A DNA stretch of 64,000 nt, from IMG/VR virus record IMGVR_UViG_3300042465_006864, positions 32,001 to 96,000 of that record; one strand, 5' to 3'. The translations under genes were made by a program, and so were the position numbers. Within the stretch, counting starts at the first letter, position 1. Each line of letters starts with the position of its first letter. Positions 1-64,000 of the stretch are shown one piece after another. The notes below the pieces were generated by a model. The model had not been told where the DNA came from. It saw only the letters and a list, made by a program, of their open reading frames with translations, and searched no databases. The DNA is from a virus.

Positions 1-629
1 TCCATGATACATTCTTCAACAGAATCGTATTGGTATCTATCTGGACGATCAAATTGATATTGAGAAGCGCATATATCTAAATATTTTTGACTATAGTAAC
101 AGCCTTCTTCATTTGACACTATACCAACTAAAGTTAATTTATACTCATCAGATTCTCTCAATACGATGATATTCGAGGGAGTAGTCCATTCAAAGAGCCA
201 CGATTGTTCTAGCGCTGATATGCCGTCGAAAGCATCGTTGTTTTTAAAAAATTGCTTATACTTCTCCACCAGCAAATCTATTTCATAACCATTGGGCAGT
301 AAACGAGCATTCACAGTGCCGCGAGTTCTAATTATCCACTGACCTTTGTATCGAGAAACGATTAAAAGACTACCATCCAACTTGTGTCTCGCTTCAAATT
401 TCCAACAATCTTTCCATGGTTCAAATGCTGGTTGCTCTCCAAAGTTAGTGAATTTGCGAAATCCTTGGCTGATTACGAAATTATCAAATTTACGCACCAC
501 ACAAGAACGGAAACGAGCATTTTCATCGTTCCATTTAACACTCATGTCTTTCGGCGTAATGAGCCAACATTCGTCACCAGCGATGACGCAATCTTTGTAA
601 TTAAATTCTTCTTTGTTTGGTAGTTTCAT
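1..629 (-). CDS. RNA ligase, T4 Rnl1-like (runs off window start)
   Basis: Not in the ORF track. Manual translation from ATG 629 gives MKLPNKEEF...FRKFTNFGE...HKLDGSLLIVS...FEWTTPSNIIV, containing the KxDGSL motif I and an FE..P.N.IV motif. Confidence 0.8.
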   Translation of the reverse strand, partial: MKLPNKEEFNYKDCVIAGDECWLITPKDMSVKWNDENARFRSCVVRKFDNFVISQGFRKFTNFGEQPAFEPWKDCWKFEARHKLDGSLLIVSRYKGQWIIRTRGTVNARLLPNGYEIDLLVEKYKQFFKNNDAFDGISALEQSWLFEWTTPSNIIVLRESDEYKLTLVGIVSNEEGCYYSQKYLDICASQYQFDRPDRYQYDSVEECIM

Positions 630-630
630 A

Positions 631-1020
631 TTAATAACTGATTTCTCCAAGTCGATCGTATACGCTTTTATTTCTTTTCGTCGATTCGATGATCACGACC
701 TTTTTTCTGTTCTTACCATACCATTCTTTTTCTCCCTTTTCATCTAGGTATCGGTTTGGGAATTCCCACTCTTCCGTTTTAATTTGCTCTTTGATGATCT
801 GATCAAGATGCTGTTGAACATCAGCGGGGATTTCCCAAGATTTGTATTGTTGTTTCCACTCCATTTCAATACAGAAACGAATATGTTCTGCGCATCGTTT
901 CACCAATTCACATTCCACAATTCCAATGTTCATCCAATCTTCAACAAGACCATTCCACATTTTGATTTCGGGATTGCCTTTGATTTTTTGCAACTGTTCG
1001 ATTAATTGATTTTTTCTCAC
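631..1020 (-). CDS. hypothetical phage protein
   Basis: 129-aa ORF with TTGACA upstream, abutting the RNA ligase start. Confidence 0.7.
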   Translation of the reverse strand: MRKNQLIEQLQKIKGNPEIKMWNGLVEDWMNIGIVECELVKRCAEHIRFCIEMEWKQQYKSWEIPADVQQHLDQIIKEQIKTEEWEFPNRYLDEKGEKEWYGKNRKKVVIIESTKRNKSVYDRLGEISY

Positions 1021-1122
1021 GCGCCAAAAGTATATTAATACCGATGACTTGTCAACAAAAAAAACTGAGCCAGAGTATTTTATTTCTCTAGCTCAGTGGG
1101 ATTTTTTAATCTATTTTAATGA

Positions 1123-1320
1123 TTATTTTTGCTTAGCTTTACCAAAGTTCAAAGCGACAATATCGACTACTTTGTAGACTTTGGACCAAGTGCTTCCAGC
1201 TTTAGGTGTCGGAGTCACAGCAGCCACAGCAGAAGCTAGTGCGACAGCGCTTGTTACCACTGGAAACCATGGGTAAGCTTTAACAATATCCAAGACGATA
1301 GGAATAAGTACTTCTGTCAT
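1123..1320 (-). CDS. small membrane protein, possible holin
   Basis: 65 aa with a hydrophobic segment and basic C-terminus; GTGTAA motif 8 nt upstream. Confidence 0.5.
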   Translation of the reverse strand: MTEVLIPIVLDIVKAYPWFPVVTSAVALASAVAAVTPTPKAGSTWSKVYKVVDIVALNFGKAKQK

Positions 1321-1345
1321 GTCTATTTTTACACTTAAAAATTGA

Positions 1346-1600
1346 TTAAATGGGATTTTTTTTCATCATGACGGTTGCATGACAAATGCGCCTATTATAT
1401 TCAGCATAAGAAATTGGCGTTTCAATTGTAACACCATCGTTATCTCTGAACCCATCAGGATCTAAAATAATGATTTCATCAAGCTGCGCCCATTCGATTG
1501 CTGTCTTTTTTGCAAAAGCTTTATCCCAATTTTCGCGACCTTGTTTTGAAAGAATTTTGCTCTTTATCTCGTCGCCTGTAATGTTATTTTTTGTAGCCAT
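1346..1600 (-). CDS. hypothetical protein
   Basis: ORF; start reassigned to MATKNN, after the terminator hairpin. Confidence 0.6.
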   Translation of the reverse strand: MATKNNITGDEIKSKILSKQGRENWDKAFAKKTAIEWAQLDEIIILDPDGFRDNDGVTIETPISYAEYNRRICHATVMMKKNPI

Positions 1601-1609
1601 AAGTAATTT

Positions 1610-1633
1610 ATGAGGGGGCTTTCGCCCCCTCAT
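1610..1633 (-). terminator. hairpin terminator after rIIB
   Basis: 10-bp stem ATGAGGGGGC/GCCCCCTCAT, GAAA loop on the minus strand. Confidence 0.55.
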
Positions 1634-1638
1634 TTTAG

Positions 1639-2652
1639 TTAACGCAAATCAACAAATTTCTTACCATTGTCAGAATACCAAGTAAAGCCTAAAGCGTTCA
1701 CGGCATCAGCAATTTCAGCCATGCTAGGGCAGTCAGGAGAGAAGCAGCTTTGAATTGCTCTGAAAGCAACATCCTCAATACCATCATCAAGTTTACGATT
1801 CAGGTATTTTTCCACTCTATCAATTACCTTGTTACGATTTCCAACTTCTTCTTTAAAAGATTGATCTTCCAAAGCTTCGCCATCGTTATCTGTGGCAGAA
1901 GCAAGGATTTCGCCTTGAACTTCTGACACGACAGTATAAGCGCAGCAACGCAATTTCTGACATTCGCAATCAGCAGGAACACTCACAACGTCTTTTGGAT
2001 TAATCTTTACGACTACCATTTTGCCGCGAGACCAGCCGCGAGCATAGTCCCACGAACCTGCATGAATACCGAACGAGCAATGGTTATTGCGATCATCGTC
2101 AACGCAATTGCGCTGCACTTCAATATGCTCACCTACACCATTGTAGATTCGTCCTTGGCTGTTTACAACACCTTGCAGCACTTTTGTTTTTGTATTGCCA
2201 GAGACAGAATAGAAGTCGTCGAGAAGACCACGATACGCCAAGAAACAACCGTCCTCTGTGATCGGAAGCTCTTTGTAAGACAAAAAGTCATACAGTTCGC
2301 GAACAGAATTATACGATGGATTCTGCTTGAGGTTTTCCCAGAACTTCTCTAGTAGAGTAACTGGCAGATTTTGCTCAATCAAAGAAAACACTTTCTGCGC
2401 CAATGGTGCTGGAAGGAGTTCTCCATAATACGAGACTTCTTTTGTTGCATTATTAACACTAAAACCTTTTTGTTCAATGTTAAGATTCACATCTGCTTCT
2501 TGCAGAGCTTTGTTAATTGCCTCCTCTTGTTTGTCGGATGGCAAGCGTAATGCCGCGATAATCGCTGCATATTTAGGGTCTGAGCTAACAAACTTTTGCG
2601 GTTTGTTGTTCATGAATAGGACGATTCCAGTTTGATTGATGATATACTTCAT
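1639..2652 (-). CDS. rIIB: rIIB-like protein
   Basis: LPITEDGCFLAYR...VDDDRNNHCSFGIHAGSWDYA...KINPKDVVSVP motifs; adjacent to rIIA. Confidence 0.9.
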   Translation of the reverse strand: MKYIINQTGIVLFMNNKPQKFVSSDPKYAAIIAALRLPSDKQEEAINKALQEADVNLNIEQKGFSVNNATKEVSYYGELLPAPLAQKVFSLIEQNLPVTLLEKFWENLKQNPSYNSVRELYDFLSYKELPITEDGCFLAYRGLLDDFYSVSGNTKTKVLQGVVNSQGRIYNGVGEHIEVQRNCVDDDRNNHCSFGIHAGSWDYARGWSRGKMVVVKINPKDVVSVPADCECQKLRCCAYTVVSEVQGEILASATDNDGEALEDQSFKEEVGNRNKVIDRVEKYLNRKLDDGIEDVAFRAIQSCFSPDCPSMAEIADAVNALGFTWYSDNGKKFVDLR

Positions 2653-2692
2653 GCGGAGTTAATGTATTGTTATTTTGAGTGTTTGTCAAGGA

Positions 2693-4630
2693 TTATTTTG
2701 AGGCTTTGATGAATTTTCTCACATCAGAGCGACAAGGTTGGAAGTAGTAACTTTTGAGTGCCAAGTTCGTAAAGGTTGATACTAATTCATTTTTATTGTT
2801 TTTTAATTCCTCAACGATCTTTTCAATGCAGTCCATTGTTTTTGAAAGTTTTGGATTATAAACATCTTGGTTGATTCTGTGCAGCAAAATGTTTCGTGTT
2901 TTATCTGTCAATAGATTTTTACACGCAGTAAATCGACTATGCAATGCAGATCGAGCAGACTGTGCTTTTCCGCTAATTTCATACAATTTGTTCAACGTGT
3001 CTTTCGTAGCGCTATCATCATATTTCAAATATCCAAGAGTAGCCAAATCTTTTTTCAAGGAAACAGACGAAAACGAATAAGAATTTTCAAATCCATTAGC
3101 ATACATAACGATTTTTTTGAACTGTGAAAGAGAATCGCTTTGAGCTAATTCCGCCAGAAAATCTTTTGCATCGTCAACAGAATGATCAACACCCCAATAA
3201 CGATTATGAAGTTCTAGTGCCGAAGCGCGGAAAGACGAACCGTAACCACGACGATAAACTGAAAACTTTCCATCAGTATAACCACCGCCCTTTTGTTTTG
3301 GGTAAAGTGAAGAAACTGGTCGGAATACCAAATCAGAATCAACTTGGTGATGCGCAATCGCCGCGCAAATATGCTCCATGTAATCTTTCGTTACGAAGAA
3401 AGCTGTTTTAGAATTGTCGGCACACCATTTTTTAAGCTTTTCAACTTGATCGCAGCGATGATAGTGGGAGTTGGAAACGATAGCAACAAACTTGCGACCT
3501 TTATGATCTAAAGCTGGGTGAGACACATCGCCCGATACACCAACTTTTACAAGAGACATCGCGACTTTAGCATGAACGAATGCTGAATTTTTAAATTTAA
3601 AAAATTGCGATTGATTCTTTTTGTTGAAGCACAATTCCGACAGTGGCAAGTCTCCAAGAGATTGTTTCTGTTGATTAATAAAATCCCCAAGAATTGCTTC
3701 ACACTTGGCGATGCCGTTGGTGAACTTTGCAGTCTCACGGAAAAACTCTCGCGAAATAGGAACTTCAAAAAATCCGACAGGAACATCAATCTGAATGGAT
3801 GTTTGCGGAGAGCAGTTTTTTTCAAATGCGAACTCGCTAAAGCTATCAGGAGTATTGTATTTAACTCCACCCATGGTGATGACGTAATGTTTACCAAAAA
3901 ACTCATCTGGTTTATCTTCAAACGAATAGAATCGAATGCCGTCTTTTTCCAAGATCAGGGTTTTTTTGATTTCTTTAATTACATGCGAGTGTCCACTATC
4001 GTCCACTACTTCTACTTTAGCCAACGTAGCAGTAGCAGCCATCGTTTGAGCGTAAACTAAAAACGTGCCAGTATCGCCATGATTCGAGCGATCTTCTTTG
4101 ATGTCGATTTCTACCAACAAACCGCTTTCAGCGGTTGGCTCTTGCGACATTTCAACCACCTGACCAATAGATGCGCCAGATTCGTCGCCGCCAAGAACAC
4201 ACGAATACACTGTCTTTGTGCCATTATAGAAAGAAGTAACGTAAAAAACATCTTGATAACAGTGACCTGCTTTTGCACCTACGCCGAAACCACCGATAGG
4301 TTGATCGCTGTTTGATTTTGTGGAGCGGAAGTATTTACCAAACACGTTGCGAATGCCGTTGTCATCCAAACCGTTAGCGAAGTCACGAACAAAGAAGCGA
4401 CCTTCTTTTACGCCAGTTTGAACAGGATTCTCGATGCCGTGTTTCAAGTGTTCATCGACAGCGTTGCTTACCCATTCACGCACAACGGCGAGAATTTTAT
4501 CGGTGTAGATATTGTCGCGGAAGATTTGACAAGCTTGTTTCATGCCTTCCAAATCCATATCCATGTTGGACACTTGCGAAGATTCAATTCCTTGAGTGAA
4601 GATAGGTGATGTGTTGAGTTGCGTTTTCAT
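2693..4630 (-). CDS. rIIA: rIIA-like protein (N-terminal GHKL ATPase-like domain)
   Basis: YTDKILAVVREWVSNAVD...STKSNSDQPIGGFGVGAK; ATG 4630 follows a TTGACA-17-TACTAT promoter. Confidence 0.9.
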   Translation of the reverse strand: MKTQLNTSPIFTQGIESSQVSNMDMDLEGMKQACQIFRDNIYTDKILAVVREWVSNAVDEHLKHGIENPVQTGVKEGRFFVRDFANGLDDNGIRNVFGKYFRSTKSNSDQPIGGFGVGAKAGHCYQDVFYVTSFYNGTKTVYSCVLGGDESGASIGQVVEMSQEPTAESGLLVEIDIKEDRSNHGDTGTFLVYAQTMAATATLAKVEVVDDSGHSHVIKEIKKTLILEKDGIRFYSFEDKPDEFFGKHYVITMGGVKYNTPDSFSEFAFEKNCSPQTSIQIDVPVGFFEVPISREFFRETAKFTNGIAKCEAILGDFINQQKQSLGDLPLSELCFNKKNQSQFFKFKNSAFVHAKVAMSLVKVGVSGDVSHPALDHKGRKFVAIVSNSHYHRCDQVEKLKKWCADNSKTAFFVTKDYMEHICAAIAHHQVDSDLVFRPVSSLYPKQKGGGYTDGKFSVYRRGYGSSFRASALELHNRYWGVDHSVDDAKDFLAELAQSDSLSQFKKIVMYANGFENSYSFSSVSLKKDLATLGYLKYDDSATKDTLNKLYEISGKAQSARSALHSRFTACKNLLTDKTRNILLHRINQDVYNPKLSKTMDCIEKIVEELKNNKNELVSTFTNLALKSYYFQPCRSDVRKFIKASK

Positions 4631-4743
4631 GTCGGGGGCAATAGTAATCAGAAATAGTGGACATGTCAACAAGTTTTTTGAAAAAATTTTCGCGGCAAGA
4701 TTTTTGTTGACAAGCTGCTACGAAATGTTACTCTGTGCGCCAC

Positions 4744-5649
4744 ATGAAATTAGGACTCGTATGCATCAGTGAAATCCTCAAGAAGAAAGACAAGTCTCTT
4801 GCCTTTAAAACCATGACACGCAAACGCTTTTTGGAGCTGGGTCGAGATGTTGCGCTTGTAGAGCTTTCGTCACGCATTCTACACAACTGCCGACTAACCA
4901 AACAAATTGTTTTGCATTGTGCCGCAAACGGTATTTCTCATTACCGTGTCTCTAGCTGTTTAGCTCCGCTCGTTACAGACAGCACTCTCAATATCTCCTA
5001 TAGCGATTTACCAGACATGTCGGCGATTGAGTCTGCATTGGCAGATGTTGGCGCAACAGCACAACACTGCGGCGTTTCTGTTTCTTCTCATCCTGATCAA
5101 TTCAATGTGCTTACATCATACAGTGCAGACGTTGTTGATCGTAGTATCAAAGAACTCAATCACCAAGCTTACATGTTGGATTTGATGGGACTACCACAAA
5201 ACTATTCCGCGCCAATGTGCCTTCACCTCAATCTCTCGCCTGACTTCAAGCGAGAAACTCTCGCCAGTTACATTGATCGCTTTGTGTCAGCATTGTTCTC
5301 TTGCTCGCCATCAGTTCAGAATCGCTTAGTATTGGAGAACGAGCATGGCGGCTATTGGAATTGCAAGAATCTATATAAATCATTTGGCGAGCTTGTTCCT
5401 TTGGTGTTTGACAACCTTCATGATGCAGTTAATCCTTCTGATTTTTGTCATTTTAAATTGTTCAAAAACACATGGCGCAATTACACTCCCGTCATGCACT
5501 GGAGCGAGGGTTTGCCTGATAAGCCTCGTAGTCATGCTGAGTTTGCATCTCACGTTCCTGCTGTAGTATCTATGAACAACGATTGTGTCTGGGAATTCGA
5601 ACTCAAAGGCAAAGACTTAGCAATCCTACAAGTTTTGAGTAATCAATAA
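4744..5649 (+). CDS. uvsE: UV DNA damage endonuclease
   Basis: MKLGLVC...YRVSS...SSHPDQFNVL...RLVLENE...FDNLHD...PVMHWSE...SHAE...ELKGKDLA. Confidence 0.9.
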   Translation: MKLGLVCISEILKKKDKSLAFKTMTRKRFLELGRDVALVELSSRILHNCRLTKQIVLHCAANGISHYRVSSCLAPLVTDSTLNISYSDLPDMSAIESALADVGATAQHCGVSVSSHPDQFNVLTSYSADVVDRSIKELNHQAYMLDLMGLPQNYSAPMCLHLNLSPDFKRETLASYIDRFVSALFSCSPSVQNRLVLENEHGGYWNCKNLYKSFGELVPLVFDNLHDAVNPSDFCHFKLFKNTWRNYTPVMHWSEGLPDKPRSHAEFASHVPAVVSMNNDCVWEFELKGKDLAILQVLSNQ

Positions 5650-5696
5650 AAATATCTTGACAACATCCACAAAATACCATACATTCCTCCGCAGCG

Positions 5697-6062
5697 ATGA
5701 AACTTGACGATTACATTTTACAATTTGCTAAACAAGATGAATGCACTTTAGGCGAATCTCTTTTGGAATATGCTTTTCCTAGCGAGGGCAGAGGTTGTTA
5801 TTCGAACTTCAAACTGCGCGATTCATTCGTTCCTTTTCCCGAAGGTTTTGATAAATACGCCCCTATGTTGCTAGGTGAACATTTATACATCGAAGAATGC
5901 ACCGACGAAGAAAGAGACAGTATTCATTGTTTTATTGATTCAGAAACAAATCTCAAAGTCGCATGGGCTTGGGATGGTGATGGTCATCTGATTTTTGAAA
6001 GCGATGACTTTTGTATTGAAAACCCCGATATTAAAAAATCCTCAAGATGGCGCAAAGCATGA
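5697..6062 (+). CDS. hypothetical protein
   Basis: ORF directly after a TTGACA-17-TACATT promoter. Confidence 0.7.
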   Translation: MKLDDYILQFAKQDECTLGESLLEYAFPSEGRGCYSNFKLRDSFVPFPEGFDKYAPMLLGEHLYIEECTDEERDSIHCFIDSETNLKVAWAWDGDGHLIFESDDFCIENPDIKKSSRWRKA

Positions 6063-6304
6063 AAAATGGAGTTGACGATTCGATGGTAAGAATGCCTGAA
6101 GGCTTTAGCTTAGGCATGACAGCATGGCACGAAAGATCAAAGCGAACTGTAAAGCTCATTGAGCGTCAGCTAGGAGATGGATGGTTATGCGAACCGATAG
6201 ATGGTGGTAGGGTATTCTACGAGCATAGTGAATTTCTTCTGCCGAACGCCTCTGTGATGGCATCGCTGCCGACATCGAACTCTGATAACTCAACCAAACA
6301 ATAA
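6059..6304 (+). CDS. hypothetical protein
   Basis: ATGA overlap with the upstream gene. Confidence 0.55.
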   Translation: MKNGVDDSMVRMPEGFSLGMTAWHERSKRTVKLIERQLGDGWLCEPIDGGRVFYEHSEFLLPNASVMASLPTSNSDNSTKQ

Positions 6305-6305
6305 A

Positions 6306-6569
6306 ATGACAAACAACACCGAAAACACAACTCACGAAGAAGCTGTTCGACTTCTCAATGAAAGGGCATCGAAAGAAGTAGATTTATACAATACAATTTC
6401 CAGTTATCAAAAAAGGGAAAGCTTTTTAATCCGAGATAAAGCTGCTGCCAATCGCTTATTATATGATTTATATCATGATGTCATACAAGGAGAGATCGCT
6501 AAGCAATTGAGGCAAAATCCTTTTTCCTTTCCTTCTGTTAAGGCAGTTAGCAAATTTATTGATCAATGA
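6306..6569 (+). CDS. hypothetical protein
   Basis: Tightly packed operon ORF. Confidence 0.65.
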   Translation: MTNNTENTTHEEAVRLLNERASKEVDLYNTISSYQKRESFLIRDKAAANRLLYDLYHDVIQGEIAKQLRQNPFSFPSVKAVSKFIDQ

Positions 6570-6826
6570 AAACATATACCTTCGAACAATTAGCAGAATA
6601 CATTCGCGGCTGGTCATATTCAGAGTCTGACATGAAAGCATTGACACTAAACGAAGTTCACTCTATGCTTGCGAATGCTGTCAGTCAATTCGAGTGCGAT
6701 CAAGACGGTTTTGAAATTGCCGTGAAAGTCGCCGAAGAAAAAAGACAGGAGCAACAAAAACAAATAAACGAAGCATGGCGCTCCGCAATACAAGGTGCTT
6801 CTGCAATAAAAAATAATAAAATATGA
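6566..6826 (+). CDS. hypothetical protein
   Basis: ATGA overlap. Confidence 0.65.
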   Translation: MKTYTFEQLAEYIRGWSYSESDMKALTLNEVHSMLANAVSQFECDQDGFEIAVKVAEEKRQEQQKQINEAWRSAIQGASAIKNNKI

Positions 6827-7278
6827 AATACCATTTAGAAAAAATACGAAAACACAAAACCGCTAAACCTGAAGACAAAATAGTCATCAAAAACATCAAT
6901 GTGACTCAAAACGAAAGAGGTCAATGGTTAGTGGATTTCGCTAGTAAAAATCATAAGTATCTTCAAGTGCGATATATAATGTCGTCTACACATATTGATC
7001 GTAAACCTCAATACTTGGATGATGGCTCTTTGGCAACATGCGAAGCTTTTGTAATAGACACACACGAAGAAGCTCAAGAAGACGGTTTCACGCTGCCTCT
7101 AAGCAGCACAGTCTTGTGGCTTATTCCCGAAACAAGGGAAGAGTCTGATGCCATTAATGGAGTAGCTGCTATCATGGCGACAAAGTGGTGCTATTGTTGC
7201 TGTATTGTTCCCTATAATGATTTTGCTCCTGACGACAATAACAAAAATATTGGAAAGCGTTTTAAACAAAAAAAATAA
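6823..7278 (+). CDS. hypothetical protein
   Basis: ATGA overlap. Confidence 0.65.
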   Translation: MKYHLEKIRKHKTAKPEDKIVIKNINVTQNERGQWLVDFASKNHKYLQVRYIMSSTHIDRKPQYLDDGSLATCEAFVIDTHEEAQEDGFTLPLSSTVLWLIPETREESDAINGVAAIMATKWCYCCCIVPYNDFAPDDNNKNIGKRFKQKK

Positions 7279-7562
7279 TGAACAAAAGACAACAATACGC
7301 AATAGGACAGCACGATCTATGCTGCGAGTTTCTAATCATTGGCAAGAATCATCTCGATAGCGGCAAAACTCTTTTTGAAGAAGTAGTTTCCTTAAAGGAT
7401 CGTTTGCAAAAGGCGACAGATGAGCTTGATGAATGGCATGATGCCGCGAAACATGTGGATGCAGATTATGCTGATGAAGTTCATTGTAGCTGTGTGCCTA
7501 TTTTGCGCAAACAATTGCAGGATGCTCGAAAAGAAATTGAACAGCTTAAAGCAAAACAATAA
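7278..7562 (+). CDS. hypothetical coiled-coil protein
   Basis: TAATG overlap. Confidence 0.65.
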   Translation: MNKRQQYAIGQHDLCCEFLIIGKNHLDSGKTLFEEVVSLKDRLQKATDELDEWHDAAKHVDADYADEVHCSCVPILRKQLQDARKEIEQLKAKQ

Positions 7563-7563
7563 C

Positions 7564-7746
7564 ATGGAAGAAGTTAAACAAGCCAGAGTGCTTTATTTTT
7601 TGACTGGCGTGTTTATTGCGCTTAAATTAACCGAGCAGATTCACTGGTCGTGGTGGTGGGTTTTTAGTCCACTTTGGATTCCAGCGGTATTACTGATCGT
7701 TATGTTGGCGATTTTTACGATACTGGAGCGATTTTTAATCAAATGA
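7564..7746 (+). CDS. small two-TM membrane protein
   Basis: MEEVKQ...LKLTEQIHWSWWWVFSPLWIP, a motif typical of a widespread phage membrane protein family. Confidence 0.7.
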   Translation: MEEVKQARVLYFLTGVFIALKLTEQIHWSWWWVFSPLWIPAVLLIVMLAIFTILERFLIK

Positions 7747-7770
7747 ATCAAAAAACATTATACACAAAAA

Positions 7771-8451
7771 ATGAGCAAAACAATAGCTATCGGAGACATT
7801 CATGGTGAACTCGATCACCTTAAAAATCTTTTCAAAAAACTATCTTTTACTAAAGATGATACCATCGTCTTTCTTGGTGATTACATTGATCGCGGCAAAG
7901 ATAGTAAAGGTGTAATTGATTTTGTTTTGTCTCTTGAGGATAAGTGCAATTTGGTTACTCTGCTGGGGAATCATGAGAGAATGGCTTTGGAATCTATGAA
8001 ATGGTCTAGCGGTCAAATATCTAGCGCACAAATGCAAAAGTCATGGATGATGCATGGAGGCTATGAATGCTTGGAATCTTATGATTGCAAAGCTGTTCGA
8101 GACGGCTATCTCACTAGAGCGTTACATAAAATGCTTGAACTTCATGGTCAATTTTTAAATAATTTAAAACTCACTTACGAAACCGAAAACCACATTTTTG
8201 TTCATGGATTTTTGGCTCACGAACAAGATGTAGAAGATCAGGAAGAGTGGCGATGCATTTGGGACTCATTCAGAGAAATTTATCCACACAAATCTGGCAA
8301 AACTGTTGTTTGTGGTCACTCTATCCAAAGAGGTGGAGTTGTTGATGATGGATTTAGAATTTGTATTGACACGGGATCGTTTTTGCCTGATGGTTACATT
8401 ACAGCAATGGTAATCGACGGACCAAAATATTCTTTCGTCAGCAGCAATTAG
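7771..8451 (+). CDS. Ser/Thr protein phosphatase-type metallophosphoesterase (lambda NinI-like)
   Basis: GDIHG, GDYIDRG, GNHE, FVHG, GHS and IDTG motifs. Confidence 0.9.
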   Translation: MSKTIAIGDIHGELDHLKNLFKKLSFTKDDTIVFLGDYIDRGKDSKGVIDFVLSLEDKCNLVTLLGNHERMALESMKWSSGQISSAQMQKSWMMHGGYECLESYDCKAVRDGYLTRALHKMLELHGQFLNNLKLTYETENHIFVHGFLAHEQDVEDQEEWRCIWDSFREIYPHKSGKTVVCGHSIQRGGVVDDGFRICIDTGSFLPDGYITAMVIDGPKYSFVSSN

Positions 8452-8504
8452 TTCTTGACAAGAAGCTCAATAAACAATAAAAAAGGGAAACAAAACACAA
8501 AACA

Positions 8505-8792
8505 ATGGGAAAAAAAATAATCAAAACAGCGCAATTTATCACAGTAGCTGCATTCGCAGTCGTAATCGTAACATTCATTCCGAAAGCTTGCACACGACCA
8601 GATAATGCTACAAAATTGCTAAATCAACAAGGATATACTGACATCAAAATCACAGGATGGCGACCAATGATGGCAGGTAAAGATGATTCGGTATCGACTG
8701 GATTTGAAGCAACATCGCCCAGTGGTCAGCGAGTAAGTGGAGCGGTAACAAGTGGATTGTTATTTAAAGGCTCGACCATCAGATTTGATTAA
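8505..8792 (+). CDS. membrane-anchored or lipoprotein-like phage protein
   Basis: N-terminal hydrophobic segment followed by ACT. Confidence 0.65.
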   Translation: MGKKIIKTAQFITVAAFAVVIVTFIPKACTRPDNATKLLNQQGYTDIKITGWRPMMAGKDDSVSTGFEATSPSGQRVSGAVTSGLLFKGSTIRFD

Positions 8793-8810
8793 TCACTGAC
8801 AAACAAAAAA

Positions 8811-9113
8811 ATGAACACGCGATATACAACAATCGGAACTGATCAAGTGCCGCATATCAAAAAACTAATCAATTGGTTGATTGCGGAAGTAATTTCTGCT
8901 GGTGGAGATGGTGATGCCTTATGGTATTCACGATTTTATTCTGTTGATGAAATCTTTTCTATTCTAAAAGAATGTGATCTTTATGATTTTACTATTGACA
9001 AACAAGATAATCGTATTACATTTGGCACGGGGCAAGAGCAGATAGCATCATTCAAATTGCAGTGTAAACCAAAACCAAAACCTTTATATCCAGCATGGGT
9101 GGACAAATTTTAA
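8811..9113 (+). CDS. hypothetical protein
   Basis: Operon ORF. Confidence 0.65.
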   Translation: MNTRYTTIGTDQVPHIKKLINWLIAEVISAGGDGDALWYSRFYSVDEIFSILKECDLYDFTIDKQDNRITFGTGQEQIASFKLQCKPKPKPLYPAWVDKF

Positions 9114-9117
9114 AATT

Positions 9118-9591
9118 ATGGAATTCATTAAAGAACACGTAAACAAAGACTGGCTACCAGTCGTCGAAAAATTTCCTAAGATTTTCTTAGAACCATCAGA
9201 GTATGTTATTGATATTTGGGAAAAATACTACAAAGATTTCGTCAAGAAAGAAGATATGGTGAATCTACGCTATGGTTTTGAACATGGTATCGGTTGGAAA
9301 GATATTGTAATCGGCTTTTGTGAAGATTTACAGAAGCTTGCTGAAAAAGCTGCCGCAGAAGGTCACACCTTTCAATACAAAGGATGCATTATTAAAGAAA
9401 AATTTGGCAAATTCACTCCCCAAGGTGATTTGGAAAAAAGTGAGGGTGCATGGGAAATCTATCGCGATGAATATTATGGTATTTGTCGCAAATGGGAAGA
9501 AAAATCCTTGACAGTCTGCGAAGTCTGTGGTAAAGATGGTGAGTTGCGCAGCACAGGATGGTGGAAAACGCGCTGCGATGAACATAACTAA
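9118..9591 (+). CDS. conserved phage protein with C-terminal Zn-ribbon
   Basis: GW...IKEKFG...CEVCG...TRCDEH. Confidence 0.7.
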   Translation: MEFIKEHVNKDWLPVVEKFPKIFLEPSEYVIDIWEKYYKDFVKKEDMVNLRYGFEHGIGWKDIVIGFCEDLQKLAEKAAAEGHTFQYKGCIIKEKFGKFTPQGDLEKSEGAWEIYRDEYYGICRKWEEKSLTVCEVCGKDGELRSTGWWKTRCDEHN

Positions 9592-9595
9592 TAAC

Positions 9596-10024
9596 ATGAG
9601 AGAATTAAAATTCCGCATCTGGGACAGACAAGCAAAAGCATGGGCTGAGAACGATTGCTCGCTGCATTGTTTCAGTAATTGGCAGATTGATCCATTCACT
9701 GGCAAACTGACTGATTTTGTTGGTGCAATTGACGGTGATCGTGAAACGCGCTATAATGCAAATCCTGCTCCCGATTATTATTTTCGTGGCAGTGAGATTG
9801 TGAATGAGCCGAGATATGTTCTTGTTCAATTTACTGGCATGAAAGACAAAAATGGAGTAGAGATTTATGAGGGAGACTTTATTTGTTTTAATAGAACAGA
9901 AGGTCTTTATAGTGATCAAAAGTATCCAATTGTTGCGGCAACTCATCCTTATGTTCAAAACCGTTCTCATTTAGGCGAAGTAATTGGCAACAGCTTTGAA
10001 AACCCTGAACTATTAGAAGCATGA
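9596..10024 (+). CDS. YopX family protein
   Basis: MRELKFRIWD...QFTGMKDKNGVEIYEGD...EVIGNSFENPELL. Confidence 0.9.
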   Translation: MRELKFRIWDRQAKAWAENDCSLHCFSNWQIDPFTGKLTDFVGAIDGDRETRYNANPAPDYYFRGSEIVNEPRYVLVQFTGMKDKNGVEIYEGDFICFNRTEGLYSDQKYPIVAATHPYVQNRSHLGEVIGNSFENPELLEA

Positions 10025-10374
10025 ACAGAGAAATTAAATTTAGAGCTTGGCGCGAAAATAAAATGCATTATAACATTACAACCGCTCATTATGAGCATAA
10101 TGCAATGAGCGGAAGCGGGGGAGATTTGTGGGATTTTGCAGAATGGATGAAATGGAGCAAAGTCATGCAATACACTGGTCTTAAAGACAAGAATGGTGTA
10201 GAGATTTACGAAGGTGATATTCTCAAACACAATCATAAAGTCCAACAGGTTGAATCTAAGTTAGATTGGAACTGCGGATGTTGCGGATTTGTTTATGGAT
10301 ATAACATTGAAGATCCCAATGATATTGAAGTCATCGGCAACATCTTCGAGAACCCTGAACTTTTAAAACATTGA
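10021..10374 (+). CDS. YopX family protein
   Basis: REIKFRAW...QYTGLKDKNGVEIYEGDI...EVIGNIFENPELL. Confidence 0.9.
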   Translation: MNREIKFRAWRENKMHYNITTAHYEHNAMSGSGGDLWDFAEWMKWSKVMQYTGLKDKNGVEIYEGDILKHNHKVQQVESKLDWNCGCCGFVYGYNIEDPNDIEVIGNIFENPELLKH

Positions 10375-10799
10375 GAGAAATAAAATTCAGAATTTGGGAT
10401 AATCTAAAAAAAGAGTGGGTGACTAACAAATACATCTGGAGAATGAAAACCGATGTAAACGGTATCGGTGAAATTCATCCACATACATTCTATTGGAAGC
10501 AACATCCACATGGATTGAATTATCAACAATACACTGGTCTGAAAGACAAAAATGGGAAAGACATTTACGAGGGAGATATTGTAAACATTTTAAAAGAGAA
10601 TAAATGTTATCCTGTGAATTTCGGCAATTGTTATGCTTCTGCTGATGACAACTATTGCGGCACAGAGTGTTTTGGATACCATATAGACGGGCAAATTATG
10701 GGATCGCGTGCAAGAAATTGGGGAAATGGAGCATTAATCAGTGAAAATATGGAAGTCATCGGCAACATCTTCGAGAATAGTGAACTTTTAAAACAATGA
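10371..10799 (+). CDS. YopX family protein
   Basis: REIKFRIWD...QYTGLKDKNGKDIYEGDI...EVIGNIFENSELL (TTG start). Confidence 0.9.
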   Translation: MREIKFRIWDNLKKEWVTNKYIWRMKTDVNGIGEIHPHTFYWKQHPHGLNYQQYTGLKDKNGKDIYEGDIVNILKENKCYPVNFGNCYASADDNYCGTECFGYHIDGQIMGSRARNWGNGALISENMEVIGNIFENSELLKQ

Positions 10800-10993
10800 C
10801 AGGCAACGAAACAATCACAATTACAATAGAAGACTCCGATAGAAATATTCGCCTATCCACTCGTTATTCATTTTTGAAAGCAGATGGAGCGGTCATCACA
10901 AAAGGAAAATATCACAATTTAGAACTTGACAATCTGATTGAAAGATTTGATAATTATCGAAGACAAAATAGTCAGAAAAATGAGACCCTCTAA
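10796..10993 (+). CDS. hypothetical protein
   Basis: ATGA overlap. Confidence 0.55.
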   Translation: MTGNETITITIEDSDRNIRLSTRYSFLKADGAVITKGKYHNLELDNLIERFDNYRRQNSQKNETL

Positions 10994-11213
10994 ACAAAGA
11001 CAAAAAGAAGATTTGGAATTAGTCATCGCTGCGATGCGCAAAAACAACTTCCAACCTTACGAAGAAAAACTAAATCCATTTACTGAAGGAGTTCGCAAAG
11101 AAAGATTCGAGCGATACTATCACCGCGAACATAGAAGCTTTATCATTGCAGACAATAACTGGAAAGATTTATGCGAAGTATATGGATACCCTTACGAAAC
11201 ACCAAAACTATGA
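10980..11213 (+). CDS. hypothetical protein
   Basis: ORF; start reassigned to MRPSKQ. Confidence 0.55.
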   Translation: MRPSKQRQKEDLELVIAAMRKNNFQPYEEKLNPFTEGVRKERFERYYHREHRSFIIADNNWKDLCEVYGYPYETPKL

Positions 11214-11346
11214 AATGGCAAGAATACAAAGAACATATGCGCGAAGAGTGGGAATTCCACAAACGCAATCCTGAACTGTTTTTTGTTTGGGCGGCATACG
11301 CAACAGCGATAATCATCGCTCTTTTCTCTGACAATTAATCAACAAA

Positions 11347-11595
11347 ATGAAGCATAAATTTTATTATTACGAATACTCCGACGATGGTGGGCAAACTTGG
11401 ACAATGGGCGACTATCGCCGCTATTTGATGCCCATCATGGAGTTGGTAAGAGAGTGTCCTTATCCATCTCGCGTACTTAATCAAGATGATGAACAAATCA
11501 GTGAAGAAGAAATCCGCGAAACGCTCGAACATATGAAAACAATGGAAACAATTTTTGAAAAAGATATAATTCGCTGGGAGGAAAATATGAAATGA
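11347..11595 (+). CDS. hypothetical protein
   Basis: Operon ORF. Confidence 0.6.
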   Translation: MKHKFYYYEYSDDGGQTWTMGDYRRYLMPIMELVRECPYPSRVLNQDDEQISEEEIRETLEHMKTMETIFEKDIIRWEENMK

Positions 11596-11897
11596 AACAG
11601 CTAACACAATATCGAAAACACGGCAATGATTTTTTATTGATTAAAAGATCAGGCAACGTAGGACTTTTCCAAGAAAAGAAATACAACAGCTATGAAGTAA
11701 TCACCATTCAATCACACAATGGGCGCGAAATCATGGGCAACGTAATTCCTCCAGCAGAATTTGCTCCTAGCGATGAATCTTGGGGATCAAAAGGATGGAC
11801 ATACACAATCGAAGCTGACGCTTTGAAAAAATTTGACGAATTGTGTGAAATTTACTTGACACCTAAGCAAGCAAAACCTACAATACCTGAGACATGA
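11592..11897 (+). CDS. hypothetical protein
   Basis: ATGA overlap; PSDESWGSKGWTY motif. Confidence 0.65.
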   Translation: MKQLTQYRKHGNDFLLIKRSGNVGLFQEKKYNSYEVITIQSHNGREIMGNVIPPAEFAPSDESWGSKGWTYTIEADALKKFDELCEIYLTPKQAKPTIPET

Positions 11898-12580
11898 AAG
11901 AAATTACTACAAACTTATTAATCGCGATGGGTGATACTCATGGAAATTGGGGAGCTTGCATCGAAACTCTACAAGAGTATTATATTCGTGATGCTGTCGT
12001 CCTACACGTAGGAGACGTAGGCATCGGCTTTCTCCCTAAAGAAACACAAGAAGACATTTTAAAATCACTCAACTATGAGCTAGCAGAAAGAAATGTTAGA
12101 ATGTTTTGCATCAGAGGAAATCATGATGACCCACAATACTTTTCGGGCGAGTATGAATACTCCAACATTGTTCTTCTTGCTGATTACTCAAAAATGCTAA
12201 TTAACGGCAAAAAGTTTTTGTTTGTTGGTGGGGCGATTAGCATTGATCGCATCATGCGAACTCCTAATAAGTCGTGGTGGTCAGACGAAGTATTTGTTTT
12301 GGATGAGTCTCGCGCCGAAAAGTGTGACGTTCTTATCTCTCATACCGCTCCAAATTGGATTGGTCCAATCGACAAAATTGGAATTGGTTGGTATACAGAG
12401 CGTGATCCCAATTTGTGGGAAGAGTGTTGCGCAGAAAGATTAGCGATGAATCGTTTGATTGAAATCACAGAACCAGATCAACATTTTTGCGGTCATTTCC
12501 ATCGCAGTCAATCAGCAGTAAACGACAAATGCATTAGTCGTATTTTAAATGAGAATGAAATTTGCGAAATAATTTTGTAA
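11894..12580 (+). CDS. calcineurin-like metallophosphoesterase
   Basis: GDTHG, VGDVG, RGNHD, SHTAP and GHFH motifs. Confidence 0.9.
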   Translation: MKEITTNLLIAMGDTHGNWGACIETLQEYYIRDAVVLHVGDVGIGFLPKETQEDILKSLNYELAERNVRMFCIRGNHDDPQYFSGEYEYSNIVLLADYSKMLINGKKFLFVGGAISIDRIMRTPNKSWWSDEVFVLDESRAEKCDVLISHTAPNWIGPIDKIGIGWYTERDPNLWEECCAERLAMNRLIEITEPDQHFCGHFHRSQSAVNDKCISRILNENEICEIIL

Positions 12581-12717
12581 AAAATAAAAATGGAAAACCT
12601 TCCAAAAAAAGTGTATTATAATTCAGATGAACTATTATCCGACAAATGAACAACCACAAAACACATCCATTCGGGTGCGGTAAAGGTTTTTATTTGATAG
12701 CTTATCTTATATAACTC

Positions 12718-12745
12718 ACCTCATCCTAACAAGATGGGGTTTTTT
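12718..12745 (+). terminator. intrinsic terminator upstream of the tRNA cluster
   Basis: ACCTCATC-7nt-GATGGGGT followed by a T run. Confidence 0.6.
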
Positions 12746-12764
12746 ATTGCTTAAAATTCCAAAT

Positions 12765-12836
12765 GTTCGCATAGTGAAGCGGTTATCACTCTGAGCTTTC
12801 TACTCAGCATCACGGGTTCGAGTCCCGTTGCGAATA
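12765..12836 (+). tRNA. trnE: tRNA-Glu(TTC)
   Basis: Cloverleaf; anticodon arm CTGAG-CTTTCTA-CTCAG; GGTTCGAGTCC T-loop. Confidence 0.85.
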
Positions 12837-12842
12837 CTTTTT

Positions 12843-12926
12843 GCCGCGATCCCTTAGTGGTCGATAGGACTTGCCTTGTAAGCAAGATGCTTATGCACAT
12901 CGTCAGTTCGAATCTGACTCGCGGCT
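12843..12926 (+). tRNA. trnT: tRNA-Thr(TGT) with long variable arm
   Basis: Acceptor GCCGCGA/TCGCGGC; anticodon arm CTTGC-CTTGTAA-GCAAG; T-arm GTCAG-TTCGAAT-CTGAC. Confidence 0.8.
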
Positions 12927-12977
12927 CATTTTGAAAAATATAGAGTTGAAATAAAGCGAAAAAAAATAAATATTAAC

Positions 12978-13412
12978 ATGAAGCAAAATCATATCAATAA
13001 AATAACTGATGAAGAGTTAATATCTGAATATAATAAAAATCCACATCTTGGTAAAATGTCACATAATTTACGATTACCTATAATTACAATTTGGAGGAGG
13101 CTTAGTAAATTGGGTTATAATTGTTCTTCTCCTAAAAACATTAATAAAATTATACCATTAAATGAAATATTACAAGGTCTGCATCCATATTATCAAACAT
13201 TTAAATTAAATAAACGAATTTTAAAAGAAAAAATACTGGAAAATATATGTGATGTTTGTAAAACATCCGAATGGAATAATAAACCAATCTCTTTGCATTT
13301 GGATCATATAAATGGCATTTCAACTGATCATAGGTTAAAAAATTTAAGATTTTTATGTCCAAATTGTCACTCACAAACAGAAACATATTGCGGAAAAAAT
13401 AAAAAGTGTTAG
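12978..13412 (+). CDS. HNH homing endonuclease
   Basis: CDVC...LHLDHING...HRLKNLRFLCPNCHSQT. Confidence 0.9.
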   Translation: MKQNHINKITDEELISEYNKNPHLGKMSHNLRLPIITIWRRLSKLGYNCSSPKNINKIIPLNEILQGLHPYYQTFKLNKRILKEKILENICDVCKTSEWNNKPISLHLDHINGISTDHRLKNLRFLCPNCHSQTETYCGKNKKC

Positions 13413-13492
13413 CTCCAATGACGGTGAATTGGGGCGGGCTGTAAACCCGTTGCCTTCGGGCTGAGTAGGTTCGAATCCTATCTGACACACCA
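13406..13492 (+). tRNA. trnY: tRNA-Tyr(GTA)
   Basis: Anticodon arm GCGGG-CTGTAAA-CCCGT, long V-arm with TTCG loop, ends ACCA. Confidence 0.85.
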
Positions 13493-13497
13493 TATAT

Positions 13498-13575
13498 CTA
13501 GTCGTGGTGGAGCGGTCTAACACACCTGCTTTGGAAGCAGGAACAACGCAGGTTCAAATCCTGCCGACTAGACCA
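13498..13575 (+). tRNA. trnP: tRNA-Pro(TGG)
   Basis: Acceptor CTAGTCG/CGACTAG; anticodon arm CCTGC-TTTGGAA-GCAGG; ends ACCA. Confidence 0.9.
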
Positions 13576-13578
13576 AAT

Positions 13579-13652
13579 TGGACATTAGTGTAATGGTAAC
13601 ACCCAACTCTTTGAAAGTTGTATTGCTGGTTCGAGTCCAGCATGTCCTACCA
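13579..13652 (+). tRNA. trnQ: tRNA-Gln(TTG)
   Basis: Anticodon arm CAACT-CTTTGAA-AGTTG; GGTTCGAGTCC; ends ACCA. Confidence 0.9.
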
Positions 13653-13670
13653 ATTTTTTAATCAAATAAA

Positions 13671-15017
13671 TTATCTACTAACTTCTTCCCAATCTAACGA
13701 AGCGAGAATTTTAGCTGGACTTCCACCAGTAGCAGTGCCAGCAGATACGACTAATGACAGTTCGAAAGGCGAGTTAGTTAATCCATTTCTTTCTAATTGG
13801 AATTTAAAAAGAGCCTCCTTTAAAATATCTAAAGATGGACTTGATTGATTTGTTTGGTTAATGAATCCAGCGGCGAGTATTCTACCTCCAGAAATACTTG
13901 TTGCATCTTGTTTATATTCTACCGCAGAATTCGCACCAGCAGAAATCCAATTACCAGTTCCTCCGCTTGTAGTTCCACTTGCAATTATTTTCCATTTAAA
14001 ATTGCCAGTTGTTGTTGGAAGCAGCGAAAGCGCAGTTAAGATGACAATAGCGTCTAATCTTGTTGATTTCAATTTAATGGTGATAACTGGATAGTCAGTA
14101 TTAGTAGTTGTGATTAAATCATAAGGAACTGTAACATCGGTGCTTATAGCTTGTTGAAGACCTCTGAGTTCATAACCACCTTCTGAAATTACAGAAGAGC
14201 ATATTTGTTTTAGCTTACTAGCGCCAGAAGTTGCGGCAGTATTTGCTATTTCATATCTAAGCGGCAAACAAGCGGTGGTAATGTAAGTCGATTCGATGAT
14301 GTTGGCGTGGTGAAAAGTGTGGCATAAAATAAATTTGCCGTCGATAACAAATCCCATCCTCACCGAACCAAGACCCAACCATTCTACATCCATCCACAAA
14401 ATTTGCGCTTTGCTTATGTCTAAAGTAATTCCAGATGCGCCAGTTCCATCTAGTTTATCTCCGTTCCAAGATGATTGTGACACTCTTGTTTCTGTTGCTG
14501 GACTGCCATTAACCAATGAGCGTTCAACAAAATTCAATGTCGAATCCACAAGCTCCAAATACATTCCATTGTCAGCACCAAAATAACCTACTCTTTGTCT
14601 AAGATTAGTTTTCGCGGGAGACATTACAAAAGTGTTTAAGTTAAGTAAACTTTTTCCTGGCTGATAAGCGAAAACTTTTGTTGTTTCTCTAGTAACGAAT
14701 GAACCAGAAGCGTTTGTTACATTCATTTCAATTAGTCCTTGATTTTGATTGAATGAGCCGCTGCCGCTAACTCCACTTGCCATTGACCAAAGATTGTTGT
14801 CGGCGTATCTGTGGCTTGAATCAAATAGCGTAAGTGGAGAAGAGGTTCTCATGCGACCAAACGCATCAAAAGCGGTCGAGCTGGCAGAATTAGAAAAACT
14901 CAAGTCTTGTTGTTCTAAAGGTCTATAATTATCATTTGTTCTGTCATATATGAATGCAATATTTCCAGCAGTATGTGATAATTGAGCAAGGTTTTGAAAA
15001 GTGTATTGATCCGCCAT
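13671..15017 (-). CDS. putative virion structural protein
   Basis: 448 aa, S/T/G-rich; DAFGRMRTSSPLTLFD and YQPGKS motifs resemble aquatic-phage virion proteins; GTGTAA 8 nt upstream. Confidence 0.7.
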   Translation of the reverse strand: MADQYTFQNLAQLSHTAGNIAFIYDRTNDNYRPLEQQDLSFSNSASSTAFDAFGRMRTSSPLTLFDSSHRYADNNLWSMASGVSGSGSFNQNQGLIEMNVTNASGSFVTRETTKVFAYQPGKSLLNLNTFVMSPAKTNLRQRVGYFGADNGMYLELVDSTLNFVERSLVNGSPATETRVSQSSWNGDKLDGTGASGITLDISKAQILWMDVEWLGLGSVRMGFVIDGKFILCHTFHHANIIESTYITTACLPLRYEIANTAATSGASKLKQICSSVISEGGYELRGLQQAISTDVTVPYDLITTTNTDYPVITIKLKSTRLDAIVILTALSLLPTTTGNFKWKIIASGTTSGGTGNWISAGANSAVEYKQDATSISGGRILAAGFINQTNQSSPSLDILKEALFKFQLERNGLTNSPFELSLVVSAGTATGGSPAKILASLDWEEVSR

Positions 15018-15132
15018 GTATTTAGTTACACTTTTAATTGTGGGAGTTTTTTAGAATTTTTTGTATTCTAAAAGTAAACAATCGTAAAAAAAAAGTTGAC
15101 AAACCATTCCACAAACGCTATTCTTCTCGCGC

Positions 15133-15537
15133 ATGAAAGCTTATCAACAAATTTTGGAAAAATCTAATCGCGACCGCTACAAGAAAGTCGGCAAGAAATA
15201 TGTTCTCTGCAACGACTTCGATGCCTACGAAGGATTAGAAAAAGGCTTCTGGTTGGTGAATGTGCGTGAAGGTTGCACTTCTATCAAGAAAATGGTTTAT
15301 CCTGCGAACGCAGAAATCGCCGCCGCCGCAAAACGAAAAGAAGAAAAACTTCTTGATATTATTCGTGAGGCTTCTGAGGCTCGACCAAGTAAACTTCCTA
15401 TTTCTCCAGAGGCTCTCGCTGATTGGAACACATTTATCGCAAAACATGGAGAAGAGTTTTCAATGCTGCAATATCCTTCGTGGCAGGAGAATGCTGAAAA
15501 AATCGTCAAAATACTTCTTGACAAAGAAGATTATTAA
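15133..15537 (+). CDS. hypothetical protein
   Basis: ORF after TTGACA-17-TATTCT. Confidence 0.7.
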   Translation: MKAYQQILEKSNRDRYKKVGKKYVLCNDFDAYEGLEKGFWLVNVREGCTSIKKMVYPANAEIAAAAKRKEEKLLDIIREASEARPSKLPISPEALADWNTFIAKHGEEFSMLQYPSWQENAEKIVKILLDKEDY

Positions 15538-15569
15538 TGGCAATCTTTCCCCGCAACAATAACTGACAT

Positions 15570-15905
15570 ATGACAGAAGAACAAATCGAATTCATTAAAA
15601 AATATTTCTTCAAAAACGAAGAATACGCTGGTTGGGACAATATCGCAACAAGACTTCTTCAAGAAGGTTCGTGTATTGTAGCTGGCAGTAGTAAACTTTG
15701 GCATGGTGGTATTGGAAACTTTATCAAATGCGTCCCTGCTGAAAATGCCATCGGTTGTTCTCTACTAACATTCGATAAAGATTCATTTTTACAATCGGTA
15801 TGGTTCAAAGAGCAAGCAGGTTCTCATATCAAAGCATTAGGACATCAAATCGGCGCTTTAAAGGTTCAGCAATATGCAATTGAACGCTTAGTAGAAAAAA
15901 AATAA
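15570..15905 (+). CDS. hypothetical protein
   Basis: ORF with upstream TTGACA. Confidence 0.65.
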   Translation: MTEEQIEFIKKYFFKNEEYAGWDNIATRLLQEGSCIVAGSSKLWHGGIGNFIKCVPAENAIGCSLLTFDKDSFLQSVWFKEQAGSHIKALGHQIGALKVQQYAIERLVEKK

Positions 15906-15944
15906 CTTTTTAAAAGCAAACAAAAATACAAAAACACCCAAAAC

Positions 15945-16178
15945 ATGAACATTGACTTCGACAACATAAAACCTATCGACGAAATGAGCGATTGGCAGCG
16001 CGAAAGCGCAATACATTCTGCTCGTTACATTCTGGAAGATGTGAGCATGGAGAAATTGGCAGAAATTACTGGTCTTCCCATGGGTGTGATTTCAGCAGCA
16101 TTCAAAATTATTTTCGTATCGAAAGATGCGGTGGATGAACCGAAGAGAACGACAAGACCAATTAGAATTAAAAAATAA
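15945..16178 (+). CDS. hypothetical protein, possible HTH
   Basis: SMEKLAEITGLPMGVIS resembles a helix-turn-helix. Confidence 0.55.
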   Translation: MNIDFDNIKPIDEMSDWQRESAIHSARYILEDVSMEKLAEITGLPMGVISAAFKIIFVSKDAVDEPKRTTRPIRIKK

Positions 16179-16186
16179 AAACAAAC

Positions 16187-16348
16187 ATGAATAAAAACAC
16201 TCGTCAAAGTAGAAACGCTGGCTTCGCTAGCAAAAAAGACCAAAACAACAACGGCACAAAAGTATTCAAAGGTAGTTGTTGCGATACAGCATGGGACGCT
16301 CCTGCTAGCAAACATCGCAGCCGCAAAGTTTACAAGAAGCCACAGTAA
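16187..16348 (+). CDS. small basic protein (53 aa)
   Basis: Manual translation MNKNTRQSRNAGFASKK...KHRSRKVYKKPQ; below the ORF-track cutoff. Confidence 0.55.
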   Translation: MNKNTRQSRNAGFASKKDQNNNGTKVFKGSCCDTAWDAPASKHRSRKVYKKPQ

Positions 16349-16354
16349 AAAGCT

Positions 16355-16539
16355 TTCGCTTCGGCAGTATAAATAAATGACCAGAGCCTCCCTCTACTAT
16401 TCACTTAGCACGGAGACTGGTGGGATCGAGAAATAGAGCCTTCGGGTGCGCGGATAAAGTCAGTAATGACAGGCAGTAATTCTATTCTCCCTAAAACTCG
16501 TATATTGAAAAGGTAGTGCGCAGACCGTTCCGAAGCGGA
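16355..16539 (+). ncRNA. putative structured ncRNA, family unknown
   Basis: Intergenic; 10-bp closing stem TTCGCTTCGG/CCGAAGCGGA; internal GCC-TTCG-GGT and GTCA-GTAA-TGAC tetraloop hairpins. Confidence 0.55.
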
Positions 16540-16573
16540 TTTTTAATCAATAAATTATAAATATAATTTCATC

Positions 16574-16948
16574 ATGAACGAACAACAAAAAGAAAACCTC
16601 AAATTGGGAATCAAAGCTTTACGCGAAAATCCCTTAAAAGCAAAAGATCAAATGCGCGACTCATTTGGGGGACGATGCTGTCTCTGTGTCTTGTCAGAAG
16701 TGGCAGAAGATATTCAGGGTGTTCCTCGCGGAACTTTCACGTATCGCGAACCTTATGGACAATATGATATAACACCAACAAGCGATCTTGCCGAAATCTT
16801 CGGATTGCATAATGAATCTAGTTCAGGACAATTCAACTTTGTGATTAATAATAAGATGGCATCTATGTGGAATGATGGTTGCGGTTATACAAATGCAGTA
16901 TCTCATGCGGAAATTGCTGATATGATCGAAAAAGAATTTCTAAGCTAA
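16574..16948 (+). CDS. hypothetical protein
   Basis: RCCLCVL and WND...SHAEIADMIE motifs of a recurrent phage family. Confidence 0.7.
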   Translation: MNEQQKENLKLGIKALRENPLKAKDQMRDSFGGRCCLCVLSEVAEDIQGVPRGTFTYREPYGQYDITPTSDLAEIFGLHNESSSGQFNFVINNKMASMWNDGCGYTNAVSHAEIADMIEKEFLS

Positions 16949-16952
16949 AAAA

Positions 16953-17519
16953 TTATGTATTTAAAAGAACAGTAATTGCTATATTATCAGAACTTGTTAT
17001 CTCATCATAAACAATTGTAAAGCTAAAAGGACTTGTTTTTGTTCCATTGTTAAAAGTTATATTTGATATTTTTAATTCACTACCCGAAGACGCTTGCATA
17101 TCATCTATATCTGATGTGGTTGATGTTAATGTTCCACTGATGGTAGCATTACTCGATAAAACAAGTTGTGGTATTTCTGAAAATGAAAATGTAGCACCTG
17201 CTGATATATTTTTTGATATGCCATTGATAGTTACTGTAACTCCAGCAGTTGGGCAAGAAAATGATAAATTGACGCTTTTGGCTGCTGCAATAGAATTACC
17301 TGTAAATCTTCTACCTCCATCAAATGGGCTTACATATAAACCAGTTGGTTGATTTAGTCTTTCAATTTTTTTATTGTATTCTCTGATTAGGTGATCGTTG
17401 AAATCTTCTTTAGAAGTTGCGGCATCATACAGTGATTTAATTTCTCCTCTATATCCAGACCAAATAGCTAGTCCAGTAGTGTAATCAGAATGTATTTCAG
17501 CTTGAAGATTTCTCGGCAT
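16953..17519 (-). CDS. putative virion-associated protein
   Basis: Start reassigned to MPRNLQ, with GTGTAA 8 nt upstream; S/T-rich beta-type C-terminus. Confidence 0.6.
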   Translation of the reverse strand: MPRNLQAEIHSDYTTGLAIWSGYRGEIKSLYDAATSKEDFNDHLIREYNKKIERLNQPTGLYVSPFDGGRRFTGNSIAAAKSVNLSFSCPTAGVTVTINGISKNISAGATFSFSEIPQLVLSSNATISGTLTSTTSDIDDMQASSGSELKISNITFNNGTKTSPFSFTIVYDEITSSDNIAITVLLNT

Positions 17520-17584
17520 GTTACTTTTTACACCCAAAAAACCTTGACAATCATTCCCAAAAACAATAAAAATCTTAACACGAA

Positions 17585-17977
17585 ATGAAACGATCAATCC
17601 TATTAAAAAAGTATAAAAAATCCCTACATCGTCAAGTAGTTATTAGAAAAGCTTTTGATAATGCGTGGGATAACGCACAAAACACGACTCTTTTGTCTGT
17701 TTTATCAATCATTACGCCGCTTTATCCACTCTTCAAGAGTGAGTTGAGCTATCTCAAACTTCTCAACAAAATCAACAAAGAAACATGTGATGACCGATCA
17801 GGCGAAGAAACTTATGGATATGAATCGGAGCAATCTGTTTTGTATGATTTGAGCTACATTAGTGATCGGTGGATTTGTGAGTTTCGCTTGCAGTGGTTGA
17901 TTGATCTGATTGATAAACACAATGATGGAACTCTTGTGCCAAACTTTATCCCAGAAACTAATTCATCTGATGATTAA
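17585..17977 (+). CDS. hypothetical protein
   Basis: ORF with upstream TTGACA. Confidence 0.6.
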   Translation: MKRSILLKKYKKSLHRQVVIRKAFDNAWDNAQNTTLLSVLSIITPLYPLFKSELSYLKLLNKINKETCDDRSGEETYGYESEQSVLYDLSYISDRWICEFRLQWLIDLIDKHNDGTLVPNFIPETNSSDD

Positions 17978-18455
17978 AACATACACAGCGCCAATCACTC
18001 ATCTTGAAGACGATGAGGTGTTTGCATTTGGAGCAAACGAACAGGGCTTCCATGGCGGCGGAGCGGCAGGATATGCATCTTTTGGCGGAACGGGCAACCT
18101 TTGGCGCTCCTACAACTATCATGAACTGCCTGATGGCTGGAAAGGAAAGTGGAACGTCAAAGGCAAAATTGGTCCACAGCAAGGCACAGAGGGCAAATCA
18201 TTCGCACTTGTCACTGTAACAAGACCTGGGGCAAGAAAAAGTATCAAAGTTGACTTTAAACCACTTTTTGAATGTTGTCATCGCAATCCACAGTGGAAAT
18301 TCTACTACGCGCAATCAGGAGAAAAAGGATTAAACGGTTGGACTCCACATGAAATGGCGCAATTCGTAGTAGATAGTGGCGCGATACCTGATAATTTGTA
18401 TTTTGATGCCACTTTCGCGCCATTTATAATCGACAAACTTAAAAAAAATGAATAA
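17970..18455 (+). CDS. macro-domain-like phage protein
   Basis: EVFAFGANEQGFHGGGAAGYA motif. Confidence 0.65.
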   Translation: MIKTYTAPITHLEDDEVFAFGANEQGFHGGGAAGYASFGGTGNLWRSYNYHELPDGWKGKWNVKGKIGPQQGTEGKSFALVTVTRPGARKSIKVDFKPLFECCHRNPQWKFYYAQSGEKGLNGWTPHEMAQFVVDSGAIPDNLYFDATFAPFIIDKLKKNE

Positions 18456-18771
18456 AAAAGAAATAATCCAAGAAGAACTGGCAAAAATGGTAGAAACCAA
18501 GTCAAAAAAACCGTGCCGAATCAAGTATAAAGATCAATTTTTGATTACCAGCACAAAAAAGACTGTTTGGAAGACGCTAGGTGCGGCAAAAAATGCGTTA
18601 CGGCATCATTTTGGCAATAGAGCAACAGCTTATTCCCGTGGCTATAACAGCTATCAAGAATATTATAAAAGCGTTGGCAAAACACAACCTTATAGCTACA
18701 GCGAAGTCAAGCAAAGAGAAAAAGAATTCTTTGATGCTTTATATGAAGAGGTGGAATTTGTTTTTGTGTGA
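18448..18771 (+). CDS. hypothetical protein
   Basis: Overlapping operon ORF. Confidence 0.65.
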   Translation: MNKKEIIQEELAKMVETKSKKPCRIKYKDQFLITSTKKTVWKTLGAAKNALRHHFGNRATAYSRGYNSYQEYYKSVGKTQPYSYSEVKQREKEFFDALYEEVEFVFV

Positions 18772-18822
18772 AAAATAACTTGACAACCCGCAAAAAATCT
18801 CGTAAATTGTCGCCGCAATAAT

Positions 18823-19017
18823 ATGAAACCAATCAAAGGAAAAACATATCGCCTAAAAGATGGAGATCGGATTTTAAGAGGCATTTATTCTGGTGAGGAA
18901 GATGGTTCTCCCACTATTTATAAATTTTTTATTTTCGATGATACTGATGATCGTAAATGGTTTTCAGAATCTGAAATCATCGAAGAAATACTTGAATTGC
19001 AAAAAATTATAAAATAA
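18823..19017 (+). CDS. hypothetical protein
   Basis: ORF after TTGACA-17-TAAATT. Confidence 0.6.
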   Translation: MKPIKGKTYRLKDGDRILRGIYSGEEDGSPTIYKFFIFDDTDDRKWFSESEIIEEILELQKIIK

Positions 19018-19022
19018 AAAAT

Positions 19023-19340
19023 ATGAGAACAAAACAATTTGAATTAAACAACAGCAGCATTGCTTATGGCGAGTCAATTGAAGGGTTGATTAAGACTCTT
19101 GAGAGCCTTAACGAACGAGCAAAGGAGCAAGGAGCAATTAGCACATCTATTTATTTCTTTCCAGGAAGCGATGGGTATATAGATATTTACGGCACTCGAT
19201 ACATGACACCTGAAGAGATTGCAAAAGCTGAAGCAGACGATGCAGTCAGAAACCAAAAACAACTTGACTACGAGCGCAGACAATACGAAGCTCTTAGAGC
19301 AAAATTCGAAACAACAAAAAACGCAGACAATCAAAAATAA
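19023..19340 (+). CDS. hypothetical protein
   Basis: Operon ORF. Confidence 0.65.
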   Translation: MRTKQFELNNSSIAYGESIEGLIKTLESLNERAKEQGAISTSIYFFPGSDGYIDIYGTRYMTPEEIAKAEADDAVRNQKQLDYERRQYEALRAKFETTKNADNQK

Positions 19341-19385
19341 ATATTGACAAACTTCACAGTTTAGATACAGTTCGTTTAGCACATT

Positions 19386-19766
19386 ATGACAATCACACAA
19401 CAACTTAAAGTAAAGGAATTCCCATTCATCATCAGAAATTCAAAAGGTCAAGAGGTTTACTGGGAGAACTCCGATGGATTTTGGGTAAAACGTGAATACG
19501 ATTCCAATGGTAATGAGATTTACTTCGAGAACTCTTATGGAAGTTGGGAGAAGCGTGAATACGATTCCGATAGTAATCGGATTTACTTCGAGAAATCTAA
19601 TGGATTTTGGGCAAAAAGTGAATATGATTCTAATGGTAAAGAGATTTACTGGGAGAATTCCGATAGAGAAATCATTGATAATCGTCCCAAGACAGAAATC
19701 CAAAAAGCCATTGAACTTCTCACGAAAGAAGGATTGATCGTAGATGGTAAGATTTTAAAAAACTAA
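19386..19766 (+). CDS. YD-like repeat protein, paralog 1
   Basis: Tandem ~20-aa units REYDSNGNEIYFENSYGSWE. Confidence 0.75.
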   Translation: MTITQQLKVKEFPFIIRNSKGQEVYWENSDGFWVKREYDSNGNEIYFENSYGSWEKREYDSDSNRIYFEKSNGFWAKSEYDSNGKEIYWENSDREIIDNRPKTEIQKAIELLTKEGLIVDGKILKN

Positions 19767-19785
19767 GATACAATCATAACATAAT

Positions 19786-20169
19786 ATGAAAACAATAGCA
19801 CAACAACTTAATGTAAAGGAATTCCCATTCATCATCAGAAATTCAAAAGGTCAAGAGATTTACTGGGAGAACTCAGATGGACGTTGGCATAAACGTGAAT
19901 ACGATTCCAAAGGTAATCAGATTTACTACGAGAACTCTTATGGAAGTTGGGAGAAGCGTGAATACGATTCTAAGGGTAATCAGATTTACTTCGAGAACTC
20001 TAATGGATACTGGGCAAAAAGTGAATACGATTCCAAAGGTAAAGATATTTACTACGAGAACTCTAATGGAACAGTCATTGATAATCGCCCGAAAACAGAA
20101 ATCCAAAAGGCAATCGAACTTTTGACAAAAGAAGGATTGCTGGTAGATGGAAAGATTTTAAAACAATAA
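19786..20169 (+). CDS. YD-like repeat protein, paralog 2
   Basis: Near-identical N- and C-termini to 19386..19766; REYDSKGNQIYYENS units. Confidence 0.75.
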   Translation: MKTIAQQLNVKEFPFIIRNSKGQEIYWENSDGRWHKREYDSKGNQIYYENSYGSWEKREYDSKGNQIYFENSNGYWAKSEYDSKGKDIYYENSNGTVIDNRPKTEIQKAIELLTKEGLLVDGKILKQ

Positions 20170-20177
20170 AAACAAGC

Positions 20178-20735
20178 ATGAAACTATTCTGGGACATTGA
20201 TGAAACGCTGATTCACTCTCGCGCTTACATTCACGAAAAATACAAACACACATTCATTGTTGATGTTTACGACGAACTCTACTATACTTGTGTAAGACCC
20301 TGCGCGAAACAAGTGATTGAATACAGCCGCGAAGTATTCGGGGCAGATAATGTATATATCCTCACCGCTGCCGCAGAGCTTTACGCTCAACGCATCAATA
20401 AACTAGCGAAATGGAACTTCCCCGAAGATCATATCATTGGGCGCGAAACAACTGAGCGTTACTGCATCAATATACCAAGCCTGTATGGTAGCGACACTTT
20501 CGTAAGCGAACATCCTTTGGCTAATAAAAACAACCTTTTAATTGATAATTTATTTCCGCCATTTAATCATGAAAAGACATCATTAATGTTGATTAATCAA
20601 AAAAATTACTTGACAGTCGAAGACTATATTGGTAATAATCTTGACGACGACATCTTCAGAGATAAAGTGAAACATTTTATGGATGATGCGCTGAACCGTT
20701 ACGCTGACAATTTAATAGAACAACAAAAACAATGA
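20178..20735 (+). CDS. HAD-superfamily (NIF/FCP1-like) phosphatase
   Basis: WDIDETLIHS (DxDxT), VRP and LLIDN motifs. Confidence 0.8.
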   Translation: MKLFWDIDETLIHSRAYIHEKYKHTFIVDVYDELYYTCVRPCAKQVIEYSREVFGADNVYILTAAAELYAQRINKLAKWNFPEDHIIGRETTERYCINIPSLYGSDTFVSEHPLANKNNLLIDNLFPPFNHEKTSLMLINQKNYLTVEDYIGNNLDDDIFRDKVKHFMDDALNRYADNLIEQQKQ

Positions 20736-21088
20736 AAATCGGAGACACAATAACATGCATAGACACTTGCTATGCGCAAGAACTTATAGATGGTGGTGAG
20801 TATCGTATTGTCGATATTAACGAACGTGGCAACCTTCAAATCCAAACGATTGAAGATTATCAAACTTTATCCTATTACTACGATCCTGATAGATTTGAAC
20901 TAATCGTTGATGACGAGACGACTATCTCTAATGAGATTGTAGTTGATTTTGGCGGCATCAAGATTAGGCTTTATGATGATCGTTCTGTTTTATTTGGTGG
21001 CTCAGTGCCAACTATCGGATGTTCCGATAAAGAGATTGATAACCTCATTCGCGCTCTTCTCGCTTTTCGCAACGGTGAAACTTATTAA
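20732..21088 (+). CDS. hypothetical protein
   Basis: ATGA overlap. Confidence 0.65.
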   Translation: MKIGDTITCIDTCYAQELIDGGEYRIVDINERGNLQIQTIEDYQTLSYYYDPDRFELIVDDETTISNEIVVDFGGIKIRLYDDRSVLFGGSVPTIGCSDKEIDNLIRALLAFRNGETY

Positions 21089-21108
21089 ACAATAAATAAA
21101 TAAATAAA

Positions 21109-21393
21109 ATGAATTATACAAACGAACAAATTAAAAAACCATCTCCTAATAGCAACATTAAAGACGTAATGGAAGAGTTGCATCACAACATTATGATAAA
21201 TCGAGAACTTATAGCTATTCTGGAAGACCGAACGCTTCCGATTCGCCTTGAGAGTCCGACAGTAGCTACAACAACTTCTGATAAACCGTACCCTCCTCTT
21301 TCCGCAATCGAAGCATCTATTTGGGATTATAAAGAAACAGTTCAGCGAAACAATAACGCGATAAATCACATTCTTGAAACTTTGCGACTTTAA
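21109..21393 (+). CDS. hypothetical protein
   Basis: Operon ORF. Confidence 0.6.
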   Translation: MNYTNEQIKKPSPNSNIKDVMEELHHNIMINRELIAILEDRTLPIRLESPTVATTTSDKPYPPLSAIEASIWDYKETVQRNNNAINHILETLRL

Positions 21394-21396
21394 TAC

Positions 21397-21675
21397 ATGA
21401 AATTACAAACAGTCGCAGAAGTAGCTGCCATTGAAGGCAGTTGGGACACAAAAGCTTTGCGTATGACAGATCACGCGCAAAAACTCGAAAGTAAATCTCT
21501 TTTGGCGTTGGCGACTCTCAACTTATTAGTGGATGCAGTTGAACAGGCTATTGAGTTTGGCGATTGGAAAGTTGATGGGCGTTGTGATCCTGATATGGTG
21601 CTATCGTGCGCAAGAGACTTACTATTTGACAATGGATATGAAAAAAGTCTTGACACGCTAGCACAAGAAGTGTAA
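21397..21675 (+). CDS. hypothetical protein
   Basis: Operon ORF. Confidence 0.65.
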   Translation: MKLQTVAEVAAIEGSWDTKALRMTDHAQKLESKSLLALATLNLLVDAVEQAIEFGDWKVDGRCDPDMVLSCARDLLFDNGYEKSLDTLAQEV

Positions 21676-21683
21676 TAATCTTC

Positions 21684-21975
21684 TGGCGCTGACATACCGC
21701 TTAGTATGTCCCTACACTCGCGTTCATTGCATTGAGGGCTAAGATGCACTCCCAGAGGGGTGCATTGACGAAGGCAGCACCAGACTAGGCATAGTTTAAG
21801 AGCCTTACGAACTTGAGCGACCTGAACAGTGGATGCGAGTGTGGGAAACCATAAAAGAACTAGCGCTAACATCAGATAAGCGTACTATGAGCTTACGAAG
21901 GCTAGCTTAAAAATTCGTGGCAAGTAAATGTAGGGAAATTGTCTGGTTGACTGTCGTGAACAGAGCGACTTAAAC
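21684..21975 (+). ncRNA. putative large structured ncRNA, family unknown
   Basis: ~300-nt intergenic region; 19-bp helix 21711-21729/21827-21845 with four G-U pairs; several other hairpins; starts 8 nt after a GTGTAA motif. Confidence 0.6.
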
Positions 21976-21987
21976 TTTCTAATAAAT

Positions 21988-23826
21988 ATGATTAAAAATA
22001 TATTAGTATATTCTTCCGTTGGAGACATTTGCACATTCTTTCCGATGTGGAAACACGATAAAATTCAATACGCTTTCAATTACTACGGCAACAATACAGA
22101 GCGAAAAGAGCATATTAAATCATGCTGCGACTACTTTAGCCACATAAAAGGCACGAAGTTTAATTTGTTTTCAAAATTATTTGGGACACTGCCTCTATTT
22201 GATTACTATGTATTGCTCGACGACGATCTTAATCTCACAGGCGCAGATATTATGCAAATGGTTGAGAAAATGGACGCTTTAGGCTACGGTGTAGGATCGC
22301 CATCACATTCTCCAGAGGGAAGCATGTCGTGGTCTATCATGAAGACTCAAGACAGCAGCGAATACCGAAGCGTCGATTTTGTTGAAATGACTGGCGTTAT
22401 TTTTAATCAACAAGAAATGAAAAGATTTTTGGATGCTTATACTCCTTACGCCGATCAAATGGTTGGTTTTGGCGTGGATTATATCATTCATAGCGTTTGC
22501 AATAAGCCGTTTGTTATTTTTGACAACGTATCAGTGGTAAATCCAACCAATGAACAAAAGGGAATCAAACAACAAGAAATAGAAACATATTTATCGGGGC
22601 AAAGTGATAGAGATATGTGGGAAAAAGTTCTTGCCGATCCTAACAATAGTTTTGTAGCTTATTCGCCGAAAACAATTAGCCTCAAAAAGAGAAAGACTGT
22701 CCCGAAAGTCAACATTGACAGCTTTTTAAAATCATTAAAAAAGAAAAAAGTACACGCCTTTCAATCTTTAGCGTCAGCTACTAAAAAGCGACTAGAGCAG
22801 CATGGATTGATTGTTGATTATATCAGTAACCAAAGCGGTCATCGCAAACCTGATTCTGATGTTTTAGTTATAGATTTCAATACAGCGTCTTTTGGAAAAG
22901 ATTGCGAGAGCGTTAATCAACACAAATACAAATACAAAAAAATTCTTTTAATAGGTTTTTTGGTTACGGATTACAACGGTCATGATTATAGTGATGACTT
23001 GGCTAAATTACCCCAACACACAATAGTCGAGGCGTTGGATGATTATAGCGATAGATTTTATAGCAAATTTCTATTAGGTCAATTTGTTGGCACACCAGAT
23101 GATGTCACGAATAAAGTCAGTGTTGTTTGCGCTTGCATGAATCGTAACGATGTTTTGCGAGTCAACATAACTTCTTGGCTGCATTTTTCGGAAGTTGGAG
23201 AGATTGTTGTTGTTGATTGGAGCAGCGATCAGCCTTTAGACTATCTAACAACACTAGACCCAAGAATCAAAGTAATAAGAGTAGACGGTCAAAAGCAATT
23301 TAATATATCACAGGCATTTAACTTAGCGATAGATAATGCAAGCTTAGAATACGTATTGAAATTAGACACTGATTACTTTTTAAATCCGTATTATAATTTT
23401 TTTAAACATCATCCAATGAATTCTGAGGTATTTTACGCAGGAAATTGGAATATCGACTCAGAGCTTCCCGCACCTATATTTCAACATTTGGCTGGATTGT
23501 GCTACGTTCAGAGAGATGTGCTAGCGTCAATCAACGGATATAACGAACATTTTTCGGGCTATGGTTATGATGATGCTGATTTACGCATTCGATTACAAAG
23601 TGTTCATGTTGGTAAATTGCTTCCAATTAAATACGATTACAGTATTATGCACATACCTCACGCAAGCTCGCTGAGAATAGCTCACTACATCGACAGTCAA
23701 TACAACGTATCAAACAACAAAGAAACTGCAAAAAACATGGGCATCGCTCCAAACAGAGTAAGATCGTGGACGATAAAAAATACACAAAACCCCAATTATT
23801 TTCTTGCACACGATCCAACTCTGTGA
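21988..23826 (+). CDS. multidomain glycosyltransferase (GT-A folds)
   Basis: N-terminal YYVLLDDDL...FVEMTG domain; C-terminal GT2/GT7-like SVVCACMNR...VVVDWSS...KLDTD...NGYNEHFSGYGYDDADL. Confidence 0.8.
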   Translation: MIKNILVYSSVGDICTFFPMWKHDKIQYAFNYYGNNTERKEHIKSCCDYFSHIKGTKFNLFSKLFGTLPLFDYYVLLDDDLNLTGADIMQMVEKMDALGYGVGSPSHSPEGSMSWSIMKTQDSSEYRSVDFVEMTGVIFNQQEMKRFLDAYTPYADQMVGFGVDYIIHSVCNKPFVIFDNVSVVNPTNEQKGIKQQEIETYLSGQSDRDMWEKVLADPNNSFVAYSPKTISLKKRKTVPKVNIDSFLKSLKKKKVHAFQSLASATKKRLEQHGLIVDYISNQSGHRKPDSDVLVIDFNTASFGKDCESVNQHKYKYKKILLIGFLVTDYNGHDYSDDLAKLPQHTIVEALDDYSDRFYSKFLLGQFVGTPDDVTNKVSVVCACMNRNDVLRVNITSWLHFSEVGEIVVVDWSSDQPLDYLTTLDPRIKVIRVDGQKQFNISQAFNLAIDNASLEYVLKLDTDYFLNPYYNFFKHHPMNSEVFYAGNWNIDSELPAPIFQHLAGLCYVQRDVLASINGYNEHFSGYGYDDADLRIRLQSVHVGKLLPIKYDYSIMHIPHASSLRIAHYIDSQYNVSNNKETAKNMGIAPNRVRSWTIKNTQNPNYFLAHDPTL

Positions 23827-23855
23827 TATAGTCAGCACACGAACATATAAACACA

Positions 23856-24146
23856 ATGATTAAAAACATTACAGCAGAAGAAATTAAAACAACATACCGC
23901 GACAATCATGGATTCGCATTTGTTTCGGCGCAACCAGTTTCTGACGATGCAATCTATCGACTGGCAGATTCATTGATTCAATTCAACATTGCGACTAAAC
24001 ATCCTATTGTCGTGACACGTTATCAACAAGGCGTGGTTTTTATTTACGATGATTTCGACGCTCCTAAGTTTTTCGCTAAGGCGCAATTTGCAGAGCAGGT
24101 GCTTGGTATTTGCAAAATAGTTCCATTTTTGGAGTATGTGAAGTAA
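23856..24146 (+). CDS. hypothetical protein
   Basis: ORF. Confidence 0.65.
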   Translation: MIKNITAEEIKTTYRDNHGFAFVSAQPVSDDAIYRLADSLIQFNIATKHPIVVTRYQQGVVFIYDDFDAPKFFAKAQFAEQVLGICKIVPFLEYVK

Positions 24147-24153
24147 CAATTTT

Positions 24154-24308
24154 GAGCGTGTGGCGGAATTAGACGCAGTGGGTTCGACTCCCACCTCCTC
24201 CATTCTTGGAGAGACGAGAAACGGACGAGACTAACAGGTGAGAGTCCAGTGCTTCCATTTCGGGGGCAGCGTTAGTCATGCAGGTAATCAATCCTGCCAC
24301 GCTCGCCA
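24154..24308 (+). ncRNA. tRNA-like RNA with ~100-nt insert in place of the anticodon arm
   Basis: Acceptor GAGCGTG/CACGCTC-GCCA, Leu-like D region, outer T-like stem GCAGG/CCTGC, second internal T-arm GTGGG-TTCGACT-CCCAC. Confidence 0.6.
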
Positions 24309-24339
24309 ATTAAAAATAATAAAAACAATAAAAAAACAA

Positions 24340-24528
24340 ATGAAGTCAATTGATCTTGCGATGGCGTTTATCTCTTTAGCTCTAATAGCTATATTTGGGA
24401 CTTGTATGGCAATGTTTGGAGCTGATGAAGTGGCAAGTCTACGAAAGCAAGCTATAGAACGTGGACATGCTGAATACGTGGTAGACTCAAATGGAAAAAT
24501 AACTTGGCAATGGAAGGATGCAAAATGA
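24340..24528 (+). CDS. small membrane protein
   Basis: Start MKSIDL; TM segment then KQAIERGHAEY. Confidence 0.65.
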   Translation: MKSIDLAMAFISLALIAIFGTCMAMFGADEVASLRKQAIERGHAEYVVDSNGKITWQWKDAK

Positions 24529-24746
24529 TGAATGTTAGTGTAATTGATGTTTTTTATAGCATTGTGATTCTTGCGCTATTTATTATAATTTTTAGGAACG
24601 CAATAGATAAAACGCATCAACTTTCGCATGATTTCAAAAAATTAACAGAGCTTGAAAAAGAATTAGAGACGCGAGATCTGAATCAAGCTGAGCGTGAGGA
24701 ATTAAAAAAAGAACTGGCCGCATTTGGCATAAAAAGCTATGACTGA
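24525..24746 (+). CDS. small membrane protein
   Basis: ATGA overlap; N-terminal TM plus coiled coil. Confidence 0.6.
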   Translation: MMNVSVIDVFYSIVILALFIIIFRNAIDKTHQLSHDFKKLTELEKELETRDLNQAEREELKKELAAFGIKSYD

Positions 24747-25107
24747 CCTAGAAATCAACGCCGCAATTGCAGAATCATTAGGCTACATGGACATTTACCG
24801 TTGTGGACAAAGTGGTAAACGCACTGAGCAGGGACTGTTGCACGGCAAACTGCTTTGCGGCACTCTGGATCAGCCGTCAATAAACTATGGGCGCGAGTAT
24901 GAGTTTATCAAACGATACACGCATTGTCTCAACGCGATGCACGAAGCTATGCTTGCGCACCCTCGCAAAGACCTGCTAAGAAAATTCCTATACTTGGAAG
25001 TATTAGAAGACCCAACAAACACAACAAACGAACCAGCATGGGCAACAGCTAAACAGTGGGCAACGGCTTACGTAAAATCATTAGGAAAGTGGAGCTACAA
25101 TGACTAA
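24739..25107 (+). CDS. hypothetical phage protein
   Basis: MTDLEINAAIAE...YTHCLNAMHEA...ATAKQWATAY. Confidence 0.7.
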   Translation: MTDLEINAAIAESLGYMDIYRCGQSGKRTEQGLLHGKLLCGTLDQPSINYGREYEFIKRYTHCLNAMHEAMLAHPRKDLLRKFLYLEVLEDPTNTTNEPAWATAKQWATAYVKSLGKWSYND

Positions 25108-25128
25108 TAAACAAAAAAGAAATAAACT

Positions 25129-25395
25129 ATGAACTACCCATTTTACGAACCTGTAACTATTAGCATCCCAGAGCAAGACCTAAGAAACATTCTTGATTGC
25201 TTAGAGTCGGGGTTAGAAAGCTCACAAGAACTACTGATACAACACGATGTCAATTTCGGGCGCACAACCAAAAAAAATAAAATGCTCGCCAACATTCTGG
25301 AATCAGAAATCGAGCGTACAAAATCATCAATCACATTACTAAAAAATTCAATTGGAGCAGCGGAACAAATAATTAAAAATTACAAAAAACAATGA
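25129..25395 (+). CDS. hypothetical protein
   Basis: Operon ORF. Confidence 0.6.
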   Translation: MNYPFYEPVTISIPEQDLRNILDCLESGLESSQELLIQHDVNFGRTTKKNKMLANILESEIERTKSSITLLKNSIGAAEQIIKNYKKQ

Positions 25396-25817
25396 GCGAA
25401 ACACCAAGAACAGACGTTGGAGTAGATTATTGGATTAATACTGGCGAACTCACAGAACTAAGAGACATTTCAGAAGAAATGGAACATGAACTTTTTCGCG
25501 CCAATAATTTAATCAAAGATTGTTTGGCGGCAATGCCAGTTGGTTATATTCCAACTCATACCCGCGAAAACCTGCCATCTATGATCGCTGATTTGGCGAG
25601 AGAACTAGCAGAAGAAACTCAAAACAGCGAAAAGCTAGAGAAAGAACTCGCCTCAATGACCCAACAAAGAGACGCTTTGATTATGTTCCTAGAATGCGAA
25701 ATGAACTGGATGTTCTTTCGGGCAGAGTATCAATTAGGTGAGAATCCCACACAACACGAACTCAATGGCAACAAAGTGCGTGAATACTTACAAAGCAAAG
25801 GATGGGAGGCAAAATGA
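25392..25817 (+). CDS. hypothetical protein
   Basis: ATGA overlap; SETPRTD N-terminus. Confidence 0.65.
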   Translation: MSETPRTDVGVDYWINTGELTELRDISEEMEHELFRANNLIKDCLAAMPVGYIPTHTRENLPSMIADLARELAEETQNSEKLEKELASMTQQRDALIMFLECEMNWMFFRAEYQLGENPTQHELNGNKVREYLQSKGWEAK

Positions 25818-26365
25818 CCATTATTTTCGGGGCAAGTAGTAATTTCAAATAATTTTACAACGAAACGCTTTAAAACAAATGCTTTGCTAATTATGAATAA
25901 GCGTTTGAACAGTATGTTTTTATTGTTTATGGGACATTTTGACGCAGTAGTTTGAACAAGTGCGACATTTTGTCACAGCGTATTCTGAGCATACTTTTCT
26001 ATGATAAAAACGTAGGAGAAAAAGAAGCCAAATTACGAACGACAAACAGCTAAATACGGAGACACCGACTCGCGAAGCCAAAACGCTGGAACCATTGAGT
26101 ATCAATGGTTTTTTGCTCCTACCACTCCCCTTTTTACCACTTTCCATACAGTATAACATAGGGGGGAATATACAGTAACGTATAGGGTAAATACAACAGA
26201 AGAAACAGCGTATGGGAACAATATGAGGAAAGAGGGTAGGGTGGGGATGGATTCACTGACTTTAAACTCTTTTTTATTCAATTTTCCTTGATTTATCAAC
26301 GTTTTTCCACAATATATTGATTTTTCTCTTGACACTCTACTATATATGGTATATATTTTCCCCCT

Positions 26366-26638
26366 ATGAAGAAAACGCTTATGTTTTTGTTGGTGGCGCT
26401 CCCGCTGGGAGCAGTATTGAGTATCGTTTTGTCCATTATCCTAGCAGGTGTGACATTTTGTCGCAGTTTCGCTGACTACTGGGCATACATCATCGTGCAG
26501 TTCTTTCCCCTATATGGAGAAAAAGAACCAGAACAGCAACCAGAACAACAACCAGAACAAATTAAAACAAACGTTTGGGACCGACACATCGCTCGCATGG
26601 AAGCATTGCAGCAAGAAGAAGAAAACAAAAAAAACTAA
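26366..26638 (+). CDS. membrane protein
   Basis: Hydrophobic N-half, PEQQ repeats; TTGACA promoter upstream. Confidence 0.6.
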   Translation: MKKTLMFLLVALPLGAVLSIVLSIILAGVTFCRSFADYWAYIIVQFFPLYGEKEPEQQPEQQPEQIKTNVWDRHIARMEALQQEEENKKN

Positions 26639-26721
26639 ATTACGAACGACAAACGGCGAAATAAACGAAAACAAATTACGAACGATTTTCGGCTAAATAA
26701 ACAATTAAATTACGAACGAAA

Positions 26722-26952
26722 ATGAGCCAAATAAACAAAGAAAAAATAGAACTAACAAAAAGATTCATTCGAAGCCTCGCGGAACTACAAGACGAGCATT
26801 ACACAATCTTGTTACAAGAGACAGACATATCTCCAAACGCAGAAGGCTTTTTGTTTGATTACGTATACAACAGCAATTGGACCACTTTCGAAGCGTACCT
26901 TGAGGCGTATGGTTACGATAGTCCAATTTACGAATCAGAAAGCGACAAATAA
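26722..26952 (+). CDS. hypothetical protein
   Basis: ORF between repeats. Confidence 0.6.
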   Translation: MSQINKEKIELTKRFIRSLAELQDEHYTILLQETDISPNAEGFLFDYVYNSNWTTFEAYLEAYGYDSPIYESESDK

Positions 26953-26991
26953 ACTGCCCCAAATTACGAACGATTTAACCCGAAATAATAT

Positions 26992-27210
26992 ATGAAAGAA
27001 ACAGCACCAGCAAATAATGAAATTACGAACGATATTCTCCTAAATAAAGAAGGAGTTAAAATGAGCCTAGAAGAAATCATGTGGGAAGCTCGCCGCAGAA
27101 AGAATAGAAAACTTTATACTATGGCGCGGAACGAACTGGGTCTAGGTAAACATTGGCTACAGCAGAAGCGATTGCCCAAGTCGCGGCAGTGGGGCGGCGG
27201 CATTAAATAG
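26992..27210 (+). CDS. small basic hypothetical protein (start may be 27061)
   Basis: ORF between repeats. Confidence 0.45.
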   Translation: MKETAPANNEITNDILLNKEGVKMSLEEIMWEARRRKNRKLYTMARNELGLGKHWLQQKRLPKSRQWGGGIK

Positions 27211-27330
27211 TATTTAAAATTACGAACGATATTGCCCGAAATAAACGGGGGTGTGGCATTTTGTCGCACCTCCAATTACGAACGATTTTTTTCTAAATAA
27301 ATTACGAACCTCTTTGCCCGAAATAAACAA

Positions 27331-27564
27331 ATGAAACCATACTATTACGTAGCGATGAAGCTCACTAACGGATTGAAGGACATCTCAATCCTCTCCAGAC
27401 ACGACACTTTAGAATCTGCGGTTAAAGCTTCGGAGACGTATGCGGAACAGCGCCCGACTACAACATTCGAAGTGCTACAGTGTGTGGCGATCAGTAGCAC
27501 CCCAAAACCACTTGCCACAACCTTCTACTTAGATAAAGCCCTCAATAATATTCCTACTGATTAA
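27331..27564 (+). CDS. hypothetical protein
   Basis: ORF. Confidence 0.6.
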   Translation: MKPYYYVAMKLTNGLKDISILSRHDTLESAVKASETYAEQRPTTTFEVLQCVAISSTPKPLATTFYLDKALNNIPTD

Positions 27565-27622
27565 AAAATATTTAAAAAAGATCTTGACACATCGGTAGTT
27601 GGTATGGTAATTTCGCGGCGAC

Positions 27623-27877
27623 ATGAACTCAGACAATACAAAACGTGGTAAGGGCAGACCTGCTGGGAGCAATAGCTTCGTAAGAGTGCGCCTATGTGAT
27701 CTAGTAAATTTGATTGGAGCAAACGCTACTGTTCCTGTATCTAAGGTGTGGCTTCGCGAGAATGGATTTGAGGAAGCGGTAAATGCTCCGCTACCAACGA
27801 TTTCTTTTCGTGCTGTTGAACCAGAAGCAGAACCAGAAGAAAAAATCGAATTCTCTATCACTACATTTGAAGACTAA
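27623..27877 (+). CDS. hypothetical DNA-binding protein
   Basis: KRGKGRPAGS AT-hook-like motif; TTGACA promoter. Confidence 0.6.
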   Translation: MNSDNTKRGKGRPAGSNSFVRVRLCDLVNLIGANATVPVSKVWLRENGFEEAVNAPLPTISFRAVEPEAEPEEKIEFSITTFED

Positions 27878-27878
27878 T

Positions 27879-28145
27879 ATGAAAGCACAATCAGCATACT
27901 TCTCACTGTCTAATGACACTGGCTACGATGCCTTGGAAGTGCATACCGTTCAAATCTTTTTAGACGATTATGCAGATCAGCTGTCGGCAGGAGAAGAGAT
28001 TTGGGAAGGCGCATCAATAATCTGGAGCCTATACGGTCACACTCCAAACGAAGGATTAGAATGCATCGGTGATTTTAATTCTTTTGAAGCAGCATGTGAG
28101 ATTGCCGAGAAGTTGGGCGGAAAATTATTTCCAAAAACATCTTGA
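27879..28145 (+). CDS. hypothetical protein
   Basis: Start MKAQSA directly after the upstream stop. Confidence 0.6.
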   Translation: MKAQSAYFSLSNDTGYDALEVHTVQIFLDDYADQLSAGEEIWEGASIIWSLYGHTPNEGLECIGDFNSFEAACEIAEKLGGKLFPKTS

Positions 28146-28204
28146 CATCACCACGAAAATAAACCATACTCCTCCCCCCCACTAACAACCACAACTACAC
28201 TACT

Positions 28205-29110
28205 ATGTTTGACACACTCATTGGACAAGACCACATCAAAAAAAGCTTTGGCTTCTACATCGACGGCTCAGCGAACGGCGGCATCGTGCCTCCACTTCTT
28301 CTCACTGGTGCGCGAGGTTTGGGCAAGACAGAATACGCTCGCCAGATGGCAAAGAATCTCAAGAAGCCTCTGCTCGAACTCAACTGTTCTACCATTCGCA
28401 ACAATCGCCAGTTCTTTGAACAGATTTTCATTCCTGTGATTATGAACAACGACATTACAATCCTCTTCGACGAGTGCCATGCGCTACCAAAGGATTTACA
28501 AAATGCGTTCCTGACTGTGTTCAACGTAGAGAAAGGTTTCCGCAAGAACTTCGAGTGGGACGGCAGTTCGATGGAGTTCGACTTCTCCCGCCAAACTTAT
28601 CTGTTCGCTACAACCGAACCAGACAAAATCTTCGCTCCTCTTAAAGATCGCTTCGAAGAGATTGACTTTCGCCCCTACTCTGATGATGAGATGGCAAAGA
28701 TTCTCCAGAGTCGTGCTGATTGGGTAGAGTTTCAAGATGACGTTATGAATGAGATCGTTCCAACACTTCGCGGCAATGCTCGATCCGCAGTTAAACGCGC
28801 AAAACAAATCTGTCTCTACTGCGAGGGCAAAAACAATTATCAGTTCGGCGACAGTCAATGGAAAGATATGTGCGACAAGCTTGGTATCACTGCTGATGGT
28901 TTGTCAAACTCAGAGATTCAAATTCTTTCTGTGCTTAAACAGCGAGGTCCATGCACTCTGGCTATGCTGTCAGCTGCAACTGGATTCTCTCGCACCGCAT
29001 TGCAACGCGACATTGAGATGCACCTTCTCCGCAAAAACCTGATGCGTATCGACGGTAAACGCGAAATCACAGGTGCTGGTGTCAAAGCCCTAGAAAAACT
29101 TTCTGTGTAG
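28205..29110 (+). CDS. ruvB: RuvB-like Holliday junction AAA+ ATPase
   Basis: FDTLIGQ, GARGLGKT (Walker A), LFDECH (Walker B), ATT...PLKDRF, RGNAR and a C-terminal winged helix ending GKREIT. Confidence 0.85.
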   Translation: MFDTLIGQDHIKKSFGFYIDGSANGGIVPPLLLTGARGLGKTEYARQMAKNLKKPLLELNCSTIRNNRQFFEQIFIPVIMNNDITILFDECHALPKDLQNAFLTVFNVEKGFRKNFEWDGSSMEFDFSRQTYLFATTEPDKIFAPLKDRFEEIDFRPYSDDEMAKILQSRADWVEFQDDVMNEIVPTLRGNARSAVKRAKQICLYCEGKNNYQFGDSQWKDMCDKLGITADGLSNSEIQILSVLKQRGPCTLAMLSAATGFSRTALQRDIEMHLLRKNLMRIDGKREITGAGVKALEKLSV

Positions 29111-29180
29111 TTAGTAACCGAGGGGGCGGAGTGGTGTCCGTCCCCTCAAATACCAAATTCTTTTTAGACAAATAAACAAT

Positions 29181-29369
29181 ATGGAAATACACATTCCCCA
29201 ACACATCCAAGAGGCACTAGACAAAAGCCCGAACGCTAGCGCAGCGAATACAATCATCGTTAGCCAACTAAGCGAAAAACTTTTTTCCGCACGGTGGAAC
29301 CTGCAACAGCACAAGATGGAACTTGATCAACTGTGGGAAGTGAATTGCGAAACACAACTCGCGAAATAA
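29181..29369 (+). CDS. hypothetical protein
   Basis: ORF. Confidence 0.55.
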   Translation: MEIHIPQHIQEALDKSPNASAANTIIVSQLSEKLFSARWNLQQHKMELDQLWEVNCETQLAK

Positions 29370-29406
29370 CCAATTGCGAAATACTATTCGCGAAATAACA
29401 AATAAA

Positions 29407-29482
29407 GCGCTTGTAGCTCAGTGGTCAGAGCAGGGGTCTCATAAACCTTTGGTCATAGGTTCAATCCCTATCAGGCGCACCA
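29407..29482 (+). tRNA. tRNA with CAT anticodon (Met or Ile2)
   Basis: Acceptor GCGCTTG/CAGGCGC, CTCATAA loop, ends ACCA. Confidence 0.9.
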
Positions 29483-29494
29483 AATCAAACAAAA

Positions 29495-29524
29495 GCTTCC
29501 GTAGCTCAATTGGATAGAGCAATA
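29495..29524 (+). pseudogene. 5' fragment of a tRNA (Arg-like)
   Basis: GCTTCCG-TA-GCTCAATTGGATAGAGC gives the 5' acceptor strand and D-arm only. Confidence 0.7.
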
Positions 29525-29525
29525 A

Positions 29526-29597
29526 GACCTCATAGTTAAAAGGATATAACCAATCTCTTCTAAAGATTAATTCCAAGTTCGATTCTTGGTGGGGTCA
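29526..29597 (+). tRNA. trnR: tRNA-Arg(TCT)
   Basis: Acceptor GACCTCA/TGGGGTC; anticodon arm AATCT-CTTCTAA-AGATT; T-arm CCAAG-TTCGATT-CTTGG. Confidence 0.85.
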
Positions 29598-29957
29598 CTC
29601 TTCAGCGTGTCGTATTCTGTGGCAATTTGCGCACAACATTACACACTTATCTAATTCGTGCGTTATCTTATCCCAAGAGCGTAGGCGCAATTTTGCCCAA
29701 TCCGCATCTTTTTTACTTGGCTCTATGTGATGAAATTCAAACACTCCAGCAGGAAAGTTGGGGTAGCGAATACCACAATCAATACACAAGCTACCTTTAT
29801 AATTAATAGCTTCTATTTTTCTTTTTTTCCACCGATTTATGCAATATAGATCGAAGCATTTGCGGCAGTGGGATGAACCATTTTTTCTGTTTTTTTGTTG
29901 ATAAAAATCGCTGATCAATTTCTTTTCTTTGCAAGAGGTGCAGGTTTTAGTTTCCAT
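29595..29957 (-). CDS. HNH-type endonuclease with Zn ribbons
   Basis: METKTCTSC...CIDCG...FEFHH...ELDKCVMLCANCHRIRH. Confidence 0.85.
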   Translation of the reverse strand: METKTCTSCKEKKLISDFYQQKNRKNGSSHCRKCFDLYCINRWKKRKIEAINYKGSLCIDCGIRYPNFPAGVFEFHHIEPSKKDADWAKLRLRSWDKITHELDKCVMLCANCHRIRHAEE

Positions 29958-30090
29958 ACTAATATATACACTTAGAATTAAAAAATCTATGCAAAGATTA
30001 AAATTATCATTCCCTCGCCATTTTTTAATCAAAATAAATGTTGACAAACTGCCGCGATTTGCTACATTTCTCCCGCACCCAATTACTACT

Positions 30091-30654
30091 ATGCAGACAC
30101 AAGAAACAATACAAGAAATCGGCAACTACGAAAGCTCACTCGACACCATCGCCTGTGAACTCCTCCAATACGTCACACCCGAGACGAAAGAACTTTATTA
30201 TGCTTTTAGCAAGGCATTGCAGTTTGACCTCAGAGAAAAATTCGGAAACGTGTTCGAAAACTTCCTCGTCACGCAGAAAACAAAAAAAGAAATTCTTAAA
30301 GAAGCTTTTGAATACTATGCCGCCGATCCTTCTCGCAGAGCAACTAACGCAGAAGGCAGTTGCAGATACCTTATGGAAGACGGTCGCAAATGTGCCGTTG
30401 GTCGCTGCTTAATCGAAGGAAAGAAAATTTGCTTTAGCGGTATGCAAAAAGACGCTATCTTTGCAGAGATCCAAGCGAATCAAATCGACAATCTCGACTC
30501 TCATTTGTTGCCAGAGTATCGGGGGCATGATGTTGGTTTTTGGCAGGAGCTTCAATACTGGCACGATAGCTGTTTGAACTTTACAGAGACAGGTTTGTCT
30601 GAAAAAGGGCAGCAGCAAGCTGAGTTTCTTTTGACAAACTATGCCGACAAATAA
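30091..30654 (+). CDS. hypothetical phage protein
   Basis: Start MQTQET after a promoter; CRY...DGRKCAVG...LQYWHD motif. Confidence 0.7.
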   Translation: MQTQETIQEIGNYESSLDTIACELLQYVTPETKELYYAFSKALQFDLREKFGNVFENFLVTQKTKKEILKEAFEYYAADPSRRATNAEGSCRYLMEDGRKCAVGRCLIEGKKICFSGMQKDAIFAEIQANQIDNLDSHLLPEYRGHDVGFWQELQYWHDSCLNFTETGLSEKGQQQAEFLLTNYADK

Positions 30655-30694
30655 CTTGACACAATCCCTAAAATCTATTACTTTTGCGCCCGAT

Positions 30695-30883
30695 ATGAAA
30701 GACTACCTTGGACAAGAATTGCAAGTTGGAGACCTAGTGATTTACTATGTAGGCAAATATAGAGAATTTGCGACGAACAAAATTGTTAAAATAACAAACC
30801 ATTTTGTATTTATTGATGAAGGCGATCCTCGGAGCAGACCTTTTAAGCAGAGAGGTGAACAAGTGATTAAAGCCCCCAAGTAA
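30695..30883 (+). CDS. small SH3/KOW-like protein
   Basis: MKDYLGQELQVGDLV, directly after TTGACA-17-TACTTT. Confidence 0.65.
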   Translation: MKDYLGQELQVGDLVIYYVGKYREFATNKIVKITNHFVFIDEGDPRSRPFKQRGEQVIKAPK

Positions 30884-30936
30884 TAAAAATTAACTTGACA
30901 CAACCCACAAAATAAACAACAATCCCTTCTCACCTT

Positions 30937-31194
30937 ATGATTACATCAGAACAACTACTAGAAAATCGCAGCATCACAGAACCAACGGTCGCAACCCTAA
31001 TCTTAGATGTGCCGTGGAACGAAACAAATTACGGAAACATTCTGCGAAATTTTTTCGATAACGTAACAGAGGAAGTCTTTGATAATACAGAGATTCTCGA
31101 ATACGAGCCAGTCTCATACGATAGCGAAAAGCAAACCTTTCAAATCAAATATACTCTTGGGGTCGTTGACCTACTGGAACCAATCGAAGCATAA
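30937..31194 (+). CDS. hypothetical protein
   Basis: ORF with upstream TTGACA. Confidence 0.6.
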   Translation: MITSEQLLENRSITEPTVATLILDVPWNETNYGNILRNFFDNVTEEVFDNTEILEYEPVSYDSEKQTFQIKYTLGVVDLLEPIEA

Positions 31195-31425
31195 TTCTAA
31201 CACCAAAACAAAATGAAACAAATAAAACAATTCTTTTGCCGCCTATTCAATCGCCGCCAGCCTACCTACGGCGCACAGATTTTCCAACAGCGCAGCTGGC
31301 TCACCAAGCAGGTCGATGATGCACTCTGGAAAAAATACCAAGGATTAAATTAAGTTCTTGACAAATTGCCCCGAAACAGCTACATTTCTCGCGCCCCCCG
31401 AAACAACTACTAAACTACTAATACT

Positions 31426-31959
31426 ATGCCTAATTGGACTCACAACAAACTAACCATAACAAACTCCACTCCAAAGCTCGAAGAGTTCCTCAAGGAACAC
31501 GGCTTGTCTTTTGAGGCTATCGTAAAACCAGAGCGTCCTGAGAATTACGGAGATGGTTGTTCTACTATCGCCGCCCAAACTGATGCTTGGGGAACTAAGT
31601 GGGACTTGGATGAAACCGAAGCAAAAGAAACCGCCGCTTCTCTTTTAGAGAATGACGAATGTATTTTCGATACAGCATGGTCGCCACCATCGGAAGCGAT
31701 TCGCGCACTGAGCGAGTTGACTGGTGCGTCTTTTCTTCTTGCTTACTATGAGCCAGGATGTTGGTTCTGGGGAGTGGAAGACATCTCCGAAGGTTTCATC
31801 TACCCCGAGTTAGATAGCAATGAAACACAAGAGCAGCTCCACGAATTTCTTGTCCAATACATGGACTACAGCACCGAAGAGGCTACTGAAGCTGTAGGCT
31901 GGGACGAAGAGGACGAAGAGGAAGAAGAAGAGAAGGAGGAAGAAGAATCCAAGGCGTAA
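31426..31959 (+). CDS. DUF1281/YubB-like ferredoxin-fold protein with acidic tail
   Basis: MPNW..N.L, WGTKWD, FDTAWSPP and YYEPG motifs. Confidence 0.8.
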   Translation: MPNWTHNKLTITNSTPKLEEFLKEHGLSFEAIVKPERPENYGDGCSTIAAQTDAWGTKWDLDETEAKETAASLLENDECIFDTAWSPPSEAIRALSELTGASFLLAYYEPGCWFWGVEDISEGFIYPELDSNETQEQLHEFLVQYMDYSTEEATEAVGWDEEDEEEEEEKEEEESKA

Positions 31960-31990
31960 ATGCCAAACGCCAAATAAGCAAATAACAAAT

Positions 31991-32019
31991 AAGCGCACTG
32001 GGAAACTGGTGCGCTTTTC
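31991..32019 (+). terminator. terminator ending the plus-strand early block
   Basis: AAGCGCACTGG-GAAA-CTGGTGCGCTT followed by TT. Confidence 0.65.
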
Positions 32020-32113
32020 AATTATGCCCCCGATCTAATCAAATAATGCCAAATAAGGAATGAGTGCGCCTAAATAAGCGATAGGGGGAAATGATGGTCA
32101 AAAGTGATATGCA

Positions 32114-32200
32114 TAAACCGTTGAGCGTCAACGAGTTACAGCAAAATGACCCCTACGGGGTCTTCTCCGTGTAAGTCGTTCATTATCAACAACTTATGAC
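32114..32200. repeat. 87-bp dyad element, copy 1 (central loop TAC)
   Basis: TAAACCGTTGAGCGTCAACGAGTTAC...GACCCC-TAC-GGGGTC...GTAAGTCGTTCATTATCAACAACTTATGAC. Confidence 0.95.
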
Positions 32201-32209
32201 GAGCAGTCG

Positions 32210-32296
32210 TAAACCGTTGAGTTTCAACAACTTACGGCGAAACGACCCCGTAGGGGTCGCGTGGGTGTAAGTCGTTGAGTATCAACAACTTACGAC
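32210..32296. repeat. 87-bp dyad element, copy 2 (loop GTA), tandem to copy 1
   Basis: Direct sequence match to the consensus. Confidence 0.95.
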
Positions 32297-32340
32297 GATG
32301 ATTAACCCTACCCCCGCCAAGGGGTAGGGCATACCATGTA

Positions 32341-32601
32341 TCACTTACCGTTAGAAAGGTCTAGCATATCTTCAGCCAATATCGAGATGAGTTCTTCCGT
32401 GTATGCATACGGATCATCGCCGCATGATTGAGCGAGTCTTTCAATCGCATCCCACAGCATAATGCGGGGGCGGTTCTCGTCGTCCTCGTCAACCAAGGCA
32501 CAGCAGAGTTGGTCAGCTGTTAGATCGGGAACTTGTGAAAGAAAGTGTCCCGCAGCGCGGAGATATAGGGCGGCATTTTTCGGGTCGTTAAGGTCTGTCA
32601 T
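32341..32601 (-). CDS. hypothetical cassette protein
   Basis: Own TTGACA...TAACTT promoter 9 nt before the ATG. Confidence 0.7.
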   Translation of the reverse strand: MTDLNDPKNAALYLRAAGHFLSQVPDLTADQLCCALVDEDDENRPRIMLWDAIERLAQSCGDDPYAYTEELISILAEDMLDLSNGK

Positions 32602-32613
32602 AACAGGGAAAAG

Positions 32614-32814
32614 TTAGTTGTTTCGGGGGGAGTTGTCAAGGTTATTTTCGGGAGTGAGATAGATTTTTCCGTAAGATGTTTCTAACGAAAAAGAGCCGTC
32701 TTGTAACTCCACAAAGTTTTCCATGGTATACATGGATTGTCCGATTTCATCCATGATGCGAGCAACAGCCACTTCATCCAGATCATCGCGAGGAATATCA
32801 ATAGTAATTCTCAT
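32614..32814 (-). CDS. hypothetical cassette protein
   Basis: Own near-identical promoter. Confidence 0.65.
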   Translation of the reverse strand: MRITIDIPRDDLDEVAVARIMDEIGQSMYTMENFVELQDGSFSLETSYGKIYLTPENNLDNSPRNN

Positions 32815-32913
32815 AGAAAGAAAAGTTAGTTGATTTGGGGGGAGTTGTCAAGTATTATGCGCTCAATGCTAGAATAAAAAGCAGGAACGCAAGAAACAAA
32901 ATTTGTCCTATGG

Positions 32914-33612
32914 TCATGCAGGTTCAATCACAAAGCCCGAAGAATCTTTTTTCGCTTTGCCTTTTTCGACAAGCCCGACAATGACGTTTTGAGGGTCAAG
33001 AAAGCGCAGGTCACTTTCGTCACCGCTAACGACACGATACCCTTTCCAATTCTCAGGAAGCGAGCCACGGAAAACCACGGCAACATTTCCACCACTGGCA
33101 AGAATAGCGTCAACCAATTTTTCGTTAGACTCAGAACGGGAGAACGTCAACTGATAGTTCGATGGAAATTCACCAGTCAAGAAAGCACTCATTCGTTGCG
33201 CTGACTTGGTATAGTCGTAGAAGGTCACTTGAGGAAACAAATCAAAAACAGTTTTGCCGTTCAGTTTAATTTTTTCCCAAGGAAGATCGCTTGTAAGGTT
33301 CAAGCGGAAACAAGGAACAAGATTTTTCTTTTGCGCCGATTTGATTGCGGCAGCTATCTCTTTCACAAGTTGCGCCATGAACAAAGCCTTATCTTGAAAG
33401 AAGAATTTTGTTTTGGCGATACGGGCAGCTTGAACAGTTGCGAAGATTCCATGTCCCGAAGTGTCAAGACAAGCAGCCTCACAGCCAACGCTTGAATGCT
33501 GGCAGGTGTTGTAGCCCGATTTTGTGCTAGGCGCGAGGTGAACGCCGAACGTCTGGAAGCCTTGAGCTTCCCCTTTTTTGATTTTGCTATTTGAAGTAGT
33601 TAGTAATTTCAT
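32914..33612 (-). CDS. Gp88-like phage protein, paralog 1
   Basis: MKLLTTSNSKIKK...LAP..C..C...CL...RLNLTSDL...FYDYTK...LTFSRSE...GDESDLRFLD. Confidence 0.75.
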   Translation of the reverse strand: MKLLTTSNSKIKKGEAQGFQTFGVHLAPSTKSGYNTCQHSSVGCEAACLDTSGHGIFATVQAARIAKTKFFFQDKALFMAQLVKEIAAAIKSAQKKNLVPCFRLNLTSDLPWEKIKLNGKTVFDLFPQVTFYDYTKSAQRMSAFLTGEFPSNYQLTFSRSESNEKLVDAILASGGNVAVVFRGSLPENWKGYRVVSGDESDLRFLDPQNVIVGLVEKGKAKKDSSGFVIEPA

Positions 33613-33652
33613 GCGGAGAAAAGTTAGTTGTTTCGGGGGAGTTGTCAAGAAT

Positions 33653-34012
33653 TTACCACCAAGAATCGTAAAAAACTTTCTTGCCGTCCTTGATAGCTTG
33701 GCGAGCCGTTGCGATAAACTCCAGGGTTTTTTGCTTGTAGTGGTCATCATCGCGAGAATCAGCACCAAAAAAGAAACCTTGTGTTTCTGGCAAACTGCTA
33801 CCAAGAATGTCTTGCTCCAGTTTGTCAAGATTTTCCATATTGAGTTCCAGCGGAATGCAGTTGAAGGAGCCATCTTCATCATGCTTCTTGGGGCAACCTT
33901 GTTTTTCCCACAGGTTTTCCATCCAGCCATGCAGCGCGTTATGCTTGCGCCAGTAGGCGATTTCTTCTTTGTTTTTTCCTTTTGTAGTGTATGCGAATTG
34001 ATCGAGTCCCAT
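33653..34012 (-). CDS. conserved phage protein
   Basis: MGLDQ...YWRKHNALHGWM...GFFFG...FYDSWW family signature. Confidence 0.75.
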   Translation of the reverse strand: MGLDQFAYTTKGKNKEEIAYWRKHNALHGWMENLWEKQGCPKKHDEDGSFNCIPLELNMENLDKLEQDILGSSLPETQGFFFGADSRDDDHYKQKTLEFIATARQAIKDGKKVFYDSWW

Positions 34013-34145
34013 AGTATTGATTAGTTAGTTGTTAGTGATTTCGTGACGGGCAAAGAATATCATTTTGCGGCAGAGTGTCAACATTTATTTGATTAAAAAA
34101 TAAAAAAAAATAAACCTTGACAATCTCAGGCAATCGCTCAAGTCG

Positions 34146-34232
34146 TAAACCGTTGAGCGTCAACGACTTACGCCAAAACGACCCCGAAGGGGTCGCGTCG
34201 ATGTAACTCGTTGAGTGTCAACGACTTATGAC
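34146..34232. repeat. 87-bp dyad element, copy 3 (loop GAA)
   Basis: Direct sequence match. Confidence 0.95.
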
Positions 34233-34271
34233 AACCCCGCTTGCGCGGGGGTTGTCAAGTCTTTTTTTCGC

Positions 34272-35072
34272 TTAGTCGCGGAAGTCCGTTCCGTCGAGTT
34301 CGGGCGCGTCCTCGCATCCCTTGGTGACAATCTCCTGCACCTCGATTACAGGGGCGTGACTCGCCACACGGTCAAAGATGCTTTGAGTGGTCATCGTGCG
34401 GAAAGGCAGCTTGCTAAGGTCGCCCCCTTTGAGGTTCTCAGTGATGGAATTGTAAAGACTCCAGAGAGTGCGTCCCTTGAACTCTTCATGGCGCGGATTG
34501 CGGAACTCTTCAATCGCGGCGTAAATGTCGCGAGCGGGGAACGCTTTGGAATCAACAAGCGTCACCATCAGATCAGCCGCTTGCGCGTCACTGATTTCCG
34601 TGGTTTTATAGCGATCAATGCGCAAGCCCATATCGTTCCAATGAGACACAACGCGCCCCACGGCATCGCCAAGCACGCGAGGCAAATCGGTTAGAATGTT
34701 GAGGGTGTGGCGGCGAGCGAGCTTCACATCAGAAGCGAAGCAAAGATTCTCGCAAACCATCATGCGATTGCCGATGCAGACAGCGGCAGCAAAAGCCTTG
34801 TCGTGAGAGTTGCGCAAGCCAAGCACCACTTGGCGATCATCGCCAGAAATGCCCTTGCCAGTGAGTGCAAAGCCGCCGAAGTAGCGCAAGCCGCCACGGT
34901 GCAAAGCGTGTTCCTCTTCCAAGACAGTAAGACCAGCGTTCTCGATTGCCTTACGGGTGAGTGTGACAAGCAGGTCGTGAGGAATCGGGGTGTGTGACTC
35001 AGTAGCAGGTGGGGTTTCCACGCCGATGAGTTGCTCGAAGTTGACTTTGTTTTTTGCGATGATGAGTGCCAT
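34272..35072 (-). CDS. DUF932 family protein
   Basis: HTPIPH...LGLRNSHDK...RMMVCENLCF...RRHT...LWSLYNSITE. Confidence 0.8.
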   Translation of the reverse strand: MALIIAKNKVNFEQLIGVETPPATESHTPIPHDLLVTLTRKAIENAGLTVLEEEHALHRGGLRYFGGFALTGKGISGDDRQVVLGLRNSHDKAFAAAVCIGNRMMVCENLCFASDVKLARRHTLNILTDLPRVLGDAVGRVVSHWNDMGLRIDRYKTTEISDAQAADLMVTLVDSKAFPARDIYAAIEEFRNPRHEEFKGRTLWSLYNSITENLKGGDLSKLPFRTMTTQSIFDRVASHAPVIEVQEIVTKGCEDAPELDGTDFRD

Positions 35073-35267
35073 AATGGTAGTAGTAGTTAGTTAGTTTTGA
35101 AGTGTGCCAGTCATTGGCGACGAGGAAAGTGTAGCATTTCGGACGGAATTGTCAATATGTTTTTTGTATTTTTTCACAATTATTTTTGTGCGATTGCGCG
35201 AAAAAAGTTCTTGACACTCTCTAACAGAAAACCTCTAACAGATTTTTACTTACAGCAGTAATCTTCG

Positions 35268-35354
35268 TAAACCGTTAAGCGTCAACGACTTACAGCAAAA
35301 CGACCCCTTCGGGGTCGCATCGGCGTAACTCGTTGATACTCAACAACTTATGAC
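35268..35354. repeat. 87-bp dyad element, copy 4 (loop TTC)
   Basis: Direct sequence match. Confidence 0.95.
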
Positions 35355-35690
35355 GCTTAGAAAATCCCCCACCAGAAGTAAGCTGCAATCAGTCGGGGCA
35401 TGAAGCCCCTTGTCCTTCTGGCGAGAGAAAAATTATTTCTTTTGTTCTGCTATCTGCTTCTTGCCATCGCGCCTAACAAGTTTATTTTGTGCGCGTTTTC
35501 TATCGCGTAGATGTTTCCACCATTCGACAGTTCTAACAGAACCTTTTGATTTACTTGATGAAGCCACGACATTCTTTTTTGTTAGATTCTTTTTTGCGAT
35601 CCTTGAGGGCAAAGCAAGGGGGAGGCATAGGATGACGGCTTAGGTTGCGCATGTCAAGAGAATTTTGCGCGAGTTGTTTTTTGTGGCGTT

Positions 35691-36044
35691 TCATGCTATA
35701 GCTTGGTAGATGATTGGAATGTGAGTGCGAGCGGGTATTCCCATTTCTTTACACACGGCAGCGAAGTCTTTTCCGTGGAAACTACGGCGACCATTCTTAG
35801 TAAGAAGAAAACGATTGCCGTTGCGCTTCCACTGAATGTGATGAGCAATCTCATGCTTCAACACTTCGTCGAAAGTTTTGAAAGAGCAGAGAATGCGTTT
35901 GCTTAGTTTGATTTTACCTTCAGCAACATAAGCAAGACCAAGATGACGTTCAGAGTTCATCCATTGAATTTTGAGATGAGACATGCTCCATTGCTTTAGA
36001 GTCATGCGGATGTATTGTTCGATTTCGGAAGTGGTGGCAAACAT
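35691..36044 (-). CDS. SprT-like zinc metalloprotease
   Basis: LGLA...IKLS...VLKHEIAHH...HGKDF. Confidence 0.8.
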   Translation of the reverse strand: MFATTSEIEQYIRMTLKQWSMSHLKIQWMNSERHLGLAYVAEGKIKLSKRILCSFKTFDEVLKHEIAHHIQWKRNGNRFLLTKNGRRSFHGKDFAAVCKEMGIPARTHIPIIYQAIA

Positions 36045-36056
36045 GGCGGCGAAAGT

Positions 36057-36269
36057 TTAAGGTTTTTGGGTGGTGGTGTCAATCTTTTTTTTTAATTGTT
36101 TTAAATTAAATTCAGTTCTTATTTTGCAAGCAGTAAGAGCAAAAGAGGGAATCAAAAAACCCATAGAACAAAACATAATCAAACCATCCAAAACAGTGCA
36201 GAGACCCTGCAAAGCGAAAAGTGGATATTCTAACAAATGAACTCTTTTTTTAACAAAGTGAATTTTCAT
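36057..36269 (-). CDS. small membrane protein
   Basis: Hydrophobic ORF with its own TTGACA promoter. Confidence 0.6.
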   Translation of the reverse strand: MKIHFVKKRVHLLEYPLFALQGLCTVLDGLIMFCSMGFLIPSFALTACKIRTEFNLKQLKKKIDTTTQKP

Positions 36270-36317
36270 GGCGGCAATAGATTAGTGTTTTTTGGGGAAG
36301 TGTCAACATATTTTTAA

Positions 36318-36674
36318 TCAAAAAGCAGCAAAAACTTGTCTGCCATGCAATAGCACTTCTTCTGCGCGAAAGATGTTAGAACCTTGGCACTGAAACTGAT
36401 CGACCTCATACGGGTTATATCTAACAGAAAGAAAAAACTTATTAGATTGGATGCCAGAAACTAACGTGCCAATGATGAATGCGTGAACATTCTTCTTTTT
36501 CTGTTTAATCACACGCTGACGACCAGCTTCCGATACTTTGAATTGCGCGTTTCTAACGCAAGCGTGTTCCAAGTGACAAACGACTTTCCAGCGTCCGTCA
36601 ACTTTTGTCTGGACAGACAACTTTTTCTTGTGGAGGTTAAAGTAGATTCTAACGATTTGATTGAGTGGTAACAT
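36318..36674 (-). CDS. conserved phage protein
   Basis: VRIYFNLHKK...FKVSEAGRQRV...KKNVHAF...YNPY family signature. Confidence 0.75.
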   Translation of the reverse strand: MLPLNQIVRIYFNLHKKKLSVQTKVDGRWKVVCHLEHACVRNAQFKVSEAGRQRVIKQKKKNVHAFIIGTLVSGIQSNKFFLSVRYNPYEVDQFQCQGSNIFRAEEVLLHGRQVFAAF

Positions 36675-36725
36675 GGCAAGAGAAAAATACACTTTCTGCG
36701 GCTATTTGTCAACAACTTTTTGCGA

Positions 36726-36780
36726 ATAAATAGCAAATAAATAGCAAATAAATAGCAAATAAATAACCTTCAAATAACCT
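36726..36780. repeat. short tandem repeat (AATAAATAGCA)n
   Basis: Three to four tandem units followed by AAATAACCT twice. Confidence 0.7.
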
Positions 36781-36825
36781 TAGGGGTAGGAGAGGGGGAA
36801 TCTAACAGATTTTAAGCAGGATGCG

Positions 36826-36912
36826 TAAACTGTTGAGTATCAACGACTTACGGCAAAACGACCCCTACGGGGTCGCGGCGGTGTAACTCGTTCATTATCA
36901 ACGACTTACGAC
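36826..36912. repeat. 87-bp dyad element, copy 5 (loop TAC)
   Basis: Direct sequence match. Confidence 0.95.
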
Positions 36913-37013
36913 GATTGTCTTCGCGCTGCAATGTCAAGACTTTTTTTTGACAATTTTGGGGAGCGGTTAAACCATAAACCGCTCCCCGTTTTGCCAATGC
37001 CACCAGAAAATTG

Positions 37014-37244
37014 TTAGACTTCGAAGCCTTCTTCTTCTAACAGTTCCACAACTGCATCTTGCGCGATGTTTTGCAATTCGGAAAGGTGTAAGCCGTCCCC
37101 CCATCGCTCGATGAGTTCTTCCATTTCATCGAGAGCGTTCATCACACAGGGCAAGTCGGGCAAGTCAGCGAGAGACAAGCTGCCCGACATTCTGAGGCAG
37201 ATGTTATTCATTATCGTTATGCAGCGTTTGCGATTGTTAGTCAT
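37014..37244 (-). CDS. hypothetical cassette protein
   Basis: Own promoter; stop codon lies within GTCTAAC. Confidence 0.7.
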   Translation of the reverse strand: MTNNRKRCITIMNNICLRMSGSLSLADLPDLPCVMNALDEMEELIERWGDGLHLSELQNIAQDAVVELLEEEGFEV

Positions 37245-37284
37245 GGCGGGGATATGTTAGTTGTTTTGGGGGGATTGTCAAGAT

Positions 37285-37470
37285 TTATTTTCTGTTTTTA
37301 AGTATTTCTTCCAATTTGTTTTTATCGTAAAAGAAGCTATCTTCATTCAATTTACCGAAGAAAAAAGATTTTGGCTCATCAGTGTCACTGATCTCATAGT
37401 CAAGAGAAGACAAGATTTCATAAATGCTTGTGAGTAGGTGAACGGGAACTTCAATAGTTTGATTTGACAT
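37285..37470 (-). CDS. hypothetical cassette protein
   Basis: TACTCT-TTCCCCGCC-ATG promoter module. Confidence 0.65.
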   Translation of the reverse strand: MSNQTIEVPVHLLTSIYEILSSLDYEISDTDEPKSFFFGKLNEDSFFYDKNKLEEILKNRK

Positions 37471-37590
37471 GGCGGGGAAAGAGTAGCAGAAAAAACCAAT
37501 CAGCGCAAGTATTTTCTTTGATTATTTTTGAAAAAAAAGTTTGTCATAAGTGCAAAAAAACTTGACAAGTGTCACTAGTTTATCAAGTCA

Positions 37591-37677
37591 TAAACCGTTG
37601 AGCGTCAACAACTTACGACAAAACGACCCCGAAGGGGTCGCGTCGATGTAACTCGTTGAGCGTCAACAACTTACGAC
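37591..37677. repeat. 87-bp dyad element, copy 6 (loop GAA)
   Basis: Direct sequence match. Confidence 0.95.
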
Positions 37678-37729
37678 GATTGCGATTGAGTGTTAAGCCA
37701 GCCCCGAAGGGCTGGCTGTGTATTTTTCG

Positions 37730-37879
37730 TTAGACGAACTCCAGAGTGCCTAACGGAACTTCATCCTCGCGCCCATCCTCAAAGCGGATGAGTGCGCGAT
37801 TTCCAACTGGAGTATTTACAACTTCGACAAGCTCAACTTCTGAGCCACAGTAAATGACGATTTCGATTTCTTCGATCAT
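37730..37879 (-). CDS. small hypothetical cassette protein (49 aa)
   Basis: Start MIEEIE after TATTCT-TTCCCCGCC; stop within GTCTAAC. Confidence 0.65.
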   Translation of the reverse strand: MIEEIEIVIYCGSEVELVEVVNTPVGNRALIRFEDGREDEVPLGTLEFV

Positions 37880-37984
37880 GGCGGGGAAAGAATAGAATGT
37901 TTTTGCGGTTAAGTCAACAAGTTTTTTTGTTTTTTTTTGCATTTTTTTTGAGGGGACGGCTTTCGCCGCCCCCTCTGCCATGCA

Positions 37985-38281
37985 TCAAGCCACCACGCTT
38001 GAAAATTGTTTGTCGATCTTGCCACACTTGAAAAGCAAAACCTTTTCAGGTTTGAAGCAAAAGTAACCGTTACGGTTGCGGTCAACGGCGAACATATAAC
38101 CGTCTTGACGGAGCGCATCAGTAGCAGGGGAACCAGTTCCCTTGACTAGACCAGTGAAACGATCTTTTGCGTTAATCGTGCGGATTGTGCCATCTTTCTT
38201 GACAAAAGTGAGGGAAAAGAATTTTCCTTTTGTTGCTTCGATGAGGGCTGTGATTTCTTCTTTTGTTGGTGCGTTTTGCAT
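37985..38281 (-). CDS. SH3-fold/WYL-like small phage protein
   Basis: GKFFSLTFVKKDGTIRTIN motif; start MQNAP. Confidence 0.65.
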   Translation of the reverse strand: MQNAPTKEEITALIEATKGKFFSLTFVKKDGTIRTINAKDRFTGLVKGTGSPATDALRQDGYMFAVDRNRNGYFCFKPEKVLLFKCGKIDKQFSSVVA

Positions 38282-38342
38282 GATGTTTATTTGGTTAGTA
38301 GTAGGCGGGGAAAGTGTAAGCGGTTTTTTGAAGTTTGTCAAC

Positions 38343-38528
38343 TTATTTTTTGCTGTTTTGAATAAAAGTTTGCAAACGTGCAAGAGTGTAGCAAGTTGCG
38401 CCGAAAACAAGGAAACAAATACAATCAAACAATTCGTTTTTTCCGCCATAAATGGCGAAAGCGCAAAGGCTGAAAGTAGGCGAGAGGGTGACAATAGCGG
38501 AGGCAATGATGGTAAATGCATGTTTCAT
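38343..38528 (-). CDS. small membrane protein
   Basis: Two hydrophobic segments; own promoter. Confidence 0.6.
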   Translation of the reverse strand: MKHAFTIIASAIVTLSPTFSLCAFAIYGGKNELFDCICFLVFGATCYTLARLQTFIQNSKK

Positions 38529-38698
38529 TTTTTTTTGGTGTTGTTAGTAGGCGGGGAAAGAATAGTCTTTTTTTTGGCATCCGTCAACATTTTTTTTGTT
38601 TTATTTTCGAAAAAAAGTTTTGTCATAATGTGTTTTTTTTCTTGACAAGTTTCTAACAGAAAATACTTTTTTGACTTGTTAGGCATCATGCATCTGCA

Positions 38699-38785
38699 TA
38701 AACCGTTGAGCGTCAACGACTTACGCCAAAACGACCCCGAAGGGGTCGCGTCGATGTAAGTTGTTGAGTATCAACGACTTATGAC
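38699..38785. repeat. 87-bp dyad element, copy 7 (loop GAA)
   Basis: Direct sequence match. Confidence 0.95.
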
Positions 38786-38957
38786 GATTGTCATCGCGCT
38801 ATGTTGTCAAGATTTTTTTTTCACTTTTTTTCTGTTAGAGAGCGCCCCCCTTTTTTCTGTTAGAGAGGCGCTGAGTCTAACGATTTTTATTTTCGGTCCG
38901 CTATCAGGAACAGCAGCACCGCAACAATCAAGAGAAAAATCATTTTTTTGTTAGGTG

Positions 38958-39653
38958 TTAGTGTTCGATCACGAAACCGCTTTCGTCTTTTTTCGCCTTG
39001 CCTTTCTCGACAAGTCCAACAATTTTTCCCGCGCCATCAAGAAAGCGTAAATCCGTTTCATCGCCATTTACAACGTCCACGCCTAACCATTTCGAGGGTA
39101 GCGACTTTCTGAAAACCATTGCGACATTGCCGCCCGATTTCAAAATTGATTCTGCGATTGCGCCGTTTGTTTCAGACTTGGAAAAAGTCAAATGATAATT
39201 TTGCGGCATTTCACCAGCAAGAAAAGCGGTCATGCGTTCGGGGGATTTTGTGTAATCATAGAATTGCACACTAGGAAACAAATCAAAAACACTTTGCCCG
39301 TTGAGTTTGATTTTCTCCCATGGTAAATCACTGGTAAGATTGAGGCGGAAAACAGCAGTGAGATTTTGCTTTTCGGCAGATTTAACGGCGGCAGTAATTT
39401 CTTTGATTAACTGCGACAAGAAAACAGCTTTATCCTTAAAGAATAAACGAGTTTTTTCGATGCGTGAATTTTGCACGTTGGAGAATGCGCCCATGCCAGC
39501 AGTATTGAGACAGGCAGCGGCACAACCTGCGCTTGCATCTTTGCAGACGTTGAAGCCAGAGAGAGAGGCGGGAGCGAGGTGAATTCCGAACGTGCGGAAA
39601 CCGATTTTTTCACCTTTGCGGATTTTAGCATTTGCTGTGGTAAGTAATTTCAT
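38958..39653 (-). CDS. Gp88-like phage protein, paralog 2
   Basis: Colinear with and highly similar to 32914..33612. Confidence 0.75.
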   Translation of the reverse strand: MKLLTTANAKIRKGEKIGFRTFGIHLAPASLSGFNVCKDASAGCAAACLNTAGMGAFSNVQNSRIEKTRLFFKDKAVFLSQLIKEITAAVKSAEKQNLTAVFRLNLTSDLPWEKIKLNGQSVFDLFPSVQFYDYTKSPERMTAFLAGEMPQNYHLTFSKSETNGAIAESILKSGGNVAMVFRKSLPSKWLGVDVVNGDETDLRFLDGAGKIVGLVEKGKAKKDESGFVIEH

Positions 39654-39704
39654 GACAGGGAAAAGTTAGCAGATTGAGAAAAAAAGTCAACAGTTTTTTT
39701 TGTT

Positions 39705-39881
39705 TTATTTCAGATTTTGCACAGTGTGAGAAATTCTGATGAACCAAGCGCAAGAAGCCAAGAAGCCAATGATTGCGCAAGCGTGTGATTCTGTGGTGGT
39801 GGATTGTGCGCCCCAAACAATGAACACGATGCACATAATGAGTGAGATGATCGAAGAGGCAAGGATGATGAAGTATTTCAT
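39705..39881 (-). CDS. small membrane protein (58 aa)
   Basis: Manual translation MKYFIILASSIISLIMCIVFIVWG..., after TTCCCCGTC. Confidence 0.6.
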   Translation of the reverse strand: MKYFIILASSIISLIMCIVFIVWGAQSTTTESHACAIIGFLASCAWFIRISHTVQNLK

Positions 39882-40031
39882 GACGGGGAAAAAGTAGCAT
39901 TTTATAAGCTAACGCGCAAGTATTTTTTTCTATTTTTTATTTATTTTTTTTTGCGTCATAGTGCATTTTTTTGTTGACAAACTCCTAACAGAAAACGCTT
40001 TTTTTAGTTGTTAGAAGCCTAACAGATTTCG

Positions 40032-40118
40032 TAAACCGTTGAGCGTCAACGAGTTACACCAAAATGACCCCTTCGGGGTCGCCTCGACGTAAGTCGTTGA
40101 GTATCAACAACTTATGAC
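40032..40118. repeat. 87-bp dyad element, copy 8 (loop TTC)
   Basis: Direct sequence match. Confidence 0.95.
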
Positions 40119-40143
40119 GATTCGAGGCGCAGCGTAAGAACTG

Positions 40144-40395
40144 TTAGAAGTCGCCGCAGCAGCCATCCATGCCCCACTCGCTGATCTCATGGCGATCTTC
40201 GTAGGCGGCATCGAGCCAATAGTCTTCGTTGCCTTCGTCACTGTAATCCGTCCAATGCCCATCGAGGTGGGAGTCATCAAGAAAGATTTCTTCTGGAGGG
40301 TCAGGGAGTTGATCGGCAGCGTCTGCGAAAGCTTCGCAAGCGGCAACATATTCTTCGTATTCGGCGGGGCAGTTGATGAAAGGGTGGTTAAACAT
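40144..40395 (-). CDS. very acidic small protein (possible DNA mimic)
   Basis: 83 aa, D/E-rich with almost no K/R; TATAAT-TTCCCCGTC-ATG upstream. Confidence 0.7.
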   Translation of the reverse strand: MFNHPFINCPAEYEEYVAACEAFADAADQLPDPPEEIFLDDSHLDGHWTDYSDEGNEDYWLDAAYEDRHEISEWGMDGCCGDF

Positions 40396-40535
40396 GACGG
40401 GGAAATTATACTCCGAAACACATAGAAACGCAACAACTTTTTTCTATTTTATGCAAAAAAAAAGTTTTGTCATAAAGCGTTTTTTTTCTTGACAAACATC
40501 TAACGAAAAAAGGTTTTTAACACGCTGCGTCTTCG

Positions 40536-40622
40536 TAAACCGTTGAGCGTCAACGACTTACGCCAAAACGACCCCGTAGGGGTCGCGTCGATGTAACTCG
40601 TTCATTATCAACGACTTATGAC
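40536..40622. repeat. 87-bp dyad element, copy 9 (loop GTA)
   Basis: Direct sequence match. Confidence 0.95.
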
Positions 40623-40693
40623 GATTGTATTTTTTTTTATTTTTTTCTTGACAAGGGAGCCAGCCTTGCGACTGACTCCCGATCTGTTAGATG

Positions 40694-40945
40694 TTAGACT
40701 ACGAGGTCAATTCCAGAGATGTGAAGATTGCGATATTTACTTTCGCCGCCATCATCAACGTCTAACGCTTTTACAGTGACGTATCGCTTGCCGTTCGCGG
40801 CAAATGCTACTTTGTCCACCGCTTCAATCTTGAGAACGCGAACGCCATCAGCTTTGACTTTCGAGTTTTCAGCAAAGTAGCGCACGGTTTTGTTGACGAG
40901 GGCGGAAACGACTTGTTCGGTAGGTGTATTGTAATCGAAGAACAT
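40694..40945 (-). CDS. hypothetical cassette protein
   Basis: Own promoter; stop within GTCTAAC. Confidence 0.7.
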   Translation of the reverse strand: MFFDYNTPTEQVVSALVNKTVRYFAENSKVKADGVRVLKIEAVDKVAFAANGKRYVTVKALDVDDGGESKYRNLHISGIDLVV

Positions 40946-40979
40946 AACGAGGAAAAGATAGAAGATTTTTGCGGTATTG

Positions 40980-41177
40980 TCAAGATTCTTTTATGAAAAC
41001 TGAGATTATCCAAGCGGAACAGCAAGCAGTGAAAAGAGAAAGCGATCCCAAAAGATAAGTTGTCATATTTTGAGGGCAGCACACAAGAAACGAAAGACTT
41101 GCAAGCGGAGATAAAAAGCCGCTAGTCACAAGACAAATAGCGATAGTTGATTTGATATTTTCGATGGTTGATTTCAT
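40980..41177 (-). CDS. small membrane protein
   Basis: Two hydrophobic segments; own promoter. Confidence 0.6.
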   Translation of the reverse strand: MKSTIENIKSTIAICLVTSGFLSPLASLSFLVCCPQNMTTYLLGSLSLFTACCSAWIISVFIKES

Positions 41178-41243
41178 AGTAGTTAGTTGGTTGCGAGAGA
41201 AAGATAGAAGATTTTTGCGAGATTGTCAATAAGTTTTTTTGAT

Positions 41244-41555
41244 TTATTTTTCGACAATCTCAAAAACTGTTGTGATGTATTCGCGCACAGTGCAGAATGT
41301 TTTCGTGGTGATGTTTTCCCAAGGGATGATTTGTTCAATCACTGCGCCATAGTTGCAGTATTGAGCAAGACCTTCAGTCCTTGTAACACCCATGATTTCA
41401 TCACCTACTGCGTAGGTTTTGATTTGACCATAACCATAGTCAATCGTCAATTCAACTTTTGCAAAGTATTTATCCTCATATTTTTCTGTTGCTTTGTTAG
41501 CAGTATTGAGGGCGATTGCTTTATATTGTGGCTTGAGGTTAGGTTGAGCGTTCAT
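41244..41555 (-). CDS. hypothetical cassette protein
   Basis: Start MNAQP after a TACACT-TTCCCCGTC module. Confidence 0.6.
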   Translation of the reverse strand: MNAQPNLKPQYKAIALNTANKATEKYEDKYFAKVELTIDYGYGQIKTYAVGDEIMGVTRTEGLAQYCNYGAVIEQIIPWENITTKTFCTVREYITTVFEIVEK

Positions 41556-41718
41556 GGTTAGTATTGGTTGACGGGGAAAGTGTAACGCATAACGCATGAA
41601 AGCGCAAGAACTTTTTTATCTTTTTTTCTTTTTTTATTTTGCGGCATAATGCATTTTTTTCTTGACAAAACTCTAACAGAAAATGTTTTTTCGTGCATAG
41701 TATAGCACAGCGTATGCG

Positions 41719-41805
41719 TAAACCGTTGAGCGTCAACGACTTACGCCAAAACGACCCCGAAGGGGTCGCGTCGATGTAAGTCGTTGAGTATCAACAACTT
41801 ATGAC
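41719..41805. repeat. 87-bp dyad element, copy 10 (loop GAA)
   Basis: Direct sequence match. Confidence 0.95.
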
Positions 41806-41890
41806 GATTGTTATTGTGCGATGCTGTCAAGTTTTTTTTCGTTAGACTAACAGTTTTTTTTCTGTTAGCCTAACGGTTTTTTTCGTTAGA

Positions 41891-42073
41891 CTAACGGATT
41901 TGAATGAAGTGCAGTGACTGATAGCCAACCCAACCTTTTTCAAAGATGGCAAAGTTTTTTTCATCCCAATGCGAAAAAATTCCGTAGTTTGTTTTTGTTC
42001 CTTTTGTTAGAAGGCTAACAAGTTTTGCGTGAACGGCGGCGAAGTAAGCGGGAGTAAGTGAAGAAGTTTTCAT
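41891..42073 (-). CDS. hypothetical protein
   Basis: TACACT-TTCCCCGTC-ATG. Confidence 0.65.
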   Translation of the reverse strand: MKTSSLTPAYFAAVHAKLVSLLTKGTKTNYGIFSHWDEKNFAIFEKGWVGYQSLHFIQIR

Positions 42074-42102
42074 GACGGGGAAAGTGTAACGGTTTTTTCG
42101 GA

Positions 42103-42279
42103 TTAACGCAAGCTTTTTTTTGTTTTATTTATATTTTTTATTTCGACCATTCCATTTACTTCGTGAGCTATTTTTTCAGCCTTAGCAAGCAATTCTGAGA
42201 ATGTTGAACCGATATTGTTAGGAGCGAAACAATTAACGAATGCGCCTTCTGAGTTTCTGATGATAATGAGCTTTTTCAT
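42103..42279 (-). CDS. hypothetical protein (58 aa)
   Basis: Manual translation MKKLIIIRNSEGAF..., after TACACT-TTCCCCGTC. Confidence 0.6.
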   Translation of the reverse strand: MKKLIIIRNSEGAFVNCFAPNNIGSTFSELLAKAEKIAHEVNGMVEIKNINKTKKSLR

Positions 42280-42356
42280 GACGGGGAAAGTGTAGCGGTT
42301 TTTTGCGATGAAGTCAACAATTTTCTTTTGTTTTTTTTGGGGGGGAGTATTGGAAC

Positions 42357-42563
42357 TTATGCCAGTTCCTCGGCTTCGATGATGTCATCATCGTGCAGGT
42401 GCTTGGGGTGAAAAGGGCAAGCACCAAGAAAACCAACATAAGATTTTTCATTGGCAGTAAACTCGACTTCCCAGTCTGCCCAATTATCATCCACACGATC
42501 AGCGATGGAAACGAAAGACAAGTCGGAAACGGTGGATGCGGAGAATTGAAGTAACTTATTCAT
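42357..42563 (-). CDS. hypothetical acidic protein
   Basis: TATACT-TTCCCCGTC-ATG. Confidence 0.65.
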   Translation of the reverse strand: MNKLLQFSASTVSDLSFVSIADRVDDNWADWEVEFTANEKSYVGFLGACPFHPKHLHDDDIIEAEELA

Positions 42564-42915
42564 GACGGGGAAAGTATAACCTGAAACGCGTAGAAACGCA
42601 AGAACTTTTTTGTGTTATGCGAAAAAAACTTTTGTGTCATACGTGAAGAAAAAACTTGACAAGACCCCCCCTATTTCTCAAAAAATGCGCAATAGTTCTG
42701 TTAGAAAAGAGCGGGGGGGATACTATTCTCAGTCTCCCAAACTCCCACCAACATCACTCCCCACCCAGAGCGCCAGACGGTGTTCTGTGCTGCTCCGCAC
42801 CAGACCCCCCACCCCTTTTGTCAAAATCGCGAGACACATTCTCAGAACAACCTAAAAAAACCCAAAAAAAATCCCCCACCCTGTTTTCATAAAACCTTTT
42901 GTAATCAGAAAAAAG

Positions 42916-42921
42916 GTGTAA
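42916..42921 (+). promoter_or_regulatory. putative late promoter motif GTGTAA (representative copy)
   Basis: Same hexamer lies 8-9 nt before the ATG of eight genes (see findings). Confidence 0.7.
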
Positions 42922-42930
42922 TACTTTACG

Positions 42931-43773
42931 ATGTCAGTTATACGATACGAAAATATTCCAGTCTCTATGCCCCGAAACGATTCGGCTGGTAAGAAATACA
43001 TTGCACCCGCAAACAGTGTATCTATTTCTCATTCCGCGAAAACAAATGCATATAGAACTCTTGCCCCGAATACTTTTCCAGAAATGAGAGTTGGCGGCAA
43101 CACAGATACCAAAATAACTATCGCATTTCCGCTGTGCAACAAGTTTGCCAATAATGTTTCTTCTGCTGATTCATACAATTTCGGATCAGGCGTTTTCGCT
43201 AATCTTACAGGAACAGGCAGCACTGACATAACAATCGGGAATCGAACATTCAGTGGATGTTATCTTGACAGCTTGTCTATAGACATTGCGCCATTTCAAG
43301 CTGCAACGATGTCCACCTCTTTTACATGCACGAATCCACCTACAGGTCTATCAATGCTTTCGGGGCTAAGTACAGGTGAAACAAACATGACCAGCAAATT
43401 TGCATATGGTCATTTCGCAGTACTTTCGGGGGCTGATAATTATTCTTCTGATGTTCACTCTAGCATTTCCTTTTCTCTTGATTTAAAAAGAACCTATTCC
43501 TATGCAATTTCTAAGCGCAACGCTTACAATGTCTTTTTGGATGAAGCAAACAAGCAACTACAAATAAAAGCAACAAACATAAAAACATTTATCAACGAGT
43601 CTGGAGCGCTTTCTTCTTTTTCTGTTGATTTAAAAAATGAATCGGGTGAATACGTTTTGCCATCAGGAACGCTGTCAACTTCTTCTCGCGGCAGATTAAA
43701 TGCACAAAATCTATCTTCTTCGCCGCCAAATATTTTCATCGCAGATGTAACTATTGACGAACCATTGCTCTAA
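42931..43773 (+). CDS. putative structural (tail-associated) protein
   Basis: 280 aa, S/T-rich; late motif upstream. Confidence 0.6.
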   Translation: MSVIRYENIPVSMPRNDSAGKKYIAPANSVSISHSAKTNAYRTLAPNTFPEMRVGGNTDTKITIAFPLCNKFANNVSSADSYNFGSGVFANLTGTGSTDITIGNRTFSGCYLDSLSIDIAPFQAATMSTSFTCTNPPTGLSMLSGLSTGETNMTSKFAYGHFAVLSGADNYSSDVHSSISFSLDLKRTYSYAISKRNAYNVFLDEANKQLQIKATNIKTFINESGALSSFSVDLKNESGEYVLPSGTLSTSSRGRLNAQNLSSSPPNIFIADVTIDEPLL

Positions 43774-43792
43774 ATGAGTGTAAACTATACAA

Positions 43793-44524
43793 ATGCCTAA
43801 AAAACGATTTAGTCAGTCGGACTCGGTTGAGATTCAATTGAATCAAACCAGCAAAATTAAAACCAAGAAAAAGAATTTCAGATTCACCCCAAAACAGGTT
43901 CAACTGCTGGGGATGATACTAGACCCCGAAAATAAAATCATTTTTATATCTGGAGCTGCGGGAACTTCTAAAACATATATGGCGCTTTACGGAGCAGTCG
44001 AAATGATGTCAGAAGACCCCGAAAAACAACTGATTTATATTCGCAGCATCATTGAAAGTGCTGACAAAGGACTTGGTAGCTTGCCTGGAGATATTGCAGA
44101 AAAGTTTGATCCATTCTTGATGCCTCTCTACGATAAGTTGGAAGAGATCGTTTTGCCGCAAGATGTGGCGCATCTTAAATCAACAGGAAGAATAAGTGCC
44201 GCACCAATTAACTTTCTGCGTGGAGCAAGCTGGACGAACAAAATTATTGTCGCTGATGAAGCTCAGAACTTTTCCGCGAAAGAACTTATTACTTTGATTA
44301 CAAGAATTGGAGAAGGCTCAAAGATTATCATCTGCGGCGATGCTATGCAGAGTGATATTGGAAAGCTCAAGACAGGCTTTATGCCTCTACTCAATACTTT
44401 TAATGATGAAGAAAGTAAGCAAAAAGGAATTCAAACATTCGTATTCACTAAAGAAGATATTGTTCGCAGCGAAATCTTGAAATTCATCGTGAAAAAGTTA
44501 GAAGAGGGCGACTTTCATGTGTAA
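43793..44524 (+). CDS. phoH: PhoH-like ATPase
   Basis: GAAGTSKT, LGSLPGD, FLRGASW, ADEAQN, TRIGEGSK and GDAMQSD motifs. Confidence 0.93.
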   Translation: MPKKRFSQSDSVEIQLNQTSKIKTKKKNFRFTPKQVQLLGMILDPENKIIFISGAAGTSKTYMALYGAVEMMSEDPEKQLIYIRSIIESADKGLGSLPGDIAEKFDPFLMPLYDKLEEIVLPQDVAHLKSTGRISAAPINFLRGASWTNKIIVADEAQNFSAKELITLITRIGEGSKIIICGDAMQSDIGKLKTGFMPLLNTFNDEESKQKGIQTFVFTKEDIVRSEILKFIVKKLEEGDFHV

Positions 44525-44644
44525 ATAATTATAACAGGGTTACACACAACGCTCGCAGCGAAATGCAGGAAATATACGTGTATTCCCTGCCTTTTCGTGC
44601 CTTTTTTTATATTGAAAAAACGGTAAAAAAACTCATTATTAATT

Positions 44645-45031
44645 ATGAGCGTTATTTACTGTTCTGAGTGCGGAAAAAAGCACGAATATAATTTTGCAAA
44701 GCCCAACTTTTGTTCTAGTTGTGGCAGTCCCTTCGGGGCAGCTAAGCTTAAAAAGCAAAAGCCTAAAGAAGAAGAGGAAGAGGACTACGAAGATGAAGAT
44801 GAATATGAGGACGAAGAAGATTTCGAAGATGATGGCGAATCATTTACCAATTCTACTCGCGTTCCCAATATCAGAAAAATCCAAGTAGATATTGAAACAG
44901 CAGCACATTACAATACTTTTGATCTTGGATCTATTATAGGATCTGAATCAAATCCAGTGCCAAAAGGTTCAACACCTCGAAGAAAAAACCGTCCAACTTC
45001 TCTCGAAGACTTTAAACAGAAAAGAAAGTAA
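44645..45031 (+). CDS. Zn-ribbon protein with acidic tract
   Basis: YCSECG...NFCSSCG, poly-D/E. Confidence 0.7.
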   Translation: MSVIYCSECGKKHEYNFAKPNFCSSCGSPFGAAKLKKQKPKEEEEEDYEDEDEYEDEEDFEDDGESFTNSTRVPNIRKIQVDIETAAHYNTFDLGSIIGSESNPVPKGSTPRRKNRPTSLEDFKQKRK

Positions 45032-45721
45032 GTGGAATCTCCTAAAAAAAAGACATACGAAGAGTGCTATACTATTATAGACACTGTTGTTTCAAAATAT
45101 CAAAGCAAGTGGAGGCTCAACGCCATAAACTGGTTTGACTTTGAAGATGTAGCGCAAATTGTTAAAACTCACATTTTTAAAAAGTGGCACTTGTGGGATC
45201 AAGAGCGACCATTGGAGCCTTGGGTTTCGAGAATCGCTTCTCACCAAATCAAAAATATAGTACGCAACAATTATACGAACTATGTTAAGCCTTGTATGTC
45301 TTGCCCCCACAATCTTGGAGACAATCTATGCTCTTTGACGAGATCAGGAGATCAAAACTCTTCTTGCACAATGTATGCAAAATGGGCTAAATCAAAGCGT
45401 CAAGGATATGGCGTAAAGATGCCGCTAGCAATGGAAAACCATCAGCAAGAGATTGATTTATTTACTGATTCTGGTGTTGATTTTGATGCATCTATCGAAA
45501 GAATAAATGAAGTTCTAAAAAAAGAATTATCTGAAGAACATTATCAAGTGTATATGATGTTGTTCTTTGAAGATGCGTCAGAGGACGATGTAGCAAAGTA
45601 TATGGGGTATAAAACTTCTGAAAAGAATCGTGCCGCTGGCTACAAGCAGATTAAAAATCTCAAAAAAATGCTGAAAGAAAAAGTGCAACAAATTATTGCC
45701 AAAAACGACATCATACTATGA
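45032..45721 (+). CDS. phage sigma-70-family factor (candidate late sigma)
   Basis: Region-2-like FEDVAQ...KKWHLWDQERPLEPWVSRIASHQIKN; region-4-like LSEEHYQVYMM...SEDDVAKYMG; Cys-rich insert. Confidence 0.7.
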   Translation: MESPKKKTYEECYTIIDTVVSKYQSKWRLNAINWFDFEDVAQIVKTHIFKKWHLWDQERPLEPWVSRIASHQIKNIVRNNYTNYVKPCMSCPHNLGDNLCSLTRSGDQNSSCTMYAKWAKSKRQGYGVKMPLAMENHQQEIDLFTDSGVDFDASIERINEVLKKELSEEHYQVYMMLFFEDASEDDVAKYMGYKTSEKNRAAGYKQIKNLKKMLKEKVQQIIAKNDIIL

Positions 45722-46770
45722 GTTTAAACGACGAACAAAAACAAAAAGTCCAAGATGCTTTTGGAAAGAATCCCGATTTGAATGAAATCGTCAAATACGT
45801 ATTTGACAATCCACAACTCGACGGTCGTTCCAAAGAAGGACGCGAAGTAAGAAAGTATATGGTCGCAGCAGGTATGAAATTTAATACCGCTCGCCGCGAA
45901 AAAAAAGAAGATATTGTCTTCTCGCCGCAGCAAAAGCAATTCATTATTGATCAAGCGAACACTGGTTTGTCTTCGTTGGCTATTGCTGAACTACTTTTCC
46001 CAAAACAGGAAATCAAGCCGCTGTCTATGGAACAGCGAGCTGTTTTCACATTGATGAGAGAAATCAATCCCGACTACAATCCTTCTCAAGACACAGACGC
46101 TGTGCTGTCAAGCTACGTGGCTCCGAAGGCGGCAGGTAGAGTTGTGAAAAAAATTAACGATGCGACTGGAAATGTATTCGAGGAAGAAAAGATTAATCGT
46201 CAGCACAGGATTTGTGTAGAAAAATTAACAATTAACTTAAACAACTCTCGGTTCGTGAAAATCATGAACAATTACACATTGAAAGACGATAGAGAATTGT
46301 TCGAGCAAGAGTTTATTCGTTTAACTTGGGACAAACCAGATTTAACATCAGACGAAATTAACCTCTACATGAACGTGTGTAAAGAAATCATTAATCTTGA
46401 GGTGATTAGTAAGCATTTGAATAAGCTGAACGATATGTTCGACATTGCTAATGATCAAGAAGAAATGAGCGTTAGATTGGCGGAAATCATTAAAGCAAAA
46501 AGCGGTGAATATCATCAATGCGAAACACGTATTGAAAATCTAACTAAAAAACTTCAAGGAGATAGATCTTCCAGAATGCAAAGTAAGCAGAAAGAAAATG
46601 CTTCTCTTTTGGCGTTGGTGCAATTCTTCCAAGACGAAGATGAGCGTAAGAACATGGTCAAAATCGCGGAAATGCAAAAACAATTAGTATCAGAAGAAGC
46701 GAATAGACTAGAAGGAATGGAAGAATGGAAAGCAAGAATTCTCGGAATATCAAAGTATGATGTCATTTAA
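45718..46770 (+). CDS. conserved coiled-coil protein (possible terminase small subunit)
   Basis: 350-aa ORF coupled upstream of the nuclease and terminase genes. Confidence 0.55.
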   Translation: MSLNDEQKQKVQDAFGKNPDLNEIVKYVFDNPQLDGRSKEGREVRKYMVAAGMKFNTARREKKEDIVFSPQQKQFIIDQANTGLSSLAIAELLFPKQEIKPLSMEQRAVFTLMREINPDYNPSQDTDAVLSSYVAPKAAGRVVKKINDATGNVFEEEKINRQHRICVEKLTINLNNSRFVKIMNNYTLKDDRELFEQEFIRLTWDKPDLTSDEINLYMNVCKEIINLEVISKHLNKLNDMFDIANDQEEMSVRLAEIIKAKSGEYHQCETRIENLTKKLQGDRSSRMQSKQKENASLLALVQFFQDEDERKNMVKIAEMQKQLVSEEANRLEGMEEWKARILGISKYDVI

Positions 46771-47692
46771 TTGTAAAGAGTGCAATGAGTCATTTGATTC
46801 ATTAAAAAGCCTACACCATCATTTCAAGAAACACGATATGATGTTGGGCGATTATTACGTCAAGCACTATCCACGCTTCAATAAGCTAACGAATGTTCCT
46901 ATTCAGTTCAAAACGTATGAGGATTACATGGAGAGAGATTTCGCCACATACGATCAATTAGTCGAGTGGTGTGATACAGCGAATCAGGAAGAAGTTGGGG
47001 CATATATTCTTTCATTGCTTAAAAAACGCATAGAAAAAAAGGGCTTGGATTATGGTCCATGCTCGACTGAATTGTTCACATCAGACTTGCCGCCAATTAG
47101 AGTATACAAACGTATCTTCGGTAGCTATAAAAAGGTATGTGATGAATGTGGCGTTAAACCAATGTTTGGATCGAACTTACCGCAAGAATTCCACAACGAT
47201 TACAGAGACGTAAAGATTTTGATTGATACGAGAGAACAGCAACCGCTCAAGTTCCGTTACTCTGCGCCATTAAAGCTCGATGTTGGAGACTATGCTGTTA
47301 CATCAGAGAACTTTAAGTATACGTATGCGGATAGAAAATCGTTTTCTGATTTTTGTAGTACTTTGTCAGCAGAGTATAAGAGATTCGTCAGAGAGCTGCA
47401 ACGCTGTAGGCAATCGGAATGTTTCTTATTCATTGTGATTGAAAGCGATTTGTATAAGATGCGCGAAATCAACAAGTATGCCCCCAAAAGATCTAATCTC
47501 GACTATATCTTCCATAACATGAAAGAACTGCAAAGAGATTTTCGAGACTGTTGCCAATTTGTTTTCGCAAAGAATAGAAGCAGCAGTCAAATACTAATAC
47601 CAAAGCTACTGATGCTTGGTCCAAAAATCTGGAACGTAGATGTTCAATACTTTTTGGATGCTGGAGAAATGAATTACTTTGAAATTAAATAA
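46757..47692 (+). CDS. C2H2 Zn-finger plus ERCC4-family structure-specific nuclease
   Basis: CKEC..H...H; IDTREQQP...LDVGDY...DRKSFSDF. Confidence 0.8.
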   Translation: MMSFNCKECNESFDSLKSLHHHFKKHDMMLGDYYVKHYPRFNKLTNVPIQFKTYEDYMERDFATYDQLVEWCDTANQEEVGAYILSLLKKRIEKKGLDYGPCSTELFTSDLPPIRVYKRIFGSYKKVCDECGVKPMFGSNLPQEFHNDYRDVKILIDTREQQPLKFRYSAPLKLDVGDYAVTSENFKYTYADRKSFSDFCSTLSAEYKRFVRELQRCRQSECFLFIVIESDLYKMREINKYAPKRSNLDYIFHNMKELQRDFRDCCQFVFAKNRSSSQILIPKLLMLGPKIWNVDVQYFLDAGEMNYFEIK

Positions 47693-47694
47693 AT

Positions 47695-49554
47695 ATGGCG
47701 TGGGAAAAAGGACATCAAATCTTACATAAGAAATTTGAAAATGTAAACCAAGAAATCTTGGACACAGAAGGCTTCATTGAAGAAGAAAAGGCTAAAGTTC
47801 TTTTGTACAAGTTCTTGCGCGAGAATCCATCTTTTACTTCTGAGCTTATTTCAGGAATTTCATTGTTTCCATTCCAACACATGGCTATTAAGGCGATGAT
47901 GGAGACAGATTACTTTTTGGGAATCTGGAGTCGCGGTCTTTCCAAATCATTCACCACTGGTATTTTCGCGGCTATGGATGCTATCTTAAATCAAGGTGTT
48001 TATATTGGCATTATATCAAAGTCTTTCCGTCAAAGTCGAATGATCTTTAACAAGATCGAAGAAATTGCCAAGAGTCCAAAAGCTGCGTATCTATCACAAT
48101 GCATCACAAGAGTAAGTAAATCCAATGACCAATGGGTTATGGAAATCGGGCGCAGTAAAATCATCGCTCTTCCTCTTGGAGATGGTGAGAAACTAAGGGG
48201 TTTCCGTTTCCAACGAATGATTATTGACGAGCTTCTTTTGATGCCCGAAAAAATCATTAACGAAGTTATTCTTCCGTTCTTGGCGGTTGTGGAAAATCCT
48301 ACAGAGCGTCAAAAGATCTACGATCTTGAAACAAAAATGATTGAGGCGGGGAAAATGACAGAAGAAGATCGTCACAGATGGTCTCATAACAAGATTATTG
48401 GACTATCTTCCGCTTCATACAAATTCGAATACTTGTATAAGCTTTATCAGCAATACGAAAACCTTATTCTCAATCCTTCTAATAAAGATAATGCTCATCG
48501 AGTGATTATGCATTTGAGCTACGACTGCGCCCCGAAACAACTTTACGATCAAAACCTTTTGGATCAGTCTAAAGCCACCATGAGCGAAGCTCAGTTTGAA
48601 AGAGAGTTTGGCTCGATCTTCACAGACGATAGCTCTGGTTACTTTAAGGTTAGCAAAATGGCAGCTTGTACAGTTCCTGATGGCGAAGGACAGTCGGTAG
48701 AGGTCGTTGGTGATAAAAATAGCGAATACATACTATCATTTGACCCATCTTGGTCAGAGAGCGAAGGTTCTGATGACTTTGCTATGCATGTAATTAAACT
48801 CAATGCTGATAAACGATTCGGGACAATAGTTCACTCGTATGCTTTGGCTGGTGCAAACTTGAAAAAGCACATTGTATACTTTCACTATCTTTATACGCAT
48901 TTCAATATACGAATGATTGTGGGTGACTATAACGGCGGCGTTCAGTTTATTAATTCGTGCAATGAAAGTGAAATCTTTAAAAAGGCGGGGATTCAAATCC
49001 AATGCATTGATTCAGATTTTGATGATCCACAAAACTACAATGCCGATTTGCGCAGTGCTAGAAATCAATACAATGTAGAATCAAAGAAAATATGCATACT
49101 TAGAAAGCCTAGCTCATCATGGATTCGTTCGGCAAATGAGATGCTTCAAGCTGCTTTTGATCATAAGAAGATTTGGTTTGCTGGTACAGCTTTAGATGAC
49201 GATTATTCGCGGCAAAAGTCAGCAGTGATTCCTATTGATGAGATTGCATTCTCACGATTCAACGATGAAGGCGACTCATATGCAAAACAAATAGATTTAA
49301 TTGAGCATTTGAAAGATACAATTGATGCTACTAAAGTTCAATGCGCATTGATTCAAGTATCTACGACAGCGAACGGTTCTCAATCATTTGATTTGCCATA
49401 CAACCTCAAGAAGCAGCGAAACGCTGATAAAGCAAGAAAAGACTCTTACTCTGCTCTAGTGCTTGGTAACTGGCTTATGAACATTTATTTCGATATGATG
49501 GCGACTCCAGAGGCAGCTGCACAGACTACATTTGTTCCAATGTTTGTTGATTAA
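47695..49554 (+). CDS. terL: terminase large subunit
   Basis: LFPFQ, SRGLSKS (Walker A), LRGFR..IIDE (Walker B), LSSA, FEREF, LSFDP and KDSYSA nuclease motifs. Confidence 0.9.
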   Translation: MAWEKGHQILHKKFENVNQEILDTEGFIEEEKAKVLLYKFLRENPSFTSELISGISLFPFQHMAIKAMMETDYFLGIWSRGLSKSFTTGIFAAMDAILNQGVYIGIISKSFRQSRMIFNKIEEIAKSPKAAYLSQCITRVSKSNDQWVMEIGRSKIIALPLGDGEKLRGFRFQRMIIDELLLMPEKIINEVILPFLAVVENPTERQKIYDLETKMIEAGKMTEEDRHRWSHNKIIGLSSASYKFEYLYKLYQQYENLILNPSNKDNAHRVIMHLSYDCAPKQLYDQNLLDQSKATMSEAQFEREFGSIFTDDSSGYFKVSKMAACTVPDGEGQSVEVVGDKNSEYILSFDPSWSESEGSDDFAMHVIKLNADKRFGTIVHSYALAGANLKKHIVYFHYLYTHFNIRMIVGDYNGGVQFINSCNESEIFKKAGIQIQCIDSDFDDPQNYNADLRSARNQYNVESKKICILRKPSSSWIRSANEMLQAAFDHKKIWFAGTALDDDYSRQKSAVIPIDEIAFSRFNDEGDSYAKQIDLIEHLKDTIDATKVQCALIQVSTTANGSQSFDLPYNLKKQRNADKARKDSYSALVLGNWLMNIYFDMMATPEAAAQTTFVPMFVD

Positions 49555-49597
49555 CTTTTAAAGTTAACTTTTAGACTTTTTTGTGTAATATAGAGTA

Positions 49598-51592
49598 ATG
49601 GATAAGCGACATTACAACAAAAAATCTGACTACTGGAAAAAATTCGAAAAATCGCAAATTAAAATCATGGCAAATGCTCATGAAGACTATGAGCCAGAAC
49701 TATGTGGCGAACCGTTTTATGTTGCAGAGGCATCACTGAATACTTCTTTTGCAAACGATGACTATAGTCGCGTAGATAGTTCTTCTCGTAGCGGTAGCCG
49801 CAGGAATAGAGCTGCAACCTCAAGAACTCATGATCGCTTTAGTAGCATCCGTAATGGGCTTTTGCCTTATAGCTATGCTATGGATGGTGTCAATGTTCGC
49901 GAGGCAATCGAACTGTGCCAAAAAGCTTACGCCAATGTCGCTGTATTCAGAAACTCTATCGACATCATGTCTGAGTTTTCCAATACTGAACTGTATCTTG
50001 ATGGCGGATCGCAAAAGAGTCGCGATTTCTTTAATCAGTGGTTTAAGAAGATCAAATTGTGGCACTTGAAAGATCAATTCTTCAGAGAATTCTATCGCAG
50101 TGGCAACATTTTCTTTTATCGCGTGGATGGAACGATCCAAACTAAAGACTTTACCAAGTTGATACAACAAATCGCGGAAGAACAGCCGACTTCCAGTAAA
50201 GTTCCCGTTAGATATATTTTGCTTAACCCGTTTGACATTGTTGCAAAACGTGGATCGAGCTTTGAGACAGGATCATATGAAAAAATTCTTTCTGAATATG
50301 AACTAGCTCGTTTGCAAAATCCAGTTTCTGACGAAGACAAGGAAACTCTTAATGGTTTACCCGATGATGTAAGACAAGATATTCAAAAAGGCGCTTATTA
50401 CCAAAATGGATTGAAAATCAAACTCGATCCAAGCAAAATCATTTTCGTTTTCTACAAAAAACAAGACTACGAACCATTTGCAATTCCATTTGGCTATCCA
50501 GTCTTGGAAGATATTAATGCTAAGCTTGAATTGAAGAAAATGGATCAAGCAATTACTCGCACTGTTGAGAATGTCATTCTATTGATTACAATGGGAGCTG
50601 AGCCAGAAAAAGGCGGCATCAATCAAAACAACTTGATGGCTATGCAAAAACTATTCAAGAACGAAAGCGTTGGTCGAGTTCTTGTTTCTGACTATACCAC
50701 AAAAGCTGACTTCGTTATTCCTGATTTGAACAAGGTTCTTGGTCCAGAAAAGTATAAAGTTCTCAATGAAGACATTAAACAAGGACTTCAAAACATTATT
50801 GTCGGAGAAGAGAAGTATAGCTCTACAGAAGTTAAAGCAGAAATCTTTTTGGATAGACTTAAAGAAGCTAGAAATGCGTTCTTGAATGATTTCTTGCAGC
50901 CCGAAATTAAAAGAATCGCCAAAACTCTTGGTTTGAAAAAATATCCTACTGCTAAGTTTAGAGACATTGACATTAGAGACAAGACGCAGCTTATGCGCGT
51001 AACTACTCGATTGATGGAGCTTGGTATTATCACTCCGCAACAAGGTATTGACATGTTCCATACTGGCGAGTTTCCAAAATCAGAAGATATTGCGCCATCT
51101 CAGCCAGAATTTGTTTCGCAGCGCAAAGAAGGTTACTACAATCCAATCGTCGGCGGCATTCCAACAATCTCGCCGCCAGCGCCGAAAGTTCCTAAAGATT
51201 CTGGACCGATTAATGCGACTCCAAAAGTTGCTGGTCGCCCAGAAGGAACAACTGGCATTCCATTGGCAAAAGCCAAATTATCAGTAAAGAATATTCGCGG
51301 CGTTGTAACAAAAATAGAATCTCTTCGTGCATCTATCGAAAGCGAATTGAAAGCATCGTTATCGCTGGAAACATTATCTGATAATCAACAGGAAATGGTG
51401 AATAAGCTGTGTGAAACCGTTGTTGTTTCAAGCGATTTAGAAAGTTGGGATGAAGTAGCATCTTCATGTGTAAAGGATTTTGAGACTATCGCTTCTTTAT
51501 CTACTCTCCCAGAAGTATTAGAAGCAGCAGCAGAATTCGAAATTGATGATGATTATTCTGCGGCATTATTATACCATTCACAAACAAAATAA
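49598..51592 (+). CDS. portal protein
   Basis: 664 aa directly after terL; VFRNSIDIMSEF and FFREFYRSGN portal-like segments. Confidence 0.8.
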   Translation: MDKRHYNKKSDYWKKFEKSQIKIMANAHEDYEPELCGEPFYVAEASLNTSFANDDYSRVDSSSRSGSRRNRAATSRTHDRFSSIRNGLLPYSYAMDGVNVREAIELCQKAYANVAVFRNSIDIMSEFSNTELYLDGGSQKSRDFFNQWFKKIKLWHLKDQFFREFYRSGNIFFYRVDGTIQTKDFTKLIQQIAEEQPTSSKVPVRYILLNPFDIVAKRGSSFETGSYEKILSEYELARLQNPVSDEDKETLNGLPDDVRQDIQKGAYYQNGLKIKLDPSKIIFVFYKKQDYEPFAIPFGYPVLEDINAKLELKKMDQAITRTVENVILLITMGAEPEKGGINQNNLMAMQKLFKNESVGRVLVSDYTTKADFVIPDLNKVLGPEKYKVLNEDIKQGLQNIIVGEEKYSSTEVKAEIFLDRLKEARNAFLNDFLQPEIKRIAKTLGLKKYPTAKFRDIDIRDKTQLMRVTTRLMELGIITPQQGIDMFHTGEFPKSEDIAPSQPEFVSQRKEGYYNPIVGGIPTISPPAPKVPKDSGPINATPKVAGRPEGTTGIPLAKAKLSVKNIRGVVTKIESLRASIESELKASLSLETLSDNQQEMVNKLCETVVVSSDLESWDEVASSCVKDFETIASLSTLPEVLEAAAEFEIDDDYSAALLYHSQTK

Positions 51593-51991
51593 ATGAAAAT
51601 TAATCCCGAAGATATTAAAGTACCACTCGAAAAAGTAGTGGAAGTTAAAAACAGAGAAGTTCAAGTGTCCCTTGCTAAAATGGATAACGGCAAAGCCGCA
51701 ATCTATAAAACATTCATGAGCGCATGTGCATCAGACGATAAAGCTTTAGTTGATACCACAGATATGGATGACGAATCAACCATGAAAGCTTGTATGGTGC
51801 AATTTGACAATATGAAAGCAATGCTTATGGAAAAAAGTAATTCTGGAGAATTGACACCAGCGCAAAAAAAACTTCCACCAGCTCTTCAAAAAGCCATCCT
51901 CAAAAAGATGGATAAGCCATCTGATCCCGCTTCTCACGAAAACAAAGAAACTGACGAAGAGGAAGAAATGGAAGAGGGCGAAGACGATTAA
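51593..51991 (+). CDS. hypothetical head-region protein
   Basis: ORF between portal and protease; LTPAQKKLPPALQKAIL motif. Confidence 0.65.
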   Translation: MKINPEDIKVPLEKVVEVKNREVQVSLAKMDNGKAAIYKTFMSACASDDKALVDTTDMDDESTMKACMVQFDNMKAMLMEKSNSGELTPAQKKLPPALQKAILKKMDKPSDPASHENKETDEEEEMEEGEDD

Positions 51992-51999
51992 TTTTAAAT

Positions 52000-53565
52000 A
52001 TGAAAAAAAATTATCTATACACAGCTTCTTTTGATTCGCCGATTCTTGCTTATGCGCGAGAAGAGGAGTCGTTTATATCTAAAGCTTCATTGAAAAACTT
52101 GCGATCCTTGTTGCCGCAGGATATTGACTTCTCGCAGAATATTGACCTGCTTGGAGTAGCTTTTAATGCGGCAGTAGTTAATCAATTCAACAAGAATGAT
52201 GATGGTATTGACTCAGCTTTGGCGGCACAAGTAGTTCAAAACTTTAAGCATAAACCTACTAATATCGAACACAATAAAGAAAACATTGTCGGACATATTA
52301 TCAACGCTGGATTTAGCGAATATAATAATTCCAATAAAATGATTTCAGCAGAAGAAGCTCGCGATATGAAAGATCCTTTCAATATTGCATTGGGCGCTGT
52401 TGTTTATAAACATGTAAATAAAGACTTTGTAAAATTGATTGAAAGATCGGTTGACGAATTTGATACACTTCACGAAGCAGTTTCTGCTAGCTGGGAAATT
52501 GGCTTTAGCGAATATGACATTTTGGTCGGCAGCAAAAACATGAAAGATGCTGAGCGTATTGATCCAAAACACTTCAACGAAATTAAACCGATGCTCAAAG
52601 CATACGGTGGCAATGGAGCAATGAAAGATGGAACTAAAGTTTATCGACTTCTTAAAGGAGAAATCTTCCCACTTGGTATCGGCTTTACTACTAAGCCAGC
52701 CGCCGATGTAAAAGGTTTGTATTCTGAAAATGCAACTACCAATAATATCACCTTCAAAGACAAAAGAGATGCAAAAGCCTATTTTGATATTAAAAATAAC
52801 ATTTTTTCTAAAAAAAATACCGCTTTTATTTCCCATTTAGATAATGGTGATGTAAAAAACAAAAAAGAAACTAATATGGATATTGAACAAATTCTTGCCG
52901 AACTGAAAGGTCTCCTTGTTGAGAAGAAATTCTCCGAAGAGGCAGTTGCTAATATGACGCAGACCTTCGCTGAAGCGATTAAAAAGAAAGACGCAGAATA
53001 TCGCGATTCTATGACCAAAGCCGAAAAAGAAAAAGAAGACATGGCTAAGGAAAAAGAAGAAATGAAAGATTCTGTTAAAAAAGTTGAAGCTGAACTCAAA
53101 GCTGCTGTTGAAAAAATTCAAGAGTTTGAAAACTTCCAAAAACAAGAAGAAGCTGTTGCTCGTTTCAATTCCCGTATGGAAGTGATCGACCAAGGTTATG
53201 AGCTTGACGACGAAGATCGCAAAGTTTTGGCTTCTGATCTTAAAGAACTTGCTGCTACCGAAGAAGCTTTTGCTTCTTATCAAGAAAAGCTTGCCGTTAT
53301 GTGGAAACACAAAAACAAAGAAGCTAAAGCAGCTTTCGAAAAACAAATTCAAGCTCGTATTGACGAAGAAGTCGCTAAGAAAATTTCCGTTTCGAATGCT
53401 TCTGAAAACAAAACCGCAGAAGAACTGGCTCAAGAAGCTCTTGACAATGCTAAAGCTTCTGAAACCACTCTTCCAAACAACAACGAAGCTCAATCGCAAC
53501 AACCCGTCTCTTTCAAAGAAAAATTTGCTAATGCATTTAGCAGAGAAAACATTGTAATCTCCTAA
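52000..53565 (+). CDS. prohead protease-scaffold fusion
   Basis: NKNDD, NIEHN...IVGHI, SASWEIGF and GIGFTTKPAA protease-like N-half; long E/K coiled-coil C-half. Confidence 0.75.
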   Translation: MKKNYLYTASFDSPILAYAREEESFISKASLKNLRSLLPQDIDFSQNIDLLGVAFNAAVVNQFNKNDDGIDSALAAQVVQNFKHKPTNIEHNKENIVGHIINAGFSEYNNSNKMISAEEARDMKDPFNIALGAVVYKHVNKDFVKLIERSVDEFDTLHEAVSASWEIGFSEYDILVGSKNMKDAERIDPKHFNEIKPMLKAYGGNGAMKDGTKVYRLLKGEIFPLGIGFTTKPAADVKGLYSENATTNNITFKDKRDAKAYFDIKNNIFSKKNTAFISHLDNGDVKNKKETNMDIEQILAELKGLLVEKKFSEEAVANMTQTFAEAIKKKDAEYRDSMTKAEKEKEDMAKEKEEMKDSVKKVEAELKAAVEKIQEFENFQKQEEAVARFNSRMEVIDQGYELDDEDRKVLASDLKELAATEEAFASYQEKLAVMWKHKNKEAKAAFEKQIQARIDEEVAKKISVSNASENKTAEELAQEALDNAKASETTLPNNNEAQSQQPVSFKEKFANAFSRENIVIS

Positions 53566-53597
53566 TTTAAACAAAAACAATCTAATAAACAAAATAT

Positions 53598-54233
53598 ATG
53601 GCACTTAGAACACTACCATTCAGACAGTATAACGAAACTGATGTTATCAACATGTTCGCTATGGGTACTGGATTCATTAATGAATCCGTTACCGACAGCG
53701 GCAATGGCGATGCTGGCGTTTTCGTTACCGTGGAATCTGGCAACCTCAATCTCGATACTATCGTGTATGACAGCGCTTACGACTCCTATCTCGGCAAAAC
53801 CAATTACCCACACGTTGGAGTTAACCAATATCCTCGCGTTTCCCTCTCGCTGAAACCTGCGACTTCTGGCGATGCTCTTGTTGGTATCACTCTCCGTCAA
53901 ACTGCAAAGACTGACGAAAACGGTGAGAAACTTCTCTACTACCCACAAAAAGCTGAAGAGCTGATGTGTATGCTTCCTGGTCAAGCAGTTCCTGTTGCTA
54001 GCCGTGGTGTATTCACCCTCGCTGCTTCTGCTTTCGCTGGCTCTGTTCCAGCAATTGGCTCTGGCTTCAAACTTCCTAGCGGTGTCAGCGGTAAAGTTAC
54101 TGGCTGCACTAACAGTGATGCCCAGAAAGTCGGCACGGTTTTGGCTACTGGCTCGCGCACAGCTAGCGTTTCAACCGCAAACCTTTCAGATCCTTTGACT
54201 GGCTCGTATGCCATCGTTTTCTTGGGTCTCTAA
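53598..54233 (+). CDS. putative capsid decoration/cement protein
   Basis: 211 aa, G/S/T-rich, between the scaffold and MCP genes. Confidence 0.65.
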   Translation: MALRTLPFRQYNETDVINMFAMGTGFINESVTDSGNGDAGVFVTVESGNLNLDTIVYDSAYDSYLGKTNYPHVGVNQYPRVSLSLKPATSGDALVGITLRQTAKTDENGEKLLYYPQKAEELMCMLPGQAVPVASRGVFTLAASAFAGSVPAIGSGFKLPSGVSGKVTGCTNSDAQKVGTVLATGSRTASVSTANLSDPLTGSYAIVFLGL

Positions 54234-54256
54234 TTTTAACTTAGAAAAATAATCAC

Positions 54257-55399
54257 ATGAAAATTACCCTTAAAAGAACTCCTGAACAAATCGAGCTTGT
54301 GAAAGCTATGGCTTCGAAAAATCGCGCTATCGCGACCGAAGCTCAAGTTGCACTCGCTGAGTTCATTGGTCCTGTGTTGGCTGAAGTGATCAACAACGCT
54401 CCTACGTTGAGCAACTTGTTCACCACTCTGCAATTCAATGCCGATGACAATCCTAGCATTCCGCTTGACCTCTATTATGATGTTAACGCTGAAGACTATA
54501 TCGAAGTTTACAGCCAAAGCGCTGCTGGCGGTCTTCCTCAGAACCAAGTACTTCCTACTGTTTCTGAAATGAAGATCCACACCTACACTCTTGACTCTGC
54601 ATTGAGCTTTGATAAGCGCTATGCTGCTAAGAGCCGCTTGGATGTAATCAGCAAAACCTTCACTCGCCTCGCTCAAGAAATTCTTCTGAAGCAAGAGAAG
54701 ACTTCGGCAAACCTATTGCTTGGCGCTCTCGCCAACGCTCAAACCAACGGCAAGAAACACGTTCAACGTGCCAACACTAACGGTCGTTTCCTCTTGGCTG
54801 ACTTGAACGAACTGTTCACTCTTGCTAAGCGTATCAACACCTCTTGGCTTGGTGGCACTCCAGATGCTCGTCAAGGTCGTGGTCTTACAGACATCATCGT
54901 GTCTCCTGAAGTTGTTCAAGAGCTTCGCGCTATGGCTTACAATCCTATCAATACCAAAGGTTCACCTGCTGGTGGCACTCCTACTGATGGTATCGCTGCT
55001 CCTGATGACATGAGAACTGCTATCTATAACTCCGCAGGTATTCCTGAGTTTTATGGTGTAGCCATCATGGAAATCAATGAGCTTGGTCGTGGTCAACGCT
55101 TCAACAGCATCTTCGACACCGTTGCTGGTTCGACTGCCTTCACTAACGCTGCTGGAGGCAACTCCGCTGCATTTGATGGCGCTGCTGAAGAGATCATCAT
55201 TGGTCTTGATCGTGGTCGTGAGTCTCTGATCCGTGCTGTTGCTGTGGATTCGGAAAATGGTTCGGAGTTCTCTCTGACTGCCGATGACCAATACAGCGTT
55301 CGTCAGAAGAAAATCGGCTACTTCGGCTCGATGGAAGAAGGTCGCATGGTGCTTGACACCCGCGCTCTGGTTGGCAAGATCGTTTCGGGTCTCGCCTAA
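54257..55399 (+). CDS. major capsid protein
   Basis: 380 aa, position in the head module, biased codon usage, strong hairpins downstream. Confidence 0.8.
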   Translation: MKITLKRTPEQIELVKAMASKNRAIATEAQVALAEFIGPVLAEVINNAPTLSNLFTTLQFNADDNPSIPLDLYYDVNAEDYIEVYSQSAAGGLPQNQVLPTVSEMKIHTYTLDSALSFDKRYAAKSRLDVISKTFTRLAQEILLKQEKTSANLLLGALANAQTNGKKHVQRANTNGRFLLADLNELFTLAKRINTSWLGGTPDARQGRGLTDIIVSPEVVQELRAMAYNPINTKGSPAGGTPTDGIAAPDDMRTAIYNSAGIPEFYGVAIMEINELGRGQRFNSIFDTVAGSTAFTNAAGGNSAAFDGAAEEIIIGLDRGRESLIRAVAVDSENGSEFSLTADDQYSVRQKKIGYFGSMEEGRMVLDTRALVGKIVSGLA

Positions 55400-55406
55400 T
55401 AGATTC

Positions 55407-55486
55407 AGGCTGGGGGGTTCGCCTCCCAGCTTTCAAAAAACCCACCACGCCTCTCAACGATGCGAACCAGGGTGGGTATTTTTTTG
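55407..55486 (+). terminator. hairpins/terminator after the MCP gene
   Basis: GCTGGGGGG-TTCG-CCTCCCAGC-TTT, then ACCCACC...GGTGGGT with a T run. Confidence 0.6.
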
Positions 55487-55519
55487 CTTAAATTTAATAT
55501 TTAAATGTTACCATAAAGT

Positions 55520-55975
55520 ATGGCTAGAAAAAAACAAATAGTAGAAGAAACCAATGGAATGATTCAAGAACCTGTATCTGAATCAATTGCCAGTGTCCCC
55601 AAAAGAACGCTCATTCAAGAGATTGAAGAAATGAAAGCATCTGGCTTAGTTGGCACTCCAGATTTTACTGATAAAATGCGCCAGTTGGAAGTTATGTTGG
55701 GCGTGAGTCAAATCAGTCCATTCGGCACAAATGAGCTGGAAATCTTTGAACAAAATCTCGCGGAAATGTCTCTTTCTGATATGCAAAAACTTGCACTCAA
55801 GATTGGCACAAATCCATATCACGAAAAGCCTGTATTGAAGAAGAGTCTCATTAGAGAGTTTACTGCTTACACACGCAATAGTCGCCGCAATATTATGCCT
55901 ACTGCTGTACAGTCGTTTGTTATCGACCACAACAATCCCAAGCATCAAGAATTATTGAAGCTACTCAATAACTAA
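55520..55975 (+). CDS. hypothetical protein
   Basis: ORF after the MCP gene. Confidence 0.65.
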   Translation: MARKKQIVEETNGMIQEPVSESIASVPKRTLIQEIEEMKASGLVGTPDFTDKMRQLEVMLGVSQISPFGTNELEIFEQNLAEMSLSDMQKLALKIGTNPYHEKPVLKKSLIREFTAYTRNSRRNIMPTAVQSFVIDHNNPKHQELLKLLNN

Positions 55976-55989
55976 GTGTAAAAGAATAC

Positions 55990-56469
55990 ATGAGTACATT
56001 AAGTGGTTTAGCAACCAAAATATTTCAGACGGAGTTTGACAGTGATACTGGCGTTGTGCCACGTTCTTACATTGAAGCATGGCTTGGCGCTAATTTGGGG
56101 CTATTAAATACGCGCATCAATACATCTTATAGCGGAGTTAACGCTCCACTAGATCAAGAGTCTCAGGCTATCTATAAAGAGATGTATATGGCAAACTATT
56201 ACCGCAAACAATCGCGTAATGCGTTGAAAGGATTAGTCGGCAACACAGATGGCTCAGATATTCTTTCGCTAAGAGATGGCAACAGCTCTGTTACATTCAC
56301 CAATAAGAACGAAGTATCAAAAGTATACAAGTCTTTGTCGGATGATTGCGAAACAAAAATTGACAAGCTCGCTCATCAGTATAACATGTATCAGTCAGAG
56401 CCTTTACAATTGGGCGGATTGGAAACTGATGGAGTATTAACCATTGCTGATTACAATACGTTTCTGTAA
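55990..56469 (+). CDS. putative head-tail adaptor
   Basis: Size, position and helical pattern; GTGTAA upstream. Confidence 0.6.
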   Translation: MSTLSGLATKIFQTEFDSDTGVVPRSYIEAWLGANLGLLNTRINTSYSGVNAPLDQESQAIYKEMYMANYYRKQSRNALKGLVGNTDGSDILSLRDGNSSVTFTNKNEVSKVYKSLSDDCETKIDKLAHQYNMYQSEPLQLGGLETDGVLTIADYNTFL

Positions 56470-56490
56470 AGCGGAAAAGTATAGAAAGAG

Positions 56491-56520
56491 AAAAGGCGCT
56501 GTTTTCACAGCGCCTTTTTT
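56491..56520. terminator. bidirectional terminator
   Basis: AAAAGGCGCTG-TTTTCA-CAGCGCCTTTTTT between convergent genes. Confidence 0.8.
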
Positions 56521-56526
56521 AATTGA

Positions 56527-57495
56527 TTAAACTACACCTGTGTCGAAAAGAATATGCACTTTTCTCAGCGGCAGAGCTAGGTCGCTAAATTGTTGCGTGT
56601 TGTTGATTCGAATAGAAGCTGTTCCGCTATTACCATCATTGCTGGATAGAACAGTGTAGCTATCCATTATTTCATTTGGAATTATTTGCTGTAAAGTGTT
56701 GCCAGCGGTATAACTAAAATTTGCAAATGGATCGGGTGTCATTTGTCCAGCTCCTGATGTTAGTGTTAATTGACCATTGAGCCATTTTACATTATATAGC
56801 TGTGTAGCACCAGCAGTTTTTGATGGAATTGTAACAGTTTGATAACTGCCACCTGTAAATGCTACTCCAGAAATACTTAATGTTCCATAACTAGACGCTC
56901 CAGCCCTATTTACTTGCGTTAAATACCAACTAGCGTTTCTAGTTTGATTAAATTGAATTGGAACGGTAATATTAGAAGAGTCGCCGCTAAAAACATAAGT
57001 AGCGCCTGGAGTTAAATAAATGGGACTGACTTCTCCTGGATTAAAAGTTGTAGAATCTATTAAAGCTGATTCTGGCTGTTCAAACTGTATATCTAATATA
57101 GAGGAATTAGCGTTACCAGATCCAGTACTAAGAATATAATAAGTTCCTTCGAAAGTATTCCATCCAATTGCCCAAAAACCTCCAGAAGTATATGAGCATT
57201 GTGCAGCACCGTTGTTGGGAAGATTGTTTCCGCTCCAATTGTTTCCACTTCCACTTATTGTTATGAAATCATCTACAGTATCATAGTCTAAAAAAACTTG
57301 ATCGAATGGAGACGTAACTGCTTCTGGAGGATTGATCATCAAGCCATTTGGCATTCCAGTAAATGTAATTATTCCATCACTTATTAACAAATCACTAATT
57401 CCGCCGTAAATGGGAACATATTCGTATGGTTGGATTGGAGCAACTGGGAAGTCTCCAGTTTGTGTAAATTCTGCGTAGTTTATATATCTTGGCAT
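56527..57495 (-). CDS. putative virion structural protein
   Basis: 322 aa, G/S/T/N-rich, downstream of the tail tube gene. Confidence 0.65.
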   Translation of the reverse strand: MPRYINYAEFTQTGDFPVAPIQPYEYVPIYGGISDLLISDGIITFTGMPNGLMINPPEAVTSPFDQVFLDYDTVDDFITISGSGNNWSGNNLPNNGAAQCSYTSGGFWAIGWNTFEGTYYILSTGSGNANSSILDIQFEQPESALIDSTTFNPGEVSPIYLTPGATYVFSGDSSNITVPIQFNQTRNASWYLTQVNRAGASSYGTLSISGVAFTGGSYQTVTIPSKTAGATQLYNVKWLNGQLTLTSGAGQMTPDPFANFSYTAGNTLQQIIPNEIMDSYTVLSSNDGNSGTASIRINNTQQFSDLALPLRKVHILFDTGVV

Positions 57496-57648
57496 ATTTT
57501 TTGTTTTTTTTTGTTTGGTTTTTAGCCCTTCTGAATAAAAAGGAGGTTCTGTCTCCAGAACCCCCTCTTTTTTTTAATTTTTATGCGAATGCGCCGACAA
57601 TATCAAATGAACTAATATAAGTTGGAGCAGGAGGTTCAGAAGGGCTAC

Positions 57649-58758
57649 TTAAAAAGGGGCTGTTGTAAAGCTCCCGCTCATCTGAATACCGTTGTCTGTG
57701 TCGTTAGCACCACCGATTTGAGTTGTGAATGTAAAGTCGGAGGTTTTATTCGAACCAATCGAGCTAGAAACACTAGCAGAATCAAGCTGCGCACGTTTGA
57801 TGACGTATTGAACAGCGAGTGTATTGCTTCCTGGCTTCTTGACAGAAATTACTACGTCTTGTTTAGGATTTGCATTGACCAAATCAACAAGATTTCCGCC
57901 AGCAGTTTCGTTTTGCACACCATTCAAGGTGAGTGTTGCAGTTACAGGGAAGTCAACTGTTCTAGCGAACGCGAATTTAGAACCAAGACGTTCAATTGGA
58001 GTTCTTCCAAGAGGAAGAGATAAACTTGCGCTTTGAATGTGCGCACCATCAGTGCCGCCAAGTTTGGAAATCAAACCACTGCCGCTCCAGATGCCGAAGT
58101 CAATAGTGACATCACCAGGACGAAGAGCAGTAACCACATTAGCTCCAGTAAAGCTATCGGGTTCTTTCAAGCGGATAACGGAATTAAGTGCAGTTCCAGA
58201 TTCTTGATTGATAGCAACAGAAGTTCCCGAATTAGTTCCACTGAAAGTAAAGGCGTTCATGTTAGCGCCTTCAAAGCTAACAGTAGCAGTAGGAATGCTG
58301 CCAACTGCCAACTCAATCGAGTAATCAGTAAGATAAGCGTTACCAACACCAATGCAACCTTTACCGCTCAAGCTGGATGCGCCAGAGAAGTTGTTAAGGT
58401 CAGTACCTTCGTTACTGGTTACGATATAAAGGTTTCTTCCGCTTCCATCTTGAACGTGACCAGACGGGAACTGTGAGAATGTTTGAGCGCCAGTAGCAAC
58501 ATAGAAACCGAGAGCAGCTTCATTTTGACCATCAGTGATATAGTAGCTCATGTCCATCGACACAGTAGGAGATTCCAGAACGATAGAGTCGATACGAGCC
58601 AACTCACCATATTGGTTAACATCCTGACGAGCGATGTTGAAATTGTAGTTCGCGGATTGTACGCGAGAAAGCTGGGCGTGATCACCGCTGCCAGTAGAGG
58701 TAGCTTCTTTGCTGATATATACGCCTTCCGATTGATAAATGATTCGATTTCTTGCCAT
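57649..58758 (-). CDS. major tail tube protein
   Basis: MARNRIIYQS...RVQSANYNFNIARQDVNQYG...PTVSMDMSYY; beta-rich; lies in the neck/tail block. Confidence 0.7.
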   Translation of the reverse strand: MARNRIIYQSEGVYISKEATSTGSGDHAQLSRVQSANYNFNIARQDVNQYGELARIDSIVLESPTVSMDMSYYITDGQNEAALGFYVATGAQTFSQFPSGHVQDGSGRNLYIVTSNEGTDLNNFSGASSLSGKGCIGVGNAYLTDYSIELAVGSIPTATVSFEGANMNAFTFSGTNSGTSVAINQESGTALNSVIRLKEPDSFTGANVVTALRPGDVTIDFGIWSGSGLISKLGGTDGAHIQSASLSLPLGRTPIERLGSKFAFARTVDFPVTATLTLNGVQNETAGGNLVDLVNANPKQDVVISVKKPGSNTLAVQYVIKRAQLDSASVSSSIGSNKTSDFTFTTQIGGANDTDNGIQMSGSFTTAPF

Positions 58759-58812
58759 AAGTGTTTATCTTTACTTTGTTTACATCAACAATAAAAAAAA
58801 GAGAAAAAAAAA

Positions 58813-59661
58813 TTACAAACGATGAACCCTTTGCTGGTGAATCTCAAAATCAATAAATCCAATAAACAAGTCATTCGATAAAGACTTTCTAGCTTTGTCG
58901 CTTAATTTGGATGTTACGACATCTTCAATGAAGAAAAGTGGTTCGCTGTTGTATTGGTTTTTTAATGAATCATAAGAATAAGTGCCGTTTTTAACATCTC
59001 CATATTCAGTGGTTGGATTGCCAGAGAATGGTATTGTCGGGAAGACCTCGTTGAAACTATCCGCAAAAATAGAAAGTGCGCCATCCAGTTGATAAGAGTT
59101 TTCTGCCATTACTACTGCTTTCATTTGTATTTTAGTAGTGTCTTCGCCGCCAAAAGAAAATGGTGCATTGTTGATTGATTGACTCGACAAGAAGATAGCT
59201 GGCACGACATTATCGTATGGCTCAATATAAGATGCAGCCGCAGAAAAAACACGAGAGTTAGGTGTGTATTTTTTGTCTACGATCAAATCTTCTTCTCCAT
59301 CATTAGTAAAGTAGATGTTGAAATCCTTTACCGCGAAAGAACCAGAAACAGATGCTGTAGAAGCTGCGCCACTAATTAATGCTCGACCGTTATTAAAATC
59401 TAAAAGAAGTGAAGAACTTCGCGGATGAAAAGTTCCGCCAACATAAACGCCAGATGGAACAGTTGCGCCAGCGATAGATGAATCATTCACCCATTGTTTA
59501 TATGGACTGCCGAAAGCCTTGAAGCGATCATCGAGGCGATCATCGGCATAGTAATAGAATGAGCCGCTTTTGTTAGAATAGGCTTGACCTTTTTTCAGCA
59601 GGTAGTTGTCAAACCACAGCATGAAAGAGTTTGTTGCTTTGTGTTGGAATTGTTCGATCAT
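58813..59661 (-). CDS. putative tail completion/terminator protein
   Basis: Position upstream of the tube gene; VPAIFL...PFSFGG. Confidence 0.55.
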   Translation of the reverse strand: MIEQFQHKATNSFMLWFDNYLLKKGQAYSNKSGSFYYYADDRLDDRFKAFGSPYKQWVNDSSIAGATVPSGVYVGGTFHPRSSSLLLDFNNGRALISGAASTASVSGSFAVKDFNIYFTNDGEEDLIVDKKYTPNSRVFSAAASYIEPYDNVVPAIFLSSQSINNAPFSFGGEDTTKIQMKAVVMAENSYQLDGALSIFADSFNEVFPTIPFSGNPTTEYGDVKNGTYSYDSLKNQYNSEPLFFIEDVVTSKLSDKARKSLSNDLFIGFIDFEIHQQRVHRL

Positions 59662-59664
59662 TGA

Positions 59665-60267
59665 TTATTTAAGATTTAATTGTGACGATTTGATTGAAGA
59701 AAATTGTTTGATATATTTTTGTATAAATGTGGATATGTATTGAGTTCGCTTGAAGGTTCCGCTTTTTACTTTTTTAGTAGATTGAACTCCAGCAGTTGAT
59801 CTTCCAACATCGCTTTTTGCAATGTAAAAGCCAAGCCCAGAAATTCCACCTTCAATACCTTTTGCCCAACTGCGTCCAGATGCCCATGGCATTGGTGTGG
59901 CGCTAAAAATAGATGCGGCAGATGGAATCGTAATAGTAACAAGATGATCCGCTCCTTCACGAATTACAATAGACGAAGATTCCAAAAGATCCAAAATAGG
60001 CTCGATAGGTTTATCTGACCGCTCAAATCCTATAAAACCAAAAAGATTGCCTCTGCCAGCTAATGTGCCAGAAATGTTTGGAGAATCTGAGCCTCCCATA
60101 ATCTCTTGAGTAACTGGCAAGCTCAAAAAGTCGCGAATCATTTGCTCTTTGATTATGTTAAACTCTCTTTGAATTGATTCATAGACTTGCGATTGCAAAA
60201 CCTTTGCGGAGTCTTTGCGAGCTTTTTTAAGAACAGATTGAGGGATTATGGGATTGCCAATTTTCAT
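59665..60267 (-). CDS. putative neck protein
   Basis: Basic 200-aa ORF in the neck block. Confidence 0.55.
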   Translation of the reverse strand: MKIGNPIIPQSVLKKARKDSAKVLQSQVYESIQREFNIIKEQMIRDFLSLPVTQEIMGGSDSPNISGTLAGRGNLFGFIGFERSDKPIEPILDLLESSSIVIREGADHLVTITIPSAASIFSATPMPWASGRSWAKGIEGGISGLGFYIAKSDVGRSTAGVQSTKKVKSGTFKRTQYISTFIQKYIKQFSSIKSSQLNLK

Positions 60268-60725
60268 TATTCGTCGATAGGTGTCAACAGAAATTCATAG
60301 TATTGATTACTAAACAAACCAATGGGATTACCATCACTGCGGATAGAGAATGTAATGCCGTCAAATTCAACCTTGCGAGCTTCTCTAATAAACAAATAGC
60401 CTCTAGGATCAACAACGATTTTTACAGAACCATTCGGCATGATAATTTTATTTTGGGAATCAGTGCCAGCAGAAGAGTTTTGGAAAAATTCTTCATCCAT
60501 CTTTAGATAGTAAATGCGAGCTGAGAATGTTGCAGATACTGTTTGATATTCAGATGTATTTGTTGCGCCAGAATTACCATAAATAGCGTTGAATGAAGGG
60601 GAGCTGGCAATAGCTACTCTTTTTGCATTTTTATAAACAGTAATTTCGCGGGAAAAAGTATCATGTAGATCAGCAAGTCTAAGACTGACCCTATCCATGA
60701 GTTTTTGGTTAATTAAACTTGGCAT
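60267..60725 (-). CDS. putative head-closure protein
   Basis: 152 aa, beta-rich; GTGTAA 8 nt upstream. Confidence 0.55.
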   Translation of the reverse strand: MPSLINQKLMDRVSLRLADLHDTFSREITVYKNAKRVAIASSPSFNAIYGNSGATNTSEYQTVSATFSARIYYLKMDEEFFQNSSAGTDSQNKIIMPNGSVKIVVDPRGYLFIREARKVEFDGITFSIRSDGNPIGLFSNQYYEFLLTPIDE

Positions 60726-60766
60726 ATTGAAATTTACACTTTTTTTTCTATTATAAAATAGATAAA

Positions 60767-61054
60767 ATGGACGCTAACCACTACTTATTAAAGCAACACA
60801 AGAAAGAAGTCACAGCTTTATTCAAGAATTACTTGAAAATTTTAGAGGACATGAAAGCTGATCACGACTTTCATTATAACAAGCTTTATGAGCTAATTCC
60901 AGAAGAACATCACGTTATTATTACTGCCGCAAATCACTTTACCAATGAAAAGTTGAATTGGATTCGCAAAAGAATACTTGATGGTGGCAACGAGTCTCTT
61001 AGAAATTTCACCGAAGAAATGGAAAACTATTCTGTTTCATTTATATTTAAATAA
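60767..61054 (+). CDS. hypothetical protein
   Basis: ORF. Confidence 0.65.
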   Translation: MDANHYLLKQHKKEVTALFKNYLKILEDMKADHDFHYNKLYELIPEEHHVIITAANHFTNEKLNWIRKRILDGGNESLRNFTEEMENYSVSFIFK

Positions 61055-61059
61055 CAAGT

Positions 61060-61821
61060 ATGGAAAAAGGTTTTAAAGAATTGTACAGTTTCTCTGTTGA
61101 TAGAGAAGTGGAAAAGGAAGTTAGCTCGACTAAAAAAGACAAAAAAACAGGCGAAGAAATTACCGTGACTAAAAAAGTCAAGGAAAAAGAGCCTCTTGCA
61201 GTCAAAATTAAAAAGCCATCTCGCCGCGAATTAGAAGATGCTGAACTTGAGTTTAGCGTTGAAATGAGCAAATGCATCAAAAAAGGTATTCTTACTAAAG
61301 CGATGTTGGCAAAAAAATATAGCGATACTGGCGGTCTAATGAGTGAAGATGACGCTCAAGAGTTGGTAGATAACTATAAAAAGATTTTTGAATTGCAGTC
61401 CGATTATTCGAGACTAGAAATCATTCAAAACAAAACAGAGAAACAAACGAAAAGAGTCGATGAAATTATCGAAGAGCTTCAAGCAGTTCGCCGCAAGATC
61501 GTAGAAACAGAGTCGAATTATCAAGCGCTGTTCGATCATACTGCTGATGTAAAAGCTCAGAACAGACTTATTCTTTGGTATGTTATCATGCTTACCTATA
61601 TTCAAGGAGTTGATGATGAAAATCCAACACCTTATTTTGGATCGGGAGATTTTGACGACAAACTTGCGGAATATTACAAGAAAGAAGAATCCGACGATTC
61701 TCTCTATTTCTTGATTACCAAAAAAGCTGCAACAATTTTGGCGTTCTGGTTCTTCAATCAAGCTTCTGATAAAGATTCATTCGACGACCTAATGAAGCGA
61801 GTCGAAAGTAATGAACTCTAA
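61060..61821 (+). CDS. putative tail assembly chaperone
   Basis: Charged helical ORF two genes upstream of the tape measure. Confidence 0.55.
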   Translation: MEKGFKELYSFSVDREVEKEVSSTKKDKKTGEEITVTKKVKEKEPLAVKIKKPSRRELEDAELEFSVEMSKCIKKGILTKAMLAKKYSDTGGLMSEDDAQELVDNYKKIFELQSDYSRLEIIQNKTEKQTKRVDEIIEELQAVRRKIVETESNYQALFDHTADVKAQNRLILWYVIMLTYIQGVDDENPTPYFGSGDFDDKLAEYYKKEESDDSLYFLITKKAATILAFWFFNQASDKDSFDDLMKRVESNEL

Positions 61822-61823
61822 TT

Positions 61824-62792
61824 GTGACTGAAGAGGAATACATTGGAATCGTTGGAGAAATATTTGATGGCTATACAGACATAACTTTTCAAGGAAAGAC
61901 TGTATACATCAAGCATTTCTCTATTCGAGACCAACGATATATCCACAGATTTTACAACAAATACAAATCAATTGCAGAATCCAAGGGCATCCCCTCAGAA
62001 GAGGAGATGCTCAATTCTTTGCGCGAAGATGGATTATGGAGCGATAACGATGATCGCAAAATTGTAGAACTTGAACAAGAGATGGAAGGTTTAAGAGGCG
62101 CGAAAAGAAACTCATTCCTACCATCGCAGAAAAAACATATTCAAGAAACTCTTGAGGCTAAGCAGAAAGAGCTTTATTTCTTGTTTAATAAAAAAGCAGA
62201 ACTTGTAGGAAAGACATCTGAACGCTATGGTTCTCAGCGATCCAATGAGGAGTTTATTCGTTATTTGATTTATGCTGATCCGCAATGTTCCCGACATTTT
62301 TTTACAGACGAGCAGTTTTCCAATCTATCAGAAGAAGAGCTGGAGTTTTTTGTAAAAGAAAACGATCACATTAGTCATAGGCTCAATGAGTCAAACATAC
62401 AACATGTAGTATTACGCGATTTCTTCAATATGTATATGTCGCAAACAGAAGATGTTTCTGCATTTTACGGCAAAGCAATTATTGAACTTTCTGTTTACCA
62501 ATTGAAACTAGCAATTTATGCGCGTATTTTCTTCAACATGTTCCAATATAACGAAGACATTCCTGAAAGAATGAAAAAAGACCCAGAAGCAATTTTCGAC
62601 TTCGTTGAAAGAAAGAAGGGCAATAATAAAGCAAATGTCAATACTGAAAAAGGAGCTTCAGCAGTCTTCGGTGCTACAAAAGAAGACTTAGAAGCTATTG
62701 ATCCAAATGCGAGAGCAATTAGTTTATCCGATGAAATTGCAAAAAGCGGTGGCGTAATGAATATGGATCAATTGATAGAATTAATGGGCTAG
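61824..62792 (+). CDS. putative tail assembly chaperone 2
   Basis: ORF immediately upstream of the tape measure. Confidence 0.55.
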   Translation: MTEEEYIGIVGEIFDGYTDITFQGKTVYIKHFSIRDQRYIHRFYNKYKSIAESKGIPSEEEMLNSLREDGLWSDNDDRKIVELEQEMEGLRGAKRNSFLPSQKKHIQETLEAKQKELYFLFNKKAELVGKTSERYGSQRSNEEFIRYLIYADPQCSRHFFTDEQFSNLSEEELEFFVKENDHISHRLNESNIQHVVLRDFFNMYMSQTEDVSAFYGKAIIELSVYQLKLAIYARIFFNMFQYNEDIPERMKKDPEAIFDFVERKKGNNKANVNTEKGASAVFGATKEDLEAIDPNARAISLSDEIAKSGGVMNMDQLIELMG

Positions 62793-62834
62793 TCAATAGA
62801 CTTTTGGTGTAATCCTTTATAGGAAAAAGGAGCC

Positions 62835-64000
62835 ATGTCACAGTCTATTCAATTACAAGTTACTCAGGTCGGATTAGAGCAAAGTATCGCCGCTGCAATG
62901 AAGCGTGTAGGTAGTTCTTCGCAGATTAACTTAGGGACAAGCTCAAAGCAAATTAACGCATTGAGCCAACCATTGGGCAGGATCACTGGTCAGGCAGACG
63001 AGTTCTCTAAATCCATGGCAGCAGCAAATGCCCGTGTTTTGGCATTCGGAGCTTCTGCTGGTATTATCGCAGGTGTGTCTTCGGCAATGTCTGGGCTTTT
63101 GGCTAGTACTATTAAGGTAGAAAAAAGTCTAGTAGAAATTAGCACCGTCTTAAATAAGACTGGTTCGGAACTTGACAAGTTTGGTCAAGATATTTTTAAC
63201 GTGGCGAAAAATACTGGCAAATCGTTTGACGAAGTTGCTAAAGGTGCATTAGAATTGGCTCGCCAAGGTTTAAGCGCAGAAGATACTCTTACTCGATTGA
63301 ACGATGCTTTGATTCTATCAAGACTTTCTGGATTAGATGCTACGCAATCTGTTGAGGGTTTGACCGCTGCATTCAACTCTTTCAAGAAATCTGGAATCAC
63401 AACAGCAGAAATCCTAAATAAAGTTGTGGCTGCTTCTCAAAAATATGCAGTATCGGAAAAAGATATTATTGAAGGTCTCAAGCGATCTGCTTCAGTTGCT
63501 AATTTAGCTGGTGTTTCGTTTGAAGAGTTAGCGGCTGTTATCACAGCAGTTCAAGAAAAAACCGCTAGAGGTGGTGCTGTTATCGGTAACGCTTTTAAAA
63601 CAATTTTTAGCAGAATACAAGATAAGACTGTTTTGTCTGATTTAGATGAAATGGGTATTGCTGTGACCGACCTAGCAAATGGGGAGGTATTGCCAGCGTT
63701 AAAAATATTAGAAAACTTGGCTAAAAAAATGGAAGGCTTTTCTCAAATTGAGCAAGCGGATATTGCCAAAAAACTAGGTGGTGTATATCAATTAGATAAG
63801 TTGCTAGCTGCATTAAGTGACCTTTCTGATGAAGCATCGGTTACAACAGGAGCTTTAAATGCCATGGAAAAAGCTGGAAATTCAGCATATCAGAAAAATG
63901 CAGTTCTTAATCAAACTCTAGCAGCATTATTAAATAAAGTTGCCGTAAGTGCTGAACAGCTTGGCGCAAAACTTGGTGAAATTGGCGTAACAGATAACTT
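62835..64000 (+). CDS. tail tape measure protein, TP901 family (runs off window end)
   Basis: Not in the ORF track. Manual translation MSQSIQLQV...AANARVLAFGAS...ELARQGLS...KTARGGAVIGNAFKTIFSRI. Confidence 0.88.
   Translation, partial: MSQSIQLQVTQVGLEQSIAAAMKRVGSSSQINLGTSSKQINALSQPLGRITGQADEFSKSMAAANARVLAFGASAGIIAGVSSAMSGLLASTIKVEKSLVEISTVLNKTGSELDKFGQDIFNVAKNTGKSFDEVAKGALELARQGLSAEDTLTRLNDALILSRLSGLDATQSVEGLTAAFNSFKKSGITTAEILNKVVAASQKYAVSEKDIIEGLKRSASVANLAGVSFEELAAVITAVQEKTARGGAVIGNAFKTIFSRIQDKTVLSDLDEMGIAVTDLANGEVLPALKILENLAKKMEGFSQIEQADIAKKLGGVYQLDKLLAALSDLSDEASVTTGALNAMEKAGNSAYQKNAVLNQTLAALLNKVAVSAEQLGAKLGEIGVTDN

Follow-up and report, generated by a model that had tools for sequence, protein, structure and literature searches.

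The RNase III signals of the R1.1 type located between early genes of phage T7, and the processing stalks on either side of bacterial rRNAs, are irregular hairpins. Bacterial Y RNAs and YrlA, which are bound by Ro60, combine a conserved stem containing a protein-binding irregularity with a variable module, and the msr-msd RNA of retrons is a structured RNA set between inverted repeats, with a long stem on which the tip can be replaced. The put RNAs of phage HK022, according to a published account, are about 70 nt long, form two stem-loops arranged in a V shape and bind the beta′ zinc-binding domain, their sites lying either immediately past PL or about 270 nt beyond PR (PMC9378689). Orphan structured RNAs of uncultured phages have been predicted by the thousand, with 10,006 candidates in virus contigs according to one report (PMC10690425). 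One more such RNA would be routine. What is unusual about the one described here is that its two conserved arms are almost the sole DNA common to otherwise unalignable phages of lakes and the sea, that its inner loop is invariant, and that its tip is swapped wholesale even between near-identical genomes.

The window (the whole stretch of 64,000 nt analysed here) corresponds to bases 32001-96000 of a complete virus record of 133,831 bases with direct terminal repeats, and most of the sequencing runs containing its DNA are metagenomes from lakes and other fresh waters. Within it, a gap of 312 nt (21676-21987) is intergenic and is flanked on both sides by a run of genes on the + strand. The structured element in this gap is 21687-21845 on the + strand (Table 1), and it is one copy of an uncatalogued structured-RNA family of aquatic tailed-phage genomes. 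We refer to this element as the module; it is made up of a short hairpin (H1), a long helix (H2) that abuts H1 with zero linker, an asymmetric inner loop and an apical domain.

Table 1. Parts of the module and its immediate surroundings, with positions in the window.
Feature	Position	Strand	Description
ORF of 92 aa	ends 21675	+ (run)	upstream neighbour of the gap
Sigma-70-type promoter-like site	21650-21679	+	TTGACA, 18-nt spacer, AATAAT; TG ahead of the -10
5′ tail	21687-21690	+	CGCU, directly before H1
Hairpin H1	21691-21710	+	GACAUAC (21691-97), loop CGCUUA, GUAUGUC (21704-10)
H2, 5′ strand	21711-21729	+	CCTACACTCGCGTTCATTG, pairs with CAGTGGATGCGAGTGTGGG; fold and covariation
Inner loop, 5′ side	21730-21739	+	CAUUGAGGGC, near-invariant in 18/19 rows
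Apical variable domain	21740-21813	+	74 nt, closed by a short helix; holds the hairpin AUGCACUCC/GGGGUGCAU, specific to the window
Inner loop, 3′ side	21814-21826	+	UGAGCGACCUGAA, the same in 18/19 rows save the covarying last base
H2, 3′ strand	21827-21845	+	CAGTGGATGCGAGTGTGGG; fold and covariation
3′ segment (module B)	21846-21987	+	up to the glycosyltransferase start codon; sequence kept only in the window's lineage
GT2-type glycosyltransferase gene	start codon 21988	+	612 aa, downstream neighbour of the gap

Across the family, H1 spans 5-7 bp, H2 10-20 bp and the apical domain 21-115 nt, and the whole module measures 105-198 nt. H2 is 18-20 bp long in 16 of the 19 copies and 10-12 bp in the other three (L021, L062 and L105); in the window it has 19 bp, including four G-U pairs. 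The inner loop follows the consensus CAWUGAGGGC on its 5′ side and UGAGCGACCUGAW on its 3′ side, 18 of the 19 copies being alike, and a pair within the loop, U21732-A21826, reads U-A in 14 rows and A-U in five. The invariance of the 3′ strand of the loop is partly built in, because this strand served as a search pattern; the 5′ strand, which lay outside the pattern, is equally constant. Such an invariant loop would imply a very conserved binding partner. Of the 17 rows long enough to include the 5′ tail, 14 have CGCU and the others CGAU, CGAC and CGUC. We considered and rejected a kissing contact between the bulge of the loop (AGCG) and either the H1 loop or the 5′ tail (CGCU in both): there is no covariation, because the bulge is constant while the H1 loop and the tail vary, and by our reckoning the 20-bp helix puts the partners too far apart inside one molecule. 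A canonical kink-turn was also discarded, since by eye, in both orientations of the loop, the G-A pairs are not placed around the bulge as the consensus requires.

Like the R1.1-type signals of T7, the module is a co-oriented intercistronic hairpin with a helix of about two turns, an asymmetric inner loop and no terminator, in what would be an early transcript; the two-turn helix associated with RNase III (about 20 bp) is present in the window at 19 bp. In contrast to these signals, its loop is of invariant sequence, its apical part of 21-115 nt is unrelated from copy to copy, a 5′ hairpin abuts the helix, and the helix is as short as 10-12 bp in three copies. The likeness to Y RNAs and YrlA lies in the conserved irregular stem joined to a variable module, and in the tRNA- and rRNA-like pieces near some relatives. 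However, Rfam gave no Y-RNA match, the TROVE domain of Ro60 (PF05731) had no match in the phage, where a host-encoded protein would be possible, and the stem of the module is not made by the two ends of the predicted transcript. Retrons share the arrangement of inverted repeats around a structured RNA with a replaceable tip, but differ in that no reverse transcriptase (PF00078) was matched in the complete 133,831-base genome, in a search whose control was positive in three of 14 genomes, and in that Rfam gave no retron match.

A first, sequence-only reading had proposed a structured RNA of about 300 nt in this gap. The whole gap folds at -100.4 kcal/mol with a z score of -4.38 on the + strand (0/100 shuffles as good) and of -0.70 on the - strand. 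The 5′ half accounts for this signal: positions 21684-21849 have a z score of -6.25 on the + strand vs. -1.82 on the - strand, whereas the 3′ part (21846-21987) has a z score of +0.40, with 127 of 200 shuffles folding equally well. Since the fold signal is confined to the 5′ half, the structured element is about 160 nt long and not 300. Both H1 and the 19-bp H2, which had been placed correctly in that reading, are present in the minimum-free-energy fold. The other pairings it had suggested did not hold up as conserved elements. The TAAGC/GCTTA stem loses a pair in all four other variants (T21894G), and TGGCGCT/AGCGCTA keeps 7, 7, 5, 6 and 6 of its seven pairs in the five variants in which both sites are present, with no compensatory change and with its 5′ half conserved even where the 3′ partner is missing. 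Across these five variants, the 3′ segment as a whole shows four to six differences, none of them compensatory. The pseudoknot between ACCAGAC and GTCTGGT cannot be conserved, because ACCAGAC lies inside the non-conserved apical domain; the stem formed by ATGCACTCC and GGGGTGCAT is real, although confined to the apical domain of this phage. Lastly, the alternative pairing of TCCCTACA with TGTAGGGA loses a pair in four out of four relatives, in which TGTAGGGA reads TGTAGGAA.

The first relative of the locus (L002, 93% identical) was reached via the glycosyltransferase protein. Its gap has the same flanks and a long helix with compensated differences, around a wholly different interior. Further copies were gathered in viral contigs and in one metagenome scan with exact patterns taken from the conserved core, so that the invariance of the set is partly by construction. 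Altogether, 19 distinct copies were obtained from viral and metagenome contigs. The module is present in 18 of the 19 viral stretches (all except L110) and in 12 of the 56 metagenome stretches that contain the 19-mer core, the other 44 being chance or coding matches, and it was found in none of the 26 stretches from bacterial and archaeal genomes, where the best covariance-model score was 17.9 bits. Exact patterns from the 3′ segment matched only the window's lineage, apart from chance matches in L006, L007 and L008. A covariance model (R1), built from eight copies with 156 positions and 32 pairs, gave scores of 97-150 bits for most sense copies and of 39-82 bits for five divergent ones, compared to 11-25 bits for the antisense of the same places.

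In an alignment of the 19 distinct copies that was fitted to the model, 97.3% of 560 cells form a standard pair, vs. 31-50% with slid partners, and 15 of the 32 pairs (53 cells) are changed on both sides, vs. two to five pairs with slid partners. None of 500 shuffles attained the observed values of pairing and compensation. Covariation is thus strong, and both helices that the sequence-only reading had recognized are conserved: in H1, six of the seven pairs are compensated and 97.3% of cells pair, while H2 has 20 pairs in the alignment, nine of them compensated, with 96.9% of cells paired. The same helices are recovered by RNAalifold from a plain MAFFT alignment of eight copies (nine compensatory among 36 pairs). 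The second and third pairs of the helix that closes the apical domain form in all 15 distinct copies and in 14 of them, respectively, vs. 58% and 41% in cross-sequence controls. The G-U positions of H2 alternate with C-G and U-A among the copies, which identifies the strand and points to a single strand that is folded, in agreement with the strand bias of folding and with what had been deduced earlier from the four G-U pairs of the window. No conserved ORF runs across the module in 13 members; a 133-aa antisense ORF (21471-21872) was rejected as a gene, not being kept in relatives.

The suggestion of a novel phage ncRNA was also supported by the search of Rfam 15. With gathering scores, the window gave eight matches (seven tRNAs, and abiF at 55441), none of which lies within 21676-21987. 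At E ≤10, the only matches in the region were SraG (15.4 bits for a cut-off of 50) and CLRN1-AS1 (12.6 bits for a cut-off of 48), both at chance level and far under their cut-offs. Ten homologue loci yielded tRNAs only, and positions 5400-6250 of L104 gave no match with E up to 10 or 5. A blastn search of GenBank phages in distant mode with window positions 21397-22300 was likewise negative. In a full-text search of the literature, two 15-nt strings of the core were unmatched and 11-nt strings occurred only in unrelated papers. The module belongs to no catalogued family among those testable. The candidates of PMC10690425, as far as the available part of that text describes them, resemble it in being intergenic motifs of uncultured phages backed by covariation in data of the same type; nothing describing the module is found in that part, and the motif may already be listed, undescribed, among the unnamed candidates.

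The genomic contexts of the module vary widely. Four close relatives (L004, L005, L013 and L064) retain the promoter, the module and the 3′ segment, but differ in their upstream gene and lack the glycosyltransferase gene; in these, the RNA directly precedes a homologue of window ORF 23856. The RNA is therefore not bound to that gene. The downstream neighbours in other lineages are thyX, a tRNA or unrelated small ORFs, and no 3′ segment follows the module in L009-L012, L015, L016, L040, L047, L100, L104, L105 and L107. A tRNA-Met gene lies about 77 nt upstream of the module in L009-L012, with thyX (by its ORF start) downstream, and the neighbourhoods of L009 and L015 contain replication genes; we take the labels of primase/helicase, DNA polymerase and thyX from the starts of the ORFs. 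The spacing can be very tight: in L016, the module begins about 10 nt past the upstream stop codon and is followed 6 nt downstream by an Rfam tRNA, while in L105 and L107 it ends 9-13 nt ahead of a start codon or its ribosome-binding site. L025 and L048 each carry two units in tandem that differ in their apical domains, and L048 also has a 90-nt insertion between 16-nt direct repeats of the hairpin.

Despite this diversity of neighbours, the module is co-oriented with its flanking ORFs in ten out of ten loci and is always intergenic. There is one sense copy in the phage's own genome and one each in G001 and G002, these being three whole virus records. The flanking ORFs are unlike from lineage to lineage. 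In blastn comparisons, the arms of the module are common to 18 of the 36 pairs of nine lineages, and only five of the 36 pairs match outside it, four over 28-74 nt and one over 785 nt at 72% identity. The occurrence of the same RNA before different genes, with arms shared in the absence of flanks, means that it behaves as an independent module. Together, these data show a non-coding fold, conserved and specific to one strand, that moves between phages as one unit and is located within runs of genes.

Unlike the arms, the apical domain is not conserved. The copies carry 16 distinct apical domains of 21-115 nt (21 nt in L016, 23 nt in L107 and 115 nt in L002, compared to 74 nt in the window), and no common sequence between those of different lineages was seen in the alignments. 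L009 and L010 are 95% identical over 4.6 kb and have unrelated apical domains. The apical domains fold much better than shuffles in the window (z score of -4.31) and in L009 (-3.61), while the other 14 range from -1.54 to +0.88; with a mean of -0.73 and only two of 16 clearly beating shuffles, the apical domain looks like a tolerated position and not like a fold under uniform selection. A role of the window's apical domain as antisense guide was rejected, no match elsewhere in the phage genome exceeding 11 nt. In comparisons with five bacterial genomes, which had been picked for a 19-mer, the best matches all cover this 19-mer and the rest are 15-26 nt long, with E ≥0.29, and do not recur.

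Two copies have similarities to rRNA. In L104, the RNA is continued by 33 nt that copy the GTPase-centre hairpin of 23S rRNA (about 1054-1086), with 21 nt identical to E. coli; this piece sits outside the module and not within the apical domain. The first unit of L025 has 14 nt in common with 16S rRNA 1258-1271 (E 0.012, a weak match). The idea that the module itself is an rRNA mimic was dropped, the L016 copy being unmatched in 5,426 E. coli genomes.

The promoter-like site upstream of the module agrees with the sigma-70-type consensus at 11 of 12 positions and predicts a start at about 21685-21687. It is the joint best, with one other, among 17 sites in 20000-25000, a region for which shuffles gave a mean of 15.0 sites. 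The site is kept in L002, L004 and L013, even though the upstream gene differs in L004. Because it is retained in relatives with another upstream gene, the 5′ end proposed in the sequence-only reading is reasonable; its description as a late promoter was unsupported, the site being an ordinary consensus promoter. In four RNA libraries, six short contigs map to 20700-23000, two of which touch the gap (21844-21916 and 21846-21951) and none of which covers the module (21687-21843). The two contigs in the gap, which were obtained in different studies, have their start or joint at 21844 and 21846, i.e. at the 3′ foot of H2. It should be noted that one of them is chimeric, that the other continues into unlike sequence after 21951 and that RNA libraries can carry DNA; the coincidence of their ends is thus a weak hint of an RNA end at this position.

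We propose, with a probability of about 0.35, that the module is a factor-recognition and processing or stability signal of polycistronic early transcripts. The copy in the window would be transcribed from the promoter-like site as the first 160 nt or so of an untranslated leader that continues into the genes downstream. A conserved factor of the host or phage would dock at the invariant loop, which the long double helix presents, and a host endonuclease of the RNase III or RNase E type would cut at or beside the helix, thereby separating upstream from downstream messages and freeing a compact, stable hairpin RNA. The apical domain would simply be a tolerated position, exchanged by recombination between the two conserved arms. 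The predominant length of H2 suits a double-strand nuclease, and the co-orientation, the lack of a terminator-like site in 21676-21987 and the tight spacing in L016, L105 and L107 point to an element of operons. No RNase III was found encoded in the phage, and a host enzyme must therefore be assumed. The neighbouring genes offered no RNA-binding candidate either, in a scan of window ORFs that covered 10 adjoining ones with Pfam and PHROGs and 62 further ones with Pfam, 66 ORFs of the genome lying outside the window. Several observations go against the processing reading: the short helices of L021, L062 and L105 are short for RNase III, the near-identity of the helix across unrelated phages exceeds the need of a pure processing stem, and tandem units and adjoining tRNA genes would also suit a gene for a stable RNA. 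The replacement of the apical domain between L009 and L010 could also mean diversifying selection, which would suggest that the RNA works in trans.

A stable small RNA that acts in trans is accordingly a possible, if more doubtful, alternative. Its constant handle of hairpin, helix and inner loop would load the RNA onto a conserved factor of the host or phage, or protect it, and its apical part would be the working one, a decoy, an aptamer or a mimic that is selected to diversify, for example against RNA-targeting defences of the host. This would account for the number of distinct apical domains, for their complete replacement between L009 and L010 and for the differing tips of the tandem units, and it would fit the tRNA genes near the module in L016, L009 and L010, the module's own promoter in the window's lineage, its G+C content (0.53 in a genome of 0.386) and the rRNA-like pieces of L104 and, weakly, L025. 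However, most apical domains fold no better than shuffled sequences, the matches of the window's apical domain in the phage's own genome and in the five bacterial genomes are short or non-recurring, the piece in L104 lies outside the module, a terminator or defined 3′ end is absent, and no abundant discrete RNA is seen in the four RNA libraries. By analogy with the put sites of HK022, the module could instead modify RNA polymerase as nascent RNA and allow it to read through pauses or terminators in an early operon. The resemblance, which is one of description only and draws on PMC9378689, is that of two adjacent stem-loops right after an early promoter; in the window, two abutting stem-loops begin 8 nt past a consensus-like promoter that heads a run of + strand genes. 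RNA polymerase is a highly conserved machine, and binding to it would explain the invariance across unrelated phages, while a cis-acting mode independent of phage proteins, as in put, would explain the absence of a conserved partner gene. We nevertheless consider this unlikely, since the module with its 20-bp helix is far larger than the 70 nt of put and has nothing comparable to the triplex of put stem I. Unlike put as described there, it also occurs right after stop codons, leaving no space for a promoter of its own in L016, and in tandem, which would be unexpected.

The position directly upstream of the GT2 gene had originally suggested a switchable leader of the glycosyltransferase, and a conserved inner loop with variable peripheral stems is indeed found in many riboswitch aptamers. 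The gene contexts largely refute this reading: the four relatives mentioned above keep the RNA without the gene, and the downstream genes of the other lineages are unrelated. The gap moreover contains neither a terminator-like site nor evident sequestration of a ribosome site, its 3′ segment folds no better than shuffles, and the alternative pairing on which a switch would depend loses a pair in all four relatives, so that a cis-acting switch is barely tenable. A last possibility, and quite an improbable one, is that selection acts at the level of DNA, on a single-stranded hairpin with an exchangeable interior that would mark the end of a small mobile element or serve as a site of recombination or a signal for replication or priming. 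An inverted repeat around variable cargo, a distribution among unrelated phages that resembles horizontal spread, the replication genes (labelled from ORF starts) near L009 and L015, and the insertion with its direct repeat of the hairpin in L048 are all compatible with such an element. Yet every mismatch of the repeat reads G-T on the gene strand, and its place is taken by C-G or U-A in other copies, as in a folded single strand, for which RNA is the simplest candidate because of the promoter and the co-orientation with genes. Each of the three whole records also contains just one copy, the search described above gave no reverse transcriptase in the phage, and neither a flanking target-site duplication nor an adjoining transposase or recombinase was seen in the sequences examined. 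A miniature inverted-repeat mobile element was rejected on the same grounds of one copy per genome and no flanking duplication seen in these sequences.

A more speculative and rather unlikely extension is that the module is a display scaffold, i.e. a horizontally traded, nuclease-resistant RNA handle on which aquatic phages would mount rapidly exchanged cargo, in the form of mimics of host RNAs such as rRNA hairpins or parts of tRNAs. These mimics would act as decoys for the RNA-targeting defences or RNA-binding factors of the host, or would titrate them, and the scaffold, if real, would be the RNA counterpart of the hypervariable loci for anti-defence proteins. Hints of this kind are the turnover of the apical domain, the different cargo of tandem units, the adjoining tRNA genes and the 23S copy of L104.

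Taken together, its shared arms, invariant loop and replaceable tip make the module a clean and testable example of modular RNA, in which the handle is constant and the cargo can be exchanged. Recruitment of a host nuclease, RNA polymerase or another core factor by the handle would make it a new phage device for the control of early transcripts; if the cargo matters, it would represent a new class of RNA-based manipulation of the host. The covariance model provides a ready marker for this group of phages, and the natural versions of 105-106 nt in L016 and L107 are of a size convenient for structure work.

The glycosyltransferase gene (window 21988-23826) is an insertion relative to four related contigs, as seen by comparison with one of them, L004, from position 6458 onward. 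The glycosyltransferase and the next gene, ORF 23856, encode proteins that both start with MIKNI, and the exchange point therefore seems to lie in the start region common to the two genes. Between the module and the glycosyltransferase start codon, the 3′ segment (21846-21987) is 96-97% identical among five variants, compared to about 90% for the coding flanks of the same variants. Despite this high identity, its predicted folding was no better than that of shuffled sequences. Within it are found the 8-bp palindrome TAGCGCTA and, at 21947-21976, a weakly promoter-like site; one RNA-library contig has 21846-21951 joined to unrelated sequence.

The surroundings of the module differ between lineages. 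Directly 3′ of the copy in L104 lies a stretch of 33 nts (about 5917-5949, minus strand) similar to nts ~1054-1086 of E. coli 23S rRNA, the GTPase-associated-centre hairpin. The two share 21 identical nts (E = 9e-7, in a small search), and the 23S gene was matched by this stretch in all 5,426 E. coli genomes. The stretch could be an rRNA mimic carried on a phage RNA. The apical domain of the first unit of the tandem pair in L025 has a weak match to 16S rRNA (14 identical nts with E. coli positions 1258-1271; E = 0.012). By eye, a stem-loop resembling a tRNA T-arm is also seen in this domain, and the inner loop of the unit is a variant form of that of the module family.

tRNA genes adjoin the module in three contigs: 6 nts downstream in L016 and about 77 nts upstream in L009 and L010. 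A second recurrent motif, spotted by eye downstream of the module in L015, L016, L040, L025 and L048, combines CCACACG(A/C)YUU with a hairpin 3′ of it, whose stem is 5-7 bp long and whose loop reads CGUAA or CGUUA. The L015 and L016 copies gave a 28-nt blastn match, and a possible pseudoknot (by eye) lies upstream of the motif in L048, L025 and L040.

Features located in the window and in contigs carrying the module
Feature	Sequence	Coordinates	Strand	Remarks
abiF RNA motif (Rfam)	window	55441-55477		42.1 bits, cut-off 37
Tandem paralogous genes	window	19386-19766 and 19786-20169		126 and 127 aa
Three successive YopX-family genes	window	9536-10796
tRNA gene	L016	1720-1792	-	Rfam 43 bits; missed by ARAGORN
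tRNA gene	L009	2037-2112
First tandem module unit	L025	325-492	-

Elsewhere in the window, the tandem paralogues have no Pfam family, and contain internal YxENSxGxWxKxEYDS repeats. The abiF motif lies downstream of a terminase-like gene, between plus-strand ORFs 54257-55399 and 55520-55975.

Follow-up and report, generated by a model that had tools for sequence, protein, structure and literature searches.

A three-hairpin intergenic repeat with a loop in two orientations between the accessory genes of a lake phage: a possible terminator or insulator and recombination linker

Genome context and anatomy of the repeat

The DNA studied here belongs to the 134-kb genome of an uncultured, siphovirus-like lake phage, and by the window we mean the whole stretch of 64,000 nucleotides that was analysed. 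About 19 small genes form a leftward block (32341..42563, - strand), which includes two GP88-like genes, a DUF932 gene, a SprT-like gene and an L5 gp82-like gene and is punctuated by copies of a conspicuous palindromic element. Its core, GACCCC-NNN-GGGGTC (pattern GACCCCNNNGGGGTC), has 10 exact matches in the window, against a mean of 0.00 in 100 dinucleotide-preserving shuffles, and each match is the centre of an intergenic repeat of about 110 bp, in which two 12-3-12 arm palindromes enclose a 7-bp GC hairpin whose loop is 3 nt long. Neither the pattern search nor a covariance model (E<=1) found further copies in the whole 133,831-bp virus record; the model hit 10 places, with both strands matched at each. 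The repeats lie at 64.1-73.8 kb of the 133.8-kb record, which carries direct terminal repeats, i.e. they are internal and away from the genome ends. At the gathering score no Rfam family was found at 32-42 kb, and the only matches were seven tRNAs and abiF.

All copies are assigned to the - strand, and their loops are given here as read on the + strand. Copy 1 (32100..32211, centre 32148-32162) has the loop TAC (GUA on the gene strand), copy 2 (32196..32307, centre 32244-32258) GTA, copy 3 (34132..34243, centre 34180-34194) GAA, copy 4 (35254..35365, centre 35302-35316) TTC, copy 5 (36812..36923, centre 36860-36874) TAC, copy 6 (37577..37688, centre 37625-37639) GAA, copy 7 (38685..38796, centre 38733-38747) GAA, copy 8 (40018..40129, centre 40066-40080) TTC, copy 9 (40522..40633, centre 40570-40584) GTA and copy 10 (41705..41816, centre 41753-41767) GAA; the pattern matches start at the first position of each centre. 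These are the loops listed in an earlier note on this DNA, and inspection of the flanks agreed with the rest of its description. The flanks keep one orientation, since an A-run (AAAAC, AAAAT or GAAAC) sits to the left of the central hairpin in 10/10 copies. The right-arm spacer is TAC in copy 4 (GTTGA-TAC-TCAAC) and GTA in copies 2, 7, 8 and 10, and the half-site GTAACTC is on the right arm of copies 3, 4, 5, 6 and 9, with GAGTTAC on the left arm of copies 1 and 8.

The repeats are found only between leftward early-gene cassettes, within one 10-kb block of accessory genes. Their placement is the same in 10/10 cases, strictly intergenic, past a - strand gene and ahead of the next promoter-like site. 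Copies 1 and 2, which overlap by one arm (tandem copies have one arm in common and a spacing of 96 bp), close the block at a convergent junction with the + strand genes, next to the + gene 31426-31959. Four copies of an 81-nt repeat, D6, are positioned between an element and the promoter of the next gene, beside elements 7 (38591..38671), 8 (39923..40003), 9 (40438..40518) and 10 (41611..41691). By eye, the flanks of 6/10 copies hold another GC hairpin between the gene stop and the element; the one at element 6 (37696..37717) has the loop UUCG on the gene strand, yet its T-run follows on the + strand.

Promoters and cassette differences among relatives

Most genes of the block have a TTGACA-N16-18-TAnnnT site of their own. 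A TTGnnn-N16-18-TAnnnT match lies 8-9 nt ahead of the ATG in 10/19 array genes, with others judged to match by eye, and one example of the repeated site (TTGACA-17-TAAACT) is found at 36054..36082 on the - strand, 9 nt before an ATG. In total 25 promoter-like sites were found (shuffled mean 15.0), 18 of them on the - strand. Small accessory genes thus share a recurring sigma-70-like promoter site with A/T-rich sequence upstream of it, and the same intergenic spaces hold a stable, repeated G/C-tract stem-loop.

Relatives differ from this genome by whole cassettes, with breakpoints (taken as the ends of BLAST segments and not base-resolved) at elements or promoter repeats, so that indels and replacements in close relatives are bounded by repeats. 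A gene deletion flanked by the promoter repeat family (36082->36310) was detected both in relatives and in a lake metagenome run; one relative (L008) has an additional 829-bp cassette plus an element, and further breaks were located at 36056/36267 and 38788/38886.

Two loop orientations as fixed alleles

A larger sample of loops was assembled from 54 distinct hairpin-type elements on 19 contigs. It contained GAA/TTC in 27 elements, GTA/TAC in 23, GCA/TGC in 2 and other loops in 2, which is far from random. The rule proposed in the earlier note, C-GNA-G on either strand, extends to 52/54 of these elements, where N is A, T or C, and the same 52 thus have, on one strand or the other, the triloop and closing C-G pair of the d(C-GNA-G) mini-hairpin. 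As DNA, d(GNA) closed by C-G forms a very stable mini-hairpin, while as RNA it is less stable (PMC13037366), and such mini-hairpins have been described at the N4 promoters, the G4 origin and the ssiA site of RSF1010 (CCGAAGG) (PMC13037366; PMC3201870). The folding model assigns equal energy to both strands and is blind to this extra stability. Among 29 distinct elements, 16 carry GNA and 13 TNC. The pair adjoining TTAC/GTAA co-varies with the orientation of the loop, being G/T in 15/15 informative GNA elements; the informative TNC elements have A/C six times and G/T four times.

At orthologous sites of related contigs, with flanks 84-100% identical, the loop was the same in 45/45 comparisons. 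On a tree of the 29 distinct elements the orientation tracks element subfamilies and changes 4 times (shuffled mean 9.8), and only 1 of these changes is forced by well-supported branches, so that 1-4 events are needed; along the array, the two orientations are interleaved among neighbouring copies. The three loop columns change 4, 5 and 4 times on the tree and the stem columns 0 times, the total tree length being 3.5 changes per column. Loop positions 1 and 3 occur only as G..A or T..C and always switch together; therefore, the loop changes by inversion. Inversion of a spacer or loop by template switching is a documented process (PMC8794818; PMC8604942). The concerted switch at positions 1 and 3 fits the local inversion or template switching that the earlier note had proposed, but the 45/45 unchanged orthologous loops speak against an ongoing flip-flop, and the two orientations are fixed, locus-specific alleles that are not actively flipping. 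The reading of the loops as the hallmark of a hairpin-processing replicon was not supported either: the sites are internal and fixed (45/45), and only 1-4 events are needed. Among 167 ORFs scanned with Pfam (99 + 68; outside the window only ORFs of at least 80 aa were included) there was no nickase (HUH/NS1-Rep), no hairpin or telomere resolvase such as a protelomerase, and neither an integrase nor a transposase.

A MITE/REP-like palindromic repeat, selfish or neutral, that spread within and between lake phages, stayed uniform through recombination and template switching and has no dedicated phage function would account for the many near-identical copies, their tandem overlaps and their presence in several phage lineages, as well as for the element subfamilies, the cassette indels at copies and the arm variants on either arm. 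We consider it improbable, given the strict position of the copies with respect to gene ends and promoters, their constant orientation with respect to transcription (10/10), the unchanged stem columns on a tree of that length and the lack of a transposase or RAYT-like gene among the 167 ORFs scanned with Pfam.

Three local hairpins and their strand

In a model with three hairpins, 88.3% of the cells are paired and the covariation score is 0.134 versus 0.116; for both measures 0/500 shuffles reach the observed value. A single long cruciform arm fared no better than the shuffles, with 84.4% paired (330/500 reach 84.4%) and no covariation. Covariation supports three local hairpins rather than one long cruciform arm. 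A long RNA hairpin, left arm with right arm, as a substrate of the RNase III type was discarded on the same figures.

In the window, the - (gene) strand folds more stably as a whole element in 10/10 copies, and the local hairpins are also more stable on it (left arm 9/10, right arm 9/10, sum 10/10), with wobble-type deviations retained on the gene strand. This makes doubtful the strand independence that had been attributed to the element. Across all 48 aligned elements, pairing in the three local hairpins is as good on one strand as on the other (88.3% vs 87.3%). UUUUG follows the central hairpin on the gene strand. A strict scan (at least 5 T in 8) classified copies 1, 4, 6 and 8 (4/10) as terminator-like on the - strand; the other six have 3-4 U (GUUUUGG, or GUUUCGC in copy 2).

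These data bear on the possibility that the element is, as the earlier note proposed, a single-stranded DNA mini-hairpin or cruciform signal, working from whichever strand has C-GNA-G, for ssi-like priming or as a target for nicking, recombination or an RNA polymerase. C-GNA-G on one strand in 52/54 distinct elements, loop positions 1 and 3 that are never altered singly, the co-variation of the TTAC/GTAA-adjacent pair with loop orientation and the DnaB, DnaG-like primase and Pol III alpha encoded in the genome are all compatible with such a role. GC-rich centres disfavour the extrusion of cruciforms, and there is no covariation in the long-arm pairing on which a cruciform depends. Moreover, the two orientations are mixed along the array, each locus keeping its own, the sites are restricted to one 10-kb block of accessory genes, poorly folding sequences replace the centre in relatives, and neither a giant virion RNA polymerase nor an HUH nickase or resolvase was seen by Pfam in the 167 ORFs. 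A signal of this kind is in our view very unlikely, even with the unusual stability of d(GNA) closed by C-G as DNA and the precedents at the G4 origin, RSF1010 ssiA and N4 (PMC13037366; PMC3201870).

Conserved arms and variable centres in more distant relatives

In more distant relatives the arms persist and the central hairpin gives way to G/C blocks or to other sequence. The arms read GTAAsTCGTTGA-NNN-TCAACGAsTTAC and are conserved between phages with diverged proteins, with the TTAC and GTAA beside the spacer invariant in 48/48 aligned elements. Inspection by eye of 56 places in relatives gave 16 poorly folding blocks of G-runs and C-runs and 8 without a GC centre. The U-run of more distant relatives is missing or varies in its side with respect to the neighbouring ORFs; in one record (G004) it follows the ORF strand in 4/8 elements.

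Such a distribution, with the arms as the conserved part across diverged phages and a centre that may be a hairpin, a G/C block or neither, would be in keeping with 12-3-12 arms that are operator-like palindromes in double-stranded DNA for a dimeric protein (a repressor, roadblock or organiser). The two arm sites would flank a GC-rich spacer that sets only spacing or stiffness, and the centre could for that reason flip or be replaced; GAA and TTC would be the same duplex site turned round, which would explain the tolerance of both orientations. The invariant TTAC/GTAA (48/48) and the arm shared by tandem copies 96 bp apart point the same way. Nevertheless, Pfam and PHROG scans gave no candidate binding protein in or beside the array, the wobble-type deviations are retained on the gene strand of the window copies, and the covariation of arm halves within a copy is not expected from protein binding alone, although the arms might also be homogenised by template switching (PMC8604942). 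Overall, we judge a protein site rather unlikely.

A possible terminator or insulator and recombination linker

The reading that we prefer, at a probability of roughly 40%, is that of a terminator or insulator resembling promoter-early stem-loops (PeSLs) that also serves as a recombination linker, with a few loop inversions through template switching. In transcripts of the gene (-) strand, the repeat would fold into a cluster of three hairpins that may stop or insulate transcription between individually promoted early or accessory cassettes. The conserved repeat sequence would at the same time be a portable linker for homologous recombination, leading to the gain and loss of cassettes, and a few inversions of the 3-nt spacer might have arisen by template switching between the perfect 6-7-bp arms. 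Both orientations would be tolerated because the proposed function does not read the direction of the loop. Termination or insulation, the role in recombination and template switching as the cause are our inferences. PeSLs have been described as joining sigma-70-like promoters, AT-rich upstream of their core, to G/C-tract stem-loops that act as transcription terminators, and as mediators of cassette shuffling (PMC2839356; PMC4122927); clusters of hairpins have likewise been reported to act as terminators (PMC8355165).

Several observations sit uneasily with termination. The U-run is only 4 long and, in more distant relatives, absent or inconsistent in its side, and an extra GC hairpin already precedes the element in 6/10 copies. 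Termination leaves unexplained the conservation of the arms across diverged phages, the poorly folding centres (16/56) and the missing GC centres (8/56). Pairing is equal on both strands over the 48 aligned elements, and the 16 GNA to 13 TNC split differs from the usual picture for RNA loops under selection on one strand, which normally outnumber their complements 36-66-fold (PMC8794818). That neither loop position 1 nor position 3 showed a point change may point to a constraint unforeseen by the preferred reading.

Comparison with known systems

REP/BIME, ERIC, Correia and attC repeats are multi-copy imperfect palindromes of some 35-150 bp (about 100 bp in ERIC, Correia and attC) found at the ends of genes; they fold either in mRNA or in single-stranded DNA, and rearrangements are associated with them. 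The lake phage differs in having no RAYT, transposase or integrase among the 167 ORFs scanned with Pfam. Integron attC was rejected; by eye, its R''/L''-L'/R' core sites (RYYYAAC ... GTTRRRY at the proper positions) do not fit, and Pfam found no integrase among the 167 ORFs.

The flip/flop hairpins of parvoviruses and poxviruses are genome ends, where both forms coexist at the same end through hairpin-primed replication. They resemble the lake element in having an asymmetric segment within a palindrome in two reverse-complement forms, but the lake sites are internal, with one form per site (45/45), and the forms differ by only 3 nt plus scattered single positions. A hairpin end was accordingly dismissed, there being no nickase or resolvase among the 167 ORFs. 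Template-switch inversions are similar in that, in one multi-nucleotide change, the reverse complement takes the place of the loop and the stems remain perfect (PMC8794818; PMC8604942); they are a mutational process rather than a function, and leave unexplained the missing single changes at positions 1 and 3.

With the d(C-GNA-G) mini-hairpins of the G4 origin, ssiA and N4 the element shares the closing C-G pair and the GNA triloop on one strand (PMC13037366). However, those signals use one defined strand at origins or promoters, whereas in the lake phage the GNA strand alternates between neighbouring copies, the sites separate accessory genes and Pfam gave no N4-like polymerase among the 167 ORFs.

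Like intrinsic terminators, the repeat has a GC-rich 7-bp hairpin past the stop codons, with a U-run after it on the coding strand that is long enough for the strict scan in 4/10 copies, and three hairpins within 110 nt recall the reported terminator clusters (PMC8355165). In the lake phage the U-run is short and often missing in relatives, and the arms are conserved, unlike those of ordinary terminators.

PeSLs are a functional class and not a homologous family, and the element has no sequence relation to them; they come from T4-type phages and the lake phage is siphovirus-like. The stem-loop part of the lake cassettes is also a 110-bp unit of three palindromes whose arms are conserved between lineages; 60-200 nt separate it from the putative promoter, and some genes are without one. 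The likeness to the PeSL cassettes lies in the repeated intergenic modules within a hyperplastic block of small accessory genes, in the pairing of a G/C-tract stem-loop with a sigma-70-like promoter site that has A/T-rich sequence upstream, and in the indels and replacements of close relatives that are bounded by the repeats (PMC2839356; PMC4122927).

Architecture and placement of the intergenic element

The pattern GACCCCNNNGGGGTC matched ten times, always within 32148-41767 (expected 0.00), and no further copy was present anywhere else in the genome (the whole 133,831-bp record). Each of these hairpins forms the middle of a repeat (family D1) about 110-130 nt in length that, on the gene strand (the - strand), is composed of an arm palindrome, a spacer of 7-8 nt, the hairpin, the stretch UUUUGG and a second arm palindrome. 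The arm palindrome reads GTAAGTYGTTGA, 3 nt, TCAACGAsTTAC on this strand and the central hairpin CGACCCC-NNN-GGGGUCG. The loop trinucleotides reported in the earlier note, the right-arm TAC spacer of copy 4 and the variant half-sites GTAACTC/GAGTTAC were all present as described. Copies 1 and 2 have one arm in common and lie 96 nt apart. Tandem overlapping elements with a shared arm and this spacing were seen as a pair in the window (32148-32258, loops TAC and GTA) and as a triple in the related contig L015 (2817-3023, loops TAC, TAC and GTA).

The elements are confined to the gaps within a 10-kb block made up of about 19 small leftward genes, where each is located 3' of a gene end and ahead of the next promoter-like site, and the tandem pair terminates the block at its junction with the rightward genes. 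A selfish palindromic repeat would account for the copy dynamics but not for such strict placement, and we consider it unlikely. Rfam gave no match in the element region, and the arm and centre motifs retrieved only unrelated papers from the searchable literature. This is a well-defined and not previously described family of intergenic palindromic repeats, similar to REP or to the promoter-early stem-loop cassettes (PeSLs) of T4-type phages.

Local hairpins and strand preference

Two folding models were compared by covariation over 48 distinct aligned elements from the window and related contigs. With three local hairpins 88.3% of the cells pair, the covariation score is 0.134 versus 0.116, and 0 of 500 shuffles reached either value. 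With one long hairpin, in which the left arm pairs with the right arm, 84.4% of the cells are paired, a value reached by 330 of the 500 shuffles. Since the long pairing is no better than that of shuffles, the long complementarity is a by-product of four similar half-arms, which weakens both a long cruciform and a hairpin of the RNase III type. Our own initial idea of a single long gene-strand RNA hairpin as an RNase III-type substrate was therefore dropped, there being no covariation in the long pairing.

The whole element folds more stably on the - strand in all ten window copies, as do the local hairpins (left arm 9/10, right arm 9/10, their sum 10/10), because what is an A.C mismatch on the + strand pairs as G.U on the - strand. 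When all 48 elements were taken together, local-model pairing derived from the counts was nearly equal between strands (88.3% vs 87.3%), so that the strand argument holds for the lineage of the window itself. In four of the ten copies the central hairpin and its U-run were flagged as terminator-like on the - strand.

A further RNA reading was discarded: taking TNC plus G as a UNCG tetraloop requires a slipped, bulged stem with the loss of three pairs, and RNAfold always took the triloop. Nor is a small RNA gene of either orientation supported: TTGACA-like hexamers lie on both sides of the element and on both strands, but no -10 was found consistently at the right spacing.

Loop sequences among relatives

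Relatives were collected by two viral-contig scans and a covariance model. The close ones provided 82 copies (29 distinct sequences), whose loops were only GAA (11), TTC (7), TAC (6) and GTA (5). Among 54 distinct hairpin-type elements from 19 contigs, GAA/TTC (27) and GTA/TAC (23) again predominated, followed by GCA/TGC (2) and other loops (2). The restriction to C-GNA-G on one strand or the other, as the earlier note had claimed, thus holds in this sample, and random trinucleotides are ruled out.

At 56 places in more distant relatives, the alignment reads as a C-run, loop and G-run hairpin in 32, as a G-run directly followed by a C-run in 16 (these centres fold poorly) and as neither in 8. 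Judging from these alignments, the central hairpin is not universal, and what the family conserves is the arms. In a sister lineage (contigs L183 (G002) and L021, and L019:6802) the centre is G4-7 followed directly by C4-6, giving in one example ten consecutive G/C letters; it comes out G-rich-first or C-rich-first depending on the strand preferred by the model, so the orientation of the whole element is ambiguous there. A duplex-DNA site for a dimeric phage protein would explain why the arms are conserved, why the centre can be exchanged and why loop orientation is indifferent; we found no candidate protein, and this explanation seems to us somewhat doubtful.

Where a site in a related contig could be paired with its counterpart through its two unique flanks (84-100% identical), the loop was the same in 45 of 45 cases, one further case being a tandem triple. 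Loop orientation goes with flank subtype: the right flank is GCGTCGAT in 11 of 11 distinct GAA elements and ends in C in five of six distinct TTC elements. When the loop columns were left out in building a tree of the 29 distinct elements, orientation required 4 changes on it versus 9.8 for shuffled labels (0/500 as low), and only one change is forced by well-supported branches. Changes per column were 4, 5 and 4 for the loop and 0 for all twelve stem columns, and loop positions 1 and 3 were only G..A or T..C. Such concerted positions beside unchanged stems are what rare inversion of the 3-nt spacer leaves behind, and not point mutation. According to two studies, template switching between the arms of an inverted repeat can invert spacers or loops and homogenise arms (PMC8604942; PMC8794818). 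Of the local inversion or template switching suggested earlier, rare past events are what the loop columns fit; with the same loop at all 45 of the flank-matched sites, an active flip-flop is not borne out. The loop-inversion pattern is unusually clean, and the loop offers a clean natural example of spacer inversion within a perfect inverted repeat.

The supposed likeness to hairpin-processing replicons also failed to find support, since the sites are internal and Pfam searches of 99 window ORFs and 68 from the rest of the genome found no HUH/Rep nickase, protelomerase, integrase or transposase. Reading the element as an integron attC site or as REP/RAYT was rejected for want of an integrase or transposase in the same set. 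The ERCC4-type nuclease, PD-(D/E)XK nuclease and RuvB-like ATPase that Pfam did identify in the phage genome are ordinary phage recombination genes.

The strict C-GNA-G rule favours a DNA mini-hairpin or cruciform acting from either strand, as first proposed; so does the stability of d(GNA) documented at the G4 origin, ssiA and N4 promoters (PMC13037366), and the pair adjoining TTAC/GTAA co-varies with the loop. Yet the orientations are interleaved and fixed, the long arms lack covariation, the centre is replaceable and the phage gene content disfavours it, making this reading very improbable. A broader version appears very unlikely as well: a new phage cis signal in which a strand-agnostic C-GNA-G mini-hairpin, between two conserved palindromes recognised by a phage protein, would serve priming, nicking or recombination on DNA that is single-stranded or extruded, and would thereby order the exchangeable early-gene cassettes of a widespread lake-phage group into an integron-like array. 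If the GNA rule were a DNA-level signal read from either strand, it would represent a new type of phage control element.

The phage and possible hints of its host

The window covers bases 32001-96000 of an IMG/VR virus record that has direct terminal repeats, and carries the gene content of a large tailed phage, including rIIA/rIIB, terminase, tape-measure protein, PhoH and seven tRNAs. Encoded outside the window are Pol III alpha, DnaB, a DnaG-like primase, a RecA-like protein, a PD-(D/E)XK nuclease, ribonucleotide reductase and ThyX. Other features of the window are an abiF RNA match at 55441-55477 on the + strand (Rfam, 42.1 bits vs a gathering score of 37), just 3' of a 380-aa gene (54257-55399), three tandem YopX-family genes (9527-10799) and two calcineurin-like phosphoesterase genes (7771-8451 and 11894-12580).

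The region was found in 24 runs of lake-water metagenomes, and unitigs from four runs break at the repeats. Neither the region nor a single element had a DNA match among cultured phages, and identity to any cultured-phage protein does not exceed 23% for the terminase and 32% for Pol III alpha; by sequence comparison there is no close cultured relative. A scan of 185,579 species genomes returned 32 stretches, about 17 being estimated by chance by our own arithmetic, and by eye only two of the 32 resembled family members: L217, a 2.6-kb contig binned in a Flavobacteriaceae MAG, and L220, an 8.9-kb contig binned in an Opitutales MAG. These may be mis-binned phage contigs or weak host hints, too weak for naming a host. 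A metagenome scan with an arms-only pattern gave chance matches only, with arm context in none of the matches listed.

Array genes, promoters and neighbouring repeats

The array (32341-42563, - strand) includes two paralogues of the GP88 family (mycobacteriophage L5 gp88-like; 32914-33930 and 38958-39653), an L5 gp82-like gene (36318-36692), DUF932 and a SprT-like gene. The gp88-like and gp82-like genes hint at a kinship with actinophage early regions. Most block genes have their own repeated TTGACA-N16-18-TAnnnT site in front; the promoter spacers, CTTGACA and then a C-rich stretch, presumably recall the L5 operator/stoperator word. In at least 10 of the 19 array genes only 8-9 nt (mostly TTCCCCGYC) separate TAnnnT from the ATG, which would leave their mRNAs with little or no leader. 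A Shine-Dalgarno-like word precedes 0 of the 19 array genes and 3 of the 77 other window genes, and the host is probably not reliant on Shine-Dalgarno pairing.

Other small motifs share the gaps. CTGTTAG/CTAACAG recurs between gene ends and elements (41820-41890, 38800-38870 and other gaps), often as a small palindrome GTTAG-N-CTAAC with A- or T-run flanks. Extra GC hairpins lie between gene stop and element at 34245-34270, 37696-37717 and 40660-40690 (elements 3, 6 and 9), with GCAA or UUCG tetraloops in the gene-strand reading; their T-run, where present (elements 3 and 6), is 3' on the opposite strand. An 81-nt repeat, D6, is located between elements 7-10 and the next promoter (38591-38671, 39923-40003, 40438-40518 and 41611-41691) and contains TTGACA on the + strand plus a CATAAT-like word; it may be a promoter, for one strand or the other.

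A possible insulator and recombination linker

The PeSLs of T4-type phages are described as repeats that combine a sigma-70-like promoter and an AT-rich stretch with a G/C-tract stem-loop, and that terminate transcription and provide the recombination points at which cassettes are shuffled in hyperplastic regions (PMC2839356; PMC4122927). Differences between relatives also involve whole cassettes: the related contig L008 has an extra 829-bp cassette plus element at the place of a single window element, and a single-gene deletion is bounded by promoter repeats. Clusters of hairpins have been reported as terminators (PMC8355165). These ingredients, the cassette differences and the precedent for termination lead us to propose, with a probability of roughly 40%, a PeSL-like role in which the element would insulate transcription between gene cassettes and serve as a recombination linker for their exchange. 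Against this, the U-run is short and inconsistent among relatives, and another GC hairpin is, from our reading of the flanks, already upstream in six of the ten copies. Termination also fails to explain why the arm sequence is conserved and why loop positions 1 and 3 never change singly.

Uncultured freshwater phages carry a family of intergenic repeats with conserved arms and an exchangeable centre, at sites of accessory-gene gain and loss. If the insulator and linker role is true, the modular shuffling of regulatory cassettes would extend beyond T4-type phages, whose PeSLs are the closest known system by function and have the same ingredients as those found in this lake phage.

Follow-up and report, generated by a model that had tools for sequence, protein, structure and literature searches.

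The closest described analogues of the array analysed here are the promoter-early stem-loop (PeSL) cassettes of T4-type phages (PMC2839356; PMC4122927), and the comparison with them drawn in a preliminary description of this locus stands as the best published one. In the available parts of these reports, as at our locus, composite motifs are repeated in a hyperplastic early-gene region and flank small genes with no assigned function; they comprise a GC-rich stem-loop terminator, a stretch high in AT and a strong sigma70-like promoter; and the repeats are where relatives differ by indels, with no dedicated recombinase in either case. Unlike PeSLs as portrayed there, the present array belongs to an unrelated phage lineage, has two conserved 27-bp palindromes at fixed distances on either side of the stem-loop, keeps the promoter 119–194 nt away with one before every gene (even genes lacking an element), and has an arm family that extends far past one phage group. 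BIMEs are extragenic palindromes thought to act as DNA, in protein binding and supercoil management, and also in mRNA. Like these and the REP and TnpA-REP sequences of enterobacterial chromosomes (PMC8266576, in the part available), our elements are extragenic palindromes, paired or clustered, at the ends of transcription units; they depart from that account in being phage-borne instead of chromosomal, in the lack of a RAYT/Y1 transposase, in arms that begin GTAA where REP begins GTAG, and in dyads that are near-perfect (12-3-12) and enclose a core rich in GC. Integron attC sites and the Vibrio VCR likewise place a conserved repeat of imperfect symmetry between small genes that share one orientation and vary in content, but here there is no tyrosine recombinase, every gene has its own promoter, some inter-repeat segments contain as many as four genes and gene order has for the most part been retained. 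Stoperators of Cluster A mycobacteriophages are 13–17 bp long. In the available part of PMC9283540, they are asymmetric sites for a monomeric immunity repressor; our elements resemble that account in that a single conserved site recurs many times in short intergenic gaps, oriented with transcription and in principle able to stop elongation, and differ from it in being paired 27-bp dyads in a phage with no detected integrase.

The window, a stretch of 64,000 nucleotides, comes from an uncultured lake phage whose genome of 133,831 bp is rated complete (CheckV 100). Ten gap-free, same-direction copies of an 85-base element lie in its early-gene region between transcription units, each in a gap with a stop codon before it and a promoter after it (119–194 nt to the next start codon or promoter), and the earlier picture of a repeat-punctuated array of small early phage genes holds. 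Each element consists of two 27-base palindromic arms flanking a GC hairpin (arm 12-3-12, 7 nt, hairpin 7-3-7, 7 nt, arm 12-3-12); an alignment of 34 distinct copies, drawn from this phage as well as from relatives, has zero gaps across 96 columns, which bears out the constant length and geometry first described. An nhmmer profile built from the ten copies themselves returned ten matches, all on the plus strand (92.6–107.6 bits; minus strand at the same sites: 47.6–61.6 bits), and the orientation of the element is therefore defined despite its near-symmetry and is the same in 10/10. All ten copies lie where the preliminary description placed them. A 35-nt IUPAC core pattern had 19 matches in the window (10 on the plus strand and 9 on the minus strand, the latter because of the symmetry of the element) where 100 dinucleotide shuffles gave an expectation of 0.00, and a fuzzy scan of the whole genome found the arms and GC hairpin confined to the ten copies. 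Copies 1 (32113..32197) and 2 (32209..32293), annotated like all the others on the minus (gene) strand, are in tandem as first noted, 96 nt from start to start, at the point where genes of the plus strand converge on the minus-strand early region. One to four minus-strand genes separate all other neighbouring copies, which lie at 34145..34229 (copy 3), 35267..35351 (copy 4), 36825..36909 (copy 5), 37590..37674 (copy 6), 38698..38782 (copy 7), 40031..40115 (copy 8), 40535..40619 (copy 9) and 41718..41802 (copy 10); the corresponding nhmmer starts for copies 1 to 10 are 32112, 32208, 34144, 35266, 36824, 37589, 38697, 40030, 40534 and 41717. In copy 10, arms at 41718-41744 and 41776-41802 flank the hairpin CGACCCC-GAA-GGGGTCG at 41752-41768.

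Two features of the central hairpin had been missed in the preliminary description. Its loop is restricted to four triplets, GAA, TTC, GTA and TAC (GNA or its complement), and its T-run is present only on the minus strand (TTTT in 9/10 copies, TTTC in 1/10): on the sense strand, copy 1 reads GGGGTCA then TTTTGCT, and the hairpin is followed by TTTCGCC in copy 2 and by TTTTGGC in copy 3. Followed by UUUU or UUUC on the gene strand, the hairpin is therefore read as an intrinsic terminator. With 4 U the tract is short, and a strict terminator scan was passed by 4/10 copies, all on the minus strand, and failed by 6/10; minus-strand terminator-like sites coincide with the central hairpins of copies 4 (35318-35300) and 6 (37641-37623), and another lies in copy 8 (40080-40066). 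In distant relatives the core is without a T-run in two of four copies (relative E), two of three (relative K) and all copies (contig L020), as it is in 110 of 112 metagenome pairs among the matches listed, the other two being terminator-like; therefore, termination cannot be the common function of the family. We read the core of this lineage as a probable terminator added on top of boundary-site arms. Sixteen gene starts between 32341 and 42563 match TTGnnn-N16-18-TAnnnT followed after 5–14 nt by ATG, and a consensus scan added five further promoters, in keeping with the earlier claim that the genes between copies have their own. At 42074..42111 on the minus strand, for example, TTGCGT-N17-TACACT-TTCCCCGTC abuts the ATG at 42073, and every cassette gene reads as having its own putative sigma70-like, near-leaderless promoter.

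One metagenome scan recovered at least 625 arms of the 27-bp family in at least 119 contigs (GC 34–61%), and in many contigs of uncultured phages, marine and freshwater, early genes are punctuated by related pairs of palindromes. With ten copies confirmed here and the family present in many contigs, the punctuation signal itself is real and widespread; its function is a proposal. Most arms among the matches listed form pairs 50 nt apart with a GC-rich core between them, 50 nt being the preferred value in 167 of 280 spacings of ≤120 nt, and spacings of 42, 48–53 and 58 nt also occur, so that helical phase is not kept. Across 162 listed pairs, the commonest base is held by 80–90% or more at most arm positions, and the core is conserved in GC richness alone (88%); some arms have no GC hairpin, and arm runs of up to seven occur. 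The setting is fixed as well: among the matches listed, a T-run peak lies 20–40 nt upstream of pairs, an A-rich stretch of ~100 nt (65–69% AT) lies downstream, and a sense-direction terminator occurs within 120 nt upstream in 25/105 oriented pairs and downstream in 2, a crude scan leaving 80/105 without a separate upstream terminator. The neighbours of the arms are early genes (GP88, DUF932, L5-gp82-like), and a conserved PhoH-sigma-ERCC4-TerL module adjoins. Among 185,579 species genomes of bacteria and archaea the arm is near-absent, with 8 loci comprising at least two phage-like contigs (L020, L023), four single Fibrobacter palindromes, and the single arms L021 and L025.

Our leading, still tentative, proposal is a two-layer transcription-unit boundary module in the early region of a lytic lake phage, made of a terminator core and DNA-level arms. 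In this phage and its near relatives, CGACCCC-NNN-GGGGTCG followed by UUUU on the gene strand would stop host RNA polymerase coming from the upstream gene cluster, and the next near-leaderless promoter, 119–194 nt on, would then fire undisturbed. Family-wide, the 27-bp arms would be independent, sequence-conserved dyads acting as DNA, whether as sites for a dimeric factor, as extruded hairpins (cruciforms) or both, and, lying between the end of a unit and the AT-rich stretch upstream of the next promoter, they may form a barrier or insulator. Against this reading, no HTH_3 protein was found in the genome. On sequence grounds we read the arms as probable DNA-level boundary sites, cruciform-capable or protein-bound, and the wider family thus comes close to the DNA-structure signal array that the preliminary description had offered as an option. 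Because elements and promoters are repeats, ordinary homologous recombination would account for the genes that relatives have gained, lost or swapped, in the manner of T4 PeSLs and with no dedicated recombinase involved.

A purely RNA role seems to us unlikely. On that view the gene-strand transcript would fold as three hairpins or one ~38-bp hairpin and either shield the upstream mRNA at its 3′ end or, like the R sites of T7 early mRNA, be a target at which host RNase III divides transcripts. The full-length sense RNA of the four copies folded has one long hairpin as its MFE structure (−37.8 to −46.2 kcal/mol; z −3.9 to −6.4). Sense RNA is more stable than antisense RNA in 10/10 window copies, 9/9 in relative A and 4/4 in L020 (where the gaps are 10–16 kcal/mol), and sense-strand G-U outnumbers A-C in the same three lineages (25 vs 8, 31 vs 7 and 13 vs 3, respectively); this stability bias also speaks for the terminator layer, and it is easier to reconcile with action as RNA than as DNA. 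Relatives E and K are mixed, however (sense strand more stable in 5/8), and the 112 ORF-oriented pairs among the matches listed (orientation failed for 147/259, which were dropped) have no family-wide strand bias, with sense MFE lower in 50 and higher in 61, and no sense-strand excess of G-U (116) over A-C (144). Compensatory changes among the matches listed back separate arms, with 86 informative positions for within-arm pairing vs 28 for arm-to-arm pairing, counts that are not independent events since the copies are related to each other; such arm-specific change could also stem from hairpin-templated repair instead of selection. Arm centres are complementary to each other in 2/162 of the listed pairs vs 11.4 expected by permutation, and one long palindrome is thus avoided; in the window lineage the two structures are indistinguishable (91.5% vs 92.1% of cells paired). 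Little RNA should reach the terminator-preceded pairs (25/105, among the matches listed), the second arm is positioned past the U-tract, Rfam gave no element match, whether at gathering score or with E allowed up to 1, and the phage genome encodes no RNase III, though the host enzyme would suffice. Improbable, in our view, is that the arms serve a timing regulator as its operators (for example, one that represses to shut off early genes, or a stoperator-like roadblock) and not a constitutive insulator. Dyad symmetry, conserved sequence, the preferred paired spacing and restriction to the early region of the genome agree with operators, as do a second operator-like motif concentrated there, CTAACAG (22/34 genome copies, both strands counted, within 11 kb of early region), and the precedent, in the available part of PMC9283540, of a repressor halting elongation at many sites; but 119–194 nt from the next start codon is beyond the reach of simple promoter occlusion, the spacings among the matches listed break helical phase, and arm-specific compensatory change is unexpected for four half-sites read by one protein.

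It is similarly doubtful that the elements are recombination sites whose arms extrude as cruciforms resembling Holliday junctions, with cassettes exchanged between co-infecting phages after processing by the phage RuvB homologue and ERCC4-type nuclease or by some other recombinase. The genome encodes a RuvB homologue (full-length match to solved RuvB, E 2.6e-12) and a zinc-finger nuclease of ERCC4 type (ERCC4 domain, E 2.3e-6), and at least one of the two lies beside the array in 9 metagenome contigs as well as in E and K, but junction enzymes adjoining a terminase gene would ordinarily serve in debranching for packaging. The loops form reverse-complement pairs (GAA/TTC, GTA/TAC), as expected if hairpins form in vivo, and relatives whose TerL is 75% identical have unrelated early genes and nonetheless retain the arms. 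In the comparison of cassette content and order that the preliminary description proposed, an extra 736-nt cassette with one more element occupies the copy-7 slot in relatives B, C, D, F and I, and relative A has there a single-gene cassette (44% homologue of gene 41891-42073), yet cassette order is unchanged in close relatives, and the order DUF932, doublet, GP88 is maintained in ~16/19 distant contigs and permuted in three (L030, L052, L055). Homology-break boundaries vs B, D and A lie chiefly at promoters (15/30 inside promoter zones, 5/30 at an element edge), largely the pattern of breakpoints unrelated to the element that had been named beforehand as evidence against shuffling; because some gaps are shared between relatives, the five are three distinct sites, all right edges (36914, the edge of copy 5 vs relative A; 38788; 40122). 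A contig from the DNA run joins 36082 to 36310, a promoter-to-promoter deletion also in B and A. The earlier remark that no recombinase is visible extends to the complete genome, where Phage_integrase, Resolvase and Y1_Tnp gave no match; with no recombinase family there, flanks free of target duplications, most indel breakpoints at promoter repeats, order largely conserved and promoters of the genes' own, unlike integron cassettes, the dedicated cassette-shuffling system once suggested is not supported. Least plausible of all is a selfish miniature element, MITE- or REP-like, spread through intergenic gaps with no phage function. The element is short, built like terminal inverted repeats, strictly intergenic and present in many copies, with tandem arrays of 96-nt period (in the window, and three consecutive in A) and concerted evolution within a genome; against this, flank duplications in 255 pairs among the matches listed are at the level of a re-paired control, and target-site duplications are thus absent, no element-only presence/absence at an otherwise conserved site was seen among the relatives compared, a Y1 transposase is lacking, the arm is near-absent from bacterial and archaeal species genomes, and, among the matches listed, position relative to terminators and promoters is fixed across a clade with 35–70% protein identity.

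The early region also holds other hairpins and repeats. All five terminator-like hairpins reported beside copies exist, at 32306-32329, 34231-34255, 36958-36987 and 40655-40681, read directly from the sequence, and at 37696..37717 (plus strand), between a gene end and copy 6; only the last, whose T-run is on the plus strand alone, passes the terminator scan, and it is antisense to the genes. Between element and following promoter lies a putative AT-rich regulatory repeat, family D7 (38591..38671, no strand assigned; four copies, at 38591, 39923, 40438 and 41611), that has TTGTCA/TTGACA boxes and a CTAACAG box.

The element occurs as ten copies in a single orientation between 32113 and 41802, each an 85-base unit in which two 27-base palindromic arms flank a central GC hairpin (the core). 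In an nhmmer search the copies scored 92.6-107.6 bits on the plus strand vs. 47.6-61.6 bits on the minus strand, and a 35-nt core pattern matched the window 19 times (10 on the plus strand and 9 on the minus strand) compared to 0.00 matches expected from 100 shuffles; the 9 minus-strand matches arise because the element is near-symmetric. A fuzzy scan of the whole 133,831-bp genome, a single contig whose positions 32001-96000 form the window and which is 100% complete by CheckV and classed in IMG/VR as having direct terminal repeats, revealed that arms with the GC hairpin are confined to the ten copies. The profile search, the pattern and the whole-genome scan agree on the ten co-oriented copies that a preliminary description had located. 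The geometry it had proposed, two palindromic arms placed 7 nt either side of a GC hairpin at constant length, also held: a build of 12-3-12 arm, 7 nt, 7-3-7 hairpin, 7 nt and 12-3-12 arm aligned gap-free over 96 columns when 34 distinct copies of the phage and its relatives were compared (one further copy, which straddles two loci, was left out, as were matches below 50 bits). Hairpin loops were restricted to GAA, TTC, GTA and TAC, together with one GCA in the viral contig E, i.e., GNA or its complement in either orientation. The element is statistically beyond doubt real and, as described below, is far more widespread than is visible from the window sequence.

All genes from 42563 to 32341 are on the minus strand (hereafter the sense or gene strand), and the one to four genes between neighboring copies constitute a cassette. 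Elements lie 28-107 nt past a stop codon and 119-194 nt ahead of the next start codon, occupying the larger intergenic gaps, and within cassettes the genes are tightly packed, with the promoter overlapping the end of the preceding gene. That the small minus-strand genes between copies carry their own promoters, as had been described, was borne out by 16 gene starts that match a strict pattern (TTGnnn-N16-18-TAnnnT, 5-14 nt, ATG) and by 5 further promoters from a consensus scan. In most of the 16 starts TTCCCCGYC is followed by ATG, leaving about three untranslated bases; since these early promoters abut the ATG and lack a Shine-Dalgarno sequence, the mRNAs would be nearly leaderless. The abutting arrangement seen in 32341-42563 (TAnnnT, nine bases, ATG) recurs at 5648-5687, 18771-18810, 28133-28172, 30647-30686 and 30886-30925. 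Five array products could be named by Pfam: two GP88 paralogues, an L5-gp82-like protein, a DUF932 protein and a SprT-like protein. Past the array lie genes for a possible tail tube protein, PhoH, a sigma-70 region-2 protein, an ERCC4-domain nuclease with an N-terminal C2H2 zinc finger (46757-47692) and TerL, and on the other side of the array is a full-length RuvB homologue (28205-29110; E 2.6e-12 against solved RuvB). In this genome, as in several related contigs, the palindrome array has one or other of the RuvB homologue and the ERCC4 nuclease at its border. The gene at 33653-34012 and those for a 350-aa and a 280-aa protein also belong to the conserved set. All 18 of the 18 public runs that contain at least half of the words of the stretch are lake-water metagenomes.

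Scanning 185,579 bacterial and archaeal species genomes (one genome per species) for the arm pattern returned 8 loci, of which 4 are Fibrobacter loci with a single palindrome each and two (L021 and L025) are single arms. In locus L020, 11 arms, paired at 42 nt, separate small genes, and L023 carries a single arm and encodes homologues of proteins of this phage. L020 (1-3927) and L023 were binned into metagenome-assembled genomes (MAGs) labeled Enterobacterales and Flavobacteriaceae; both look like fragments of related phages and are thus probably mis-binned. Metagenome contigs contributed at least 119 loci with at least 625 arms, and at least 110 of the loci have two or more arms. Among the matches listed, the loci came from marine and freshwater sources with a GC content of 34-61%, and spacings of up to 120 nt were exactly 50 nt in 167 of 280 cases, the others being 42, 48-53 or 58 nt. 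Blastx matches to this genome were present in 49 of 119 loci, mostly to GP88 (22), DUF932 (21), gp82-like (13) and the PhoH-sigma-ERCC4-TerL module, and the order DUF932, pair, GP88 was found in about 16 of the 19 loci that hold both genes, with L030, L052 and L055 deviating (again among the matches listed). In the 162 distinct 50-nt pairs among the matches listed, most arm positions have one base that 80-90% or more of the pairs share, and the 23-nt core conserves composition only (88% GC). Half-site positions 5 and 8 differ from lineage to lineage. Neither the region nor the element had a blastn match in 50,697 GenBank phage records, and among cultured phages TerL is matched best by SPbeta-like phages, with 23% identity. 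The cultured GP88 phages HTVC120P, Bylgja and Limnohabitans DC31 have no convincing arms in the 9-17 kb around the gene, where scattered matches to the arm pattern at 5 mismatches numbered 2, 3 and 0, respectively. An actinophage was suggested by the L5 gp82/GP88 names and the leaderless starts, but no WhiB was found, and GP88 finds its best matches among phages of Pelagibacter, Xanthomonas and Limnohabitans. Binning had placed related contigs with Bacteroidota and Enterobacterales MAGs.

In all ten window copies the core is a GC stem of 6-8 bp followed on the gene strand by UUUU (9 copies) or UUUC (1 copy), no T-run follows the central hairpin on the plus strand, and a stricter terminator scan passed 4 of the 10 copies, all as minus-strand sites. 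Judged from its sequence, the central hairpin of the window's 58-nt-spaced elements looks like a bona fide terminator. This likeness to an intrinsic terminator extends to only 2 of 112 cores family-wide (hairpin plus TTTT; pairs oriented by ORF cover, which assigned 112 of 259 distinct pairs among the matches listed, the other 147 being dropped). In each of the 10 window copies (mean -41.1 vs. -35.3 kcal/mol) and each of the 9 copies of relative A, the sense RNA was stabler than the antisense RNA; the bias is also present in the L020 lineage and is mixed in relatives E and K (5 of 8). Within the window lineage a three-hairpin fold and a single long hairpin agree about equally with the copies (91.5% vs. 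92.1% of cells paired, with little covariation), so that this lineage does not separate the two folds, and it is the covariation of the wider family that indicates separate arms. RNA-library contigs, assembled from public runs and carrying no end, strand or level information, overlap parts of several cassettes, and a 151-nt record spans copy 4. Rfam gave no match to the elements at the gathering score in the window, or at E up to 1 in 31900-42100. A small-RNA gene read from the plus strand was considered, with TTGACA boxes lying left of copies 3, 4 and 6-10, and was dropped because the consensus scan lists no plus-strand promoter at these boxes. A minus-strand promoter directly upstream of copies 3, 5, 7 and 10 was likewise rejected: TTGACA and an A-tract are present, but the TAnnnT spacing is 20-23 nt.

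Does the element then act as RNA or as DNA? The predicted minimum-energy fold of the sense RNA is one long hairpin of roughly 38 bp, which on the transcript could serve as an RNase III site of the T7 R-site type, a kind that calls for about 20 bp or more of double-stranded RNA. Among the matches listed, the sense RNA was stabler in 50 of the 112 oriented pairs and less stable in 61, and arm mismatches in these pairs were G-U in 116 and A-C in 144 instances; with no family-wide strand bias, the sense bias of the window, A and L020 lineages is not general. Discriminating positions favored pairing within arms over pairing between arms (86 vs. 28), and the two arm centers were complementary in 2 of 162 pairs compared to 11.4 expected after permutation (both among the matches listed), indicating that each arm is its own dyad, with one long palindrome apparently avoided. 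This preference for separate arms and the absence of strand bias argue against a role at the RNA level only, which we regard as unlikely. The flanks of oriented pairs are strongly asymmetric (101 full-flank pairs among the matches listed), with T-runs peaking 20-40 nt upstream and a downstream flank of ~100 nt that is 65-69% AT and contains many A-runs and -10-like words. Among 105 pairs from the matches listed, a sense terminator was located within 120 nt upstream in 25, its T-run a median of 27 nt ahead, and downstream in 2; the corresponding antisense counts were 6 and 3. The arms consistently lie past the end of a unit and ahead of the AT-rich region that precedes the next promoter. This fixed position, together with their conserved sequence, arm-specific self-complementarity and lack of strand bias, points to a DNA-level boundary site. 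The reading that we favor, tentatively and with slightly less than half of our confidence, is a composite one: the arms would be DNA-level boundary sites, either recognized by a binding factor or forming extruded hairpins, to which the window lineage would have added a terminator as the core of a 58-nt-spaced pair. In this composite the terminator layer is predicted from sequence, and the arms, we infer, may act as insulators.

Comparison with related genomes bears on whether the arms instead mediate exchange. The core pattern was found at 17 loci in 12 IMG/VR contigs. The close relatives B, C, D, F, I and M retain the cassette order, and B, C, D, F and I have an additional 736-nt cassette with one element between copies 6 and 7. 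Relative A/H (75-83% identical) is without the DUF932 cassette, has three tandem elements at the position of window copy 5, and carries a single-gene cassette in the slot of the additional cassette of B. In the more distant E and K, the TerL-side module shows 65-75% protein identity (TerL 75%) and the array is at the same place; their early genes are unrelated to those of this genome (blastp match for one only, in K), and the promoter type and the arms are retained. The arms there form a perfect dyad, GTAACTCGTTGA-N3-TCAACGAGTTAC, occur 2-7 in a row and in some cases lack the GC hairpin, and in K ordinary terminators lie ahead of the arm clusters. Chained blastn blocks of at least 200 nt against B, D and A defined 15 gaps with 30 boundaries, of which 15 fell within promoter zones, several more lay at most 35 nt from one, and 5 were at an element edge, corresponding to three distinct sites (36914, 38788 and 40122); these counts are not independent because some gaps are common to several relatives. 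A promoter-to-promoter deletion (36090-36267) is present in B and A and is matched by a joint in a DNA-run contig (36082-36310). At other contig joints adjoining elements, the sides are short or the inserts unknown, which is usual for repeats. Between the window and B, D and A no element-only presence or absence was seen at orthologous sites; tandem copy number alone varies. Phage_integrase (PF00589) gave 0 matches in the complete genome (14 of 14 control genomes positive), and Resolvase, Y1_Tnp (PF01797) and RNase III gave no match in the genome (control genomes positive in every search). The lack of a recombinase, previously noted for the window, thus extends to the whole genome for Phage_integrase, Resolvase and Y1_Tnp. 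With no match to these recombinase families in the genome, order kept among close relatives and most breakpoints at promoters, the dedicated cassette-shuffling system proposed earlier is mostly unsupported; the breakpoint pattern is that expected from homologous exchange between any repeats and not the one that a dedicated site-specific system would leave. Exchange driven by a junction enzyme is accordingly rated improbable, and we give the same low standing to arms that serve as timing operators. A more elaborate proposal, that the pairs are sequence-recognized cruciform sites which, with the RuvB homologue and ERCC4 nuclease of the clade, would allow integrase-free swapping of early, probably anti-host, cassettes in a widespread aquatic phage clade, appears a little more improbable still. 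Least probable to us is a selfish element: flank-duplication lengths equaled those of a re-paired control in 255 pairs among the matches listed, indicating no target-site duplication, and neither element-only presence or absence nor a Y1 transposase was found.

Among published systems, the PeSL of T4-type phages comes closest. The PeSL (PMC2839356, PMC4122927) is found in hyperplastic regions, where it joins a stem-loop terminator to an AT-rich stretch and an early promoter; it is exchanged through homologous recombination and can form mini-circles. A terminator-like stem-loop, an AT-rich stretch and a sigma70-like promoter can all be seen here, spread over about 250 nt and with the promoter also standing alone before genes inside cassettes. 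The region is likewise hyperplastic, with indel boundaries at the motif (the promoter zones and element edges, 15 and 5 of the 30 boundaries). The phage is not of the T4 superfamily, its best TerL matches among cultured phages being SPbeta-like; since the lineage is unrelated and the palindromic arms are new, the element is not a PeSL member. Integrons, REP/RAYT, MITEs and stoperators each differ in a defining feature that we tested, and the element belongs to none of them. Unlike integrons, the genome encodes no IntI-type tyrosine recombinase, and the cassettes hold 1-4 genes with their own promoters rather than single promoterless genes. Unlike REP/BIME-RAYT elements, there is no Y1 (HUH) transposase, and the arms are not high-copy in bacterial chromosomes, given the 8 loci in the species genomes. 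MITEs differ in their target-site duplications and element-alone presence or absence, and the 27-bp dyads differ from the short asymmetric repressor site of the Cluster A mycobacteriophage stoperators; neither a repressor nor an integrase was found in the genome. Full-text literature searches with the four arm half-site strings matched unrelated primers only, and topical searches yielded no description of the element; the supplements of an IMG/VR MITE survey (PMC11602168) might list such elements.

The 27-bp arm identifies a large class of intergenic signals in uncultured aquatic phages that seems not to have been described before. It borders early genes of the host-takeover type, the part of phage genomes with the fastest turnover and the least understood. 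As protein-bound or cruciform boundaries, the arms would represent a new means of insulating strong promoters that are closely packed; as recombination sites, they would account for the exchange of early gene sets without an integrase. The arm also provides a cheap sequence tag to locate the early region, and relatives of the clade, in metagenomes.

Several other signals were observed in the window. A 7-mer, CTAACAG/CTGTTAG (R/Y allowed at one place), has 22 of its 34 genome copies in the 11 kb of the early region (32000-43000), and many minus-strand stop codons are embedded in it. Right of copy 10, a cluster at 41847-41900 comprises three near-palindromic CTAACAG copies with T-runs between them, including the exact 15-mer CTGTTAGCCTAACGG at 41862; the motif looks like a second operator-like signal. 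At 26032-27301, nine copies of ATTACGAAC occur on the plus strand only, with AAATAAAC about 10 nt downstream of each (repeat families D5, D9, D10 and D13), an array that may be a second promoter class, e.g., for the phage sigma factor (45032-45721). An Rfam abiF RNA match is located at 55441-55477 on the plus strand (42.1 bits vs. a gathering score of 37). Duplications include three adjacent ORFs at 9527-10800, tandem paralogues with common 59- and 56-nt repeats (families D14 and D15), and two adjacent ORFs of 126/127 aa at 19386-20169 that represent a 300-nt duplication, 88% identical (family D4). Seven tRNA genes form two clusters, at 12765-13652 (Glu, Thr, Tyr, Pro, Gln) and 29407-29598 (Met, Arg). 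A 448-aa virion structural protein (phrog_1645; 13671-15017) is 61-64% identical to proteins of Synechococcus cyanophages and Puniceispirillum phage HMO-2011, far closer to these than any other gene tested, suggesting horizontal spread among aquatic phages.
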